A DNA stretch of 64,000 nt, taken from the NCBI GenBank assembly GCA_963847455.1, contig CAWKAG010000058.1, positions 5,644 to 69,643 on the forward strand. Direction: 5' to 3'. The translations under genes and the position numbers were made by a program. This stretch comes from an uncultured Acidimicrobiia bacterium (lineage in GTDB: Bacteria; Actinomycetota; Acidimicrobiia; Spongiisociales; JAENVV01). Positions 1-64,000 of the stretch are shown piece after piece (the first letter of the stretch is position 1; each line of letters opens with the position of its first letter). The notes below the pieces were generated by a model. The model saw only the letters and a list, made by a program, of their open reading frames with translations, searched no databases and was not told the DNA's origin.

Positions 1-73
1 GGCACCAGGCGGCAGCTTCAGTCTCAAAGTCAAAGGCATCAAGCCGTACCAGGGATAGCCGGAGGAGGAAACC

Positions 74-1453
74 ATGGTCAAGTTTCGTCTCAGAACTCCG
101 CGCGAAATCGCTACCTCGTTGCGCGCTCGCGCCAGGACCGAACCCCGCGAGGTTGAAGGATACCTCGACAGCCACCTTGAGGAATGGACAACTCTTGCCG
201 AGGCCGATCCTGCCGATGCTGCCGACATTCTCGAAGAACTTGGCGAGGACGCCGCTTCCGACCTGCTTCTGGAGCTGAGCAGCGAGGGTGCTGCTGAAGT
301 CCTCGACGAACTGCGCAGCGACCTCGCCATAGACCTCGTCGAACGTTTCACCCCGCAAGCAGCCGCGGACATTCTGGCCGCTTTGTCTCCCATGGAAGCT
401 GCCGACATCATCGGTCACCTCGATTCTGAGCAGCGCAATGCCGTGCTCGAGATCATGTCCGATGACATCTCCAGCACGGTCGAATCGCTCCTGCAATATC
501 CGGCCGACTCAGCTGGCGGGCTGATGACGACCAAAGTTGCCGCCCTTCCTGTCTCCATCACAGCAGGTGAAGCCATCGAAGCGGTTCGCAAAATGCACGA
601 GGCGCTCGAGGACCTGTCCTACGTCTACATCGTGGACGACGACCGGCGCCTCCTCGGAGTCCTGTCTTTTCGTGACCTGGTGTTCAACGCCACCGGTGTC
701 GGACTGGAGGAAGTGATGGTCGCCCACCCTGTCACGGTCTCGCCGTTTACCGACCGTGAGGAAGTCGCCGAACTCACCACTCGATATAACTTGTTCGGCC
801 TGCCGGTCGTTGACACCCATGACCGCCTCCTCGGGATGGTGACGACCGAGGCCGTCATCGACGCCGTCCAACAAGAGGCTTCAGAAGACTTCGCCACGGC
901 GATGGGCGCCGGTCGATCCGAAACCCCCTACTCGTCGATTCCCCATTCGGTCCGCAACCGGTTGCCCTGGCTGGCCCTCAACCTGGTCCTGGCCCTGGGA
1001 ACCCTCGAGGCGATCAGTCGCCAGTCGAGCATTATCTCGGACCTGCCAGTGCTGGCAGCCCTCATGCCGCTGGTGGCGACTCTGGGCGGCAACGCAGGCG
1101 CTCAGAGCCTGGCTGTGACGATTCGTGCTCTCGCAACCGACGACGTTCCCCGGTCCGAGATCCCGGGCATTCTTGGTCGTCAGCTCGCCATCGGCGCTAT
1201 TTCGGGCGTCGTGATCGGCGGTCTGGCGTTTGCCGTATCGCTGATGCGCGCCGATGTGGCGGTGGCCGCCGTCGTCGGGCTCGCCTCGTTCACGAACCTG
1301 GTCGTCGCAACCTCGGCCGGGTCGGGAATCCCCCTCGTCTTCCGAAGTCTGGGATTAGACCCGGCGCTGGCCTCCAACATCTTTGTGACGTTGATTACCG
1401 ACCTGGCTGGCTTCGGCGGATTCCTCGCCATGGCCGCGGTGTTGCTCTTCTAG
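74..1453 (+). CDS. mgtE: Magnesium transporter MgtE (MgtE_N domain, CBS pair, C-terminal TM channel domain)
   Basis: 459-aa ORF. Acidic helical N-domain (ADAADILEELGEDAASDLL), CBS-pair region (LLGVLSFRDLV, LLGMVTTEAVIDAV) and a TM domain with PLVATLGGNAGAQS and ITDLAGF motifs. GGAGGAGG Shine-Dalgarno at 61-68. Confidence 0.9.
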   Translation: MVKFRLRTPREIATSLRARARTEPREVEGYLDSHLEEWTTLAEADPADAADILEELGEDAASDLLLELSSEGAAEVLDELRSDLAIDLVERFTPQAAADILAALSPMEAADIIGHLDSEQRNAVLEIMSDDISSTVESLLQYPADSAGGLMTTKVAALPVSITAGEAIEAVRKMHEALEDLSYVYIVDDDRRLLGVLSFRDLVFNATGVGLEEVMVAHPVTVSPFTDREEVAELTTRYNLFGLPVVDTHDRLLGMVTTEAVIDAVQQEASEDFATAMGAGRSETPYSSIPHSVRNRLPWLALNLVLALGTLEAISRQSSIISDLPVLAALMPLVATLGGNAGAQSLAVTIRALATDDVPRSEIPGILGRQLAIGAISGVVIGGLAFAVSLMRADVAVAAVVGLASFTNLVVATSAGSGIPLVFRSLGLDPALASNIFVTLITDLAGFGGFLAMAAVLLF

Positions 1454-1464
1454 CCGAACCAGGA

Positions 1465-3039
1465 TCACGCAGGAAAATCGATAACTTCGGCCCCGCCTGA
1501 TCCCTGGTGGATCCCGACGAGAGCCGCAGCAACCTCAGGATCAAAGTCCGTACCGGATCCGCTGGCGATCTCGGCCAGAGCCTCGGCGAACGTGTGGCCT
1601 GGTCGATCGGGGCGGTCGGACTTCATGGCTTCGAAGGCGTCAGCGACGTGGGTGATACGTCCGAACAGTGGAATCTGCGACCCGGCCAGCCCGTCGGGGT
1701 AGCCGGTTCCGTCGAAGCGCTCATGGTGGGCGCGAACCGCTGAGGCGATCTCGGGGCGGGTGGCCTCCACCACGAGGTTATACCCGTGGACTGGGTGCTG
1801 CCTCACGGCTTCGGTCTCGGCTTCGGTGAGCCTGCCGGGTTTCATCAGGATCGACTCGGGTACGCCGAGCACACCGACGTCGTGGAGGAGCGCTGAGACC
1901 CGTAATCGCTCGAGATCGACAACGGAAAGCCCCAACTCAAGCCCGAGCTGGACGGAGAGATCTGCCACCCGACGCGAACGGCTCACCAACCGCGGAGCCT
2001 TGAGACCCAGCGCGGCCAGCAGGGCGCTCACCACCGGTCCCATCGACCCAATGAGCTCAATCGAACTGATGTCTCCTCCGACCAAACGGGTGCAGTTCTT
2101 CCCGGCGTGTTTCGCTTCGTACAGCGCCCGATCGGCTGCCTCAACCAGGGCCGTTCCATTGGCTGCGTGATAAGGATGAACGGCCACACCGAGACTGATC
2201 GCCACCGACCCAACTGTCGGCAGACTCAGCTGGCTCACCGCCACTCTGACCCGCTCTGCGGCGCGCATGGCCCCGTCAATGTCTGTTTCCGGAATGATTA
2301 ACGCAAACTCTTCGCCGCCAACCCGGCAAGGCACGTCGGATTCGCGAACGGAGGACAGAATGGCGGCTCCCACCGCTCTGAGAACTTCGTCACCGACCGA
2401 ATGACCGTAGGCATCATTGACAGCTTTGAAATCGTCGATATCTGCCATAACGACCGCCAGGGGGCGGTCGTACCGTCGCGCCCGCTCCAACTCTTCGACC
2501 AATCGTTCCCAGAAGAATCCATGGTTCTTCAATCCGGTTAGCCAGTCGGTGATCGAGACGGCTTCCAGACGCGCCACTGTGGCTTCCAGTTCGTGATTAC
2601 GTTCCAGTTCCGCTTCGTAGCGGCGCTGGATCTCTTCAAGGAGCGGACGACTCGCCTCGGTCGACAACATCCCAGAACCCGAAGACACCGCCCGGACTGC
2701 CGCGACAAGATCGTCGAGCTTTCCTTTGACGATGAATGCGGCCGTACCGGTGGCAACCATCTCAACCACCCGGTCGACATGCGAAAACGACATCTGGGCG
2801 ATGACATCGAGGCGGTAGCCCAGCAGATCGCGCAGTCGCCTGGCCGTGGTGTCGGCAGTCATCCCCTCGACGCCTACGTCGATGATGGCGATAGTCGGTT
2901 GTGCGGTCCGGGCGATGGCCAGCGCTTGCTCTCCGGATCCGACGGAACCTACGACCTCTATGTTCGCCGCAGTCAACGCCTGTTCCGAGACAGCCCTGGC
3001 AGTCGCATCCGGATCCACGATCAGGATACGCGAGCTCAT
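1465..3039 (-). CDS. Response-regulator receiver / GGDEF diguanylate cyclase / HD-GYP phosphodiesterase hybrid
   Basis: 524-aa ORF. N-terminal REC (ILIVDPD...AIIDVGVEGM), coiled-coil linker, GGEEF active site preceded by an RESD I-site 5 residues upstream, and a C-terminal HD-GYP domain (HDVGVLGV ... HHERFDGTGYPDGL). Confidence 0.9.
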   Translation of the reverse strand: MSSRILIVDPDATARAVSEQALTAANIEVVGSVGSGEQALAIARTAQPTIAIIDVGVEGMTADTTARRLRDLLGYRLDVIAQMSFSHVDRVVEMVATGTAAFIVKGKLDDLVAAVRAVSSGSGMLSTEASRPLLEEIQRRYEAELERNHELEATVARLEAVSITDWLTGLKNHGFFWERLVEELERARRYDRPLAVVMADIDDFKAVNDAYGHSVGDEVLRAVGAAILSSVRESDVPCRVGGEEFALIIPETDIDGAMRAAERVRVAVSQLSLPTVGSVAISLGVAVHPYHAANGTALVEAADRALYEAKHAGKNCTRLVGGDISSIELIGSMGPVVSALLAALGLKAPRLVSRSRRVADLSVQLGLELGLSVVDLERLRVSALLHDVGVLGVPESILMKPGRLTEAETEAVRQHPVHGYNLVVEATRPEIASAVRAHHERFDGTGYPDGLAGSQIPLFGRITHVADAFEAMKSDRPDRPGHTFAEALAEIASGSGTDFDPEVAAALVGIHQGSGGAEVIDFPA

Positions 3040-3080
3040 ACTCTGTTTATCGGCACCAACAGTGGCAAAGTTGACCGTTA

Positions 3081-3623
3081 TCAGGACCCGAGCGAGGCCT
3101 CACCCATCGGTTCGTAGGGGCCACGGAAGACCAGCCGGATACCGTCGACCAATTCGACAAGCAGATGCTCGTCGAGCAGCGCGGCGTCTTCGGCCAACGC
3201 CGCGTCGCTGTTGTAGCGAGCCGCGGCATTGACGGCGGCAATGTCCGAAACCACCCGCACCGACTCCGCTTGGGGGTAATCCTCCACGACGTCGCGCATC
3301 AGATTCTCCATCTCGTCGAACGTATATTCCTCGTTCGGAACCACCACGACGAGGGACTCGACTCCGTCGGCCGACGTGTTTTGAAGGGCCACCTCGAAAC
3401 TGATCGGATCCACCGCCAACGGGACAGTTCCGGTCGTCTCAGTCACGGTCGTCGACGGATTACTGGTAGCGGGGTCACTCGCGGTAGACCCCGTAACGGA
3501 GCCTCCTGCAACGGTGCCACCGACGGTGGTGACCAGCGTGGTGGTGCCTGCTGCATCGTCGCCACGATTGCAGGCGACGCCTAACACCAAGAGCAAAACG
3601 AGCAGTACGATGTTAATTCTCAT
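3081..3623 (-). CDS. Hypothetical lipoprotein
   Basis: 180-aa ORF with signal peptide plus lipobox (LLLVLGVAC), a Thr/Gly-rich linker, then a small globular domain. No recognisable family. Confidence 0.55.
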   Translation of the reverse strand: MRINIVLLVLLLVLGVACNRGDDAAGTTTLVTTVGGTVAGGSVTGSTASDPATSNPSTTVTETTGTVPLAVDPISFEVALQNTSADGVESLVVVVPNEEYTFDEMENLMRDVVEDYPQAESVRVVSDIAAVNAAARYNSDAALAEDAALLDEHLLVELVDGIRLVFRGPYEPMGEASLGS

Positions 3624-3719
3624 GGGCTCCTTAACGAATCCTGTAACAGTTAGGTTCCCGGCCCGAAATGACGATAAGATGGAGGAATGCGGGGGCCGCA
3701 GGAAGTGGGTTTTGGGAGT

Positions 3720-4985
3720 ATGACCAGGTACATCGGGATTCTGATGCTGACGGCGTGGTTGCTGGCGTTACCGGTCGTCGCCGGTGCCCAGGCGACGGGC
3801 ACCGACAGCGACGCCCGGGCGATGTGCGATCCCGTCACACTCAGTGACCTGTTCCCCGAACCGATCGAGCCCGAGCTACCTGAAACGCCTATTTCGATCG
3901 GCGGACGTGACCAGGCTCCGGCAACCACCACAACGACGACAACCGTTCCCGAGCCCGAACCAGCTGTTGATTGTCGGCCGTTCGTCTATGAGATGGGCTC
4001 ACCGGTCGCCAAGGCTCCCATAATCATCTCCGTCTTCGGCGACGACCGACCCGATGGAAGAAAACACCAGGGCGGCGATGTGGCCGGGCCAAAGCTGATG
4101 CCCGTATATTCTGTTTCCGATGGGGTGGTTTCCTACTTCGGCGGAGAGTGTTGCAGCCTGGCCATCCGACACACCGACGGCTGGACCAGCTACTACATCC
4201 ACCTGAACAATGACTCACTCTGGTCAGACGACGGGCTCGGCTGGGGCATTGCCCCAGGTCTGGAACTTGGTACACCCGTAACCCGGGGGCAACTCATCGG
4301 CTGGATCGGCGACTCCGGAAACGCCGAAACCACCGTCCCCCATATACATTTTGAACTGCGGATGCCCGACGGTACTGCGGTTGATCCGGTTCCATCCTTG
4401 CAAGCATCTCAGTCGACCTCGACATCAACGTCAATGGCTCTCGCCGAGGCCAGCTCAACACCGATCGTGGTGGAGTTTGACGCCACGGTCCGCTTCTCGT
4501 ACCCATACACCGACGACGACAACACCCACTACGAAGCTGCCATCGGAGAACTCACCGCGCTCGGCATCATGACTGGATGTGGCGTACCGCTCGGTTCTGC
4601 GTTCTGCCCCGATCTGCCGGTCTACGGCGCCGACGTCGAAGACTTCATACGCAACGCCTACGGTCTTGACGTTTCGGCCAGCGACATCGTTCGATACGAC
4701 CCGCCGACCGGTGCCAAAGCGTTAGCCGCAATGGTCAGCGTTTTCGATTGCGGGATCGGTCGATATTGCGACAGCGAACCACTCACCGCCGGCGGCGTGG
4801 CCCAGATGTTTGCTGCCATCGGCGAAGCCCAACCTCTCCGTGGCGGACCATCGGTCCTTGGCCTGGCCGCCTGCGATCTTCCTCTAAGCGACCCCGATCA
4901 GGTGATCACCCGGGCAGAGTTCGCGGCAGCCGCCGCCAACCTGCTCGGTCTGGCAACCGAAGTGGAGTGCGGGCCCGCCAACTGA
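3720..4985 (+). CDS. Secreted M23 family metallopeptidase with SLH-like C-terminal repeats
   Basis: ORF track starts at 3687. I prefer the ATG at 3720 (MTRYIGILMLTAWLLALPVVAGAQA signal peptide, GGGAG RBS at 3714-3718). M23 motifs GDSGNAETTVPHIHFELR are present. The C-terminal part has F.D..HY.AAI..L...GI..G and ITRAEFA motifs resembling S-layer-homology repeats (tentative). Confidence 0.8.
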   Translation: MTRYIGILMLTAWLLALPVVAGAQATGTDSDARAMCDPVTLSDLFPEPIEPELPETPISIGGRDQAPATTTTTTTVPEPEPAVDCRPFVYEMGSPVAKAPIIISVFGDDRPDGRKHQGGDVAGPKLMPVYSVSDGVVSYFGGECCSLAIRHTDGWTSYYIHLNNDSLWSDDGLGWGIAPGLELGTPVTRGQLIGWIGDSGNAETTVPHIHFELRMPDGTAVDPVPSLQASQSTSTSTSMALAEASSTPIVVEFDATVRFSYPYTDDDNTHYEAAIGELTALGIMTGCGVPLGSAFCPDLPVYGADVEDFIRNAYGLDVSASDIVRYDPPTGAKALAAMVSVFDCGIGRYCDSEPLTAGGVAQMFAAIGEAQPLRGGPSVLGLAACDLPLSDPDQVITRAEFAAAAANLLGLATEVECGPAN

Positions 4986-5000
4986 TGAGGGAACCCGGAC

Positions 5001-5813
5001 CTACCGTGCCGGATCGACCTCAAAACCGGCTGCGACCAGGCTGGCCCGGAAACCGGAAGCCAGCTCGGCTGTTACAGGACCTGCCGCAAAAGACTTGTCT
5101 CCTACCCGCACGATCGGCATGACTTCTTTGAGGGTCGACATCGCGAAGACCTCGGTAGCCGCGCCAAGACGACTCAACTCGAAACGTCCCTCAACCGCCG
5201 CAAGGTCGATCACGTAACGCCTCGTGATCGAGTCGAGGATGAACAGGTCCAGTGAGGGTGTCTCGACGACTCCGTCAACCACCCAGGCGATCGTGAAGGT
5301 CGGACCCTCCAGTAGGAGCTCGTCGTCACTTAAGAGGACGGCGTCGTCGAAGCCCCGCTCCCTGGCCAACCTGCTGGCATTGACGTTCGGGCCATAGGAA
5401 AGCGTCTTGGCCCCGGCAAGCTCCCACTGGCGCCCCGCCGGATGCCAGGGAGCGCGCATGGGCAGAAGCGCCAACGCAGTGCGTCTTGGCGGAAGCGGTT
5501 CGGTCATCACAATGACCACCGGAGGCGCCACCTCGGAATCTGGCCCACCTCGAGTCGCAATGATCCGCACGATGCCGTCGCCAGCGACCGCAGCTGCTCG
5601 GGCGATCCAACCTGCGATCTCGTCGAGTTGTGGGATGTCGAGACCGAGCGCCTCGGCTGAGCGTTCCAGCCGTTCTACGTGCTCGGCAACGGCAAAGGGA
5701 TGTCCGGCGTACGACCGCACCGCCTCGAAGCAACCATCACCGCGCACAAAGCCGGCATCGTGAACCGAGACCGTTTCGGACTCGGACCGCACGCCATTAA
5801 CCCAGACAGCCAC
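5001..5813 (-). CDS. Class IV aminotransferase (branched-chain aminotransferase / aminodeoxychorismate lyase family)
   Basis: 270-aa ORF whose length and motifs (DAGFVRGDGCFE, RIIATRGG, AKTLSYGPNV, VLLSDDELLLEGPTFT) fit fold-type IV PLP enzymes. Confidence 0.8.
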   Translation of the reverse strand: MAVWVNGVRSESETVSVHDAGFVRGDGCFEAVRSYAGHPFAVAEHVERLERSAEALGLDIPQLDEIAGWIARAAAVAGDGIVRIIATRGGPDSEVAPPVVIVMTEPLPPRRTALALLPMRAPWHPAGRQWELAGAKTLSYGPNVNASRLARERGFDDAVLLSDDELLLEGPTFTIAWVVDGVVETPSLDLFILDSITRRYVIDLAAVEGRFELSRLGAATEVFAMSTLKEVMPIVRVGDKSFAAGPVTAELASGFRASLVAAGFEVDPAR

Positions 5814-7471
5814 TACCCACCCCGATACTTGGAAGTGATCGGCAGTCGGCGATCCCTCCCGAAGGCTTTGACGGAGATCTTGACTCCAGGGGCCGACTGG
5901 CGGCGTTTGTACTCATTGCGGTCGACGAGGCCGCCAATCCGACGTACTACGGCTTCGTCATAGCCCTCCGCCACGATCGAACCAATCGACCGATCCTCCT
6001 CGACGTAGCGCTCAAGAATCGCATCGAGAATCGGATACTCGGGGAGGCTGTCCGAGTCCTTCTGATCGGGACGTAACTCGGCAGACGGAGCCTTGTCGAT
6101 AATCGACTGCGGGATCACTTCCGAGCGAGTATTCCTCCAACGCGAAAGCGCATACACCTGCATCTTGAAGACATCCTTCAGCACGGCAAATCCGCCAGCC
6201 ATATCGCCATAGAGCGTCGCATAGCCAACGGCCATTTCAGACTTATTGCCGGTCGCTACAACCATCCCGCCAAACTTGTTCGATACGGCCATGATCAACG
6301 CACCCCGAATCCGGGCTTGGAGATTCTCTTCGGCCACACCGAACTGTGTACCCGAGAACACCGGGTCCAACGCCTTGAGATGGGCCTGGAAGATGTCATC
6401 CATTGGAATCACATCGAAGCGGATTCCCAGACGGTCAGCCAGATCCTTCGAATCGTCGACCGAACCGTCACTAGAAAAACGTGACGGGAGCGATATGCCC
6501 CACACGTGTTCCGGGCCGAGGGCGTCGGCTGCCAGGGCGGCCGTCAGCGCCGAATCGATGCCACCCGACAAGCTGATGACTACGTGCTCAAAGCCGTTCT
6601 TGCGGACGTAATCTCCGAGCCCGAGTGTCAGGGCGGTGTATAGCTCTTCGAGCTGGCCCATCGGCGGGGTCAATCGGGCGGGTGGCTCAGGCGGCGAACC
6701 ACCGAGCGGCACGTCGACCACAAATCGATCTTCAACGAATTGCGGAGATCGGTGAAGCAGCGTTCCGTCGCCGTCGACAACCACCGACCCACCGTCAAAG
6801 ACCAGTTCGTCCTGACCCCCAACCAGATTGACGTAGACGAGGGGAACGCCGGCCGCCCTGGTCCGCCCGATCAGCATCTGCTCACGGCCCGCTGCTTTGC
6901 CGAAGTCATACGGTGAAGCGTTGATGTTGATGAGTAGTTCCGCACCAGCTGCCGCCTGCTGGGCCGGCGGACCGTCGGCAATCCAGATGTCTTCGCAGAC
7001 AGACACGCCGACCGCAAGGCCGAACATCGTGTGCAAGTCAGCCGGTGCGCCCCCGCGAACGAAGTAGCGGTTCTCATCAAACACGCCATAATTCGGTAGC
7101 AAGACCTTGTGATAGGTCCCCACAATTTTGCCCTGATGCAAGATGGCCGCCGCGTTCGCCACCTTCCTCGAATTGGCGTCGTCGGGTTCCTCGTCTGCCT
7201 CATCGGCCCGGTCGACGAACCCAACTACGGCAACGATGTCACCGACGTGGTCGGCTATTTCCTGGAGGGCATCGAGATTGGCCGAAACAAAACCATCACG
7301 GAGCACGAGATCTTCGGGCGGGTAGCCAGAGATGGACAGCTCAGGAAACACGACCACCTGAGCCGATTCGCCCTTGGCCCAGGCAACGGTCTCAATGATT
7401 CGTTTGGTATTGGTTTCAAGATCCCCAACTGTCAGATTCAGCTGGGCACCGGCGATCCGGATGTGGTCCAC
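5813..7471 (-). CDS. nadE: Glutamine-dependent NAD+ synthetase
   Basis: 552-aa ORF. N-terminal CN-hydrolase domain (VVVFPELSISGYPPEDL, VSVCEDIW) fused to an NAD synthetase domain with the SLSGGIDS PP-loop. Confidence 0.92.
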   Translation of the reverse strand: MDHIRIAGAQLNLTVGDLETNTKRIIETVAWAKGESAQVVVFPELSISGYPPEDLVLRDGFVSANLDALQEIADHVGDIVAVVGFVDRADEADEEPDDANSRKVANAAAILHQGKIVGTYHKVLLPNYGVFDENRYFVRGGAPADLHTMFGLAVGVSVCEDIWIADGPPAQQAAAGAELLININASPYDFGKAAGREQMLIGRTRAAGVPLVYVNLVGGQDELVFDGGSVVVDGDGTLLHRSPQFVEDRFVVDVPLGGSPPEPPARLTPPMGQLEELYTALTLGLGDYVRKNGFEHVVISLSGGIDSALTAALAADALGPEHVWGISLPSRFSSDGSVDDSKDLADRLGIRFDVIPMDDIFQAHLKALDPVFSGTQFGVAEENLQARIRGALIMAVSNKFGGMVVATGNKSEMAVGYATLYGDMAGGFAVLKDVFKMQVYALSRWRNTRSEVIPQSIIDKAPSAELRPDQKDSDSLPEYPILDAILERYVEEDRSIGSIVAEGYDEAVVRRIGGLVDRNEYKRRQSAPGVKISVKAFGRDRRLPITSKYRGG

Positions 7472-7533
7472 GGCGCAAGCCTATCGCGGCTCGACGCCAT
7501 GCGGGTTCGACCCCTCGTGGTGGGTCACTAAGA

Positions 7534-8691
7534 TTGACGCTCATGTTCACCCTCCAATCAGATCTTGTCGACGCGGCCGTCCGCTTACGTCGCGATCTGC
7601 ATCGCAATCCCGAACTCGGATATCAGGAAACCAGCACCACCGAAGCGGTCGCGGCCGCCCTGGACATCCCCGGCATTTCGCTCACGCGTCGATCTGGCAC
7701 CGGATTGATTGCCGACGTCGGATCGGGCGGTCGCAGAGTGGCGTTCCGGGCAGACCTCGACGCCCTTCCAATCAACGAGCTCACTGAAGTTCCCTACGCC
7801 TCCACCGTGCCGGGCATCATGCATGCCTGCGGTCACGACGCCCACGCCGCGATCGGAGTAGCGATTGCCCAACATCTCGCCGCCGTCGACCTGCCAGGGC
7901 GAGTCCGTTTCATCTTCCAACCGGCCGAGGAAAGTTTTCCGGGTGGTGCCAAACCGCTCGTTGCCGAGGGTGTTCTTGAGGACGTCTCCTCCATCCTGGC
8001 GTTCCACATCGACCCAAGCCTCGAGGTCGGAAAGATCGGTCTCAAAGCCGGCGCCATTACGAGCTCGTCTGACCGGTTCGAGATCACCCTGTCGGGTCCC
8101 GGTGGGCACACCGCTCGCCCGCATGAGACCGTCGACTTACTGCACGCCGCCGGTCGCATGCTTACCGACCTCCCCGCCCAATTCGCCAGGAGTATCGACG
8201 CGCGAATCCCGGTCGCCATGGTCTTCGGCCAGATCGCCGGGGGCGCCGCCGACAATGTGATCCCGACCGACGTAACCATGTCGGGCACGTGTCGGGTCCT
8301 CGACCAGGGAACCTGGGAGACGATTCCCGAGCGCCTCGAGCGTCTCGTGCAAGCCATCATTTCGCCATCAGGAGCCATCGCCAAACTGACGTACACCCGT
8401 GGCATAGCTCCGGTAGTCAACGATCCTGCGACGCTGGCACTGGCCGCCGCCGCGATCCAGAAAGAACTCGGACCCGGTTCGACAACCAGTACCGACGCCT
8501 CGATGGGGGCAGAAGACTTCTCCTGCTATCTCCAGGAGATCCCTGGCGCTCTGTTGCGCCTTGGTGCCTGGGACGGTTCGTCGGACAAGACCGCGTTGCA
8601 CTCGGCCTATTTCACGCTCGATGAACAATCGATCGAGATTGGCGTGCGGGCCGGAGTGGTATCGCTGCTCGGGCTTCTCGCCGCCCCGTGA
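7534..8691 (+). CDS. M20D family amidohydrolase (N-acyl-amino acid amidohydrolase / hippurate hydrolase-like)
   Basis: 385-aa ORF with RRDLHRNPELGYQE, MHACGHDAH and FIFQPAEE motifs typical of M20D peptidases. Confidence 0.85.
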   Translation: MTLMFTLQSDLVDAAVRLRRDLHRNPELGYQETSTTEAVAAALDIPGISLTRRSGTGLIADVGSGGRRVAFRADLDALPINELTEVPYASTVPGIMHACGHDAHAAIGVAIAQHLAAVDLPGRVRFIFQPAEESFPGGAKPLVAEGVLEDVSSILAFHIDPSLEVGKIGLKAGAITSSSDRFEITLSGPGGHTARPHETVDLLHAAGRMLTDLPAQFARSIDARIPVAMVFGQIAGGAADNVIPTDVTMSGTCRVLDQGTWETIPERLERLVQAIISPSGAIAKLTYTRGIAPVVNDPATLALAAAAIQKELGPGSTTSTDASMGAEDFSCYLQEIPGALLRLGAWDGSSDKTALHSAYFTLDEQSIEIGVRAGVVSLLGLLAAP

Positions 8692-9242
8692 CGAGCGATT
8701 ATCCGCTCCCAGAAGGCTTGCCCGCCCCGGTCGACGATGGGGCGGCTGATCATCTGATCGGGCGAGCAATGCCCCGGCTGGCGTTCTCCTCCACCGGAGG
8801 CGATGCCGTCGATCTGGCAACGCAGCCCGGCAGAACGATTGTCTATCTCTATCCGAAGACCGGTCGACCAGGCGTCGAGATGCCCGAAGGTTGGGATGCC
8901 ATACCTGGAGCACGCGGCTGCACACCGGAATCGTGTGGGTTTCGCGATCACTATCAGGACATCATCAACGCCCGGGCTTCCGTGTTCGGATTCTCAAGCC
9001 AGGACACTGCCTACCAGTCGGAGATGACCAAACGCCTTGAGTTGCCCTTCCCGGTCCTTTCGGACCCGGAATTCCTGCTGGACGGCTCGCTCAACTTGCC
9101 GACGTTTGAGGCGGCTGGCGAACGGCTCTACTCGCGGCTCACGATGTCAATCCTGAACGGCTCGATCGAGCACGTCTGGTATCCGGTCTTCCCGACCGAC
9201 ACGCACGCCGAAGTCGTCGTCGACTGGCTCGCTGCTCGTTAG
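8688..9242 (+). CDS. Redoxin / peroxiredoxin-like thiol-disulfide oxidoreductase
   Basis: 184-aa ORF overlapping the upstream stop (ATGA-type coupling). Thioredoxin-fold pattern with GCTPESCGFRDHY around the redox Cys pair. Confidence 0.7.
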   Translation: MTSDYPLPEGLPAPVDDGAADHLIGRAMPRLAFSSTGGDAVDLATQPGRTIVYLYPKTGRPGVEMPEGWDAIPGARGCTPESCGFRDHYQDIINARASVFGFSSQDTAYQSEMTKRLELPFPVLSDPEFLLDGSLNLPTFEAAGERLYSRLTMSILNGSIEHVWYPVFPTDTHAEVVVDWLAAR

Positions 9243-9348
9243 AGGTCGATGCAGGGTTGGCGCCGGCATTGCTCCCCTGAGACAGAGCGACCGAGGGAGT
9301 CCCGCCGAATCGGGCGACCCCGACGGCCGGCCATGGCAGGATGTCGCC

Positions 9349-11145
9349 ATGCCAACATCGCATCGTCCGACTGCATGGGTCCTGAGTGCCCTCATCATCG
9401 GCACGGTCGCGGTCGACCCCTTCGGATTCGCGCCATTCGGTCCCATCAAGTGGGTGATCGTCACAACCGCCGCTTTCGGGGCATTGTGGCTGGCGATGGC
9501 CGCCAAGTTGCCGGTTCATCGCCCGAGCTTGCGGGGATGGCTGGCGTTCCTGTCGTGGGGCTTGTTCGTGAGTGTTCTGGCTCTCGATCCGGTGCACACG
9601 TGGATCGGAACGCCTGATCGCCGCTTGGGGCTGGTAACCATTGCGGGTTTTATGGCCGCCTTCTTGGCCGGTCAGAGCTTGCGAAGTCGCGGCATCTCAA
9701 CGCTGAGCCACAGCTTTGTTGTCGGTCTTTGGATCATGGTGGTGACTGCGGCGTTCGAAGCGGCCGGAGCCTTCTCTGCGCCTTTCGACTTTCCGGGAAG
9801 TCGACTCGGTGGCCCATTCGGAACTCCCGCCTACCTGGGAGCGGCACTCGTACTGTTCCTTCCCATCGTCTTCGCCGTCGGTCCATCGCTCGAAGGCCGA
9901 GCGTGGCGGATGGCCGCCCGTTTCGGCGCCATCGGAGGAGTCGTGGTGTTGCTCGGCACCCAGACGAGGGGGGCGCTGATTGGCGGCGCTGCCGCCGCGG
10001 CTATCACCTACCCGGCATGGGCCAGATGGGCAAGGGTCAACCGGACGCCACTCGCCGCGTTGGTGGTGGTCTCCGTCGCCCTGCTCTCGTTCTCCAATCT
10101 GGGTAGTCGACTCGTTGACGCAGCGGATTTCGCCGACGGTGCCGCAGCCGGCCGCCTGGCCGAGTGGTCAACCGGCATCGACGCCATTGGCACCTCCCCG
10201 CTTTACGGGGTGGGGTTCGAGGGATACCGGGTGACGTTTCCTCAAGTTGTGGACGTCGACTACGTCCGAGCCTACGGGCGCGAGTTCGCCACCGATCGTG
10301 CTCACAACGGACTGATCGATGTCACGATTTGGACCGGCCTGGTCGGCGGCGCTTTCTACCTTGCCGCCATGGGCTTTCTCCTCCGGCGCGCCTGGCAGGC
10401 GAGCCGGCTCGGGGATTCATGGCTGGTTGGGTTCAGTGGAGCGCTGGTCGGTTATGTCGTTCAACAACAATTTCTGTTCCCGGTCGCCGAACTCGACGGA
10501 GCGTTCTGGGTGACGGCCGGGGTGCTGGTTGCGCACACCCAACCGGCGATGGCAAGTCGGACCCTGCCGCGCACGGCGCGCTTTGTGGCGCTGCTACTAG
10601 CCGCTGGGGTCGCGACGTTCGGCGTCACCGACCTGGCGGCCGACCATCTCGTGAAGGGGGCGTCGAGTGAAGACCTGAGCGGCTACGAGGCCGCCGTCAA
10701 CCTCCGACCGGAGTCCATTCGCTATCAGTTGTTGGCAGCCAACGCCAACCCCAATCTCGAACCGGCGATCTACCACATCGAACAGGCTCACGCCGTCTCC
10801 CCCGGCGACCCGATCATTGCAATAAGGCGAGGCGAGCTCTTGTCGGTTCGAGCCGCCCTCACCGGAGCTGCCTCCGATATCGCAGTCGCCCTGGCGGCTT
10901 GGCGAGAACTCGGCTCTACGGACGTCAACCACCCAACGGTCCAACTAGCCCTGGGCGCAGCCGAGATCGTGGCAGGAAACGAGTCCGAGGCCGAGGCCGC
11001 CTGGAAACAAGCAGAGGTCCTGGCTCCCCTGAGTCCGGAGCCCGCTGGCAATCTGGCGATCTTGTATCGCTCACAAGGCCGCTACGCAGAGGCGGAGGTT
11101 GCGCAGCAGAGATCTGACGACCTTGAGAAAGCGGCCGAAAAATAA
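9349..11145 (+). CDS. O-antigen ligase (Wzy_C)-like polytopic membrane protein with C-terminal TPR repeats
   Basis: 598-aa ORF with about 10-12 predicted TM helices and a large loop containing GVGFEGYR...RAHNGLIDV typical of the O-antigen ligase family. The C-terminal roughly 170 aa are TPR-like (AEAAWKQAEVLAPLSPEPAGNLAILYRSQGRYAEAE). Confidence 0.75.
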   Translation: MPTSHRPTAWVLSALIIGTVAVDPFGFAPFGPIKWVIVTTAAFGALWLAMAAKLPVHRPSLRGWLAFLSWGLFVSVLALDPVHTWIGTPDRRLGLVTIAGFMAAFLAGQSLRSRGISTLSHSFVVGLWIMVVTAAFEAAGAFSAPFDFPGSRLGGPFGTPAYLGAALVLFLPIVFAVGPSLEGRAWRMAARFGAIGGVVVLLGTQTRGALIGGAAAAAITYPAWARWARVNRTPLAALVVVSVALLSFSNLGSRLVDAADFADGAAAGRLAEWSTGIDAIGTSPLYGVGFEGYRVTFPQVVDVDYVRAYGREFATDRAHNGLIDVTIWTGLVGGAFYLAAMGFLLRRAWQASRLGDSWLVGFSGALVGYVVQQQFLFPVAELDGAFWVTAGVLVAHTQPAMASRTLPRTARFVALLLAAGVATFGVTDLAADHLVKGASSEDLSGYEAAVNLRPESIRYQLLAANANPNLEPAIYHIEQAHAVSPGDPIIAIRRGELLSVRAALTGAASDIAVALAAWRELGSTDVNHPTVQLALGAAEIVAGNESEAEAAWKQAEVLAPLSPEPAGNLAILYRSQGRYAEAEVAQQRSDDLEKAAEK

Positions 11146-11178
11146 TGAACCATTCGGGGCACTCCAGCGTTATCGGGC

Positions 11179-11712
11179 ATGGGAGCAAACGTGGCAACAT
11201 CACCAAAATTTGAGGGGATCGAAGTCGTAGTTGCGCGAACCGCGCATCCGGACTTCCCGAGCTTTTATCAGGAGAACTACCGCAGCGTCACCAAGGCACT
11301 CACTGCCACCATTCGCGACATTGACCTCGCCGGCGAAGCAACCGACGAAGCCATGGCGAGAGCGTATGCCAATTGGGCAAAGATCGAGCGGTATGACAAC
11401 CCGGCCGGATGGGTATACCGGGTCGCCCTGAACTGGGCGATTTCGGTTCAACGCCGCCGCAATCGGCTATCCAAGTTCAAAACCGAAACCGTCAGTGAAT
11501 CACCCCAGGTGGTCGAACCGGGCTTGTATCAAGCGCTCGGCAAGCTCGACCCCAAGCTTCGCTCGGTGGTCGTGTGCCGGTACCTGTTCGATTGGACCAC
11601 CGAACAGACCGCCGAAGCCCTCGCCATCCGCACCGGAACTGTCAAAAGTCGCCTCCATCGAGCACTCGAACAGCTCGCCAGCCAACTAAGCCATCTGAAG
11701 GACCCCGCATGA
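11179..11712 (+). CDS. ECF-type RNA polymerase sigma-70 family factor
   Basis: 177-aa ORF. Region 2 (AGWVYRVALNWAISVQRRRNR) and region 4 HTH (RYLFDWTTEQTAEALAIRTGTVKSRLHRALEQL). Confidence 0.85.
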   Translation: MGANVATSPKFEGIEVVVARTAHPDFPSFYQENYRSVTKALTATIRDIDLAGEATDEAMARAYANWAKIERYDNPAGWVYRVALNWAISVQRRRNRLSKFKTETVSESPQVVEPGLYQALGKLDPKLRSVVVCRYLFDWTTEQTAEALAIRTGTVKSRLHRALEQLASQLSHLKDPA

Positions 11713-13487
11713 GCCTCGAAGACGAACTCCGCCAACACTTCAAGTCAGAACCAGGAACCCTGCCGACCGGCCTCGGCCCCGAAGCCATCATGCGCATCGG
11801 CCAAGAGCACCGCAAAAGCAGCCGGATTCGTTCGGGCGCAGCCGGATTCGTAGTCGTAAGTGCGGCCGTTTTGGCCGTACTCGCTCTGCCCAATATCGGC
11901 ACCGATCGGACCACCGACCCGTCCGACATCCAGGCCGGTCCCAACACCACTCTGGCACCCAGCGGCCCGGTCGGATCGAACCCGATCAACCGCACCCCCA
12001 TCGAAACCCATACCGTTGATGCGGCCGGGCTTACCTGGACGATCTCGGACCCGACGTTGGCATGGTCCCGGCGCCTCTATGCCGACAGCTCTGGGTTCTA
12101 CGCCCTGTCGACCGCCCCTGGCACAACCTGGGAGGACGCCACAGAAGCAAATGGCTACCGGGTTCCCGAGGCGATCTACTACTCATCGGATGGGAGCAAC
12201 TGGACGGTCAGGGAACTCCCGAACGATCAGTATGCGGCTGACTTTGGCGCGAGCGACGGCACCATGTATCTGCTGGGAACTGCTCCAGCAACCAGCGACC
12301 CGAACGGGCCGGTAGATCTGTGGATCGACACATCCAGCGACCTCGGCCAGACATGGTCCCGCCAAACCATGCCCATGAGCGATCACAATCCGCCCGAAGG
12401 ACTAAATGACTACGTCTGGTCTAATACCGCAACCAGCCTGGCCGCCCAAGGCACCACGGTCGTTGCCTCGGTCAGTACGACCTACTGGGTCGATGTGTAT
12501 CGCCTCGCCCCTGAGGAGTATCAGGTGGACGGGTTCGATATTCGCCAAACCGACACCGGAATGGACATCTTCGACATGAGCGCCGTGCGAGACCTGGAAC
12601 GAGCCTGCGAGGATGCCTGGTACCACTACGAAACGGACACGCCTGCCGAGGATCGCGTAGATGACTTCGTGCCGGATGCCTGCCGGGTGGTCGAAGACGC
12701 CTGGCAAGACCCCCTCAATCTCGTGTATTCGGCTACGTGGGCCGAGTTGGGAATCGGTGACATCGGCCCGCTCTCATACTCGGATTTGTATGTATCCGAC
12801 AACGGAGCCGCCCCGGTCAAAATCGACACGCCATTCTCCAGCAATGTGCAGGGTTTGCAGTTATCCGCCACGTCGGCCGGATTCCACGCCACCGTGTGGG
12901 GCCAGACGTTGACGACAAACCAGGAAGGCTGGGCTTCGGCGTTGTGGACGTCGGCCGACGGTCGCAACTGGTCTCGAACCCCTGTTCCGGAAGGCAGCTA
13001 CGAGGTAGCTCCGCTCGGATCGATCGGCAACCGGCTCGTCGCCACGGCATACAACGACACCGGCACTCAGGTCATGGTGCTTGACAACGGCACGTGGACG
13101 CCGATCAACATCGACGCAAGCCTCGGTCCGGTTCCGGACGGTCGCGACCGGTGGATCAGCCAGGGAGGCGCCGGAGAAGGCGGCGTGTGGCTCGTCGCCC
13201 AGACCACCACGTACCCCGAGGAGGGGACGGAACCTGCAGTCACGACGACCATTCCAGAAAGTGGCGAATACGCGGGCGAGCCACTCAAGCTTGACCTTCT
13301 TTTCTCGGAAGACCTCGTCAACTGGACGGTGATTGACCTCACCGAACTTCTCGGACCGGAAGCTCCTTCGAACGACTTATGGATCAATCAGATAGTTGTC
13401 AGCGACGAATCGGTCTACTTCACCGTCAGTGGCTACAACGCCGAGAGAAACGAGACCTACGCCGCTTCGGTTGTCGGCAAGAAGTAA
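11709..13487 (+). CDS. Single-pass membrane protein with extracytoplasmic Asp-box (BNR) beta-propeller-like domain; putative cognate anti-sigma/sensor partner
   Basis: The ORF track begins at 11574, but that part overlaps the sigma gene in another frame. The ATG at 11709 overlaps the sigma stop (ATGA). About 45 cytoplasmic residues, one TM helix (AAGFVVVSAAVLAVLALP), then at least 4 Asp-box motifs: SSDGSNW, SSDLGQTW, SADGRNW, SEDLVNW. Confidence 0.7.
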   Translation: MSLEDELRQHFKSEPGTLPTGLGPEAIMRIGQEHRKSSRIRSGAAGFVVVSAAVLAVLALPNIGTDRTTDPSDIQAGPNTTLAPSGPVGSNPINRTPIETHTVDAAGLTWTISDPTLAWSRRLYADSSGFYALSTAPGTTWEDATEANGYRVPEAIYYSSDGSNWTVRELPNDQYAADFGASDGTMYLLGTAPATSDPNGPVDLWIDTSSDLGQTWSRQTMPMSDHNPPEGLNDYVWSNTATSLAAQGTTVVASVSTTYWVDVYRLAPEEYQVDGFDIRQTDTGMDIFDMSAVRDLERACEDAWYHYETDTPAEDRVDDFVPDACRVVEDAWQDPLNLVYSATWAELGIGDIGPLSYSDLYVSDNGAAPVKIDTPFSSNVQGLQLSATSAGFHATVWGQTLTTNQEGWASALWTSADGRNWSRTPVPEGSYEVAPLGSIGNRLVATAYNDTGTQVMVLDNGTWTPINIDASLGPVPDGRDRWISQGGAGEGGVWLVAQTTTYPEEGTEPAVTTTIPESGEYAGEPLKLDLLFSEDLVNWTVIDLTELLGPEAPSNDLWINQIVVSDESVYFTVSGYNAERNETYAASVVGKK

Positions 13488-13504
13488 CCCCGCCAGGGTT
13501 CCTT

Positions 13505-13534
13505 GGTGCCCCGTCCACACCCGGGCGGGGCACC
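13505..13534. terminator. Hairpin between convergent genes (9-bp stem GGTGCCCCG / CGGGGCACC, 12-nt loop)
   Basis: Perfect inverted repeat at 13505-13513 / 13526-13534 in the 63-nt gap between convergent stops. No clear U-tract. Confidence 0.35.
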
Positions 13535-13550
13535 CGCATGTCACGGCTGG

Positions 13551-14084
13551 CTACGGGACGGCCGCGATGACCTCGTCGAGATCGGCGTGGTCTCCGGCGT
13601 GATCTTCGAAATCTGCATACAACAATTCGTCGCCGGGACCGATCACCAGCGTTGCTCCCAGTTGAAAAGGACGCCGCCCGGTCTTCTTTTGACGGTGCCC
13701 CGCAGCCGTACTCCGAATCCCTGCGGCAATCGCAGCCGGCTTGGCAAGCGAAACGAGTCCGAGTCGTCTTGTCCCTACCAACTCCGCCGCTGATCCGTCC
13801 TCATCGAGGAGAACCTCGAAGGGCACCCGCTCATCTTCAATGAATGCCTGGGCGTAGCGCTTTCCGCCCGTACCAATTGCCAGCACCCTGGCACCTGTAG
13901 CAGTGACCTCTTCGTACCTGTCGCGGACCTGACCGGCCCGCTCGCGGCAGGTCAGTCAGCCGAAGTGCCTCAGGAACAAGATAACGGCAGGCTGATCGGC
14001 CCATCGGTCTCCGAGACGGTGTTCACCGCCGTCGGAATCGATCAGGATATGTTCTCCTAAAGCTGCGACATCAAACAAACTCAT
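13551..14084 (-). CDS. Peroxiredoxin-like (Prx-like2 / AhpC-TSA_2 type) protein with in-frame TGA at the CxxC position; candidate selenoprotein (UxxC)
   Basis: Reading from the ATG at 14084 gives MSLFDVAALGEHILIDSDGGEHRLGDRWADQPAVILFLRHFG-TGA-LTCRERAGQVRDRYEEVTATGARVLAIGTGGKRYAQ... in the same frame as the track ORF 13551..13886. The TGA (13956-13958) sits where this family has the first Cys of FxRxxGCxxCR. The start overlaps the upstream gene stop (ATGA at 14081-14084). Confidence 0.55.
13929..13955 (-). promoter_or_regulatory. Stem-loop immediately 3' of the in-frame UGA (candidate bacterial SECIS element)
   Basis: RNA CUGACC-U-GCC-GCGAGCG-GGC-C-GGUCAG. A 6-bp lower stem plus a 3-bp upper stem starts at the first nucleotide after the UGA. 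Confidence 0.35.
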
Positions 14085-15031
14085 GGACCGAACGAATCCA
14101 TCGGCGTGACATTGTCTTCATCAGGAAGGTCGATGACGATGTTCTCGCCGTAGTCATACATGTCGTACTGCATGCCCAGAACCGGGACGTCGGCTACTCC
14201 CTCGTATGAAATCACGTAGCGATAGACGAGATTGTCGTCGCTGATCCAGACATCCACCGGCATCTGCTCAATCCCCGAGTCGCGCAGTTCTTGAGCCGAA
14301 ACGTCGCCAGTCATGGTCTCAAGATCTTCGACATCAAACAGGATCGTGTAGTGAGTCGTTGATGCACCGCGGATTGTCTCGGTTCCGACGACGTTCACAT
14401 CTCCTCCGGCGTCCAGGAAGGAGGCCAGCGCGTTGGCGGGGGTGCTGTTGCCGACGCCGGCTATTCCCGCGCTGTCGATGGCGTCGTCACTGGGTAATAC
14501 AACCCAGTCGGTCTGCACGCCCATGATGGCGAACAGGGGGAACTTCATGTACGCAGTCTCGCCATCGAAGATGAAACGAACGTCAGACAGGTCTCCGAAG
14601 GCTGACAGGTCGATTCCCTCGGAAGCGGCCGCCCCCTCGAATGCTTCGCTCATGTCCATCTTCATTTCCATGCGCTCGCTGTTGAAGGCACCCTCGATAT
14701 AGATCGTGAACGGTTCAGGCAATTCCTCAGATGCCGCCAGCATCATGGTCGCTTCGAAACGCCCTGACTCGGCCAACCCCGAAGCAACCGCCGCCTCGCG
14801 GAACATCGCCAGATCATCAGAAGTGGCAGCTTCGACAACGGTCGTTGTCGTAGTGGTGGACTCGACCGGAGCGGCCTGCGTCGTGGTAGTCGTCTCCGGC
14901 GCCGCGACGCTATCTCCGGTGGCGGCAGACGTGGTGGTGTCGACCGGTAACTCGGTCACATCGGTGGCGCCACCCCCGCAGGCGACAAGGACGAGCATTA
15001 ACGCAGTCAGATAAATCAGTTTCACAAGCAA
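14081..15031 (-). CDS. Hypothetical lipoprotein
   Basis: 316-aa ORF with lipobox (LMLVLVACGG), a Thr-rich linker (TTTTTQAAPVESTTTTTTVVE) and an acidic globular domain. Confidence 0.65.
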   Translation of the reverse strand: MLVKLIYLTALMLVLVACGGGATDVTELPVDTTTSAATGDSVAAPETTTTTQAAPVESTTTTTTVVEAATSDDLAMFREAAVASGLAESGRFEATMMLAASEELPEPFTIYIEGAFNSERMEMKMDMSEAFEGAAASEGIDLSAFGDLSDVRFIFDGETAYMKFPLFAIMGVQTDWVVLPSDDAIDSAGIAGVGNSTPANALASFLDAGGDVNVVGTETIRGASTTHYTILFDVEDLETMTGDVSAQELRDSGIEQMPVDVWISDDNLVYRYVISYEGVADVPVLGMQYDMYDYGENIVIDLPDEDNVTPMDSFGP

Positions 15032-15171
15032 AACCCCCTTCGGCTTGCCCCCAACTTACCCGCCCATCGACGTTATGTCCCGTCGTCAGGGCGCCGTCCG
15101 ACATTTTTGGAGAAACTCACTCTTTGCGAGGGCCATCCGGGTACCGTCGACCAGTCGACGAAAGGACATCC

Positions 15172-15873
15172 ATGTGGGTACGAGTGCGCGGCCTACTCAT
15201 CATGATTCGGGTGCTGGCCCCGTTGCTGGCATTCTTGGCGATCTGGTTCGCTACTTACCAAGCCATCAACGCCGTAGAAGCTGCAACGGAGTCATACCGG
15301 GTGGCGGTGGATGCCCGGGTCGACAACATCCGCGATAGCGTGTCGGGCGCCACTGACGCCCTCACGACGCTCGGGGGCTATGCGGTCGGGGTCCGGGACG
15401 CGGTCGGCAGGCAAGTCGACGCCATCCAGAACATCGGCAATCTGCAGGTGCCCTTGCCGACTGTTCTCGGCTTCGACATCCCCGACATCGACGTAGCGCT
15501 CCCGGGCTCGGAGGAAGTCAAACGTCTTACCGACGGGATCGCTTCGGCCGGTCAGTCCCTTGGCGACAACCTGGAAGGATTAACTGCCGTCGGGCAGGTT
15601 CCAGGCGAGGTGCGGGCGATCGCCGATGAAACCACCGGGTTCGTAACGGATCTCCGCAACACGGTCGTCGGGTGGGTCAAGGCCATCGCCTGGATCGTCG
15701 GATCGTTCTTGCTCGTCTTTGTTCTGACCAGGCTTGGGCGTATGGCGCTCGAACTCCGTCGGGGATGGCGCATGCTCACGACCGGCATGGACATACCTAC
15801 CGACACGATTGCCGCCCTCATGCGACGGGTGGCTGCACTTGAAGAGCGACTGGCCAGTAGTGGGGTTGCATGA
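15172..15873 (+). CDS. Hypothetical membrane protein
   Basis: ORF track starts at 15124. The ATG at 15172 has an AAAGGA RBS 8 nt upstream. N-terminal TM helix (LIMIRVLAPLLAFLAIWFATY) and a second TM helix near the C-terminus (AIAWIVGSFLLVFVL). Confidence 0.5.
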   Translation: MWVRVRGLLIMIRVLAPLLAFLAIWFATYQAINAVEAATESYRVAVDARVDNIRDSVSGATDALTTLGGYAVGVRDAVGRQVDAIQNIGNLQVPLPTVLGFDIPDIDVALPGSEEVKRLTDGIASAGQSLGDNLEGLTAVGQVPGEVRAIADETTGFVTDLRNTVVGWVKAIAWIVGSFLLVFVLTRLGRMALELRRGWRMLTTGMDIPTDTIAALMRRVAALEERLASSGVA

Positions 15874-15886
15874 ATAGTGCTCGCGG

Positions 15887-17344
15887 CTAGTGGTTGATGA
15901 AGATCTCGTGGGCGGTCCGACTGCCGGTCATCCCGTTGATGATTTCGAGTTGAGCCGCACTCACCTGGGAGGGATGGTCGACCCCGCAGGCTCGGGCCAT
16001 TCGGCCGAGTTCAAAACGCATCGTCTGGATAAATCGACCGACTCGCAGCCCTTTGTCGGTCGGGTCGAGGCCCCGTTCCAGCCATTTCGAATTGGTCGCC
16101 ACCCCGGTCGGGCAGTGCCCGGTGTGACACCTCTGTGCCTGGATGCAGCCCGCCGCCATCATGGCTTCGCGCCCGACGTTGATCATGTCGACGCCGAGCG
16201 TCATAGCCAGCAAACCGCGGTCGGGTAGGCCCAGCCGACCTGAACCGATCCACATAACCCGGTCGGCCACGCCTCGCTGCGTAAAGACGTCGTGGACTCG
16301 CGGGAAAGCGTGAAGGAAGGGCAAGGCTACGTGGTCGGTGAAAGCAAGCGGACCCGCTCCGGTTCCGCCTTCGCCACCGTCAATGATGATGAAGTCGACG
16401 CCCCGCTCCCCGCTGACCATCTGATCAGCCAGGCCTTCCCAGAACTCGATCTCACCAACCGCTGACTTGATGCCGACCGGTAGACCCGTCTCGGAAGCGA
16501 GCGACTCGACAAAGTCGAGCATCGAGTCGACATCATGAAAAGAGCTGTGACCCGGCGGGCTGTGACAGTCCTCGCCGACCGGGACACCCCGGATCGCCGC
16601 GATCTCGGGGGTTACCTTCTTGCCGGGCAGCAAGCCCCCCAGACCCGGTTTGGCACCCTGGGATAACTTGACTTCGATGGCCTTCACCGGGAAGCGATCG
16701 ACGTTCTCGAGGAACCGACCCAGGTCAAAGTTGCCTGAGGAATCGCGGCAGCCGAAGTAGCCGGTCCCGATCTGCCAAACCAGGTCGCCTCCCTGATCGT
16801 GATAGGTCGTCAAGCCCCCTTCACCGGAGCCGTGCAGCGCCCCCGCCAGCTTGGCTCCCTTGTTCAGCGCAGTCACCGCCGCTCCCGACAAGGACCCGTA
16901 ACTCATCGACGAGATATTGACGAGGGAGGCAGGCGTGAAGGCTTTCGCCCGCTGGCGCGCGCCGCCAAGCACCTTGGCGGCCGGGACGGCCTGGCCTTTG
17001 TCGAATCCCATGTCTGGTTTGGGAAACGCCGCATGCTTGATGATGAGGTAGTTGCGCTGGATATCGAGGTCGTTATCGGTACCGAAGCCGAACAGGTTGT
17101 TCTGCTGTTTGGCCGATGCATAGATCCACCGACGCTGGTCCCGACTGAACGGCCGATCGGCGTCGTTTTCGGTAACGATGTACTGGCGTAACTCGGGGCC
17201 GATCTTTTCCAGCAGGTACCGAATGTGTCCGACGACCGGAAAGCTACGCAGGATGGCGTGTTTGGTTTGGATGAGATCGTAGATCAGCACGGCCAGCAGG
17301 AACGCCAGTATTCCAAAGCCAATCCAGGTCCACACGGCGGCCAT
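15887..17344 (-). CDS. FMN-binding glutamate synthase family protein (GltB domain-2-like)
   Basis: 485-aa ORF. N-terminal TM helix, then motifs ISSMSYGSLS, KLSQGAKPGLGG, DFIIIDGGEGGTGA and CHTGHCPTGVATN characteristic of the glutamate synthase-related FMN domain. Confidence 0.9.
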   Translation of the reverse strand: MAAVWTWIGFGILAFLLAVLIYDLIQTKHAILRSFPVVGHIRYLLEKIGPELRQYIVTENDADRPFSRDQRRWIYASAKQQNNLFGFGTDNDLDIQRNYLIIKHAAFPKPDMGFDKGQAVPAAKVLGGARQRAKAFTPASLVNISSMSYGSLSGAAVTALNKGAKLAGALHGSGEGGLTTYHDQGGDLVWQIGTGYFGCRDSSGNFDLGRFLENVDRFPVKAIEVKLSQGAKPGLGGLLPGKKVTPEIAAIRGVPVGEDCHSPPGHSSFHDVDSMLDFVESLASETGLPVGIKSAVGEIEFWEGLADQMVSGERGVDFIIIDGGEGGTGAGPLAFTDHVALPFLHAFPRVHDVFTQRGVADRVMWIGSGRLGLPDRGLLAMTLGVDMINVGREAMMAAGCIQAQRCHTGHCPTGVATNSKWLERGLDPTDKGLRVGRFIQTMRFELGRMARACGVDHPSQVSAAQLEIINGMTGSRTAHEIFINH

Positions 17345-17462
17345 ACTAAGCAGCGACTCGGACCATTCCCGGCACCACTACCACCCGCTCTCCGGTCGGT
17401 GTCGTTAACCACGCCGACGCCCAAAAGGGCGTCATAGGCATCGGCGTGGGATATGGGGTGGC

Positions 17463-18245
17463 CTAGAAATCGACCACCGAGCGAATGAACTCGACCAGTT
17501 GCCTGGCAATCGACCGGGCTTCGACAAGCGACCCGTGCGCTTTGCGCAAGTCGGCCCGAGCCGAATCGAGGGTGCTCGTGGCTCCTGGCATCTGTCCAAC
17601 CTCGATGGCCAGGACTAGATCTGGAACCGGAGCCGCCAGCGCTTGGGCTTCTCCCACCTCGGCGTTGAAGTCATCGAGGAGCTCCCATCCCTCTTCGACG
17701 TCCACCCCGTTGGCTTCAAGCCGGGCGAGTACCTGAGCGAACTCGTCGCTGACCCGTCCAGCCTTCACCGATGCGTCAGCCACGGCGTCGGCACCATTGG
17801 TGAGCCGGCCCTTGGGGATCTGGAGGGCAAAGATCCAGTGTTCGACGACGACTTCCTTCGCCAGCGGGGCCAGTTCAGCGAGCGTTTCCGCTCGTTCGAC
17901 CTCAACCCGCAGGTCGGCCAGGCCGTTGCGATGGAACTGATAATCGGAGGTCAGTGTGGCCTTGTGTGCGGCCGTCAGGTGGGCTGAGCCCTCGACCCGC
18001 ACCAAGGCCGTATCCAAAGCGGTGATCCGCTTATCGATGGAGCGGAGGACTTTCGCCTTGGCGGCCGCCAGGTTCCGATGGCGATCGGTCTCACGATCCG
18101 TCTGGGCATCGGTCTGACGATCGGTGGCTTGGTCGGTCACCTGATCGCTCGGGACGGCGTCGGTTGGGGTTTCCGATTGGGCAATTGCCACGCTGGGGAT
18201 AGCCATCATGAGAGCCGCCAATAGTGCGGTTACGTACAGTTTCAT
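17463..18245 (-). CDS. Secreted hypothetical protein (helical; TD-rich low-complexity N-terminus)
   Basis: 260-aa ORF with signal peptide (LLAALMMAIPSVAIAQ), followed by VTDQATDRQTDAQTDRETDRH and a helical domain. Confidence 0.55.
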   Translation of the reverse strand: MKLYVTALLAALMMAIPSVAIAQSETPTDAVPSDQVTDQATDRQTDAQTDRETDRHRNLAAAKAKVLRSIDKRITALDTALVRVEGSAHLTAAHKATLTSDYQFHRNGLADLRVEVERAETLAELAPLAKEVVVEHWIFALQIPKGRLTNGADAVADASVKAGRVSDEFAQVLARLEANGVDVEEGWELLDDFNAEVGEAQALAAPVPDLVLAIEVGQMPGATSTLDSARADLRKAHGSLVEARSIARQLVEFIRSVVDF

Positions 18246-18246
18246 G

Positions 18247-18648
18247 TCATTCTCCTTGCTCGAAAGCTTGTTCCATGGCAGACATGGCCGATCCGAGCGA
18301 ACTCAACAGTGCGTCGAGTTCAGCCAGGGCGCCTTCTACCTCTTGTGGGTCGACGGTCACCACCGCCAAACTTGTAGTGGTGGTCGCCTGAGTGACCGGG
18401 GCAACCGTCGTCGTGCTGATCACCGCGGATGTCTCGGCGGCCGTCGTGGGTGTCGCCACAGCGCCGACCGTTGTTGTGGTGGCGGACTCGTGTTGGGGCG
18501 CTGCCCCTTCAGATACCGACCCCCCGCCCGCGACCCCCCTGGAGACCGTTGTGGCTGAGCCACCGTCACCGGCCAGGTACTGGCCACCGGGCCGACTACA
18601 GGCAGCCAAAGCCAGCACCATGGCGACGGCAATTGCGAATCGCATCAA
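18247..18648 (-). CDS. Hypothetical lipoprotein
   Basis: 133-aa ORF with lipobox (VLALAACS) and a Thr/Ala/Gly-rich body. Directly upstream of 17463..18245 with a 1-nt gap. Confidence 0.5.
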   Translation of the reverse strand: MMRFAIAVAMVLALAACSRPGGQYLAGDGGSATTVSRGVAGGGSVSEGAAPQHESATTTTVGAVATPTTAAETSAVISTTTVAPVTQATTTTSLAVVTVDPQEVEGALAELDALLSSLGSAMSAMEQAFEQGE

Positions 18649-18787
18649 CTAACTCCTTTCGTCTCCCTGAACTATCGAGGACGGATATCTGAACGCCGTG
18701 ATGGGAAAGTCAGAAGTTTGTAAACCGTCAATGGCGCTATATGCGAAAAGATGCATATACTTGGATCACCCGAACCAAAGGCGAGAC

Positions 18788-19186
18788 ATGGAATCCCACT
18801 CCTACGGCATGACGATCACGACCGACCTTGGAATGGAAGCTGCGGAAACGGCGATTCGATCGGCATTGGCCGACCAGGGATTCGGCATCCTCACCGAAAT
18901 CGATGTCGCCGCCACCCTCAAAACGAAGATCGATGTCGATCGGGCGCCTTACCGAATTCTGGGTGCCTGCAACCCGGTTCTCGCCAATCAGGCACTCGAG
19001 ATCGAAGAAGGCATCGGACTGCTTTTGCCATGCAACGTGGCCGTTTACGAGTCAAACGGACGGACGGTGGTGGCGGCCATGGAGCCCGAACTCATGTCGG
19101 GGGTGACCGAAAACAGTGCTCTCGCCGAAGTCGCCGCAGAGGCTAAACGACGCCTCGTAACGGCACTTTCGACCCTAGAAGGCTGA
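18788..19186 (+). CDS. DUF302 domain protein
   Basis: From the ATG at 18788 (track ORF starts 18698): MESHSYGMTITT...FGILTEIDVAATLK...YRILGACNP...LLLPCNVAVYE matches the DUF302 pattern. Confidence 0.8.
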   Translation: MESHSYGMTITTDLGMEAAETAIRSALADQGFGILTEIDVAATLKTKIDVDRAPYRILGACNPVLANQALEIEEGIGLLLPCNVAVYESNGRTVVAAMEPELMSGVTENSALAEVAAEAKRRLVTALSTLEG

Positions 19187-19194
19187 ATCTCGTT

Positions 19195-19222
19195 TTGGAC
19201 AATTGGGATCAGCCCGTAGACT
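19195..19222 (+). promoter_or_regulatory. Candidate sigma-70-type promoter of cspA (TTGGAC - 16 nt - TAGACT)
   Basis: -35-like TTGGAC at 19195-19200 and -10-like TAGACT at 19217-19222. This would leave a roughly 45-50 nt leader before the cspA ATG. Confidence 0.3.
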
Positions 19223-19273
19223 GCCCACAACGGCGGCCGAAGATTGGCTGCTCTTTTAGGAAGTGAAATAGCA

Positions 19274-19474
19274 ATGGCACAGGGAACTGTGAAATTTTTC
19301 AACGCTGAGAAGGGCTTCGGCTTCATCTCGCGAGCAGACGGCGAGGATGTCTTCGTCCATTACTCCAACATCGAAGGCGCGGGCTACCGTTCACTCGAAG
19401 AAGGCCAAACGGTAGAGTTCGAGATCGGCGCAGGACGTAAGGGCGATGAAGCCCAGAACGTTCGAGTCGTCTAG
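19274..19474 (+). CDS. cspA: Cold-shock protein (CspA family)
   Basis: [54 protein letters not shown]1/RNP2 motifs (KGFGFI, VFVHY). AGGAAG RBS upstream. The track ORF starts earlier at 19244. Confidence 0.93.
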
Positions 19475-19496
19475 CGAAATCGTTACAAGATAGAAG

Positions 19497-19525
19497 GGGC
19501 CGCTCATTGAGCGGCCCTTTCTTTT
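19497..19525. terminator. Rho-independent terminator (bidirectional position)
   Basis: GGGCCGCTC-ATT-GAGCGGCCC stem-loop followed by TTTCTTTT. Lies between the cspA stop and the convergent hydrolase stop. Confidence 0.7.
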
Positions 19526-20705
19526 AACGAGGATCAGGCGGACCCAACGTGGTTTCAAGGAACCGGGTAACGACCCCGACCACCGCCCGGGTGCGAGGTG
19601 AGTTCACCGCATCAAAGGCGTGCTGAGCGCCCGGCACCTCGAGATACTCGACACGGCCCCCGGCGTGCTCGGCCGCATCCACAAACGCCCGACTCTCCTG
19701 GGGAGGGACCAACGAGTCGATCGACCCGTGTACCACCAGCATCGGGGGCATCTCAGGGCGCACGTGGTCGATCGGCGAGGCCAAGCGGTACAGCTCAGGT
19801 TTTTGGGCCGGGGTCCCTTTCATCAAAGCAACGGGGATAACCCGCCAGTCGGGGCGGGTCTGGTTGCGGTTCACGAAGTCGAAGATCCCGTAGAGCGATA
19901 CGATCGCCCCGACCGAGCCATCCGAATTCTCAAACTCCGGCTGGAGCGCGAGATCGTCGACGAGACCCGCCACGGAGGCGAGGTGCCCGCCTGCCGAACC
20001 GCCCACCAGGGCGATGCGACCCGGATCAATCCCATAATCGCGACCGGCCGAGCGTGCCCAGACGATCGCCCGGCGAATGGCAACAACCTGATCGAGAAAC
20101 GACGCGGCAGGAGCCAACGGATACCGGATGGCGCAGACCACCCAGCCACGTTGCGCCAGGTGATGAAACAGGGGCACGCCCTGGCTGTGCGGAGCACCGC
20201 CAGTCCATCCGCCTCCATGCACATACACCACCGATGGTCTGGCAGTGACAGCGTCATCGGGCACGAACAAATCGGCCGTCAGGCCTTCGGCGTACTCGAC
20301 GCCACTGATCAGCTTTACGCCCGACGGAACACTTTCGTGATCGCGACGAAAGCGATCCAGCCATGAGCCTGCCAGCCGGTATTGCTCAGGCACCTCTCCG
20401 ACAATCACTCGAGTCGCCCACCAGTCGCGGACCACGATGACGGCCAGCAGTCCGATCGAAACGGCCAACAGGCCTAGGCCGATACGTCCGACGGGTTGCT
20501 CACCAAGCCCACCCCACCACGCCAACCCGGCGACCACAAGACGGAACACCAGAACCACCGGCGACGCTTCCGAGATCAGCATGGCTGGAAGCCAAAGCGC
20601 CGGGAATTTGGCACGGGGATTGGGATTGGACCTCAGCGCATTGATCGAGAACACAACGGCGATCAGGGCGTAGGTAAAGAGCAAGCCAGCAAGCATCCGC
20701 ACCAT
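19524..20705 (-). CDS. Membrane-anchored alpha/beta hydrolase (esterase/lipase, HGGG-type)
   Basis: 393-aa ORF. 3-4 N-terminal TM helices, then the oxyanion motif VYVHGGGW, the nucleophile elbow GGSAGG and the C-terminal VVHGSIDSLV...GAQHAF catalytic His region. Confidence 0.8.
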   Translation of the reverse strand: MVRMLAGLLFTYALIAVVFSINALRSNPNPRAKFPALWLPAMLISEASPVVLVFRLVVAGLAWWGGLGEQPVGRIGLGLLAVSIGLLAVIVVRDWWATRVIVGEVPEQYRLAGSWLDRFRRDHESVPSGVKLISGVEYAEGLTADLFVPDDAVTARPSVVYVHGGGWTGGAPHSQGVPLFHHLAQRGWVVCAIRYPLAPAASFLDQVVAIRRAIVWARSAGRDYGIDPGRIALVGGSAGGHLASVAGLVDDLALQPEFENSDGSVGAIVSLYGIFDFVNRNQTRPDWRVIPVALMKGTPAQKPELYRLASPIDHVRPEMPPMLVVHGSIDSLVPPQESRAFVDAAEHAGGRVEYLEVPGAQHAFDAVNSPRTRAVVGVVTRFLETTLGPPDPR

Positions 20706-20812
20706 TGTGGCATCGCCTCAAGGATGCCGGAACTCCTCTATCGGTCATGGCTTCGAAGAATGCCGATTCCGAGTAGCCTCGAATCACTGGGAAGCACAGG
20801 GAGACCGTCCAG

Positions 20813-23800
20813 ATGGCGGCACCACAACACGCGCTCTATTTACCAAGGCTCGTCCTTGATTGGCTGCGCGAAAAACCCCAGGATGCCTCTGGATCGGTGC
20901 ACGGGACGCTGATCTTCGCCGACGTGTCGGGATTTACAGCGCTCTCGGATCGACTCGCCATCGAGATGGGGCGCGGCGGGTCCGAGAAGGTCACTTCGGT
21001 TATGAATGAGGCATTCTCCGAACTCGTTGAGATCGTCTTCCTGGAACATGGCGACCTCCTCCGTTTCGGTGGCGACGCCCTGGTGGCGCTCTTTACAGAA
21101 GAACACCACTCGGGTCGAGCCTGTCGGGCAGCCATCGACATGCGTGATGCCATCGGCGACATCGATGCCGGAGATATCGACCTCGACATCTCCATCGGGA
21201 TCGCCAGCGGAGACATAGATGTCAACCTGATCGGCCATGGGCACCGCGAGATGGTCCTCTCAGGGCCCACCGTCGACGAAGTGATCGGCGCTGAATCCGC
21301 CGCCAGCGCCGGACAGATCTTCGTCTCGGCCGTACTCGCCGATGAGATTTCCGAGGTCGCCACCGAACACGAGTCCGGGTTTTGGGAATTGGAAGACGAC
21401 CCCGACAGCGCTCCCCTACTGGACGAACCGGACGACCTCACGTTCTCAACGGACAATTCGTTCTCCGACTTCATTTCGCCGGACTTCCGGGGCCTGTTGA
21501 CCCTGACGTTGCAGCAGGGTGAGCACCGGCCAGCTTCGATCGGATTCGTGAAGTTTTCCGGCATTGCCGCCCTCAGCGACGATGAACGGGAGGTGGCGCT
21601 CGACCACCTGTTTGCTGCGGTGACCAGCGCCTGCCACGAGTTCGACGTCGCATATGTTTCCAACGACATCGACAAGGACGGCGGCAAGTTCGTTCTCGCT
21701 GCGGGGGTGCCGAGGCGAACGGCCGGTGAGGAAGGAATGGCGCTGGCGCTCCACAGCATCGTGTCTCAACCTCACAACCTCAAGGTCTCGGGAGGATGCG
21801 CACGGGGGTATGTGTTCTCAGGCGATCTTGGTGCCCCGTCGCGGCGAGTCTTTACCGTCATGGGCGACACGGTCAACCTGTCGGCCCGTCTGGCTGCCGC
21901 TGCTCACGGTGGCCAGGTCCTCATCACCGAGGCCGCCCTCGAACGAAGCCGCGGTGCCTTCGACACCAATCGGCTCGACCCGATTTCACTGAAGGGCAAA
22001 TCGAAGGACATTGCACCGTTTGAGATATTGTCGGCGGAGACGACCGACTCGACGGCCGCCGCAATCCCCCTTTTCGGGCGCGACGTTGAGCTGCGCAGCA
22101 TCACCCGACTGATACGCGATGGAGTCACCGGTTCCGGGACGGTGATAGCCCTCGTCGCCGCCGACGGAATCGGAAAGGGTCACCTGGCCAAGGCTGCCAT
22201 GGAAAAGCTCGACCCGGATATCCGCCGCATCACCGTAGCAATCGGGGCCAGCCAACCGCACAGCGCCAACCGAAGTCTCATGGCCGCTCTGCTGAACATC
22301 GAACATGGAGAATCCACGCTTGCCCAGCTGACGGCGGCGGTGGAAGGCCACAAACCCGAACTCGCCGAATGGCTGCCTCTGCTCGCTCGCAACTGGTCCA
22401 TCGATCTACCCGACACCGAAACCACCGCCACCCTCGGCTCCGAGTTCGTCGCAGCTCGGATCGCTCGAGTGTCCGCCGAACTCGTATTGGCCGCCGCCGG
22501 CGAGGACCCGACGGTCATCCTCATCGAGGATCTCGATCAAGCCGATCAGCCGTCCCGAGCCTTTGTGCACGAACTGGTAAGTCAGATCCAAGACCGGCCC
22601 TGGTCGCTCATCGTCACTTCCCTTACCGATCCAGAATGGGGCTCAGACGCCACCGTTGTCACGATCGACCCGTTCGATGCGCCAACCGCCCAGGGCTTCG
22701 TCCGCTGGGTGTTGGGCGACAAAGCGCTACCGGCGTCCTCGATCGCCCTCATCGTCGAACGAGGCAAGGGAAACCCCTACATGCTGAGCGAACTTACGCT
22801 CAGCGCAGTCGAAGGCGGCGCCGTTCCCGAATCGATCGAAGCGGCCGCGCTATCAAAACTCGACCGACTCGACCCCCGCGACAAGCAGCTCCTCATGTAC
22901 GCCGCCGTCTTCGGGACCGAAGCACGGATCGACCTGCTCGCTTCTCTCCTTCCCGAAATCGCCTCGGCCATCGAAGACTCAGAGTCCTGGAACCGGCTAG
23001 CCGGATTCATCGATACGTCGGTCATCGGAAAGATCCGCTTCCTCGATCCCCTGACCCGTGATGTCGCCTACGGTATGTTGCCTCAGCGTCGCCGACAAGA
23101 AATCCATGAACTGGTCGGCAATGCCATCGAGAAACGAGCCCGGCGGCGTCCAGAGCGTTTCGTCGACGATCTCTCGTATCACTATCACCTTGCCCACGAT
23201 TGGGATCGGTCCTGGAATTACTCCCGGATGGCCGCCGAACGGGCCGAGCACGCCTTCGCCCTGGTGGTGGCTAGTCGATTCTGGCGCCGGGCGATCGAGG
23301 CGGCCGAATCGATGGCTTCCCCGCCTGACGAACTGCCCGAAGCCTACGAGCAGCTCGGCGATGCCCACGAGCGGGCCGGCATGTTCCCCGAAGCCGAGTC
23401 GGCGTACGAACGCGCAACGGAGTTGACCGACGACCACGAAACGATGAACCGGCTTTCTCACAAACAGGGCCTTGTTGACATTCGGCTCGGGTTTCCCGAC
23501 CGGGCCAAAGAGCGATTCGACACGATTCTGGCCCTGCAGGGGACTCCGACTGTCGACCGCCTCGAAGCGATGCTTGGCATCGCCGGCTTGGAAATTCGCA
23601 CCGGCCACCCCGCCCAGGCAGCCGAATGGTGCGACAAGGTGCTCGACGAGGCCGGTGCCGAAGGGTTTCCCAAACAACGCGCCCGGGCTTATCACATCAT
23701 GGCGCTGGCTTCGGCCGACGCTGGTCTGCCGGATGCCGAAGAACAAGCGAAACAAGCGCTTTACATTTACGAGGGACTCGACGACAAGGCAGGCGTTTCC

Positions 23801-24502
23801 AAGGCGCTCAACAACCTCGGTTATCACGCTTTTTACCAGGGCAACTGGGATGCATGCGAGGAATACCATGTCCGTAATCGAGAGGCGACCCAGGAACTCG
23901 GTGATCTGCTGAGCCGGGCGCTGGCCGGTTACAACCTGGGCGAGCTGTACTTGGAACAGGGCCGGTTCGATGAGGGTCAGCCGCTGCTGGAAGAGACCCT
24001 TGCCGCCTTCCGGGGGGCCGGCCACAAGGTTGGTGAGGCCGTTACGCGGATCGCACTCGGCCGGCTCCACTCCAGGCTGGGGCGCGTTGACGATGCGAAC
24101 ACCATGCTTGACCGTGCGCAGGTGGTTGCCGAGGAAGCCAACGCCAAGCAATACCGCAATGACGTCGCTCTGGCGCGCATCGAAGTCTTGCTGATCTCAG
24201 GCGACATCGACGGAGCCTGCGAGATCATCAACAAGGCGATCGAAGTGGGCATTGACGATCCCACCCTGCGCACCCGGCTACATACATTGCAGTGTTACGC
24301 CATGTTCAATTCAGACGGGTCGGGCAACACCCGCGAAACGTTCGAGACGGCCCGGGAGTGGGCCGACACCGTCGGCGCACTCCACCTTCGTTATGGCGTC
24401 GTCGAAGTGGACGCTCGGCTATTTGGCGAAGAAAACGTCCGGCTCCAGGAACTGGCCGAGCAGCTCGGCATCCGGGCCCGTCCCGTGTTCCGGACCTGCT
24501 GA
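20813..24502 (+). CDS. Tandem class III adenylate/guanylate cyclase homology domains + P-loop (STAND/AAA-like) NTPase + TPR array
   Basis: 1,229-aa ORF. CHD1 about 20900-21352 (LIFADVSGFT, RFGGDALVALF). CHD2 about 21524-22027 (VMGDTVNLSARL). P-loop-like AADGIGKGH at 22157-22183. Walker-B-like VILIEDLD. C-terminal TPR-like repeats (for example LNNLGYHAFYQGNWDACEEY, GYNLGELYLEQGRFDEGQPL). Confidence 0.85.
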   Translation: MAAPQHALYLPRLVLDWLREKPQDASGSVHGTLIFADVSGFTALSDRLAIEMGRGGSEKVTSVMNEAFSELVEIVFLEHGDLLRFGGDALVALFTEEHHSGRACRAAIDMRDAIGDIDAGDIDLDISIGIASGDIDVNLIGHGHREMVLSGPTVDEVIGAESAASAGQIFVSAVLADEISEVATEHESGFWELEDDPDSAPLLDEPDDLTFSTDNSFSDFISPDFRGLLTLTLQQGEHRPASIGFVKFSGIAALSDDEREVALDHLFAAVTSACHEFDVAYVSNDIDKDGGKFVLAAGVPRRTAGEEGMALALHSIVSQPHNLKVSGGCARGYVFSGDLGAPSRRVFTVMGDTVNLSARLAAAAHGGQVLITEAALERSRGAFDTNRLDPISLKGKSKDIAPFEILSAETTDSTAAAIPLFGRDVELRSITRLIRDGVTGSGTVIALVAADGIGKGHLAKAAMEKLDPDIRRITVAIGASQPHSANRSLMAALLNIEHGESTLAQLTAAVEGHKPELAEWLPLLARNWSIDLPDTETTATLGSEFVAARIARVSAELVLAAAGEDPTVILIEDLDQADQPSRAFVHELVSQIQDRPWSLIVTSLTDPEWGSDATVVTIDPFDAPTAQGFVRWVLGDKALPASSIALIVERGKGNPYMLSELTLSAVEGGAVPESIEAAALSKLDRLDPRDKQLLMYAAVFGTEARIDLLASLLPEIASAIEDSESWNRLAGFIDTSVIGKIRFLDPLTRDVAYGMLPQRRRQEIHELVGNAIEKRARRRPERFVDDLSYHYHLAHDWDRSWNYSRMAAERAEHAFALVVASRFWRRAIEAAESMASPPDELPEAYEQLGDAHERAGMFPEAESAYERATELTDDHETMNRLSHKQGLVDIRLGFPDRAKERFDTILALQGTPTVDRLEAMLGIAGLEIRTGHPAQAAEWCDKVLDEAGAEGFPKQRARAYHIMALASADAGLPDAEEQAKQALYIYEGLDDKAGVSKALNNLGYHAFYQGNWDACEEYHVRNREATQELGDLLSRALAGYNLGELYLEQGRFDEGQPLLEETLAAFRGAGHKVGEAVTRIALGRLHSRLGRVDDANTMLDRAQVVAEEANAKQYRNDVALARIEVLLISGDIDGACEIINKAIEVGIDDPTLRTRLHTLQCYAMFNSDGSGNTRETFETAREWADTVGALHLRYGVVEVDARLFGEENVRLQELAEQLGIRARPVFRTC

Positions 24503-24528
24503 CACGGCGCAGGCCGGAATAGTCCTAG

Positions 24529-24562
24529 GCGAGACCGGTCGGAGGCGGCCGACCGGTCTCGC
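24529..24562. terminator. 14-bp perfect inverted repeat between convergent genes (terminator-like hairpin)
   Basis: GCGAGACCGGTCGG-AGGCGG-CCGACCGGTCTCGC in the 75-nt gap between the cyclase stop (24502) and the giant gene stop (24578). No strong U-tract. Confidence 0.45.
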
Positions 24563-24577
24563 ACAGGTTCTTTAGGA

Positions 24578-27500
24578 CTACTTCTTCTTGCCCGAGTGGA
24601 TCTTGATGGAGCCACCGCCCAGTTCGGTGGTTCCCTCATCACCGGACGGGTCGGCTCCCAAACCGTTGTCGTAGAGCACGAATTTCGGCCCGTTTCCGGA
24701 CTGCCAGATCTCGATTCGGAAGGTGTCCTTGTCGAAGTTGTCGTTCGGGTTGACGTCCGCATCCATCGCAGTGAGACGGAACTGAAATACACCCTCGTAG
24801 CCTTCCACAACACCAAGTCCCTTGTACTGAGCCTTCTTGCCGGAGATGACCATCCACTCATATGACGTCGACTCGAAGTCGAGGTCGCCGGCTTTCAGTT
24901 CGAACGACGTGTTCCCGGTTGGGACCGACGAGCCCTTCTTGTACTTGGACACGAACCCGAAGTGCGCCTTGCCCACGATCGCGGGATCCTCGTTGTCGCC
25001 CGGCGTGTACGCCCCGATCGGTGAGTTGAACCAGCCTCCACCGGTTACGAAGCCTTCGGCCGGGTCGTAGACGACGATGTAGCGAAGGACCTCGGTTTGG
25101 ACGTAACCCCCTATCCCGTGGGTCACGCGGACTGATACGGGGTAGACACCCGTTGAGCCATAAAGGAAGGTCGCTTCGGTTACTTCATCGTCACCACTCG
25201 TCGAGGAGGTCGACGTAACCGGAAGGTCACCGAACAGGCCATCACCATCAAAATCCCACTCAACCGAGTGCGGGCCACCTGTATCCGAATACGTAGCCGT
25301 GAAGGTGACGGTCGTATCGACCGGTACGATCGACTGGTCGGCCGTCAGCGTCATTGGTCCCTCAGGAACGACCTCGTATGGGACGAGTGTGACTGTCGTG
25401 TTGCCAGCCTTGTCGGTGGCCGTCACCTGGGCTACATGAAGCCCGACAGAGTCGGTCGGCAGTGGCGCCCCATTTCCAACGGTGCCCTTGCACTTGGCGA
25501 TCCCTGTTCCACCGGTGTCGGCGCAGAAATACTGAAGCGGTACCACCGAATTGAGTTCGAGTTTGACGCCTGGGGCGATTGGATTCTCAACAGAGACTGT
25601 CGGCGCCATTGAGTCCACCACGACCGTCTTGGTTGTCAGCGACGCCGACGGGATCGTCGGTTGGGCCCGAACGGTGTGGGTGCCGTCCGCCAATTCGAAC
25701 GGACCGGTGTACCCGCTGAACGGACCAGAGTCGATCGAGTATTCGAGGGCCGCACCTGGTGCGTTGGCGGGGCCGGCTAGAGCGACTTGCGCCGGAGATT
25801 TGTAGATGCCGTTGTTGCCAAGGACTCCGCTTACCTGGATTGTGGGAGGCCCAGGAGGCAAGACCTGGTGCATTTCGGCCTTGTCGGTCGATACGACAAC
25901 CTGCCCATCTCCGCCCAACACCTGGACGAAGAAGTCGACGTTCTCGGCGGCGGTCAAACCGGACACGTTGCCGGTCCACGGACCACTGGTCGACCCGAGC
26001 TCAAGCTTCGTCCAGGCACCCGTGGTTCCAGCCTGCTTATACAGGACAACCACCCGCAAAACGCCGGAATCATCTTCGGCTTCGACTTCGAAGTTCACCT
26101 GTCCGGCGGTGATTTCGACGGCCGACACCCGACTAATCGTGGGTGGCGTGACATCGGCCACGGAATCTGGAACGTAGTAGACCGTGAGGTCCATCGCATC
26201 CCAGCGTTGTTGAGTGCTGGTGCTCGGGAAATACCGGCCTCTTGCCAATAGCAACTGATCAACAGTTCCTCCCGGGTTCTCGAAGCTCGTGATCGCCTGC
26301 AAAGCGTTCGGGAAAGCACCGGTGGTCTCGGTCTCGGGTTCGGCCAATTCGTTGTAGAGAATCGGGCGTGCATAGAGCACATCAAAGTTGGGGAGATCCG
26401 AAGACGTACCGCCTTCGATGATTGCCCCCGCTGCCCGCAAACTAGCGGTTGTGGGCGTGACGTTGATGAGCTCGAGCGGCTGAACCGGGCGGAACGGAAC
26501 CGCCAGGACATCATCTGCGACCAGGTAGTCACCGTCGGTCGCTGCGATCTGAGTGATGGCGGCCGAAGCGCTCACAGCTGCCGACTCGAGCCCGGTTCCG
26601 TCGGGAGCCGTTGAGACTGTCGGATTCACTGGTGCGCTGATCAGACTCTCATGGAGTCGGTAGAACGGCAAGCCGTACAACGTCGCTTCCATCTGCGACT
26701 TGTCGTGATACGGGCTCCACTTGGGCGTCTTGCCGGCCATCGTCTGCTGAGCCGCTACGAAGGCCTCGCCAACCGTGTTACTTGTTTCGATCTTCTGAGC
26801 GAAGAGCGACATCAGCTCCTCCGAGTACGCCTCGAAGTCGCTGTCACCGTATCCAAAGCCGGTATTGCCGACGAACACGGCTTCACGCAGCAGCAGCTCT
26901 TGAGCCCACTCAGTTACCGGGTCGCCCGCCGCCAAATACGAGTCGGGAGCGTTCGTCCCAGCATGGCAGCCCATCGAGAAGATGATCTTCCCTTCATAGG
27001 CGCCTGACGACGGCGGCTGAAGGTCGGCCAGTTGATAGAGGTTCGTGAACGTGTTGGTCAGGTTGCCGGCGGCTGGCAAAGCGGCCGTGTGATCGAAGTG
27101 AGCGTTGGCGTTGACGATCGCCGATGGAGAGTCCATCGCACCCTTCAGCACAAGCTTGTCCCAGGTTTCGCTGACGGTCGAGGTGACTGCGAATCCCTGG
27201 CTCGTGAGCGAAGCTGCGATCGTTGCCGACGAGTCCGAAAGGAAGTCGTAGCCGAGTACCTGTGCTGCTGGGGCAGGATCCGTGGTCGAGACGACGGTTT
27301 CCAGTTCGCCATTCGAAGCCACAAACTGTGCCAATGACGCCAGGATTTCCGCAGGCTGATCGACCAGGCGCCCGGTGGGCAGTTGCGGGATGAACACTTC
27401 GCGGTCGCCTTGCGGCACGTATAGCGGGTTCGGGTCCGAGTACGGAGCGTCGGTGAGAACCGTGCCGTCGCCAAGCGCTGCCACGAGCGGGTTGTTGCCG

Positions 27501-34069: not shown

Positions 34070-34382
34070 TAAATTTCCCCTTCATTAAGCCCTACCCCCA
34101 GTGAAGCACCACCGATGGCCTTTTCGACCCTACCAACCACTGAGAGCGAGGGAAAGGGTCGACAGGGGATTTCTATGCACCCGACCGATGACTACTAGAC
34201 ACATGTAAGGACCGAAATATGCCAGGAATCCTTCCAAGAGAGCTGGCGACGCCACTTTCTGTGGGGCATCGGCTCCGTTCGGGCAAATGACTAGTCATCT
34301 AGCGCTTGAAACGAATGAACCTCCAGTTCACCGCCCGACACTGTCGATACATCAGTAGACGACAGATTGCGGGGATAGGGCC

Positions 34383-34559
34383 ATGACTCATCGATTCATC
34401 GTCAGAGATGGCGATCTATTTCAAACCTATGTAGGCGAAGTTGTGCTCTGGGGCCAGGATTCAGTCACGGTATATACGGTCAACGAGGACGAACACGGCC
34501 ATTCACTGGTCTGCTTCCCTTCCGATACCATCGCCCAACACGACGTTCTGGTCTCCTAG
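34383..34559 (+). CDS. Small hypothetical ORF (58 aa) in the low-GC spacer
   Basis: ATG at 34383 to TAG at 34557-34559: MTHRFIVRDGDLFQTYVGEVVLWGQDSVTVYTVNEDEHGHSLVCFPSDTIAQHDVLVS. Below the ORF-track size cut-off, no clear RBS and no family recognised. Confidence 0.25.
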   Translation: MTHRFIVRDGDLFQTYVGEVVLWGQDSVTVYTVNEDEHGHSLVCFPSDTIAQHDVLVS

Positions 34560-34578
34560 GCGAACCCACCAGATGGGA

Positions 34579-35736
34579 TCATCGGTCCCGGGGAAGCATC
34601 CAGATCAGCGGGAGCCCCGCGAACATCGCAATGGCTCCAATCAGCATCGCCGTCGATAAACCAAAGGCGTCGCCGACCGCACCAAAGGCGACCGCAGCAA
34701 TCGACCGGATTGCGAAGTTGATCGACAGGTAGACCCCATTGGCAAGTGCTCTGCTATCGGGGAATTGTTCCTGAACCAGCGCCATCAGCGCCGGGGTAAT
34801 CGCCAGCAGAGTCAGGCCAACGATCGGGAGCAAGGCGATTCTGACCCAACCATCGGCCGCCAAGAACAGGAGAAGCGAAATGGGGGCAGCGACATGACTG
34901 AAGGCCAGCACTGCGCGCCGCCCGACTCGATCACTGATCCAGCCGCCCGAGAAGGCTCCGACCACTCCAGCAGCCTCCACGATGGAAAGCGCCGCGCCGG
35001 CGACCCACAGGCTGCTGCCCTCCTCGGTGAGGAATACCGGCAGAAAAATCGTCGCCGCCATCATCATCATGCTGCGTAGCGCCACCAGAGCTGCAAGTAC
35101 GAGCATCACGCCGCGCATTGCCCGAACCGCAGTTCGCCAATGGACTGGCTCGGTATCACCGCGGCTTCGCAACGGCACGTCACGCAGACGGAAGTGGAGG
35201 ACCACGGACGTCGCAATGCCCGCCAACGCCAGGAAAGCCATCGACCGCAGCGACATCACGGCCAGAGCGCTCACCACCACCAGCGGACCGAGCGTGCGAC
35301 CGAGCTCGCCGCCCACCATCCAATACCCCATGCCACGACCCAACCGGTGGCCAGATAGATAGCCAATCGCAACTGGTGCTGTCGCATGAAAGGCTGCGAC
35401 ACTCACGCCCGCGACCAGCAAGAGCAGGACCAGGACCGGGTAGCCGGGTGCCCAACCCAGCAGGCTCATCGCCGTCGCCGTCACACCAGGTGCCGCCACC
35501 ACGATCCAACGCAAAGCCTTACGGTCAGCCAGATGCCCGATAAAGGCCTGGAGCAACGACGGCAATTGGATGGCCGCCGTCAGCGTCCCCGCCGCCGTAT
35601 TCGACAACGCCATGGTTTCTATGAATCGAGGCAGGAGGGGCGGGAGAAAGGCGGTGAAAGTGTCGTGCACGGCATGCCCACTCGCGATGGTGGCAATCCG
35701 GCCGGCCTCGAACCCGTCCCCGGTCTCTTCAATCAC
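34579..35736 (-). CDS. MFS transporter
   Basis: 385-aa ORF with about 12 TM helices and MFS-type loop motifs (GHLADRKALRW, GWISDRVGRR). Confidence 0.85.
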   Translation of the reverse strand: MIEETGDGFEAGRIATIASGHAVHDTFTAFLPPLLPRFIETMALSNTAAGTLTAAIQLPSLLQAFIGHLADRKALRWIVVAAPGVTATAMSLLGWAPGYPVLVLLLLVAGVSVAAFHATAPVAIGYLSGHRLGRGMGYWMVGGELGRTLGPLVVVSALAVMSLRSMAFLALAGIATSVVLHFRLRDVPLRSRGDTEPVHWRTAVRAMRGVMLVLAALVALRSMMMMAATIFLPVFLTEEGSSLWVAGAALSIVEAAGVVGAFSGGWISDRVGRRAVLAFSHVAAPISLLLFLAADGWVRIALLPIVGLTLLAITPALMALVQEQFPDSRALANGVYLSINFAIRSIAAVAFGAVGDAFGLSTAMLIGAIAMFAGLPLIWMLPRDR

Positions 35737-35837
35737 TGTGGGTTCGACCCCGATGCGCTGACCTCCAGGTGAGATTCCAAGACTTTAGAGAGACCGTTCG
35801 CCGGCAACGATTCTGCCGATCTTCGGAGGCACCATCG

Positions 35838-36954
35838 CTACAACGGCGTGGGTGGGAGTCGGTGGCGTCCTTCCTGGACGCCGATCACGGTGACTCCTGA
35901 GACGACCAAGCCGGCTCCGGCCACCATCGCCAGCGACGCGTATGCCCCGGCATCTGCGAAGCCACCTCCGACGAGTGGGCCAAACGAGCGTCCGACCGCC
36001 ATATATGCCTGGGCGTCACCAGCTCGCTCCGATGGATCGAGCGACCGTTCAGACAGCATCACCATCACCCCTGGGACCGCCATCCAGAACGCGAACCCCC
36101 ACCAGATCATGCCTACGAAATACCACACGGCTGATCCGCCCAGAATCGTGAGGAACGCCGCCGGACCGGTAGTCGCCATCCACCAGCCCGGACGCTTGTG
36201 GCGGGTCGCCAACCGGGCGCCGATCAATCCGGCGAGAGCGTTGAAGCTGTACCCGAACGAGATCGCTCGCGGCGACATGTCGAGCAGAGTTTCAGCGGCG
36301 GTGGCCGTGAAGATGAACAGACTCGAACCGGCCAAAGACAACAGCAAGAGGCTGAACAGCAGCACCGGATTCGACCGGGATCGGCTCACCCGCCCGGCGC
36401 GCGCCGGGGTGCGGATCTCCCCGACTTTCATGATCACCGCCGGAATGGCAATGACCGTCAGGAAGCCCATAGACCCATTGGTCGCCACGATCCGCAAAGA
36501 ACGCCAGGATCGGCGACCCTATGAAGGCGGTCATCGGACCAGCGGCTGAGATGGAAGCCAGAGACCGTCGATCCCCCATCGCTTCGGCCCACACGATCCA
36601 CGTGATGGTCCCGGCGGCCGCCCCGGCGATCAAGCGCAAGCCAATCAACATCCAGAAGATGGACATGAACACGGAGGCGAGGTTGGCGAGCAGGAACACG
36701 ACTGCGGCGATCCGCAGCAGTCGACCGGACGGCGACCGAAACTTCGGAAGTACAAAACTGAAGACGGCAAAGGCCGACACCTGGGCTACGGATATGAGGC
36801 CGGCCGAACCCTCCGAGACTGCATAGCGCTCGGCGATCTCCGGGATGAGGAATGGTGTTGCGGCAAACATCGCAGCCAGGGCCACGGCCGCCGCCACCAC
36901 TGACAGGGGAGCATTGGGCCGGACGGCATAGGCAAGACGGGTTGGCGTAAACAA
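35838..36954 (-). pseudogene. MFS transporter split by a single frame break near 36495
   Basis: ORFs 36292..36954 and 35838..36497 overlap. The first reads ...GPMTAFIGSPILAFFA then turns to nonsense. The second frame continues IVATNGSMGFLTVIAIPAVIM... Together they give about 372 aa with 11-12 TM helices. Confidence 0.7.
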
Positions 36955-37064
36955 GCGACCAGTATGGTCGAGATCCTGTCAACTTCTCGCCTTGTCCGCC
37001 CCGTTCGACGACAACAACCACAGACTTCGGCCATACTTAGAAGCCGTCTTGGAGAGGAGGCCGC

Positions 37065-38009
37065 ATGACCGACACGCGCGTGCTGGAGGCAACCGGGCTC
37101 AAGAAGTCGTTTGGAAACATTCACGCCGTTCGAGGCGTGTCATTTCACATCGGCCTTGGTGAAACCTATGGCCTGCTCGGACCCAACGGGGCTGGCAAAA
37201 CCACTTCGATTTCCATGGTGAGCGGACTACTGCAACGCGATGGGGGCGAGGTCCTTCTCGACGGCCAGTCGATGACGACCACCTCACTCGGTCCGAAACA
37301 AGAAATCGGTCTTGTCCCTCAGGACCTGGCGATTTATCCCGACCTAACGGCGCGAGAGAACTTGCGCTTTTTCGGACAGTTGTATTCGATGCCAAAGACC
37401 GAACTCGTCAAGCGAGTTGACGAAGTCCTGGAAGTCGTGGGACTGGCCGATCGCGCCAACGACCGTGCTTCTGAGTACTCGGGAGGAATGAAACGCCGCC
37501 TCAATATCGGTATCGGCCTACTCCATCGGCCCAAACTATTAGTCCTCGACGAACCAACTGTTGGCGTCGACCCGCAGTCGCGCAACGCCATCCTCGAGTC
37601 CGTTGAACACCTATCGAGCGAGGGCATGGCCGTCCTGTACACGACCCATTACATGGAGGAAGCCGAACGCCTCTGCGACCGGGTAGGGATCATCGACCAG
37701 GGCGAGATCAAAGCTGAAGGCACCCGCCGCCAACTCGTCGAGCTGGTCGGGCAGCAGGATCTGATCCGCATTACCGCCACCGGTGTTCACGAACCAGCCC
37801 TCGACGAACTGCGGCGCCTCAGCGGCGTGCATTCGGTATCACCAGCGGATGGAACACTCGAGATGCTGGTCGCAGATGCCGGGGCGGTCCTGCCAGAAGC
37901 CATGCGAGTCCTCGGAAGCCAGCACGCCGGCGTCACTTCCGTGTCCGTAGAGGAACCCGATTTGGAAGCGGTATTCCTCCACCTCACCGGCAAGGCGCTC
38001 CGAGACTGA
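37065..38009 (+). CDS. ABC transporter ATP-binding protein (DrrA / ABC-2 subfamily)
   Basis: Walker A GPNGAGKTT, signature YSGGMKRRL, Walker B LLVLDEPTVGVD, H-loop TTHYMEEA. Confidence 0.92.
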   Translation: MTDTRVLEATGLKKSFGNIHAVRGVSFHIGLGETYGLLGPNGAGKTTSISMVSGLLQRDGGEVLLDGQSMTTTSLGPKQEIGLVPQDLAIYPDLTARENLRFFGQLYSMPKTELVKRVDEVLEVVGLADRANDRASEYSGGMKRRLNIGIGLLHRPKLLVLDEPTVGVDPQSRNAILESVEHLSSEGMAVLYTTHYMEEAERLCDRVGIIDQGEIKAEGTRRQLVELVGQQDLIRITATGVHEPALDELRRLSGVHSVSPADGTLEMLVADAGAVLPEAMRVLGSQHAGVTSVSVEEPDLEAVFLHLTGKALRD

Positions 38010-38010
38010 C

Positions 38011-39186
38011 ATGCGACATGCATGGACCATCGCCAAGAACGACCTCTCCCTAAGAGCACGGGACCGGTCCATCTACATCATCGGTCTGGCAGCGCCGCTG
38101 GCGCTGGCGTTCATCTTCAATCTCGTCTTCGGCGGCGGCATCAGCGACGTCGGCGAAACCATCACGTTTGAGGTGGGCATCGCCAACGTCGATCAAGGAC
38201 CCATCGCAAGCGCCTTCGAGGATGTGATCGATTCGATCGCAAGCGACGGACTCCTCGTCGTAACCACCTTCGGCTCGGCCGACGCTGCCCGCCGCGCGGC
38301 CGACGACGGAACCGTCGGAGCATCGTTCATCTTGCCGGAAGGCCTGTCGGATGCGGTCCTCGGCGGCGCAGACGCCGCCATCGAAGTCGTCGGGAATGTC
38401 GATGCGCCAACGACCACCCAGGTTGCCTCATCGATCAGCGAACAGTTCGGCATCGGGGTGCGCACCGCCAATCTATCCGTGGCGACCGCCCTGGCGACTG
38501 GGTCTCTGAGCCCGCAAGAAGCGTTCGCAGCGGCTGGCGAGGCGGGCACGGCCGCTCCCGCTATCGCCGTGGGGACAGTCGAAGCCGCCTCCCGCCAGCT
38601 CGACTCAGCTGCCTACTTCGTCGCCGGCTTGTCGATCTTCTTTCTCTTTTTCATCGCCGGAATGTCCATAACGTCGATGCTCGAGGAACGTCGCGAAGGA
38701 ACGCTATCGCGCCTCCTGGCAGCTCCGATCAACCGGCAAGCGATCGTGGCCGGCAAGTCCCTGGCAAGCATCCTTATAGGACTGGCCTCCATGACCGTCC
38801 TCGTGATTGTCTCATCGCTGATCATGGGCGCCGATTGGGGACCGCCGCTGGGTGTCGCCATGCTGATCATCGGCGCGGTCCTTGCAGTAGTGGCACTCAT
38901 GACGGCAGTTGGTTCGTTCGCCAAGACGCCCGAGCAGGCAGGCAACCTTCAATCAATCGTGGCCGTCACCCTCGGAATGCTGGGCGGCACGTTCGTCCCG
39001 ATCGCCCAGGAGGGGTTCCTCGCCAAGCTGGCGCTCATCACACCGAACGCCTGGTTCATTCGGGGGCTGGGTGACCTCGCTGGTGGCGGCATCGGCGCCG
39101 CCCTACCGGCCGTCGCCGTACTGTTGGCCATCGCGTTGGTGGCTGGCTCGATCGGGTTAGTCATCGCCGGAAGGGCGCTGCAGGCT
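38011..39186 (+). CDS. ABC-2 type permease (module 1); runs in-frame without a stop into the next permease
   Basis: N-terminal TM helix, a large extracytoplasmic loop, then 5 TM helices (ABC-2 topology). The expected ATGA junction is present at 39187-39190, but its TGA is in a different frame from module 1. Confidence 0.7.
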
Positions 39187-40349
39187 ATGAGCAAGATTCT
39201 TGCTATTACCCGGGTCAACCTGCTGCGATTCCTGCGCGACCGATCGACCGTCTTCTTTGTGTTCGTCCTTCCGATCGGGATCGTCTTGCTGATAGGCGCA
39301 CAGTTCGGTGGGGACTTCTCACCCCAACTGGGCGTCGACAAGCGGGCGGCGGGACCATCGCCGACGACATCGTCGCCCGCCTCGCTGCCGAGGAGTCGGT
39401 CACGATCGTCGAGTACGAAACCGAGGACGATCTTCTCCTTGCGGTCGAGCGGGGTCGCCTCTCGGCGGGCGTCTCGGTGCCGGCCGGCATGGACGAGCAA
39501 CTCGCGGCGGGTAATCCGGCAAGCGTCGGATTCATTTCCCGGCCCGACGGGGTCGGCCCCCAGCTCCAGGTTGTGGTGTCCGAGGCCGTGGCAGGCGCGG
39601 CAGAACAGATCATGGCCACCCGGTTCGCGGTCAGCAGGGGAGCCGACCCGGCCGAGGCGGCAAGTGCGGCTGCCGTCGTCGCACCAAGCATCCCCGATCT
39701 GACAGTCGAGACGATCGTGGCCGGTGAGTCACTCTTCCCGGCATCGCTCGGCCAATTCGATATCGGCGCATCCAGTCAATTAGTGCTCTTCATGTTCTTG
39801 ACCGGACTAACCGGGTCGGCAGCACTCATCCAGAGTCGCCAACTCGGGATGACCACTCGTATGGCCGGGACACCTACCTCGATCCGAACCATCCTGGCCG
39901 GCGAAGCGTTGGGCCGTTTCGTGATCGTGCTCGTTCAGGGTCTCTACATCATGTTGGCGACGATCCTTATCTTCCAGGTCAACTGGGGTAGCCCGCTTGG
40001 GGCCGCCGCCACCCTGATCGCCTTCTCGGCAGTTGGGGCGAGTGCCGCCATGCTGTTTGGAGCAGTCTTCCGCAACGATCAACAGGCAGGCGGCGTGGCG
40101 ATCGTCGCCGGAATCGGCCTCGCCGCGCTCGGTGGCTCGATGTTGCCGGTCGAACTCTTCAGCGACAGCCTCATCCGTATCGCCCGCTTTACGCCGCACT
40201 ACTGGGCAAACGAGGCGTTCGCCGAACTCGTACGTCGCGACGCCACCGTGGTCGACATCCTCCCCCAACTCGGTGTCATGCTCGTGTTCGCACTCGTTCT
40301 CATGGCCATCGCTTCCTGGCGCATGCGCCAGGTCATCACCCGGGTTTAG
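39187..40349 (+). pseudogene. ABC-2 type permease (module 2) with a frame break near 39350
   Basis: MSKILAITRVNLLRFLRDRSTVFFVFVLPIGIVLLIGAQFGG... becomes Pro/Ser/Arg-rich nonsense after about 39345. The shifted frame reads GTIADDIVARLAAEESVTIVEYETEDDLLLAVERGRLSAGVSVPAGMDEQL and joins ORF 39477..40349, which has typical ABC-2 TM helices. Confidence 0.7.
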
Positions 40350-40499
40350 CGCGCTCCGCCAAGGACACAAACCTCGCCACTCAGGCGGTTCTGGGTACTG
40401 ATTGCCGGCATTCGATCGGCCCTTTCCGGCTCTCGCCGCCGGCCCGGTCGGCGTGGTTGGCTTCGCTAGCCTCCCGGGTTACACGACCGGAGGGGTTGC

Positions 40500-41528
40500 A
40501 TGGCTGGATCTACCCAAATGGACGGCTTGGACGAGTTCCTCCACGATGCCGGTTACACCGGCGTCGTGTTGCTGAGGCGTGGAGACGACGAGATCTTCAC
40601 CGGGGCGTATGGATTGGCTTCACCGCGCTGGGGAATTCCCAACACAATGGACATCCGCTTCGACACGGCTTCGATCACCAAGTTGTTTACAGCCGTTGCC
40701 GTGCTCCAGCTCGTCGGACGGGAAGTGCTCGACCTCGATGCTTCGATCCACGCCTACGTCGACCTGACGGACACAGTGATTCCGCCGGCGGTGACGTTAC
40801 GGCACCTGCTCACCCATACGAGCGGGATCGCCGATGATGCCGATGAAGAAGCCGGCGAGGATTATGCGGATCTGTGGATCGACAAACCGAACTATTCAGT
40901 TACCAAGACCCGTGACTTCTTGCCGCAGTGCACCGCCGATCCGCCACACTTCCCGCCGGGAGAAGGCTATCGCTACTGCAACTGCGCCTTCATCCTCGCC
41001 GGTCTGGCAGTCGAGCATGCGGCGGGGACCTCGTTTCGCGAGTACGTCATCGAACACGTCTTCAAGGCCCCCGACATGGTGCGTTCGGGCTTCTTCGACA
41101 AGCGGGACCCCGAGCCAGACGTGGCGGAGGGCTTCGACCCGCGGCCCGACGGCCGGCTCGAGTCGAACATATTCAAATACCCACCGATCGGATCTCCCGA
41201 CGGCGGGGCGCATGTCACCGCCGGCGACCTGATTCGTTTTATCGACGCACTCCGCGGCGGCGTGCTGTTGACGCCGGAACTGACCGAAGCGTTCTTCACC
41301 CCACAGCTGATCTTGGATGACGGCGCCGGGCAGGGCTTCGGGCTTGAGTTCAGGCAAGACACGTGGTGGAAGGAAGGTATCAACGCCGGCGTCAGCGGTG
41401 TGCTCAAGCACTGGGGAGAAGCAGACGGGCCAGGGGTCGACGGTGTCGTGCTCTCGAACACCGAGGCGGGCGCCTGGCCGGTTCTTAAGGAACTCGACCG
41501 TCGCGCCGGCTTGACCCGAACGGGTTGA
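40500..41528 (+). CDS. Serine hydrolase, beta-lactamase/transpeptidase-like (class C / esterase family)
   Basis: 342-aa ORF with the SxxK motif (FDTASITKLFTAVAV) and a downstream YCNCAF (Y-x-N-like) motif. GGAGGGG RBS upstream. Confidence 0.85.
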   Translation: MAGSTQMDGLDEFLHDAGYTGVVLLRRGDDEIFTGAYGLASPRWGIPNTMDIRFDTASITKLFTAVAVLQLVGREVLDLDASIHAYVDLTDTVIPPAVTLRHLLTHTSGIADDADEEAGEDYADLWIDKPNYSVTKTRDFLPQCTADPPHFPPGEGYRYCNCAFILAGLAVEHAAGTSFREYVIEHVFKAPDMVRSGFFDKRDPEPDVAEGFDPRPDGRLESNIFKYPPIGSPDGGAHVTAGDLIRFIDALRGGVLLTPELTEAFFTPQLILDDGAGQGFGLEFRQDTWWKEGINAGVSGVLKHWGEADGPGVDGVVLSNTEAGAWPVLKELDRRAGLTRTG

Positions 41529-41588
41529 GGTGAACTTTGGGCCCGGAGCCGACAAAGACTTGGCGCGTCTTCAACCGAAATTGGTCGT

Positions 41589-42041
41589 TTAGCGCTTGCT
41601 GGACTCTCGTCTAGTGCGGGAGCCGACCAGACCCGTGGCGACGACGCCGCCGATGACGGCTCCAACCACCATGAGACTCGCCGCATAAGGAGCCCACCAG
41701 CCCCAGGGCACCGCAATGATGCCGGGGATCGCCCCCACCACCACCCCAACAGCGGTTTGCCAAACGAGTCGCGGGGCCAGACGGGCGCCGATACGGTATC
41801 CGACGTAAGGCCCGGTGATGAGGAGCAATCCACCAATCATCTGTGCCGTGAAAGCGGCGTCACTGCCAGGCGAACAGGTATGCCAGTAGCGGTCGCAATT
41901 TTGTGCTTGGCTCGTGGCGAGGATGAGCCCGGCCGGAATGAGCATCAAAAGGCTACCCACAAAGCCGCCCGCCATTGGTGACATTCCACCTAGTCCGTGA
42001 CCGGTGGGCGGCGAGGGCCGATCCGCCCGCAAGCGCGTCAT
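41589..42041 (-). CDS. Hypothetical integral membrane protein
   Basis: 150-aa ORF with 4 predicted TM helices. Its start overlaps the stop of the upstream GH32 gene (42038-42041). Confidence 0.5.
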   Translation of the reverse strand: MTRLRADRPSPPTGHGLGGMSPMAGGFVGSLLMLIPAGLILATSQAQNCDRYWHTCSPGSDAAFTAQMIGGLLLITGPYVGYRIGARLAPRLVWQTAVGVVVGAIPGIIAVPWGWWAPYAASLMVVGAVIGGVVATGLVGSRTRRESSKR

Positions 42042-43492
42042 CTCGGAGTCTCTATCCCGTACACCCGGAGCGACTCGAAGAACACTGTCCCCTCGTCTGT
42101 CTCAATCCCAAGACCGGTGCTGTCCGGAGACGGGAAAATCTGTTCCGTGATGGCCACGATCCCGCCTCCGGCAAAGACCTCCACCGATGTGGTGTCGACC
42201 AGGACCCGCAGATCCAAAATGTGATCGGCCAGATCGAGAGCGGCCAGGCGAGGCCCCGTGTAGCTGCGGTGGATGAGATGGCGCCCGCTGCGAAACCGAT
42301 CGACCGATAGAGCAGGGCTCCCGAGGTCGAGCACAATCTCGGTTGATTCCCCTGGACCGGTGCGCACGGCCAGGCGCAGCCGCTTAGCGGTGGACCGCTG
42401 TAGATCGATCGCGGCAACAATGTCGAGGGCCGACCCTTGAACGGTGGCCAAGGGATTGGAATCCCCGGTTGCCTTCAACGCCTCGAAGTCGACCAAAGGC
42501 ACACGGTGAGCCTCCAGCTCCGCGACGGGTTGCTGCGTCAGTCGTATGCCGTCGGCGGTGTCGATCAAACCCAGCTCTCGGGGCACGGTCATGGCGCCAC
42601 GCCACCCTTCCGTCGGTGTGTCCCTGGCGTAGCCCCAGTTGTTCATCCACCCAATCCAAACCTTGCGATCATCGGGGGCCGAGTTCCAACTCTGGGCCGC
42701 ATAGAAGTCGGCGCCGTGGTCAGCCCAATGAACCGCTGTGTGCGCCTGAATGAACTTGCGTCCGTCGAAGTCGCCAACCCAGTATCGGGTGCCGTACAGA
42801 GCGGGCAGGTCGCCGGAATCCACCCCCACCGCCATGACCCATCGGCGCTCACCCGTATTGGCAACAGACAGTTGTGTCAGGTCAGGACACTCCCACACCC
42901 TGGCCGAGCCGGGATCAGGATCGAAGGTCGAGGCATATTCCCAGTCGATCAGATCGTTAGAGGTATAGACCCAGACGCTGACACCGACCGCGAGGAGCAT
43001 CACCCAATGGCCAGTAGCTTCGCCGTGCCACCACAAGATACGGGGATCCCTGAAGTCAGGCACCCCCTCCGGCTGTTTGACCACCGGGTTCCCTGCGTAC
43101 TTGGCGAACGTATGGCCTCCATCGAGCGAGAACGCCAGACTCTGGCTTTCCACTCCTTCTTCAAGGTGATGGGTGAACGCCGCCACCAACGCGCCAGCGC
43201 CAAACCCGGCGGTGTTGTCGACGTCGATGACCGCCGACCCGGAGAATATCCACCCGAGATCATCGGGAGCAAGTGCAATTGGCCGATGCTCCCACACGAC
43301 CAAATCGCGGCTGGAGGCGTGGCCCCAGTGCGGTGGACCAAACATGTTCTCAAACGGGTGGTGTTGGTAAAAGAGGTGATACTCACCGTCCAGAAACACG
43401 AGCCCATTCGGGTCGTTTAGCCAGTTAACCGGAGCGGTGAAGTGAAACTTTGGCCGGGCCGTGGCGGCTTGCTCAGACGGTTGGTCAATCAT
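42038..43492 (-). CDS. Glycoside hydrolase family 32 (beta-fructofuranosidase / sucrose-6-phosphate hydrolase / levanase type)
   Basis: WLNDPNGLVFLDGEYHLFYQHHP, FRDPRILW and VWECPDL correspond to the three GH32 catalytic motifs (WMNDPNG, RDP, EC). Confidence 0.9.
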   Translation of the reverse strand: MIDQPSEQAATARPKFHFTAPVNWLNDPNGLVFLDGEYHLFYQHHPFENMFGPPHWGHASSRDLVVWEHRPIALAPDDLGWIFSGSAVIDVDNTAGFGAGALVAAFTHHLEEGVESQSLAFSLDGGHTFAKYAGNPVVKQPEGVPDFRDPRILWWHGEATGHWVMLLAVGVSVWVYTSNDLIDWEYASTFDPDPGSARVWECPDLTQLSVANTGERRWVMAVGVDSGDLPALYGTRYWVGDFDGRKFIQAHTAVHWADHGADFYAAQSWNSAPDDRKVWIGWMNNWGYARDTPTEGWRGAMTVPRELGLIDTADGIRLTQQPVAELEAHRVPLVDFEALKATGDSNPLATVQGSALDIVAAIDLQRSTAKRLRLAVRTGPGESTEIVLDLGSPALSVDRFRSGRHLIHRSYTGPRLAALDLADHILDLRVLVDTTSVEVFAGGGIVAITEQIFPSPDSTGLGIETDEGTVFFESLRVYGIETPR

Positions 43493-44454
43493 CAGACCGG
43501 CTCAGCCAAATATCGCCCCACGGTGTCGAACAGCGCCGGGGCGGCCTGCTTGAGTGGAATCGGGTCTGAGATCCGACCGGCGAAGCCACCGCGTCCATCG
43601 TCCAACTCGAACCCGAGAACCATCCACTGGCCTTCACGGTTCTTGACGGCGCGGGCCGAGTAGATATCCGGTGTGTCCAAAGCGACTGCCCCGGAAGCAT
43701 CACAAGGGACCGAGCCATTCAGCTCAAGGAAATAGCATCGATCATCGGGGCCGGAGATCGCCCGACGATCGGACGAGAGTTGATCCCTCCCGCAAGAAAA
43801 CAAGAGGACATCTCGTTCGTTGATGCTGGCTCGTTGGGGAACTTCCATATGACCGAAGCCGGCAGGGCGAGTTAAGGGCAGCCCAACCGTCCAGGACACG
43901 AGGTCGGCGGAGGTGGCACGCCCTATCACACCCCGAGAAAACGCGGGACCGCTTCTGGAGCGGGCGGTTATCAACATCTCGTAGCCGCCGTCGACCTGAT
44001 ATACCCACGGGTCACGCCAGGCCTGATCATGCCAGGCATCAAGATCAAGGGTCTCATACCACCGGTCGTCGGTCTCGAGTAGCGGATTGTGGGGGTGCTT
44101 CGTCCACGTGGCCAAATCCTCGGAGTATGCGACGCCAATTCGCTGCACCAAACCGTCGTCGCCATGCGAGGCGCCCGTATAGAACATCCACCACCGGTCG
44201 CCAGCGCGAATAACGGAACCGGTCCACGTCGCCAGATCGTCCCACTCGCCAGCTTCGCCCGGTTCGAGAGCCATTCCCACCTCTGTCCAATTAACGAGGT
44301 CCGCGGACACAGCGTGCCCAACGGTGGCGTTGCGGTGACGTAGATCGGGATCGTCGAGCGACCGCGGGGCTTGGAGAAAGAACAGGTGATAGTCACCTCT
44401 CTCCTTGGCTATCCAGAAATCCCAGACCCATCGGTCATTGAGTTCGAAAGCCAA
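43492..44454 (-). CDS. Clan GH-J (GH32/GH68-like) five-bladed beta-propeller glycosidase
   Basis: WVWDFWIA, WTGSV and WRDPWV motifs. The track ORF starts at 44523 and overlaps the upstream permease by 68 nt. The TTG at 44454 follows an AAGGGG RBS and removes the overlap. Confidence 0.75.
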   Translation of the reverse strand: MAFELNDRWVWDFWIAKERGDYHLFFLQAPRSLDDPDLRHRNATVGHAVSADLVNWTEVGMALEPGEAGEWDDLATWTGSVIRAGDRWWMFYTGASHGDDGLVQRIGVAYSEDLATWTKHPHNPLLETDDRWYETLDLDAWHDQAWRDPWVYQVDGGYEMLITARSRSGPAFSRGVIGRATSADLVSWTVGLPLTRPAGFGHMEVPQRASINERDVLLFSCGRDQLSSDRRAISGPDDRCYFLELNGSVPCDASGAVALDTPDIYSARAVKNREGQWMVLGFELDDGRGGFAGRISDPIPLKQAAPALFDTVGRYLAEPV

Positions 44455-44455
44455 C

Positions 44456-45391
44456 CTACCCCTTGACTCCGGCCGACGCGATGGATTCCACGAAGGCTCG
44501 CTGAAGGGCAAGGAAGAAGGCAAGCACCGGCAAGGTGATCAGAGTCAAGTAGGCCATCATCTCGCCTCGCGCTGGGTCAAGCTGTTGGAAGGCCGCTACG
44601 GCCGTCATGACAGGGCGAAGGTCACCATCAGGAACCGTCAATATCGGCCAGAGGTACTGATTCCATGCGGCTAGGAACGAAAGGATCGCCACGGTCGCCA
44701 GTGCCGGACCGGACAGCGGCATGATTACCCGCCAGTAGACCTGCCACCACGATGCGCCATCGATCCTTGCTGCCTCATCTAACTCCTTCGGGAGCGTACT
44801 GAAATACGAATATAGGAAGAAGATAAATATCGCGGACGCCGTGAACGGGACGATCTGCACGATGTAGGTCGACTGCCAGGACGTGACGAACTCCATGTCG
44901 GACCAATCGAACCGCGGCAGCTTCGACACAAGAAGCAGCAGCGGGATCACGATGGCATCAAACGGGATGATGAGGGTCGCGATGAGGACGGCCAGCACGA
45001 CCGGAGCGCCTTTCCACTTGAGCCGAGATAGAGCAAACGCCGCCATCGAGTTCACGAACAGACCGACGCCCACGATCATCGAGGTCACAAAGACGGAGTT
45101 AAATATGAAGCGTCCCGCATTGACCCTGTCGAACACTCCTTTGTAGTTATCGAACGACAAGTCACCCACTGGCAAGAAGGCCCGCACCGAGGACATGTCC
45201 CGCAGTAGCTGCTGCTCTGGCTTCAACGAGGCGATAACCATAAGGACGATTGGGAACATAAAGAACAGAGCCAGGACAATCATCACGATATAGCGTCCGC
45301 TCAGGATTGCCGGCTCCCATCTACTCCCGACCATGCCTCCGCGACGAAGCCCCTTCTTCTTCCCTGGGGAATCTGTGTCCTTCTCGACCAT
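44456..45391 (-). CDS. Carbohydrate ABC transporter permease (MalG-like)
   Basis: 311-aa ORF with 6 TM helices and the EAA loop (LDEAARIDGASWWQVYWRVIMPLSGPAL). Confidence 0.9.
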   Translation of the reverse strand: MVEKDTDSPGKKKGLRRGGMVGSRWEPAILSGRYIVMIVLALFFMFPIVLMVIASLKPEQQLLRDMSSVRAFLPVGDLSFDNYKGVFDRVNAGRFIFNSVFVTSMIVGVGLFVNSMAAFALSRLKWKGAPVVLAVLIATLIIPFDAIVIPLLLLVSKLPRFDWSDMEFVTSWQSTYIVQIVPFTASAIFIFFLYSYFSTLPKELDEAARIDGASWWQVYWRVIMPLSGPALATVAILSFLAAWNQYLWPILTVPDGDLRPVMTAVAAFQQLDPARGEMMAYLTLITLPVLAFFLALQRAFVESIASAGVKG

Positions 45392-46506
45392 CAGTCTGTC
45401 TCCCTCGTCAGGTAACGCTGGATTAACGCGATTGCAAGCACCATGAAGAAGAAGACAATCGTGATGGCATTGCCCAATCCCATGTTGCCCTGGCGGAAGC
45501 CTTGCTGAACCGCCTGAAAGATCATCGTCTGGGTCGAATCGAGGGGCCCACCTCGGGTAAGAACATCAATCTGAACGAACAAACCAAAGGCCGCGATTGT
45601 GATAGTGATCAACACAAAAACTGCCGTCGACCGCAGACCCGGCCAGGTCACGTTCTTGAATTGTTGCCACCCATCGGCACCGTCGATCGAGGCGGCCTCA
45701 TATAGATGACCGGGAATCGTCTGGAGTCCGGACAACCAGATGACCATGTGGAATCCAACGGCTTGCCAAATCGACATGACCATGATCGATGGAAGGGCGA
45801 GGCGGGCATCTCCGAGATACCCAAGGTCCACTTCTCTCTGCGTTATCAAAGAGAGTATTCGGTTCATGAGTCCCGAGGGGTCAGGGGCCAGAATGAAGCT
45901 CCAGAGAATTGCAATGACGACCATCGACGTCACCACCGGCATGAAGTAGATGGTACGGAAGACATTGACACCGCGTATCGGGCGGTTAACGAGCAACGCC
46001 AAGATAAGACCCAACCCCCCCTGCAAGGGGGCGATCACCGCAGCAAAGATCGCGGTGTTGATGATTGCCCGCATGAAGGTGGGGTTACCCGCCAGTACGA
46101 CCAGTTTTGAACCATCCGACCCGGTTCGTGTGAACCATTCGCCGAGCCCATTGAACTGCGGGTAGTCCGGATTGTCTCGGGTAAGTTCCCTAACTCGCTG
46201 GTAGGTAAACTCGCCATCGGCATCGAGGACTGGAACGCCGTTCTCTTCAAGCGGCTCAAGCGTCACCCACCGAATATTCAGTAGGTTTTTGTAGTTCTCC
46301 AACCCAACGAATTCTGTTTCATTGCCTGAGATGAGGCGTTGATTCGTGGCAGAGATGTAAAAGGCCGAAAAGAACGGGTATAACAAGAATATGGCAATAA
46401 GGGCGAGCGCCGGAGCGGCAAACAGCCAGCCGGCTCGAGCTTCCATCTTCCTAGCTCGCTGCGTCGATCCAGTCTTCTTCGGCGAATCCTTTTCGGCAAC
46501 AGTCAT
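45391..46506 (-). CDS. Carbohydrate ABC transporter permease (MalF-like)
   Basis: 371-aa ORF with the EAA loop (LYEAASIDGADGWQQFKNVTWPGLR) and a large periplasmic loop between TM1 and TM2. Confidence 0.9.
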   Translation of the reverse strand: MTVAEKDSPKKTGSTQRARKMEARAGWLFAAPALALIAIFLLYPFFSAFYISATNQRLISGNETEFVGLENYKNLLNIRWVTLEPLEENGVPVLDADGEFTYQRVRELTRDNPDYPQFNGLGEWFTRTGSDGSKLVVLAGNPTFMRAIINTAIFAAVIAPLQGGLGLILALLVNRPIRGVNVFRTIYFMPVVTSMVVIAILWSFILAPDPSGLMNRILSLITQREVDLGYLGDARLALPSIMVMSIWQAVGFHMVIWLSGLQTIPGHLYEAASIDGADGWQQFKNVTWPGLRSTAVFVLITITIAAFGLFVQIDVLTRGGPLDSTQTMIFQAVQQGFRQGNMGLGNAITIVFFFMVLAIALIQRYLTRETD

Positions 46507-46582
46507 TCCCGCCTCCTATCAACTTGACAGTACCTAGTGCGGACCGGGCCTTGCAGCCCGGTCCGCACGAGCTCAGGTTATA

Positions 46583-47974
46583 TCAACCACCGAGGTCGAA
46601 TCCGTAGCCTTGGTTGGCTTGCATGTCGGCCTCGATCTCATCAACCATACGGTCCAAAGTCGATACTACGTCGGCACCGTCGGCGATGTCCGCCGCACCC
46701 TTCTCGAAGATGAGCGCGATGGTCGTGTACGCCGGTGTGGGCGGCCGGATCAGCGCCTGTGCAGCGGAGATCTCAAAGAAGGTCGACAACGGATCACCTA
46801 CGTCGTACTTCTCGGTCAGCGGACGCGCTGCCTCCAGACCTGGAAGCACATTCTGCGCATCAGCAATCGCGGCGATATTCTCCGGCGTGAGCGTCGAGTT
46901 GATGTAAGCACTCGCCGCCTCCGGATACTCGCACGATGCAGCCACGGCCCACTGCCATGAGGCGCCGCCAATCTTGCCCCCGGCCCCAAAGTCAGGAGCG
47001 GGAAGGAAGACCACATCATCGCCGAGGTTCTCGATCGCTCCGTTAGCCGCCCAGATACCATTCCACTGGAGCCCGTAGGTCTCGCCTTCGTAATCAGCCA
47101 GACCTGCCTGTGCGAAGCCCTCATCGCGGTTCGCAGGAAGGCGCGGGGCGTAGCCGTCAACGAACATCGACTGCCACCACTCGCCCCAGGCAATCGCCTC
47201 GGGTCCGTTGAGTACGCCTTCGGCTTCGACATAGTTGTCACGATTGATCAAGTCGCCACCAAATGACTGCAGCAGCGGGGAGAACCCGTACGGGAACCAC
47301 TCACCGGTCCAACCCATGCCAAAGTCGATAGCGAAGTCGTATTTACCGGAATCCTTGTAAGCGTCGAGCACGGCTTGGAACTCCTCGCCCGTCCAAGGAC
47401 TGTCAATCGTTGGAGTGCGAAGGCCCAACTCGTCCAAATCCGACTGGCGGGCGAGGATCGCTACCGCAGCATCGAACTGGCCGACTGAGTAAAGCTCACC
47501 GTCCCAATAGCCCTTAACAGTGTCAAGCAGGGCGGCCTCGGTGTCCGAGTCAATAGTCAGAGGCGCCAGATAACCCGACCACGCCCAGTTCGGAGTGTTG
47601 GGACCGTCGACGTCAAGGATGCAGGGCAAGGAGTCAGTAAGTGCGAGCGCAACGACAGTGTCGTTGTAGTCGCCTTGCGGAAACGCCTCGTAGAGAATCC
47701 AGTACTCGTCCTGAGATTCGTTGTAGTCGTTGATGTAGTTCTGAATCTGCTCGAGCTCGGCAGGGTTACCACCCGAGTGAGTAGCGAGATTCAGTACCTT
47801 GCGGCCTTCGGGAACGTCCTCTTGGGATGATTGGGCAAGGGGACCGGATTCGGTCGTGTCGGTTGTGCCCGAACTAGCATCCGTATCGTCGGACGACGAG
47901 CCGCACGCCGTAACGAGCAGTAGCAGCGCTACGAGCGTCACTGCAACTCGCCATGTTGAGTTGATCGTTTTCAT
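46583..47974 (-). CDS. Extracellular solute-binding lipoprotein of sugar ABC transporter
   Basis: The track ORF extends to 48151. The ATG at 47974 gives MKTINSTWRVAVTLVALLLLVTACGSSSDD (lipobox) preceded by GGAGGAG. The body has family-1 SBP character. Confidence 0.85.
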   Translation of the reverse strand: MKTINSTWRVAVTLVALLLLVTACGSSSDDTDASSGTTDTTESGPLAQSSQEDVPEGRKVLNLATHSGGNPAELEQIQNYINDYNESQDEYWILYEAFPQGDYNDTVVALALTDSLPCILDVDGPNTPNWAWSGYLAPLTIDSDTEAALLDTVKGYWDGELYSVGQFDAAVAILARQSDLDELGLRTPTIDSPWTGEEFQAVLDAYKDSGKYDFAIDFGMGWTGEWFPYGFSPLLQSFGGDLINRDNYVEAEGVLNGPEAIAWGEWWQSMFVDGYAPRLPANRDEGFAQAGLADYEGETYGLQWNGIWAANGAIENLGDDVVFLPAPDFGAGGKIGGASWQWAVAASCEYPEAASAYINSTLTPENIAAIADAQNVLPGLEAARPLTEKYDVGDPLSTFFEISAAQALIRPPTPAYTTIALIFEKGAADIADGADVVSTLDRMVDEIEADMQANQGYGFDLGG

Positions 47975-48065
47975 CGTCTGTCTTCTCCTCCATTGGTTGC
48001 GCGCTGTTCCTGCAGCGCCGTCCTTGGTCGAACAAGGCTCCGGTCGTCGGAAGGATGGAACCGCT

Positions 48066-48079
48066 TCCACAACGGTCTC
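48066..48079. promoter_or_regulatory. Candidate LacI-type operator (near-palindrome TGGAACCGCTTCCA) upstream of the sugar-binding protein gene
   Basis: 14-bp site with TGGAA/TTCCA arms, about 95 nt upstream of the SBP start in an AT-richer divergent intergenic region. 12 of 14 positions are palindromic. Confidence 0.3.
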
Positions 48080-48233
48080 ACAATAATCAGAATCAGATGA
48101 GAAAAGCAACAGAACGCGAAATTTATTCTGAGGTCTCGACAACGAGAGCACGCGAGGACAAACACTGGGTTTTAACTGCTTCTTAGGAACCGCTCATCGG
48201 GTATTGAACCGAACCAACGTAAACTGATCGGAC

Positions 48234-48911
48234 ATGAGTACCGTCCTGATCGCCGAAGATGACGAAGGCGTACGCACTGCGCTGTCCCGAGCACTGAAAT
48301 TCGAGGGCTACGACGTGGTGCTTGCCTTCGATGGCGCCGAAGCCCTGGAAGCCGTTTCAACGTCCGAACCGGACGTCATTGTCCTTGACGTCATGATGCC
48401 CCACATCGATGGGCTGACGGCCTGCCGGCGGATGCGCTCCAAAGGTATCGAGACGCCAATCCTGATGTTGACGGCCCGCCAGGAAGTATCCGATCGGGTG
48501 GCAGGACTCGACGCCGGAGCCGACGACTACCTCCCAAAGCCGTACGCCCTTGAGGAGCTCCTGGCGCGCCTGCGCGCCTTGCTCCGTCGCACCGACCATG
48601 TCGAAGGCGACACCGACGAACTGTCCTACGACGACTTGACGATGAACCTGTCGACCCGGGTCGTCAAGCGGGGCGAACGAGAACTCGACCTCACCAAGAC
48701 CGAATTCGACCTGCTGGAGCTCCTCCTTTCCAACGCCGAGATCGTCCTCACCCGAGACGTTATATACGACCGCATTTGGGGCTACGACTTTGAGACGTCT
48801 TCAAACTCGCTCGACGTCTATATCGGCTATTTGCGTCGCAAGACCGAAGAAGACGACTCCACCCGGCTCATCCACACTGTCCGAGGCGTCGGCTACGCGC
48901 TTCGCTTATGA
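48234..48911 (+). CDS. OmpR-family response regulator
   Basis: REC domain (VLIAEDD...[10 protein letters not shown]...LMLTA) plus a winged-helix domain ([11 protein letters not shown]...VRGVGYALR). Confidence 0.92.
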
Positions 48912-50233
48912 ATCTCCGCAGTCGCATCGCGCTGCTCGTGGCCGGATCCGTCGCCGTCTGCATGTTGCTCGTGGCAGCCATCGCGTTCATATCCACGGTC
49001 CGTGAAATTGAGCGCGACGCCGACCGGCAGCTGAGCGCCCGTGCGGAACGGTTCCGACATGAATTCGGACCGAACTCCGAGGAGAACCCTTCGCTTCGGG
49101 GTCTGTTTGGCGCCAACCAGCCAATGCAGTACATCGACGACCAGGGGATCCCGCTCTTTACGTACGGGATTGAAGAGCCGCTCCACGTAACCCCGATCGA
49201 TATTGCGGCCATCGAATCGGGCCGACCGTCGGCGCTTCACACCGAGCAAACCGCGGGCGGCACCTTCCGCATCATCACGGTGCCCTTCGAGAGTGGCGGT
49301 GGCCTTATGTTTGCGCAAAACCTGATCGAACAGCAGGCGTTCCTCAATCGTATCCAGGCACAGTTCGTAGTGATCGGTCTCATCGGTGCCGCCTCGGCCG
49401 GCCTCATCGCGTCGGGTCTGGCTGCCGCTTCCCTACGGCCAATGGGTTCACTCGCCGCAGCTGCCGAGAACGTCGCCAGGACCCAGGATCTTGACGCCAC
49501 GATCCGGGTGCGACGCAACGACGAGGTCGGGCGGGTGTCGAACGCCTTCAACACGATGCTCACCGCCCTCGCTGCCTCGCGCAGTCAACAGAAACGCCTC
49601 ATCGACGACGCCTCACACGAACTCCGAACTCCCCTAACCGCGTTGCGCACCAACATCGACTTCCTGCAACGAGCCGATGGCCTGGAGCTTTCGGAGCGAA
49701 AAGATATCCTTCAGGACGTCAACTTCGAGCTTGAAGAACTGACGACCCTTGTGTCCGAATTGGTCGAACTGGCCAAGGACAACCAGACCAGCGACGAACC
49801 GATCATGGAGATCGAACTGGGTGCCCTGGTCAGCCGGGTCGCCGACCGAGCCGAACGCCGCTACAACCGCGCAGTGATCGTCACGTCGGATCACACCGTC
49901 GTAACCGGCCGACCGACGTTGATCGAGCGGGCCGTGTCCAACCTCATTGACAATGCCCATAAGTGGAGCGCGGCGGACGAGCCAATCGAGGTAACCGTCG
50001 CCGACGGCGAGGTGCGGGTACGCGATCACGGACCCGGCATCAGCGATGCGGACAAGGAACGAGTCTTTGACCGTTTCTATCGATCCGACAAAGCCCGCAC
50101 CCTCCCGGGCTCGGGTCTCGGACTTGCCATCGTCGAAGAGATCGTGGCTTTCCATGGCGGGACCACCATCGTCGAAGACGCCCCAGACGGCGGGGCAATT
50201 GTCGGCTTCCGGGTACACGCCGCTGCTTCCTAA
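48908..50233 (+). CDS. Sensor histidine kinase (2 TM, HAMP, HisKA, HATPase_c)
   Basis: H-box [13 protein letters not shown]-box LIDNAHKW, G-boxes DHGPGI and GSGLGLAIV. The start overlaps the regulator stop (ATGA). Confidence 0.9.
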
Positions 50234-50317
50234 CAGCCAATTTCCAGTATTTGGTTCTTAGGGTCTTCTTAGGTTCTGTTGCCCGTACGTTTAGACGCTT
50301 CCCCCATAGTTACTCTC

Positions 50318-50875
50318 ATGGAAGGCAGCTTGACGACCTCCGCAGAAGACCATTTCGCCACCGCCAGCGACGCCGTCGCCCAGGTGCCGGAACTGATCGC
50401 CGTCCGGTTCGCCGACCCATTGCTCGCTCAGGAAGCCAGCATCGCCATGATCAGGCTCGAGCGGCATAAGTCGATCGACATCGACGACCTCGCCATTGTC
50501 AACAAGACCGATGGCGGACATGTCCACATTCATCAGACCCGCGACATGGGTACCACCCAGGGTGCCGCCACGGGCGGCATGTGGGGGGCGCTCATCGGAC
50601 TGGCCGTCGCCGCTCCGTTCATCGGTGCGGCGATCGGCGCTGCGGCGGGAGGACTCTTCGGGAAACTGCGCGACATCGGAATCAATGACAACCAGATGCG
50701 CGACCTCGGCGACAGCCTCGCCGATGGCGAAGCAGCCCTCTTCGTTCTTTTGAAGGATTACCAACTCGCCCACCTGCTCGCAGAACTACGGCGCTTCGAC
50801 GGTCGGTTACTCCACACGACTGTTGATCCCGAGGTTGCGGCCGAACTCGAGGAGGCGCTGGCTTATCAGATTTGA
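50318..50875 (+). CDS. DUF1269 family membrane protein
   Basis: From the ATG at 50318 (track ORF 50279): LIAVRF...A..A...L.....I.I.DLAIV.K...G.V.I, a Gly-zipper TM region (GAATGGMWGALIGLAVAAPFIGAAIGAAAGG), then FVLL....A..L..L. Confidence 0.75.
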   Translation: MEGSLTTSAEDHFATASDAVAQVPELIAVRFADPLLAQEASIAMIRLERHKSIDIDDLAIVNKTDGGHVHIHQTRDMGTTQGAATGGMWGALIGLAVAAPFIGAAIGAAAGGLFGKLRDIGINDNQMRDLGDSLADGEAALFVLLKDYQLAHLLAELRRFDGRLLHTTVDPEVAAELEEALAYQI

Positions 50876-50959
50876 CGAAATCACCGGAACGGGCGGTATG
50901 GCCCTCCCAGCCTCCCACAAGACCGCCCGTTCCAACCGTTTTACCTGAAAGGAACCAAC

Positions 50960-51151
50960 ATGGACTCGACATTTATCGCCAGCCGACCAGCCGGCCGTAC
51001 CCGTCGCCCCAAGACTTATACCGCTCATAGAGTATGCGCTGACATGTCCTGCGAGACAGTGCTGTCGCGTTACAACAAGCGTGAAGCCTGCCATGTCCAC
51101 GCTCCCGTCAAGTTTCCCCGCATCCGGGGTCGGTTCGAAGACGCCGAATAA
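50960..51151 (+). CDS. Small Cys/His-containing hypothetical protein (63 aa)
   Basis: MDSTFIASRPAGRTRRPKTYTAHRVCADMSCETVLSRYNKREACHVHAP... with CX4C-X12-CXH spacing suggestive of a zinc-binding knuckle. GAAAGGAAC RBS-like sequence upstream. Confidence 0.4.
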   Translation: MDSTFIASRPAGRTRRPKTYTAHRVCADMSCETVLSRYNKREACHVHAPVKFPRIRGRFEDAE

Positions 51152-51182
51152 ATCGTTAGCTGCGAAGCCAACCTGAAACGCC

Positions 51183-51214
51183 AGTCGGGCGAACGCATGT
51201 GCGTTCGCCCGACT
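51183..51214. terminator. Strong hairpin between convergent genes (15-nt arms AGTCGGGCGAACGCA / TGCGTTCGCCCGACT)
   Basis: Perfect inverted repeat separated by TG, between the stop of 50960..51151 and the nirK stop. No U-tract. Confidence 0.5.
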
Positions 51215-51237
51215 CGGTTAACCGGCTGCTTGGTTGG

Positions 51238-52858
51238 TTAGCTCTCGACGACGACCTTGGCCCGCATCCATGGATGGGGTGCACAGAAGTACTCGAATTC
51301 GCCGACTTCAGTGAACGTATAGGACCACGTGTCACCTTTGGACATCAGGCCAGAATCAAACCCAAAGTCCACGTCCGTAACCGTGTGCGCTTGTGAGTCT
51401 TCGTTGACCCAGGTCACGGTGGTACCTACTTTGACGGTGAGTACGTTGATGTCGTAGTCAACCGGAACCTCACTGTCAGCGAACTCGTCTGGAGCGTCGA
51501 GTGGCTGGCCGGTCCAGGCGCCATCCACCATCGTCACGACTGGACCCTCCGGAACCGCAGCAGGTGTATCAGGGCTCGCCGTCGCCCCCTCCGTAGAGCC
51601 AACTTCGAAGATCTCCGGGTTCGGCTCACCGGACACCGTCACAATCCCGATGGCACCTTTGTCGAACGCTCGGGTAAGTGCGTGGTCCACCAGGATGATG
51701 TTCGATGGAACTTGACCCAGGAGGTCAACGATGACCCCGCCACCAGCCGGAACCAGGGTGGTTTGCGAACCACGAATCGGCTGATTGAGCGACGCTCCCT
51801 CTGGCCAGACCGAGTCCCAATGTGATCCGATGGGATGGAAGTTCGAGTCAAGGTTGAGTCCGGCAGTTCACGAAGTAGAACCGGGCCCGATCACCAACGT
51901 CCATCTGCAGGGCGTTATCTCCGGTCAGGGCTCCCTTGGCACCGTTGAAAACCACCATCGTTGGGTGTTCATCAGTCATCGCCACCCGGTCCTGCGTGTA
52001 CGCACCCGAATCGGCTGCTGTCAGGTAGTACTCGGACTGGACGATGTAGAACTCCTTGTCGGCTTGGGGCAGTGGAGTTTCGGGATCGACGAGGATGCCG
52101 CCATACATGCCGTGGGCAATGTGGCCCGGGACGTCACCGGCTGCGCAGTGATACATGAACATTCCCGGGTACAACATCCTGGCTTCAATCACGGCCGATT
52201 CTCCCGGGGCGACCAGCGTATTCTCTGCCCCGCCGCCTTGTCCGGTTACGGCATGGAAGTCGACATTGTGGGCGGACAGGTTTTCCTCAGGGTTGTAGAT
52301 CACGAACCGGAGGACGTCGCCGACCCGCGCCCGAACCATCGGTCCTGGAGTCCCGGTCAACTGGTCATCGCCCCGGATTTGGTATCCCCAAGTCTCAAAC
52401 TCGATACCGGTCGCTGGGTCGATGGCCGCGACCTTTTCCACGATGTCGAATTCGACCGTCACAATGGCTTGATTGGTCCGATCGGCAGCCGGAGGAACAT
52501 TCGGCGCGTACGACACATTGACCTCTTCGGCCGGTGCCGGCGAAAGCTCGGCTTTGGGCGTCAGTGTTGGAAGTACCGACCCGAACTCAGTCTGCACGGG
52601 TACCGAAATGGGCTCGGTCGTCGGTGCCGGAATCGTTGCAGACGGCGTGGCCGTCGCTTCCGGCGGCGTGAACGCGGCGAGTTGCTCATCCACGAGCGCC
52701 TGCACCACATCTTTGTCTACTGAGTTGTGTGAAGCAAGCAGAACCATCGACACAATGCCAAGGCCCGAGGCGACGAGCACCCCGGCTAGTGCCGCTGCCA
52801 AAAGCCAGCCGAGTGCAGGATGCACATGGGAGGGAGCTTCGGGGGGTCGGGTAGTCAT
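51238..52858 (-). pseudogene. nirK: Copper-containing nitrite reductase NirK with N-terminal TM anchor and extra C-terminal cupredoxin domain; one frame break near 51865
   Basis: ORF 51848..52858 carries HNVDFHAVTG and YHCAAGDVPGHIAHGMYGG (T1/T2 Cu ligands). After FYFVN the frame stops, but deleting one base near 51865 gives AGLNLDSNFHPIGSHWDSVW...ILVDHALTRAFDKGAIG, in frame with ORF 51238..51690. That ORF ends in a plastocyanin-like domain (AHTVTD...YFCAPHPWM). Confidence 0.8.
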
Positions 52859-53268
52859 TCTTCTCCTCCATTATGTGGATTGGATTGTTCAATAACCGGG
52901 CGTTGCCCGAGCGCCTCGACAAGCGCCCCACGCGCTTGTACCCAGGCGTCGTGTAGCGCACATGGCAGGTTTTCATTACAAGTGCTGGTCCTAAGGACGC
53001 ACTGGCCGTTGGCGGTTGGGCCCTCGACGGCTTCGATCAGTTCAAGGATTGACGGATCAGCGGCCGGATCAATCGTGTAGCCACCGCTCGGACCCCTCCG
53101 GGACCGGACCCAGCCCGCACCGGTAAGTGGCGCCATCACATGTTGGATGTGTTGCGGCGTGGAATCTATGGCCACGGCAAGATCTTCGCTGTTACGGGTA
53201 ACACCGTCAGCCAGGTACCGAAGGGCCCGGACCGCCAGGTCAGTTCTCGGCAGTAGTTCTAATTTCAT
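52855..53268 (-). CDS. Rrf2 family transcriptional regulator (NsrR/IscR-like, three-Cys cluster motif)
   Basis: From the ATG at 53268: MKLELLPRTDLAVRALRYLA... winged helix, then CVLRTSTCNENLPC (C-x7-C-x5-C). The stop overlaps the nirK start (ATGA at 52855-52858). The track ORF starts at 53358. Confidence 0.85.
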   Translation of the reverse strand: MKLELLPRTDLAVRALRYLADGVTRNSEDLAVAIDSTPQHIQHVMAPLTGAGWVRSRRGPSGGYTIDPAADPSILELIEAVEGPTANGQCVLRTSTCNENLPCALHDAWVQARGALVEALGQRPVIEQSNPHNGGEE

Positions 53269-53294
53269 AATTACATAGTCGAGAATTATGAAAT
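53262..53294. promoter_or_regulatory. Perfect 11-bp inverted repeat ATTTCATAATT-N11-AATTATGAAAT (candidate Rrf2/NsrR operator)
   Basis: Arms at 53262-53272 and 53284-53294. This is an AT-rich island in a GC-rich genome. The left arm covers the regulator start codon (53266-53268). It lies in the divergent intergenic region toward 53395. Confidence 0.5.
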
Positions 53295-53394
53295 ACCCTG
53301 CATAGGGCCAAAAGTCCCGAGTTGGCGGCGTCTGGGAATGCTCGGACGATACGAGCATCTCGATTTTGTCGGGCGGGTGCGATATGGTCGAACT

Positions 53395-54078
53395 ATGACG
53401 GTCAAATTCTCACCCAAGCTGTACACATTCCTCCACGATCTCGAAGCCAACAACGAACGGGACTGGTTCAAGGCGAATCAGGACACATACGATCAATACA
53501 TCAAGAACCCCGCCCTCGACTTCATTGAGGCGTTCGGACCCCGACTGTCGAAAATCAGTCCCAATTTCGTGGCAGACACACGAGGCGTCGGCGGTTCGCT
53601 ATTTCGCATTCAACGCGACACTCGCTTCGCCAAAGACAAGACGCCATACAAGACCAACACCGGGATGCAATTCCGTCACGTAATGGGCAAAGATGTGCAC
53701 GCTCCCGGCTTCTATCTGAACCTCGAACCGGGCGCCAACTACATGGGCTGCGGACTGTGGCGACCCGAGACCAAAGTGGCCTACCAAATCCGCGAGGCGA
53801 TCGATGCCGATCCGACCGGGTGGAAGAAAGCGACCACCAACAAGCGCTTTACGGACTTCTTCGAAGTTGGCGGAGATTCGCTAACTCGACCTCCGAAGGG
53901 CTACGACGCCGACCATCCGCTCATCGAGGACCTAAAGCGGAAGGACTTCATCGCCTCGACCCGCCTCACCCAGAAGCAGGTGACATCGGCTGACTTTCTG
54001 AACGACTTCACCGACCTATGCAAGCGGACCGTGCCATTCATGAAGTTCATCTGCGACGCTGTCAAAGTGCCGTTCTAG
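53395..54078 (+). CDS. DUF2461 (TIGR02453) family protein
   Basis: From the ATG at 53395: FSPKLYTFLHDLEANNERDWFKANQDTY...GGSLFRIQRDTRFAKDKTPYKT..G..F matches the conserved TIGR02453 pattern. Confidence 0.8.
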   Translation: MTVKFSPKLYTFLHDLEANNERDWFKANQDTYDQYIKNPALDFIEAFGPRLSKISPNFVADTRGVGGSLFRIQRDTRFAKDKTPYKTNTGMQFRHVMGKDVHAPGFYLNLEPGANYMGCGLWRPETKVAYQIREAIDADPTGWKKATTNKRFTDFFEVGGDSLTRPPKGYDADHPLIEDLKRKDFIASTRLTQKQVTSADFLNDFTDLCKRTVPFMKFICDAVKVPF

Positions 54079-54810
54079 ATGGTTCACAGCGACGAAGCCC
54101 GAATGGAACATGATCGGTCGGCAGTCAGAGCCGCGCTCGGCTACGGCCGCCACTTCTTCGAGTTTTGGAAGAGTGACCTCAATCGGGCGGTCGTGGAGAT
54201 GGCCGATATCGCTCCGAATATGACGGTTCTCGATATCGGCGCCGGCATGGGGGCAGCGGCCTTCGAAGCGGTGCAGTATGACGGCGTCACCGTGGTGACG
54301 ATCGAACCGACCGGGTTCATGCGCAACATTCTCAAGGCGAGGGTTGCCACCCGCCGGGTCGGCAAACGGATAGCTGTCCTCAATGCCGGCGCCCAACGCC
54401 TGCCCGTCCCATCGGAATCCATCGACCGGGCCTGGATGATCAATGTCGTCCACCATGTCGCCGACCTGGCAGCCGCATCGGCAGAGTTGGCCAGGGTCAT
54501 CAAACCCGGCGGTCGAATTCTTATCGTTGATGAAGACTTCACCAATGAGAGCCACCCGAAGTACGAGCAGATGAAGGATCGGCACAAGCATCATGGTCGC
54601 CACGGTGGTCGCAACGGTGACAGCCACGACGGTGGACACGGTCATGCGACTGCCGAGGCGGGCCACGACGATGGCGTCGAGGACCATCCAATGGCCATCG
54701 ACTTTGACGCATTGGCCGAGCATCTCAAGACGGCGGGGTTTTCGGAGATACACGTCCGGTACGCAACCCTTGCCGACGTGCCGACCAGACAGGCAACGGC
54801 CGTTAGATAG
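54079..54810 (+). CDS. Class I SAM-dependent methyltransferase with His-rich insertion
   Basis: Motif I VLDIGAGMGAAA and post-I/II motifs (RILIVDEDF). His-rich stretch HPKYEQMKDRHKHHGRHGGRNGDSHDGGHGHATAEAGHDD. Confidence 0.8.
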   Translation: MVHSDEARMEHDRSAVRAALGYGRHFFEFWKSDLNRAVVEMADIAPNMTVLDIGAGMGAAAFEAVQYDGVTVVTIEPTGFMRNILKARVATRRVGKRIAVLNAGAQRLPVPSESIDRAWMINVVHHVADLAAASAELARVIKPGGRILIVDEDFTNESHPKYEQMKDRHKHHGRHGGRNGDSHDGGHGHATAEAGHDDGVEDHPMAIDFDALAEHLKTAGFSEIHVRYATLADVPTRQATAVR

Positions 54811-54812
54811 CG

Positions 54813-55229
54813 ATGCCTGGCGACGTCGATCTCTTTGAGGCGCTGAGGTCGCTCGATCTTCCCAACGGAGACTTCGCCGTCTTCGGCAGCGGGCCACTAA
54901 TTGTTCGCGGAATCATCGACGGAACGAACGACCTCGACGTGATCAGCCGTGGACAGGCATGGAACCGGGCGTGCCGGGTTGGCGAGGTGGAGTGGGTTGA
55001 CGAATATGACACCGACATCGTGCACTGTTTCGACCACGCCATCACCATCGGCCGATCATGGGGCTACGGCGACTTCGACATCGACCACCTAATCGACACT
55101 GCTGAAATGATCGACGGGCTCCCATTCGTGCAGCTCAAACACGTTATCGCCTACAAGGAGATCGCCGGCCGACCGAAGGACCTCGAGCACCTTCGAAAGC
55201 TCGAGAAGTTTCAGCACGATCCCATCTAG
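54813..55229 (+). CDS. Hypothetical protein (possible nucleotidyltransferase-fold)
   Basis: 138-aa ORF. GSGPLIVRG...NDLDV resembles the GS...D.D minimal nucleotidyltransferase motif, and the C-terminus GRPKDLEHLRKL is common in that superfamily. Tentative. Confidence 0.45.
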   Translation: MPGDVDLFEALRSLDLPNGDFAVFGSGPLIVRGIIDGTNDLDVISRGQAWNRACRVGEVEWVDEYDTDIVHCFDHAITIGRSWGYGDFDIDHLIDTAEMIDGLPFVQLKHVIAYKEIAGRPKDLEHLRKLEKFQHDPI

Positions 55230-55261
55230 TAGGCGGACCCCGCTAGGCGTATGCTTCCGCC

Positions 55262-55711
55262 ATGCATCGGCGGTCCGTTGTCTTGCTCATAGCCCTGGCG
55301 GGTCTGGCCGTTTCGTGCACCGTCCCAACCGACATCAACACCGAGTCGTCCGAAACATTCTTCGAAGTTGGAGACGTTGCCCACCTTGAGGACCTGGGGG
55401 TATTCGTCGTTGCCACCGAGTCGTACGGGGTGGTCGCGTTCGGGGATCACGACCCGCGATCCGACTGTCCTCTCGAATACGCCTCGGCTGAACAATGGAC
55501 GTTCAGCGACAGCTGCCACGGGAGCCAGTATTCCCTCGATGGGACGTACCTGGCCGGACCAAGCCCCCGCTCGCTGACACCGTTCCCAACTTATGTCTCA
55601 AACGGTGAGCTGTTCATCGAGAGCGACCCACAGTTCATCCGAAACCGCGACGGCATCGCAACCGACGTCAGGGAATCCCCGACGTTCCTGGCGCCAGCGG
55701 ATGGCCCGTAG
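55262..55711 (+). CDS. Lipoprotein with Rieske-like domain (first cluster-binding box degenerate)
   Basis: Lipobox LAVSC. CHGSQYSLDG resembles Rieske box II (C-x-C-H-G-S). The upstream box reads DCPLEY instead of C-x-H. Confidence 0.5.
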   Translation: MHRRSVVLLIALAGLAVSCTVPTDINTESSETFFEVGDVAHLEDLGVFVVATESYGVVAFGDHDPRSDCPLEYASAEQWTFSDSCHGSQYSLDGTYLAGPSPRSLTPFPTYVSNGELFIESDPQFIRNRDGIATDVRESPTFLAPADGP

Positions 55712-55789
55712 CTCGACCGTCGGCCGGTCGTGGGCGGCCACGCCGAGAAACGCGCCCGGGCCGGACGAGGCCGACCTATCATCGACGCC

Positions 55790-56170
55790 ATGGCTTCGCG
55801 CATTTCGGACACCATCATTGACTGCACCAACGCCTACGAACTGTGCGAGTGGTGGAAGACGGTTCTCGACTACGTCGATGTCGAGGGCTATCCGAACGAG
55901 CCGGGTGACGAGGAATGTGTCATCGCCGACCGCAGCGGAAACAATCGGTTGCTTTTCGGCGAGGTCGATGAACTGCGCCGACCCGGAGGACGTATCCACT
56001 TTGATCTCGCCCCGACCGATCGCCGCCGGGATGAGGAGATCGAGCGCGTCCTTGCACTCGGGGCGACCGAGGTGGCCGACAGGCGGAACCCCGATGGCAG
56101 CGGCTGGATGGTTATGGCCGATCCAGCAGGAAACCATTTCTGCATCGTGCGAAGTGACGGTGAGCGCTAG
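55790..56170 (+). CDS. VOC / glyoxalase-like domain protein
   Basis: From the ATG at 55790: MASRISDTIIDCTNAYELCEWWKTVLDY...IHFDL...GWMVMADPAGNHFCIV, typical of the glyoxalase-like_2 pattern. Overlapping ORFs 55593..56231 and 55598..56182 look like shadows. Confidence 0.75.
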   Translation: MASRISDTIIDCTNAYELCEWWKTVLDYVDVEGYPNEPGDEECVIADRSGNNRLLFGEVDELRRPGGRIHFDLAPTDRRRDEEIERVLALGATEVADRRNPDGSGWMVMADPAGNHFCIVRSDGER

Positions 56171-56493
56171 TCGAGAAGCCACTCGGCGGTCTCATCAGAG
56201 GCGCAATGCTCCGCGACGTACCGGCACGTAGCCTGTCGAGTATGTGGGCCCGCGATGCGGCCTCCGCATACTCCCGTCATTGGAGTTAGACAACGAGTGC
56301 GCTCCTTGTGGAGACCTCGACGCCTACCGAGTGATTTCCGCGCGCCTCATTCCCTCAGATCGCGTCGAGGATGAGGGTGTTTGGGTGGGCGCCGTGACTG
56401 TTTTGTCACGCCATCGGTCAACTGCTTTTTCAAGTGGGGCGGTGCCGCTTCCGATAGACTCCGCGCAGGGTCCGGACCGGGAGAAAAAGCGAA

Positions 56494-57156
56494 TTGCAGC
56501 GCAATGTCATTGGAGCGTTGGTTGCGGTGGTTTTCATGTCTGCTTGTCTCGGGAATGACGCCGCCTCGGACACGGTAGTGGACCCCAGGCCAGCCGGGCC
56601 TGCAGGACTGATCCAATGGGATGAACCGGATCACGTGGCGAACGTCGGGGGAGGTTGGACCGTCCGAGCTTGCGACGGCCTCGGCAGCTTCATGTGTGTC
56701 GAACGCGACGGACTCCAAGTTGGGACGCTTGAGCGGACGACCTTTTCGGTCTCCATCGAGAGTCTCTTCCCGGCCGCTGATGCGGCCCCAGATCTGGCGG
56801 ACCTTGCTGATGGATTCCACGAAGCCATCGAGTCGGACCAAGCTGAGAAATGCCCCGCCGGCTATGTTTTTGAAAAGCTCGGTCCTGACGCCTTTGTGTT
56901 TGCAGGTAGCCCGGGCATCTTTTACGGATTTGTCGGGATGTTGGCAGACGGGGCGCCGTCCGATATGAACCTTCAGTACGCCACAATCATTGGGGCCCAG
57001 GTCATCTCGGTTACCGCCGGTGCCTACCAGGGTGGGTGTCTGGGGCGAGATGGCTTGAGCACGCTGAGTACATGGGACTCGATTACGCTGTCGGAATTCC
57101 GGCCGTTCCTCGAGGCTGCGCTGCACGATTCACCACTCCCGACATCGGGGCAGTAG
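56494..57156 (+). CDS. Hypothetical lipoprotein
   Basis: 220-aa ORF with lipobox (VVFMSACLG) and balanced composition. The antisense ORF 56347..57126 is Arg/Pro-rich and judged a shadow. Confidence 0.6.
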   Translation: MQRNVIGALVAVVFMSACLGNDAASDTVVDPRPAGPAGLIQWDEPDHVANVGGGWTVRACDGLGSFMCVERDGLQVGTLERTTFSVSIESLFPAADAAPDLADLADGFHEAIESDQAEKCPAGYVFEKLGPDAFVFAGSPGIFYGFVGMLADGAPSDMNLQYATIIGAQVISVTAGAYQGGCLGRDGLSTLSTWDSITLSEFRPFLEAALHDSPLPTSGQ

Positions 57157-57236
57157 GACCAGATTCACGAAGTAGACGTTTTAAGACGCGAGAAGGCCGT
57201 CCGTTTGGTGAGTGCGGCCACCTATATAGTTGTCCT

Positions 57237-57599
57237 ATGACCGACACCAACGTGCACCACACGATCAATTACATCGAGATGCCGTCGTCTGATATCGAGA
57301 CGACCAAGGCGTTCTACAGCGCCGCCTTTGCGTGGACGTTTCAAGACTGGGGTCCGGACTACGTGAGTTTCTCCGGTGCAGGCGTCGAAGGAGGGTTCGA
57401 ACACGATCCCGACGGCCGCCAACCTTCGACCGACGGCGCCCTGGTGATCCTCTACTCGGCTGACCTGGCCGCCAGCGAAGAAGCCGTCACAGCTGCGGGT
57501 GGCACGATCTCCCGACCAGCGTTCGCCTTCCCGGGCGGCCGGCGGTTCCACTTCCTCGACCCGAGTGGCAACGAACTGGCCGTTTGGTCCGAGACCTAG
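57237..57599 (+). CDS. VOC family protein (glyoxalase/bleomycin-resistance fold)
   Basis: From the ATG at 57237: MTDTNVHHTINYIEMPSSDIETTKAFYSAAFAWTFQDWGPDYVSF...GGRRFHFLDPSGNELAVWSE. The track ORF starts at 57036. Confidence 0.8.
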   Translation: MTDTNVHHTINYIEMPSSDIETTKAFYSAAFAWTFQDWGPDYVSFSGAGVEGGFEHDPDGRQPSTDGALVILYSADLAASEEAVTAAGGTISRPAFAFPGGRRFHFLDPSGNELAVWSET

Positions 57600-57608
57600 A
57601 ACGGCTGC

Positions 57609-58557
57609 TCAGTCGCCTGCCAGAATCGCTTCGATCCGGGCAACAGTGTCCGTCGTTCAGATTGACGCTGGTCGCACCGATCGTTTCGGCGATCTGCTCG
57701 GGGCGGGTCGCCCCCGTGATCGCAGAAGAGACCGACTTCGTGCGCAGCACCCAGGCAAGGGCGAGCTGTGCCCGGCTCGCATTCAGCCCGTCGGCAATCT
57801 CCTGCAACGCTTTGACCTTCGTACGATTGGCATCGCTGAGAATTCGCTCCCGGAACCCGTCGTTATCGGACAAGCGGGCGCCTTCGGGAAGCCCATCGTC
57901 GTACTTGCCCGTGAGCATGCCCATCGCCAACGGCGACCAAACCACGAGCCCCATACCCACCGCGTCCGTGACCGGCATGACCTCGTTTTCAACCCGCTCG
58001 CGGTGCAGCATCGAATACTGGGGCTGATCAACGATCGGTGGGTGGAAAGCGTTGTCGTTGGCGAACGCCGCTGCCTCGGCGATCTTGTCGGCGGGCCACT
58101 CAGACGTGCCCCAATAGGTGATCTTGCCCGAGTCGACCAGACCCGAAAACGTCGTCACGATCTCTTCCATGGGGACCGTGTCATCGTGACGGTGAGCGAA
58201 GTAGAGGTCGAGATAGTCGGTCTTGAGGTTACGTAATGAGTTGTCGATCGACTCGCGGATGTGTTTGCGGCTCAAGCCCCGATCGTTGACGTCGTCCGAC
58301 ATCGGCCAATACACCTTCGAGGACATGACCAGGGTGTGCCGGGGATAGTCGGCCAACACCCGGCCCATCACCTGCTCCCCTTTGCCGAGCGCATATACGT
58401 CCGCATTGTCGTAGAAGTTGACGCCTCCCTCATAGGCCACCTGGGTGATCTTCTTGATAACGGACAGGTCTTCAACGGAATCACCGTAAGTTGTCCACGC
58501 CCCGAGAGCAATCTCGGACACCTTGATGCCCCACTTGCCAACATTGCGGTACTTCAT
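57609..58557 (-). pseudogene. Aldo/keto reductase (Kv-beta-like subfamily) with a frame break near 57657
   Basis: MKYRNVGKWGIKVSEIALGAWTTYG...FYDNADVY...LDLYFAHRHD. The C-terminus derails after ...ATSVNL into GHCCPDRSDSGRR. The adjacent frame gives the expected TTDTVARIEAILAGD-stop (TGA at 57609-57611) and removes the overlap with the VOC gene. Confidence 0.8.
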
Positions 58558-58629
58558 AACGCCTCCTCGATGAACAACTCACACTAGAACACCACCGTGG
58601 CCCCACCCACCCCGTGGTAACTTCAGTCC

Positions 58630-59634
58630 ATGGATCTTTATGCACGTGTCAACATTCTCGCCGGGCGATCGGTCCGGCTTCCTCGCGGCAAGATCGGCGA
58701 TGCGATCACTTTGGACAACGACCCGGTCGGACGCGCCCTTAGCTGGGTCAGTCAGGGTGCCGACTTCATCCACGTCGTCGATCTCGATGCCGCCGCCAAC
58801 CGCGATTATCGCAACCGCGACCTCATTGATCGCCTCATCGGCGAAGTTAAAGTACCCGTGCAAGTGGCCGGAGGAATTCGCTCACAAGTCGAAGCGGCTC
58901 GTCTCATCGAGTCAGGAGCCTGGCGGGTTGTGATGGGAACCGCCGCCATCGAAGACCAGACCATGGTCTACGAACTGTGCGCCAAATATCCCGAACACAT
59001 CGCCGTTTCGCTCGACGTCCGACCGAACGAGGAACTCGCAACGAGAGGCTGGACGCAGAACAGCGGACGCTTCCTCGAAGAGGTCCTGTTGGAGATGGCG
59101 TCGGCGGGCGCGGCCGCGTTCATGATCTCCGAGGCCGGTCGCGACGCGCTGGTCGAACCGCCGGACAACTCCATGATGCGCGATGCTCTGGCCATCGTCG
59201 AGGAACCAATCATCGCCGCCGGCGGCGTTCGCCACCTCGATGACCTCCGATCACTTATGGCGCTTCAGAAACGCGGACATCGGCTGAGCGGTGTTGTCGT
59301 CGGACGCGAGGTAACGCACGGACGGTTCACCCTCGAACAGGCCAAAGCCGTCATTGCTGAAGGCGTAACCGAAGAGACCGTCGACCAGGCCATCGACGTC
59401 GCCCCGCATATCGCCGATGCCGCCGAACAATTCCGCCGGGTCGCCTCCGAATGCGAACTGGCCGCCTCCGAGGCGCGGACCGCCGCAGTCCGACTCATGG
59501 AGATGGATGTCCCTAAGGGCTCGGCTCACGCGTTTGCGGCCCATGGACATCTGAGAAAGGCCGACGGCATGCTCGACGAGCTCGCGACCTTACACGCCGA
59601 CCGGGCTGTCAACCAGGCGCCCCCGCCGGGTTAG
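58630..59634 (+). CDS. HisA/PriA-like (beta/alpha)8 isomerase paralog with ~90-aa C-terminal extension
   Basis: HVVDLDAA, VQVAGGIRS, VSLDVR...TRGW, AAGGVRHLDDL and GVVVGRE align with HisA/PriA motifs. The N-terminal catalytic Asp position reads ARVNIL (Asn). There is an extra helical tail (residues about 245-334). Confidence 0.75.
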   Translation: MDLYARVNILAGRSVRLPRGKIGDAITLDNDPVGRALSWVSQGADFIHVVDLDAAANRDYRNRDLIDRLIGEVKVPVQVAGGIRSQVEAARLIESGAWRVVMGTAAIEDQTMVYELCAKYPEHIAVSLDVRPNEELATRGWTQNSGRFLEEVLLEMASAGAAAFMISEAGRDALVEPPDNSMMRDALAIVEEPIIAAGGVRHLDDLRSLMALQKRGHRLSGVVVGREVTHGRFTLEQAKAVIAEGVTEETVDQAIDVAPHIADAAEQFRRVASECELAASEARTAAVRLMEMDVPKGSAHAFAAHGHLRKADGMLDELATLHADRAVNQAPPPG

Positions 59635-60023
59635 CGAGCAGCAGCTTCTCGAATTCGAGAGCCGTCATATTCCACAATCGTCCCTTCTTCGAGGGCGTCG
59701 GCGGCGGCCAGGATGCGCTCAGCCCACTCCATCGCCCACCGTTGATTTTCATTGGTCGCTTCGATGCCGTTGTCCCTAACCAGGGCGTCGAAGAAGACCG
59801 ACCGGAACGGGGCGTGACCAAGATGGGCCAGGTCCGCTACCCGGGCATATTGACATGACCCACCACTCCCGATTCCGATGAAGGCTCGCCCGGCAGTCCC
59901 GGTTGGATGCCGGGAGCGGGCAGGACGAACCAGCTCCCCTTCAACGGTTTCAAACGCACCCTCGGTGCCGACCCGAACAGCGACAAACACTTTCACCAGA
60001 CCTCCATGACTTGGTCTGATCAA
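59631..60023 (-). CDS. Hypothetical protein
   Basis: 130-aa ORF filling the gap between convergent/adjacent genes. No family recognised. Confidence 0.35.
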   Translation of the reverse strand: MIRPSHGGLVKVFVAVRVGTEGAFETVEGELVRPARSRHPTGTAGRAFIGIGSGGSCQYARVADLAHLGHAPFRSVFFDALVRDNGIEATNENQRWAMEWAERILAAADALEEGTIVEYDGSRIREAAAR

Positions 60024-60077
60024 CGTATCTCACCGCTGTGACAGAATCCCCCGCAGTCGCCCAAACCTGACGGTGAC

Positions 60078-61259
60078 CTACTTCTGGGGAGCGTTGAAGG
60101 CCGGAATTCCGGTGATGACCTGGCCGAGGATCAGCGTGTGCATTTCGTTGGTGCCCTCATAGGTGTAGACCGATTCGAGGTTGTTCATATGACGGACCAC
60201 CGGGTATTCGAGGGTGATGCCGTTGGCGCCCAACACCGAACGAGCTTCTCGAGCGACCTCTAGAGCCATCCGCACGTTGGCTTTCTTACCGAAGCTGACC
60301 TGGGCTGGGTGCAGCCCGGTGGAGTCCTTCAAACGGCCCATCCGCAATGCGACGAGGGTTGCCTGATTCACACCGATCATCATCTCAACCAGCTTGTCCT
60401 GAGTCAGCTGGAAAGCGGCGATCGGCGTCCCGAACTGTTCCCGTTCCAGCGAGTAATTCAGGGCGGCTTCGTAACACGCCCGGGCGGCACCAACCGCCCC
60501 CCACGCAATGCCGTAGCGGGCTTCGGACAGGCATGACAGAGGACCCTTCATGCCAGACACGCCGGGCAGCATGGCCGATTCGGGCAGGCGGACATTGTCG
60601 AATACGAGTTCGCTGGTCACCGAGGCACGGAGCGACATTTTCTTGTGAATCAGGTTGGCCGAGAAGCCTGGAGTATCCGTTGGAACGACGAAACCGCGAA
60701 TGCCGTCTTCGGTTCGTGCCCACACCACCGCCACGCCGGCGATGTTTCCGTTCGTTATCCACATTTTCGAGCCATTCAGAATCCAGTCGGATCCGTCCCG
60801 TTTGGCGTTGGTCTTCATCGAACCGGCATCGGAGCCGCTGTCTGCTTCCGTCAAGCCGAAACAGCCAATGACCTCGCCAGACGCCATGCGGGGTAGCCAC
60901 TCCTGCTTGTGCTCCTCGGACCCATATTTCCAGATCGGAAACATCGCCAGAGATCCCTGCACGGACACGAGGCTACGAAGCCCCGAGTCTCCGGCTTCGA
61001 GTTCCAGACAGGCCAGGCCATAACTGACTGCGTTGGTTCCGGCGCAGCCGTAGCCCTCCAGGTGCATGCCGAGCAAGCCGAGTTGACCGAGTTCTTTGGT
61101 GATCTCGATCGGGAAGATGCCCTGTTCGAACCAGTCGTCGATGTCAGGCAGGATCCGGTCCGCGACGAACTGGCGGACGGTGTCCTGGATCATCCGCTCT
61201 TCGTCGGACAGTTGCGATCGCAGGTCGAGAAAGTCGAGCGGGTCAGGTTGCGTAGCCAT
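60078..61259 (-). CDS. Acyl-CoA dehydrogenase (glutaryl-CoA dehydrogenase-like)
   Basis: 393-aa ORF with the three-domain ACAD pattern (GCFGLTEADSGSD, WITNG, YEGTNEMHTLILG). The N-terminus LDFLDLRSQLSDEERMIQDTVRQF is typical of the GCDH subfamily. Confidence 0.9.
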   Translation of the reverse strand: MATQPDPLDFLDLRSQLSDEERMIQDTVRQFVADRILPDIDDWFEQGIFPIEITKELGQLGLLGMHLEGYGCAGTNAVSYGLACLELEAGDSGLRSLVSVQGSLAMFPIWKYGSEEHKQEWLPRMASGEVIGCFGLTEADSGSDAGSMKTNAKRDGSDWILNGSKMWITNGNIAGVAVVWARTEDGIRGFVVPTDTPGFSANLIHKKMSLRASVTSELVFDNVRLPESAMLPGVSGMKGPLSCLSEARYGIAWGAVGAARACYEAALNYSLEREQFGTPIAAFQLTQDKLVEMMIGVNQATLVALRMGRLKDSTGLHPAQVSFGKKANVRMALEVAREARSVLGANGITLEYPVVRHMNNLESVYTYEGTNEMHTLILGQVITGIPAFNAPQK

Positions 61260-61412
61260 CAGGCCTCCAGAGCGGCATGTCGTTCCGCCAGTCTATTGCC
61301 TGACCATGATGCTTGAATCGCCACCGGTGGTTGGTCGGCCAATCGGCGCTCATCTACGACGCCTCGCTGACAGTCCGTTGAACGACCCTCCCGCTGTGGT
61401 CTAATTCGCCCT

Positions 61413-62678
61413 ATGCGGCAACAGATCCGAGCGCTTTCCGACGAGCTGGTCACTCTCCAACAGCCGATTCGCATCCTCGACGCGATCGGGTGGGGTGACG
61501 ACATTGCGGCAGCGTTCTTCGAAGGCGGGCAAGGCGCCCAGCCCGACATCGACGTCGCCTACTACCAAAGCCGCAAACCGCTGCGTTTCGAACCGGCCCA
61601 GCAACGAGAGGGTTTCGAGATTCTTCGGTCCGATGTGAGCGCACAACTAGGCGATTCTCCGGTTGCGACGTTGCTGCTCGGCCGCATCCACGAATACCTC
61701 CGGGTCATTGATCTTCTCGAAGCTCGCGGGACCCCCGAGTTCGGAGCGATTTCTGCCGAGTTGTACGGCGCCCCGACCGATGAGCTCCATCCCGGTGGCC
61801 CTACGCTGGCCGAGCTCGGCACGTTGATGACCGAAGCGCTTGCCAATATCGATTCCGGAGCCTGGGAATCTCCCGAGGGCAGCCTGCACGATGCGCATAC
61901 CAGCGTCGACCTTCTCAAGGCTCGCCTGGAGGACGTCTGTGGGACGGAGCAGGTGCGAGTCATGATCGACGATGGAATCGTCGCCGACGCAGCCGCCGGG
62001 GGTGATTACATCAAGCTGCGAGCCGACGCCCAATTCTCCGAACGTGACCTACGCATCCTGGAGGTTCACGAGGGATGGGTGCATGTCGTGACGACGCTCA
62101 ATGGCCGCAGTCAGCCATGGTGCACCTTCCTCGGTAAGGGGACCCCTTCGACTACAGCCACGCAAGAGGGCTTGGCAGTGTTCACCGAGATCACAACCTT
62201 GTCTTCAACGCCGGATCGTCTGCGCAAAGTCACCCGTCGCGTGACGGCCATCGCCATGGCCTACGACGGGGCCACGTTCCTCGATGTCTATCGCTGGTTC
62301 CTGGGCGGAGGCATGTCCGAATCGGATGCCTGGTCTTCGTCGGTGCGAGTGTTCCGGGGTAGCGAACCTACCTGTGGGCCATTCACGAAGGACCTTTCAT
62401 ACAGCCGGGGGTTCCTCGAGGTGTACGACTTCATGCGTCTGGCGGTTCGTCGTGGCCACGTAGACCGGCTACCTCTGCTCTTCGGAGGGAAGCTGGCGGT
62501 CCGGGAAATGGGAGCTGTAGCGGAGTTGGTGCGTGACGGCCTCGTGATCGGGCCCCAAATCGTCCCTCCGCATGTAAGTGACCTAAACGCACTCGCGTCG
62601 TGGATGGCCTATTCGAATCTCCTCAATCGGATCGACCTGTCGCAGATGGAGCTCCATTTGCAGTCCGCCCTCGAATAG
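61413..62678 (+). CDS. QEGLA-motif protein (TIGR02421 / DUF1704, 'flavohemoglobin expression-modulating' family)
   Basis: 421-aa ORF containing HEGWVHV (HExxH-like) and the eponymous TQEGLAVFTE motif. Confidence 0.8.
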   Translation: MRQQIRALSDELVTLQQPIRILDAIGWGDDIAAAFFEGGQGAQPDIDVAYYQSRKPLRFEPAQQREGFEILRSDVSAQLGDSPVATLLLGRIHEYLRVIDLLEARGTPEFGAISAELYGAPTDELHPGGPTLAELGTLMTEALANIDSGAWESPEGSLHDAHTSVDLLKARLEDVCGTEQVRVMIDDGIVADAAAGGDYIKLRADAQFSERDLRILEVHEGWVHVVTTLNGRSQPWCTFLGKGTPSTTATQEGLAVFTEITTLSSTPDRLRKVTRRVTAIAMAYDGATFLDVYRWFLGGGMSESDAWSSSVRVFRGSEPTCGPFTKDLSYSRGFLEVYDFMRLAVRRGHVDRLPLLFGGKLAVREMGAVAELVRDGLVIGPQIVPPHVSDLNALASWMAYSNLLNRIDLSQMELHLQSALE

Positions 62679-62726
62679 CCAGGGCAGCACCTTCGTCTAG
62701 GCCGGGCCATCGGCCATACTGAAACC

Positions 62727-64000: not shown

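What the first reader, a model, noticed from the sequence alone, without database searches (positions are those of the whole stretch)
13551..14084. Candidate selenoprotein: Prx-like2 redox protein with TGA replacing the first Cys of CxxC, followed by a hairpin
Translation from the ATG at 14084 gives a typical thioredoxin-fold N-terminus ending in AVILFLRHFG-TGA-LTCRERAG. It stays in frame with the track ORF 13551..13886, for 177 codons in total. In this family (PRX_like2 / AhpC-TSA_2, the same family as eukaryotic PRXL2/SelL-type proteins) the motif is F.R..GC..CR, so the TGA at 13956-13958 falls exactly on the redox-active Cys codon. UxxC forms of Prx-like and AhpC/TSA-family proteins are established in bacteria. 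Directly after the UGA the mRNA can fold as CUGACC-U-GCC-GCGAGCG-GGC-C-GGUCAG, a position compatible with a bacterial SECIS. The other disruptions in this window are all +/-1 indels, whereas this one is an in-frame substitution-type stop at a functionally meaningful codon. The gene is translationally coupled to the upstream lipoprotein gene (ATGA at 14081-14084).
Basis: partly seen in the sequence, partly recalled or inferred. Interest (0 to 1): 0.7.

Follow-up and report, generated by a model that had tools for sequence, protein, structure and literature searches.

The report
Unannotated selenocysteine Prx-like redox protein gene
This gene encodes a small thioredoxin-fold redox protein whose catalytic cysteine is replaced by selenocysteine, read from an in-frame TGA with help from a conserved RNA hairpin; this kind of protein is already known, but gene callers cut this subfamily short in public databases.

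Summary
The minus-strand ORF 14084..13551 has 177 codons and one in-frame TGA (13958..13956), in FLRHFG-[TGA]-LTC-RE. The protein belongs to AhpC-TSA_2/PRX_like2. Its nearest solved structure is human PRXL2B, and the TGA aligns with that protein's first CxxC cysteine.

The TGA is not an error or a pseudogene. The same column is TGA in 72 of 73 species-level genomes (32-95% protein identity) and TGT in one. Full-length relatives read RHFGCxxC. Sequence upstream of the TGA evolves as coding in the same frame.

It is the overlapping hairpin GCGGGCC-GGUCA-GGUCCGC (13941..13923). This hairpin shows suppressed synonymous variation and compensatory G-C to A-U changes, meets all four published bacterial SECIS criteria, and is replaced by different hairpins at the same place in other clades.

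Relatives link the gene to Sec machinery: selA-selB sit directly upstream in L047 and on the same contig in L056, and tRNA-Sec lies within about 8 kb in three loci. The window's own genome could not be checked.

Verdict: a genuine UxxC selenoprotein gene and a new member of a known kind. Interest is modest. The practical value is in correcting annotation.

The parts
13551..14084 (-). Complete selenoprotein gene: 177 codons including Sec43, ATG 14084 to TAG 13551. It encodes a PRX_like2 / AhpC-TSA_2 thioredoxin-fold protein.
   Evidence: Searches give the frame. Pfam AhpC-TSA 48.2 bits, AhpC-TSA_2 47.4 bits, Redoxin 32.8 bits, all above their cut-offs; full-length alignment to PRXL2B (9us9), E 4.9e-9; orthologues align across residues 1-177.
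13956..13958 (-). Sec codon UGA (codon 43), at the position of the first, nucleophilic Cys of the CxxC motif.
   Evidence: TGA in 72 of 73 orthologous loci and TGT in one; full-length homologues read RHFGCxxC; the codon aligns with the first Cys of LRRFGCVVCR in PRXL2B; the title of entry 9usa names that residue C44.
13947..13949 (-). TGC codon for Cys46, the presumed resolving Cys of the U-L-T-C motif.
   Evidence: Cys is invariant in 48 of 48 clade sequences, with free TGC/TGT variation; it aligns with the second Cys of the PRXL2B CxxC (C47 per the 9usa entry title).
13923..13941 (-). Bacterial SECIS core hairpin 5'-GCGGGCC GGUCA GGUCCGC-3'. The stem is 7 bp, the apical loop is 13934..13930, and 21 nt lie between the UGA and the loop.
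   Evidence: it is part of the MFE fold; 96.7% of cells are paired, with compensatory GC to AU changes at two pairs, and 0 of 500 shuffles reach the observed score; third-codon-position entropy is about 0 only at codons +6 to +10.: -13.0 kcal/mol and all four criteria of the published bSECIS model are met.
13929..13955 (-). It is mutually exclusive with the SECIS hairpin. It is present in this sequence but not conserved.
   Evidence: no compensatory change, with unpaired cells at 8, 7, 14 and 5 of 48 sequences in four pairs; the loop starts 13 nt from the U of UGA, i.e. 10 nt of spacing, which is outside the 16-37 nt range.
14081..15031 (-). Upstream 316-aa putative lipoprotein gene (N-terminus ...LVLVACGGG). 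Its TGA stop overlaps the selenoprotein's ATG (ATGA).
   Evidence: Searches give the sequence and ORF; no Pfam family; the pairing is conserved only in L001-L003. Its TGA is read as a true stop, so TGA has not been reassigned.

Best explanation
The ORF 14084..13551 is one intact gene for a cytoplasmic, roughly 19 kDa thioredoxin-fold protein of the PRX_like2/AhpC-TSA_2 family. It is a homologue of animal PRXL2A/B and SelL. Its active-site motif is U43-L-T-C46.

During translation, the UGA at 13958..13956 is decoded as selenocysteine. The hairpin GCGGGCC-GGUCA-GGUCCGC lies 21 nt downstream, inside the coding sequence, where it also encodes E-R-A-G-Q-V-R. It acts as the bacterial SECIS that recruits SelB-GTP-Sec-tRNA(Sec) to the ribosome.

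In the finished protein, Sec43 sits at the N-cap of helix alpha-1. There it acts as the nucleophile toward an oxidised substrate (a peroxide, disulfide or endoperoxide-type substrate). Cys46 then resolves the intermediate into an intramolecular selenenylsulfide, and a thioredoxin-type reductant recycles the enzyme.

Shown here: the conserved in-frame UGA, the Sec/Cys pair, coding constraint on both sides, the conserved and covarying hairpin, the fold and the active-site position, and linkage to selA/selB/selC in relatives.

Inferred: actual Sec insertion in this organism, the catalytic cycle and the physiological substrate.
For: (1) Family and active site. Pfam AhpC-TSA, AhpC-TSA_2 and Redoxin all score above their cut-offs, and the best NCBIfam match is SelL-related redox protein. 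The nearest solved structure by sequence is PRXL2B 9us9, where LRRFG-C-VVC-R aligns with LRHFG-U-LTC-R. An AlphaFold model of the natural Cys orthologue P0001 (pLDDT above 90 in the core) puts that residue between strand 32-37 and helix 43-54. Its top fold matches are PRXL2B, then BCP/PrxQ and ResA.

(2) Conserved UGA. The aligned codon is TGA in 72 of 73 species-level genomes at 32-95% protein identity. These cover Acidimicrobiia, Actinomycetes, Thermodesulfobacteriota, Desulfobacterales, Desulfomonilia and Bacteriovoracaceae. Gene callers start dozens of relatives at 'M-TCRERAG', the codon after the TGA.

(3) Cys homologues. P0001, P0094, L063 and 17 of 17 full-length representatives have RH[FY]GCxx[CS].

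(4) The upstream 42 codons are coding. Third-position entropy far exceeds that of positions 1 and 2, and residues are invariant with free synonymous change.

(5) SECIS. Synonymous variation collapses only at codons +6 to +10. There are compensatory G-C to A-U changes in L015, L044 and L047. Other clades have sequence-unrelated hairpins at the same place, with loops AGUU, AGGC and AGGUA. All four bSECIS criteria are met by 67 of 73 TGA loci against 12% of control positions. Two of the three Cys forms lack the hairpin, and the third (L079, TGT) keeps it as a fossil.

(6) Sec machinery. In L047, selA (TIGR00474, 416 bits) and selB (TIGR00475, 343 bits) end 58 nt upstream of the orthologue. selA-selB lie on the same 109-kb contig as orthologue L056. 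tRNA-Sec lies within about 8 kb in L048, L049 and L052.

(7) TGA is the commonest ordinary stop in the window, ending 26 of 50 long ORFs.
Against: No selA, selB, selD or tRNA-Sec is present in the 64-kb window. The source genome is not on record, so the Sec trait of this particular organism is inferred from relatives. The closest is L001, at 95% protein and about 90% nucleotide identity.

No Rfam SECIS model matches. This is expected, because bacterial SECIS elements are poorly represented there.

The fold z-score of the local RNA is unremarkable at -0.8, so thermodynamics alone would not single out the hairpin.

Within the window's clade only two of the seven pairs vary, so within-clade covariation rests on few events.

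The protein scores below the curated cut-off of the SelL-related NCBIfam model (87.6 against 120). No experimental evidence of selenium incorporation exists.
Confidence: 0.92

Rival explanations
1. The gene is a selenoprotein gene, but the SECIS is the hairpin the reader drew (CUGACC-U-GCC-GCGAGCG-GGC-C-GGUCAG, 13955..13929), which starts directly after the UGA.
For: The hairpin exists in the window. In isolation it is slightly more stable than the core of the other one: -14.7 against -13.0 kcal/mol. It is paired in 92% of cells across the clade.
Against: There are no compensatory changes. Wherever the 5' arm varies synonymously (CTGACG, CTGACA, ATCACC, CTCACC, GTGACT, CTTACC), the pair is simply broken: 8, 7, 14 and 5 unpaired cells. 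Its 3' arm is invariant because it forms the loop and 3' stem of the other hairpin. Its loop GCGAGCG starts only 10 nt after the UGA, outside the 16-37 nt range, and lacks the G[G|U] pattern. Other clades have no counterpart at that position.
Confidence: 0.04
2. The TGA is a nonsense mutation or a base-calling error, so the locus is a pseudogene or an assembly artefact. Only the downstream 111-aa ORF, if anything, is expressed.
For: The closest relative L001 comes from a Microflora Danica MAG, and its Glu_synthase gene appears frameshifted. Gene callers do annotate only the C-terminal fragment.
Against: The same TGA occurs at the same codon in 72 of 73 genomes from many independent projects, down to 32% identity. 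Both sides of the TGA are under purifying selection in one frame. The C-terminal fragment alone would lack strand beta-1 and the whole active site of the fold.
Confidence: 0.01
3. The UGA is bypassed without selenocysteine. Options are near-cognate read-through (Trp or Cys), a reassigned code, or termination followed by re-initiation that yields two polypeptides which associate.
For: UGA followed by C is a weak termination context (established knowledge), and most clade members have TGA-C. Many relatives have a GTG, ATG or TTG codon directly after the TGA. The Sec machinery could not be checked in this genome.
Against: TGA ends 26 of 50 long ORFs in the window, including the gene immediately upstream. 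The TGA coincides with the catalytic Cys column, not with a tolerant site. A conserved, covarying hairpin that fits the SelB-dependent SECIS model follows it. selA/selB/selC are physically linked to orthologues. In the window itself the codon after the TGA is CTG, which is not a start codon.
Confidence: 0.03

Closest known systems
Peroxiredoxin-like family (AhpC/TSA family) selenoprotein, cd02970 / pfam13911, UxxS motif. It was predicted in the Olavius algarvensis delta-proteobacterial symbiont and is listed in the prokaryotic selenoproteome reviews (PMC9312934; PMC13188914).
   Same: It has the same Pfam/CDD family (AhpC-TSA_2 / PRX_like2), with Sec at the first position of the xxC-type redox motif. 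The delta-proteobacterial members of the present family (L065, L068, L070-72) likewise lack the second Cys (U-x-F-A).
   Different: The window's protein and all Acidimicrobiia and Actinomycetes members have UxxC, not UxxS. I could not obtain the reference sequences (CAB1081847.1 / MDX2448127.1) for a direct comparison. The reviews do not list a UxxC form of this family, nor any actinobacterial occurrence of it.
Prx-like thiol:disulfide oxidoreductase selenoprotein (pfam00578, UxxC/UxxU; WP_010940744.1), from Kryukov and Gladyshev 2004 as cited in PMC1794560, PMC9312934 and PMC13188914.
   Same: It is a bacterial thioredoxin-fold, peroxiredoxin-like protein with a UxxC motif and an in-ORF SECIS. 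The window protein also hits pfam00578.
   Different: The window protein's best curated matches are AhpC-TSA_2 and SelL-related. The known distribution of that family was mainly Deltaproteobacteria.
Human PRXL2B (prostamide/prostaglandin F synthase; PDB 9us9, 9usa) and the PRXL2 family.
   Same: It is the closest solved structure both by sequence (E 4.9e-9, end to end) and by fold. The active-site register is identical: LRRFG-C44-VV-C47-R against LRHFG-U43-LT-C46-R.
   Different: PRXL2B uses Cys, not Sec. Identity is only about 22-24%. The bacterial substrate is unknown and is unlikely to be a prostaglandin endoperoxide. Residues 106-137 of the model are low-confidence.
Eukaryotic and marine SelL (a Prx-like selenoprotein with a UxxU diselenide motif), and NCBIfam NF040769 'SelL-related redox protein'.
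   Same: They belong to the same superfamily, and NF040769 is the best NCBIfam hit (7e-25). Sec lies in the CxxC-equivalent motif.
   Different: The motif here is UxxC, with one Sec, not UxxU. The score of 87.6 bits is below the curated cut-off of 120, so this protein is not a member of that NCBIfam subfamily.
E. coli fdhF-type bacterial SECIS and the consensus bSECIS model (Zhang and Gladyshev 2005, as summarised in PMC13188914).
   Same: It is a hairpin inside the ORF, with 21 nt between the UGA and the apical loop, a 7-bp upper stem and a 5-nt loop starting GGU. All four model criteria are met. From my own knowledge, the fdhF apical loop is also GGUC.
   Different: There is no sequence similarity outside the loop. 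No bulged U is evident. Binding by the cognate SelB has not been tested.

Membership tests
Bacterial selenoprotein gene (SelB/bSECIS-dependent UGA recoding) | An in-frame UGA that aligns with a conserved, redox-active Cys in homologues (a Sec/Cys pair) | tested here: met
   Cys homologues read RHFGCxxC, and the TGA falls on the first Cys.
Bacterial selenoprotein gene (SelB/bSECIS-dependent UGA recoding) | The UGA is conserved in orthologues of independent genomes, with coding conservation on both sides in the same frame | tested here: met
   72 of 73 loci have TGA; codon-position entropy shows coding constraint upstream and downstream.
Bacterial selenoprotein gene (SelB/bSECIS-dependent UGA recoding) | A downstream bSECIS with a 3-9 nt loop, a 4-16 bp stem, G in the first two loop positions, 16-37 nt spacing and MFE of -7.5 kcal/mol or lower (PMC13188914) | tested here: met
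   loop GGUCA, 7 bp, 21 nt spacing, -13.0 kcal/mol. 67 of 73 loci pass against 12% of controls. Covariation is and synonymous-site constraint.
Bacterial selenoprotein gene (SelB/bSECIS-dependent UGA recoding) | selA, selB, selC (tRNA-Sec) and selD present in the same genome | not testable with these tools
The feature is met in relatives: L047 has selA-selB adjacent, L056 has them on the same contig, and L048, L049 and L052 have tRNA-Sec nearby.
Bacterial selenoprotein gene (SelB/bSECIS-dependent UGA recoding) | Selenium demonstrably incorporated (75Se labelling or mass spectrometry) | not testable with these tools
   This needs an experiment.
Pfam PF13911 AhpC-TSA_2 / CDD cd02970 PRX_like2 (PRXL2 family) | Profile score above the curated gathering threshold | tested here: met
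   47.4 bits against a cut-off of 27. PF00578 scores 48.2 against 26.
Pfam PF13911 AhpC-TSA_2 / CDD cd02970 PRX_like2 (PRXL2 family) | A thioredoxin fold with a CxxC-type motif at the N-terminus of helix alpha-1 | tested here: met
   (model of the Cys orthologue P0001, with top PDB matches PRXL2B 9us9/9usa). One search gives the motif register.
NCBIfam NF040769 SelL-related redox protein | Score at or above the curated cut-off of 120 bits | tested here: not met
   87.6 bits. The protein is related to this subfamily but is not a member.
SelL (diselenide selenoprotein) | A UxxU motif with two Sec residues | tested here: not met
   there is a single TGA, and the motif is U-L-T-C.
Typical peroxiredoxin (PF00578, catalytic PxxxT/SxxC plus Arg) | Thr/Ser three residues before the peroxidatic Cys/Sec (the motif is from established knowledge of Prx enzymes) | tested here: not met
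   Reading the sequence: residue -3 from U43 is Phe40, and residue -3 from C46 is U43. The protein is Prx-like in fold but lacks the canonical Prx motif.
Prx-like thiol:disulfide oxidoreductase selenoprotein (WP_010940744.1 family) | Orthology to the reference Geobacter protein | not tested
   The reference sequence could not be retrieved with these tools. Only the shared pfam00578 hit and the UxxC motif are known.

The most novel reading that the evidence does not exclude
The UxxC form of the PRX_like2/AhpC-TSA_2 family may be a major selenoprotein of Acidimicrobiia and related Actinomycetota that has not yet been catalogued. It is present in dozens of species-level genomes and is almost always the Sec form rather than the Cys form. 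It sometimes sits in one transcription unit with selA-selB (L047), so it could be one of the client proteins that keeps the Sec-decoding trait alive in these abundant environmental lineages. Public databases hold it only as N-terminally truncated 'peroxiredoxin-like' fragments that lack the active site.
Probability: 0.35. Interest if true: 0.45.

Novelty: new member of a known kind. Interest (0 to 1): 0.33.

Why it matters
The biology is not surprising to a selenoprotein specialist. Thioredoxin-fold UxxC selenoproteins with an in-ORF SECIS have been predicted in bacteria since 2004, and a cd02970/pfam13911 selenoprotein with a UxxS motif is already in the catalogues.

The result matters in three practical ways.

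1. It shows that an entire, widespread subfamily is systematically mis-annotated. Hundreds of database entries start at 'MTCRERAG' or later and lack the catalytic residue. This distorts functional and pangenome analyses of Acidimicrobiia.

2. It supplies a clean, covariation-supported SECIS for a high-GC actinobacterial lineage. That could be used to build a covariance model and find more selenoproteins in that lineage.

3. The near-exclusive use of Sec over Cys in this clade, the single fossil-SECIS Cys revertant and the selAB linkage make it a convenient natural system. It could be used to ask what selective advantage Sec gives a PRXL2-type enzyme.

Tried and rejected
- Rfam found nothing relevant, either at gathering threshold on the whole window or in a permissive local scan. 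The only hit was a chance 14.5-bit match to cow-rumen-1. This is uninformative, because bacterial SECIS elements are poorly represented in Rfam.
- ARAGORN on the window and tblastn with E. coli SelA, SelB and SelD against the window found nothing, so the machinery question could not be settled for this genome.
- An exact look-up of the window's 111-aa product found no record, so the source genome was not identified.
- A scan of the window for other in-frame TGAs flanked by open, high-GC3 stretches gave only antisense or noise candidates. It also missed the true gene at my GC3 threshold, so I abandoned it as a detector.
- Gene-neighbourhood analysis for functional hints showed that the lipoprotein pairing is confined to L001-L003. 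No family-wide neighbour is conserved.
- The promoter/terminator scan found nothing above the shuffle expectation.
I modelled the natural Cys orthologue P0001 instead.
- The local RNA fold z-score of -0.8 does not by itself support a structure. I therefore relied on comparative evidence instead.
Full report
**1. The observation**

On the minus strand, an ATG at 14084 opens a reading frame that runs to TAG at 13551. It has 177 codons and one internal stop, TGA at 13958..13956 (codon 43). The context is ...AVILFLRHFG-TGA-LTCRERAG.... The mechanical ORF list splits it into a 42-aa ORF and a 111-aa ORF in the same frame. The ATG overlaps the TGA stop of the upstream 316-aa gene (ATGA, 14084..14081).

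**2. Family**

With Cys placed at the stop, the protein scores above Pfam's curated thresholds for AhpC-TSA (48.2 bits), AhpC-TSA_2 (47.4) and Redoxin (32.8).

Its best NCBIfam match is NF040769 'SelL-related redox protein', at 87.6 bits. That is below the curated cut-off of 120, so the protein is a relative of that subfamily and not a member.

The closest solved structure by sequence is human prostamide/prostaglandin F synthase (PRXL2B, 9us9; E 4.9e-9). It aligns from residue 1 to 173, with LRRFG-C-VVC-R opposite LRHFG-[TGA]-LTC-R. A sister entry (9usa) is the C44S/C47S active-site mutant.

An AlphaFold model of the natural Cys orthologue P0001 has mean pLDDT 77, and its core is above 90. It places the equivalent Cys42 between strand 32-37 and helix 43-54, the canonical thioredoxin-fold position. 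Foldseek returns PRXL2B first, then BCP/PrxQ peroxiredoxins and ResA-type thiol-disulfide oxidoreductases.

**3. Is the TGA real and conserved?**

A search of 5.8 billion proteins gave 321 hits. Of the 120 best, all but two are fragments of 92-144 aa that cover only the C-terminal 57-76% of the query. Most of those that carry a source name come from Acidimicrobiia MAGs. Many begin 'M-TCRERAG', i.e. at the codon right after the TGA position. The only two full-length hits read FLRHFG-C-VTCRE (P0001) and FLRHFG-C-HLCRE (P0094).

A scan of one genome per GTDB species returned 74 loci. This scan used C-terminal peptide patterns, so it was blind to the TGA. In the 73 loci that align over the site, the codon is TGA in 72 and TGT in one (L063). 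Protein identity ranges from 95% down to 32%. The taxa include Acidimicrobiia, Actinomycetes, Thermodesulfobacteriota, Desulfobacterales, Desulfomonilia and Bacteriovoracaceae.

At the level of 50%-identity clusters, the wider family has 1022 representatives with E of 1e-3 or better. Most of the best 150 are full length. All 17 full-length ones that I aligned carry RH[FY]GCxx[CS].

This pattern of TGA in some lineages and Cys in others at the catalytic column defines a Sec/Cys pair. It excludes a sequencing error or a private nonsense mutation.

**4. Is the part upstream of the TGA coding?**

In 48 sequences of the window's clade, codons -33 to -1 show the coding signature in the same frame. 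Third-position entropy is typically 1.2-2.0 bits, against about 0-1 at positions 1 and 2. Several residues are invariant (G, W, L, F, L, R, H, F, G) yet use several synonymous codons.

TGA has not been reassigned in this organism. It terminates 26 of the 50 ORFs of at least 250 codons in the window, including the gene immediately upstream.

**5. The SECIS**

It chose GCGGGCC-GGUCA-GGUCCGC (13941..13923). The two hairpins overlap and exclude each other.

Comparative data decide between them.

- *Synonymous constraint.* Across the clade, the string CGGGCCGGTCAGGTCCG is invariant apart from a coupled G-to-A / C-to-T change at one stem pair in four sequences. Synonymous variation vanishes only at codons +6 to +10 (CGG GCC GGT CAG GTC), where third-position entropy is 0.41, 0, 0, 0 and 0.34. 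Neighbouring Arg, Cys, Thr and Glu codons vary freely.
- *The 13941..13923 hairpin.* 96.7% of cells are paired. Pair 30/42 changes G-C to A-U in L015, L044 and L047, and breaks once (L040). Pair 27/45 shows GC, AU and GU, with 10 unpaired cells. None of 500 column shuffles reaches the observed pairing or covariation score, and every slid register is far worse.
Wherever its 5' arm varies, the pair is lost, giving 8, 7, 14 and 5 unpaired cells. The shuffles are indistinguishable from the observed values.
- *Other clades.* They carry sequence-unrelated hairpins at the same place. Clade B has C[G/U]CGC-AGUU-GCG[C/U/G]G 28 nt from the U of the UGA, including a G-C to U-G double change. The delta-proteobacterial clade has GGCAGC-AGGCU-GCUGCC or AAGCAGC-AGGUA-GCUGCUU at 19-20 nt.
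- *Published criteria.* The published bSECIS model requires a 3-9 nt loop, a 4-16 bp stem, G in the first two loop positions, 16-37 nt spacing and MFE of -7.5 kcal/mol or lower (PMC13188914). The window's hairpin passes all four: loop GGUCA, 7 bp, 21 nt, -13.0 kcal/mol. So do 67 of 73 TGA-bearing sequences under a strict contiguous-stem rule, against 132 of 1095 (12%) control positions in the same genes.
- *The Cys forms.* L063 (TGT) and L080 (TGC) have no qualifying hairpin. In L080 the residues that encode the hairpin have also drifted. L079 lies inside the window's clade and differs by a single A-to-T change (TGA to TGT). It retains the entire hairpin. That is the 'fossil SECIS' situation described for recent Sec-to-Cys conversions (PMC1794560).

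**6. Sec machinery**

The window contains no tRNA and no SelA, SelB or SelD homologue. Its source genome is not in the look-up collection.

In relatives the link is direct.

- In L047, genes scoring as equivalogs of SelA (TIGR00474, 416.5 bits against a cut-off of 267.9) and SelB (TIGR00475, 342.9 against 242.25) lie immediately upstream on the same strand. selB ends 58 nt before the orthologue's ATG, with a GGAGGAG Shine-Dalgarno sequence in between.
- In L048, L049 and L052, a tRNA-Sec with anticodon UCA lies within about 8 kb.
- Contig JBBDHV010000031.1 (109 kb) carries both selA-selB and orthologue L056, whose core hairpin, 7 bp plus the GGUCA loop, is identical to the window's.
- SelB is common in Acidimicrobiia MAGs. 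A 2026 preprint reports universal Sec machinery in Actinomarina, another Acidimicrobiia lineage.

**7. Mechanism**

*Shown here.* The gene is one uninterrupted coding unit with a UGA at the catalytic position, and a conserved SECIS-type hairpin follows it.

*Inferred from established knowledge of bacterial Sec insertion.* SelB-GTP-Sec-tRNA(Sec) binds the hairpin's apical part as the ribosome reaches the UGA, and Sec is inserted as residue 43.

*Inferred from the fold and from PRXL2/thioredoxin-family chemistry.* Sec43 sits at the helix N-cap and attacks an oxidised substrate. Cys46 resolves the intermediate to a selenenylsulfide, and a thioredoxin-like reductant regenerates the enzyme.

The protein lacks the canonical peroxiredoxin T/S-x-x-C motif: residue -3 from U43 is Phe. 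I therefore favour a thioredoxin-like or PRXL2-like reductase over a classical peroxidase, but the substrate is unknown.

No signal peptide is evident, so the protein is probably cytoplasmic. That is my reading of the N-terminus and was not tested with a tool.

The overlap with the lipoprotein gene (ATGA) suggests co-transcription here. The pairing exists only in L001-L003, so it is not informative for the family.

**8. Comparison with what is known**

UxxC 'Prx-like' thiol:disulfide oxidoreductases are long-standing predicted bacterial selenoproteins. The selenoproteome reviews also list a 'Peroxiredoxin-like family/AhpC-TSA family protein' of cd02970/pfam13911 with a UxxS motif, from a delta-proteobacterial symbiont. 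SelL is the UxxU eukaryotic/marine relative.

The present gene is therefore a new member of a known kind. It has the same fold family, the same Sec position and the same recoding mechanism.

Neither of the two reviews I read shows the UxxC form of the pfam13911/cd02970 family, its dominance in Acidimicrobiia, or its linkage to selAB. [quoted passage not shown] I could not retrieve the reference proteins of the catalogued families for a direct orthology test.

**9. Verdict**

I put confidence that this is a genuine selenoprotein gene at about 0.92. The residual doubt is that the Sec machinery of this particular genome is unseen, and that nothing has been shown experimentally.

Interest is modest at 0.33. 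This is a well-documented example of a known class. Its practical value is for annotation, and it provides a clean comparative system: a nearly all-Sec clade, one fossil-SECIS revertant and a selAB-linked copy.

Noticed in passing
window 20792-34287: A segment of about 13.5 kb has no counterpart at the matching junction of the closest relative L001, which is about 90% nucleotide-identical and collinear on both sides. It holds three very large ORFs. ORF 20813-24502 (+) is 1229 aa, with an adenylate/guanylate cyclase domain, AAA_16 and MalT-like TPR repeats. ORF 24578-30445 (-) is 1955 aa, with only a weak PKD hit. ORF 30991-33801 (-) is 936 aa, with no Pfam hit. This may be a strain-variable island.
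   Followed up: partly
L079 122-180 (JGI 3300045962 Ga0484979_0467021; protein P0001): This is a Cys form (TGT) inside the window's own clade. It differs from the Sec forms by one base at the Sec codon and retains the complete SECIS hairpin GCGGGCCGGTCAGGTCCGC. It looks like a 'fossil SECIS', suggesting a very recent Sec-to-Cys conversion or a strain polymorphism.
   Followed up: yes
L047 6845-10519: selA (6845-8191), selB (8179-9942) and the TGA-containing Prx-like orthologue (10001-10519) are co-directional and nearly contiguous, so they look like one operon. That would couple a client selenoprotein to the Sec-insertion genes.
   Followed up: yes
L065, L068, L070, L071, L072 (Sec codon positions listed): The Thermodesulfobacteriota, Desulfobacterales, Desulfomonilia and Bacteriovoracaceae orthologues read FLRHFG-U-[MI]-F-A, so they have no resolving Cys. 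This resembles the UxxS form catalogued from the Olavius symbiont. Their SECIS hairpins have loops AGGCU or AGGUA and sit 4-5 nt closer to the UGA.
   Followed up: partly
public protein records P0002-P0120: Nearly all database entries for this subfamily are N-terminally truncated gene calls of 92-144 aa. They start at the codon after the TGA or at a later GTG/ATG, they are named peroxiredoxin-like, AhpC/TSA or hypothetical, and they lack the active site. This is a systematic annotation error.
   Followed up: yes
L001 7365-8192 compared with window 15887-17344: The Glu_synthase-domain gene is an intact 485-aa ORF in the window. In L001 it gives only a 276-aa HSP at 99% identity, which suggests a frameshift in that Microflora Danica MAG assembly.
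   Followed up: no
window 11179-13487: An ECF-type sigma factor gene (11179-11712, Sigma70_r2/r4) is followed immediately by a 593-aa ORF (11706-13487) with no Pfam match. That ORF is conserved in L001 and L003, and its position suggests a possible anti-sigma or partner protein. It converges on the selenoprotein gene.
   Followed up: no
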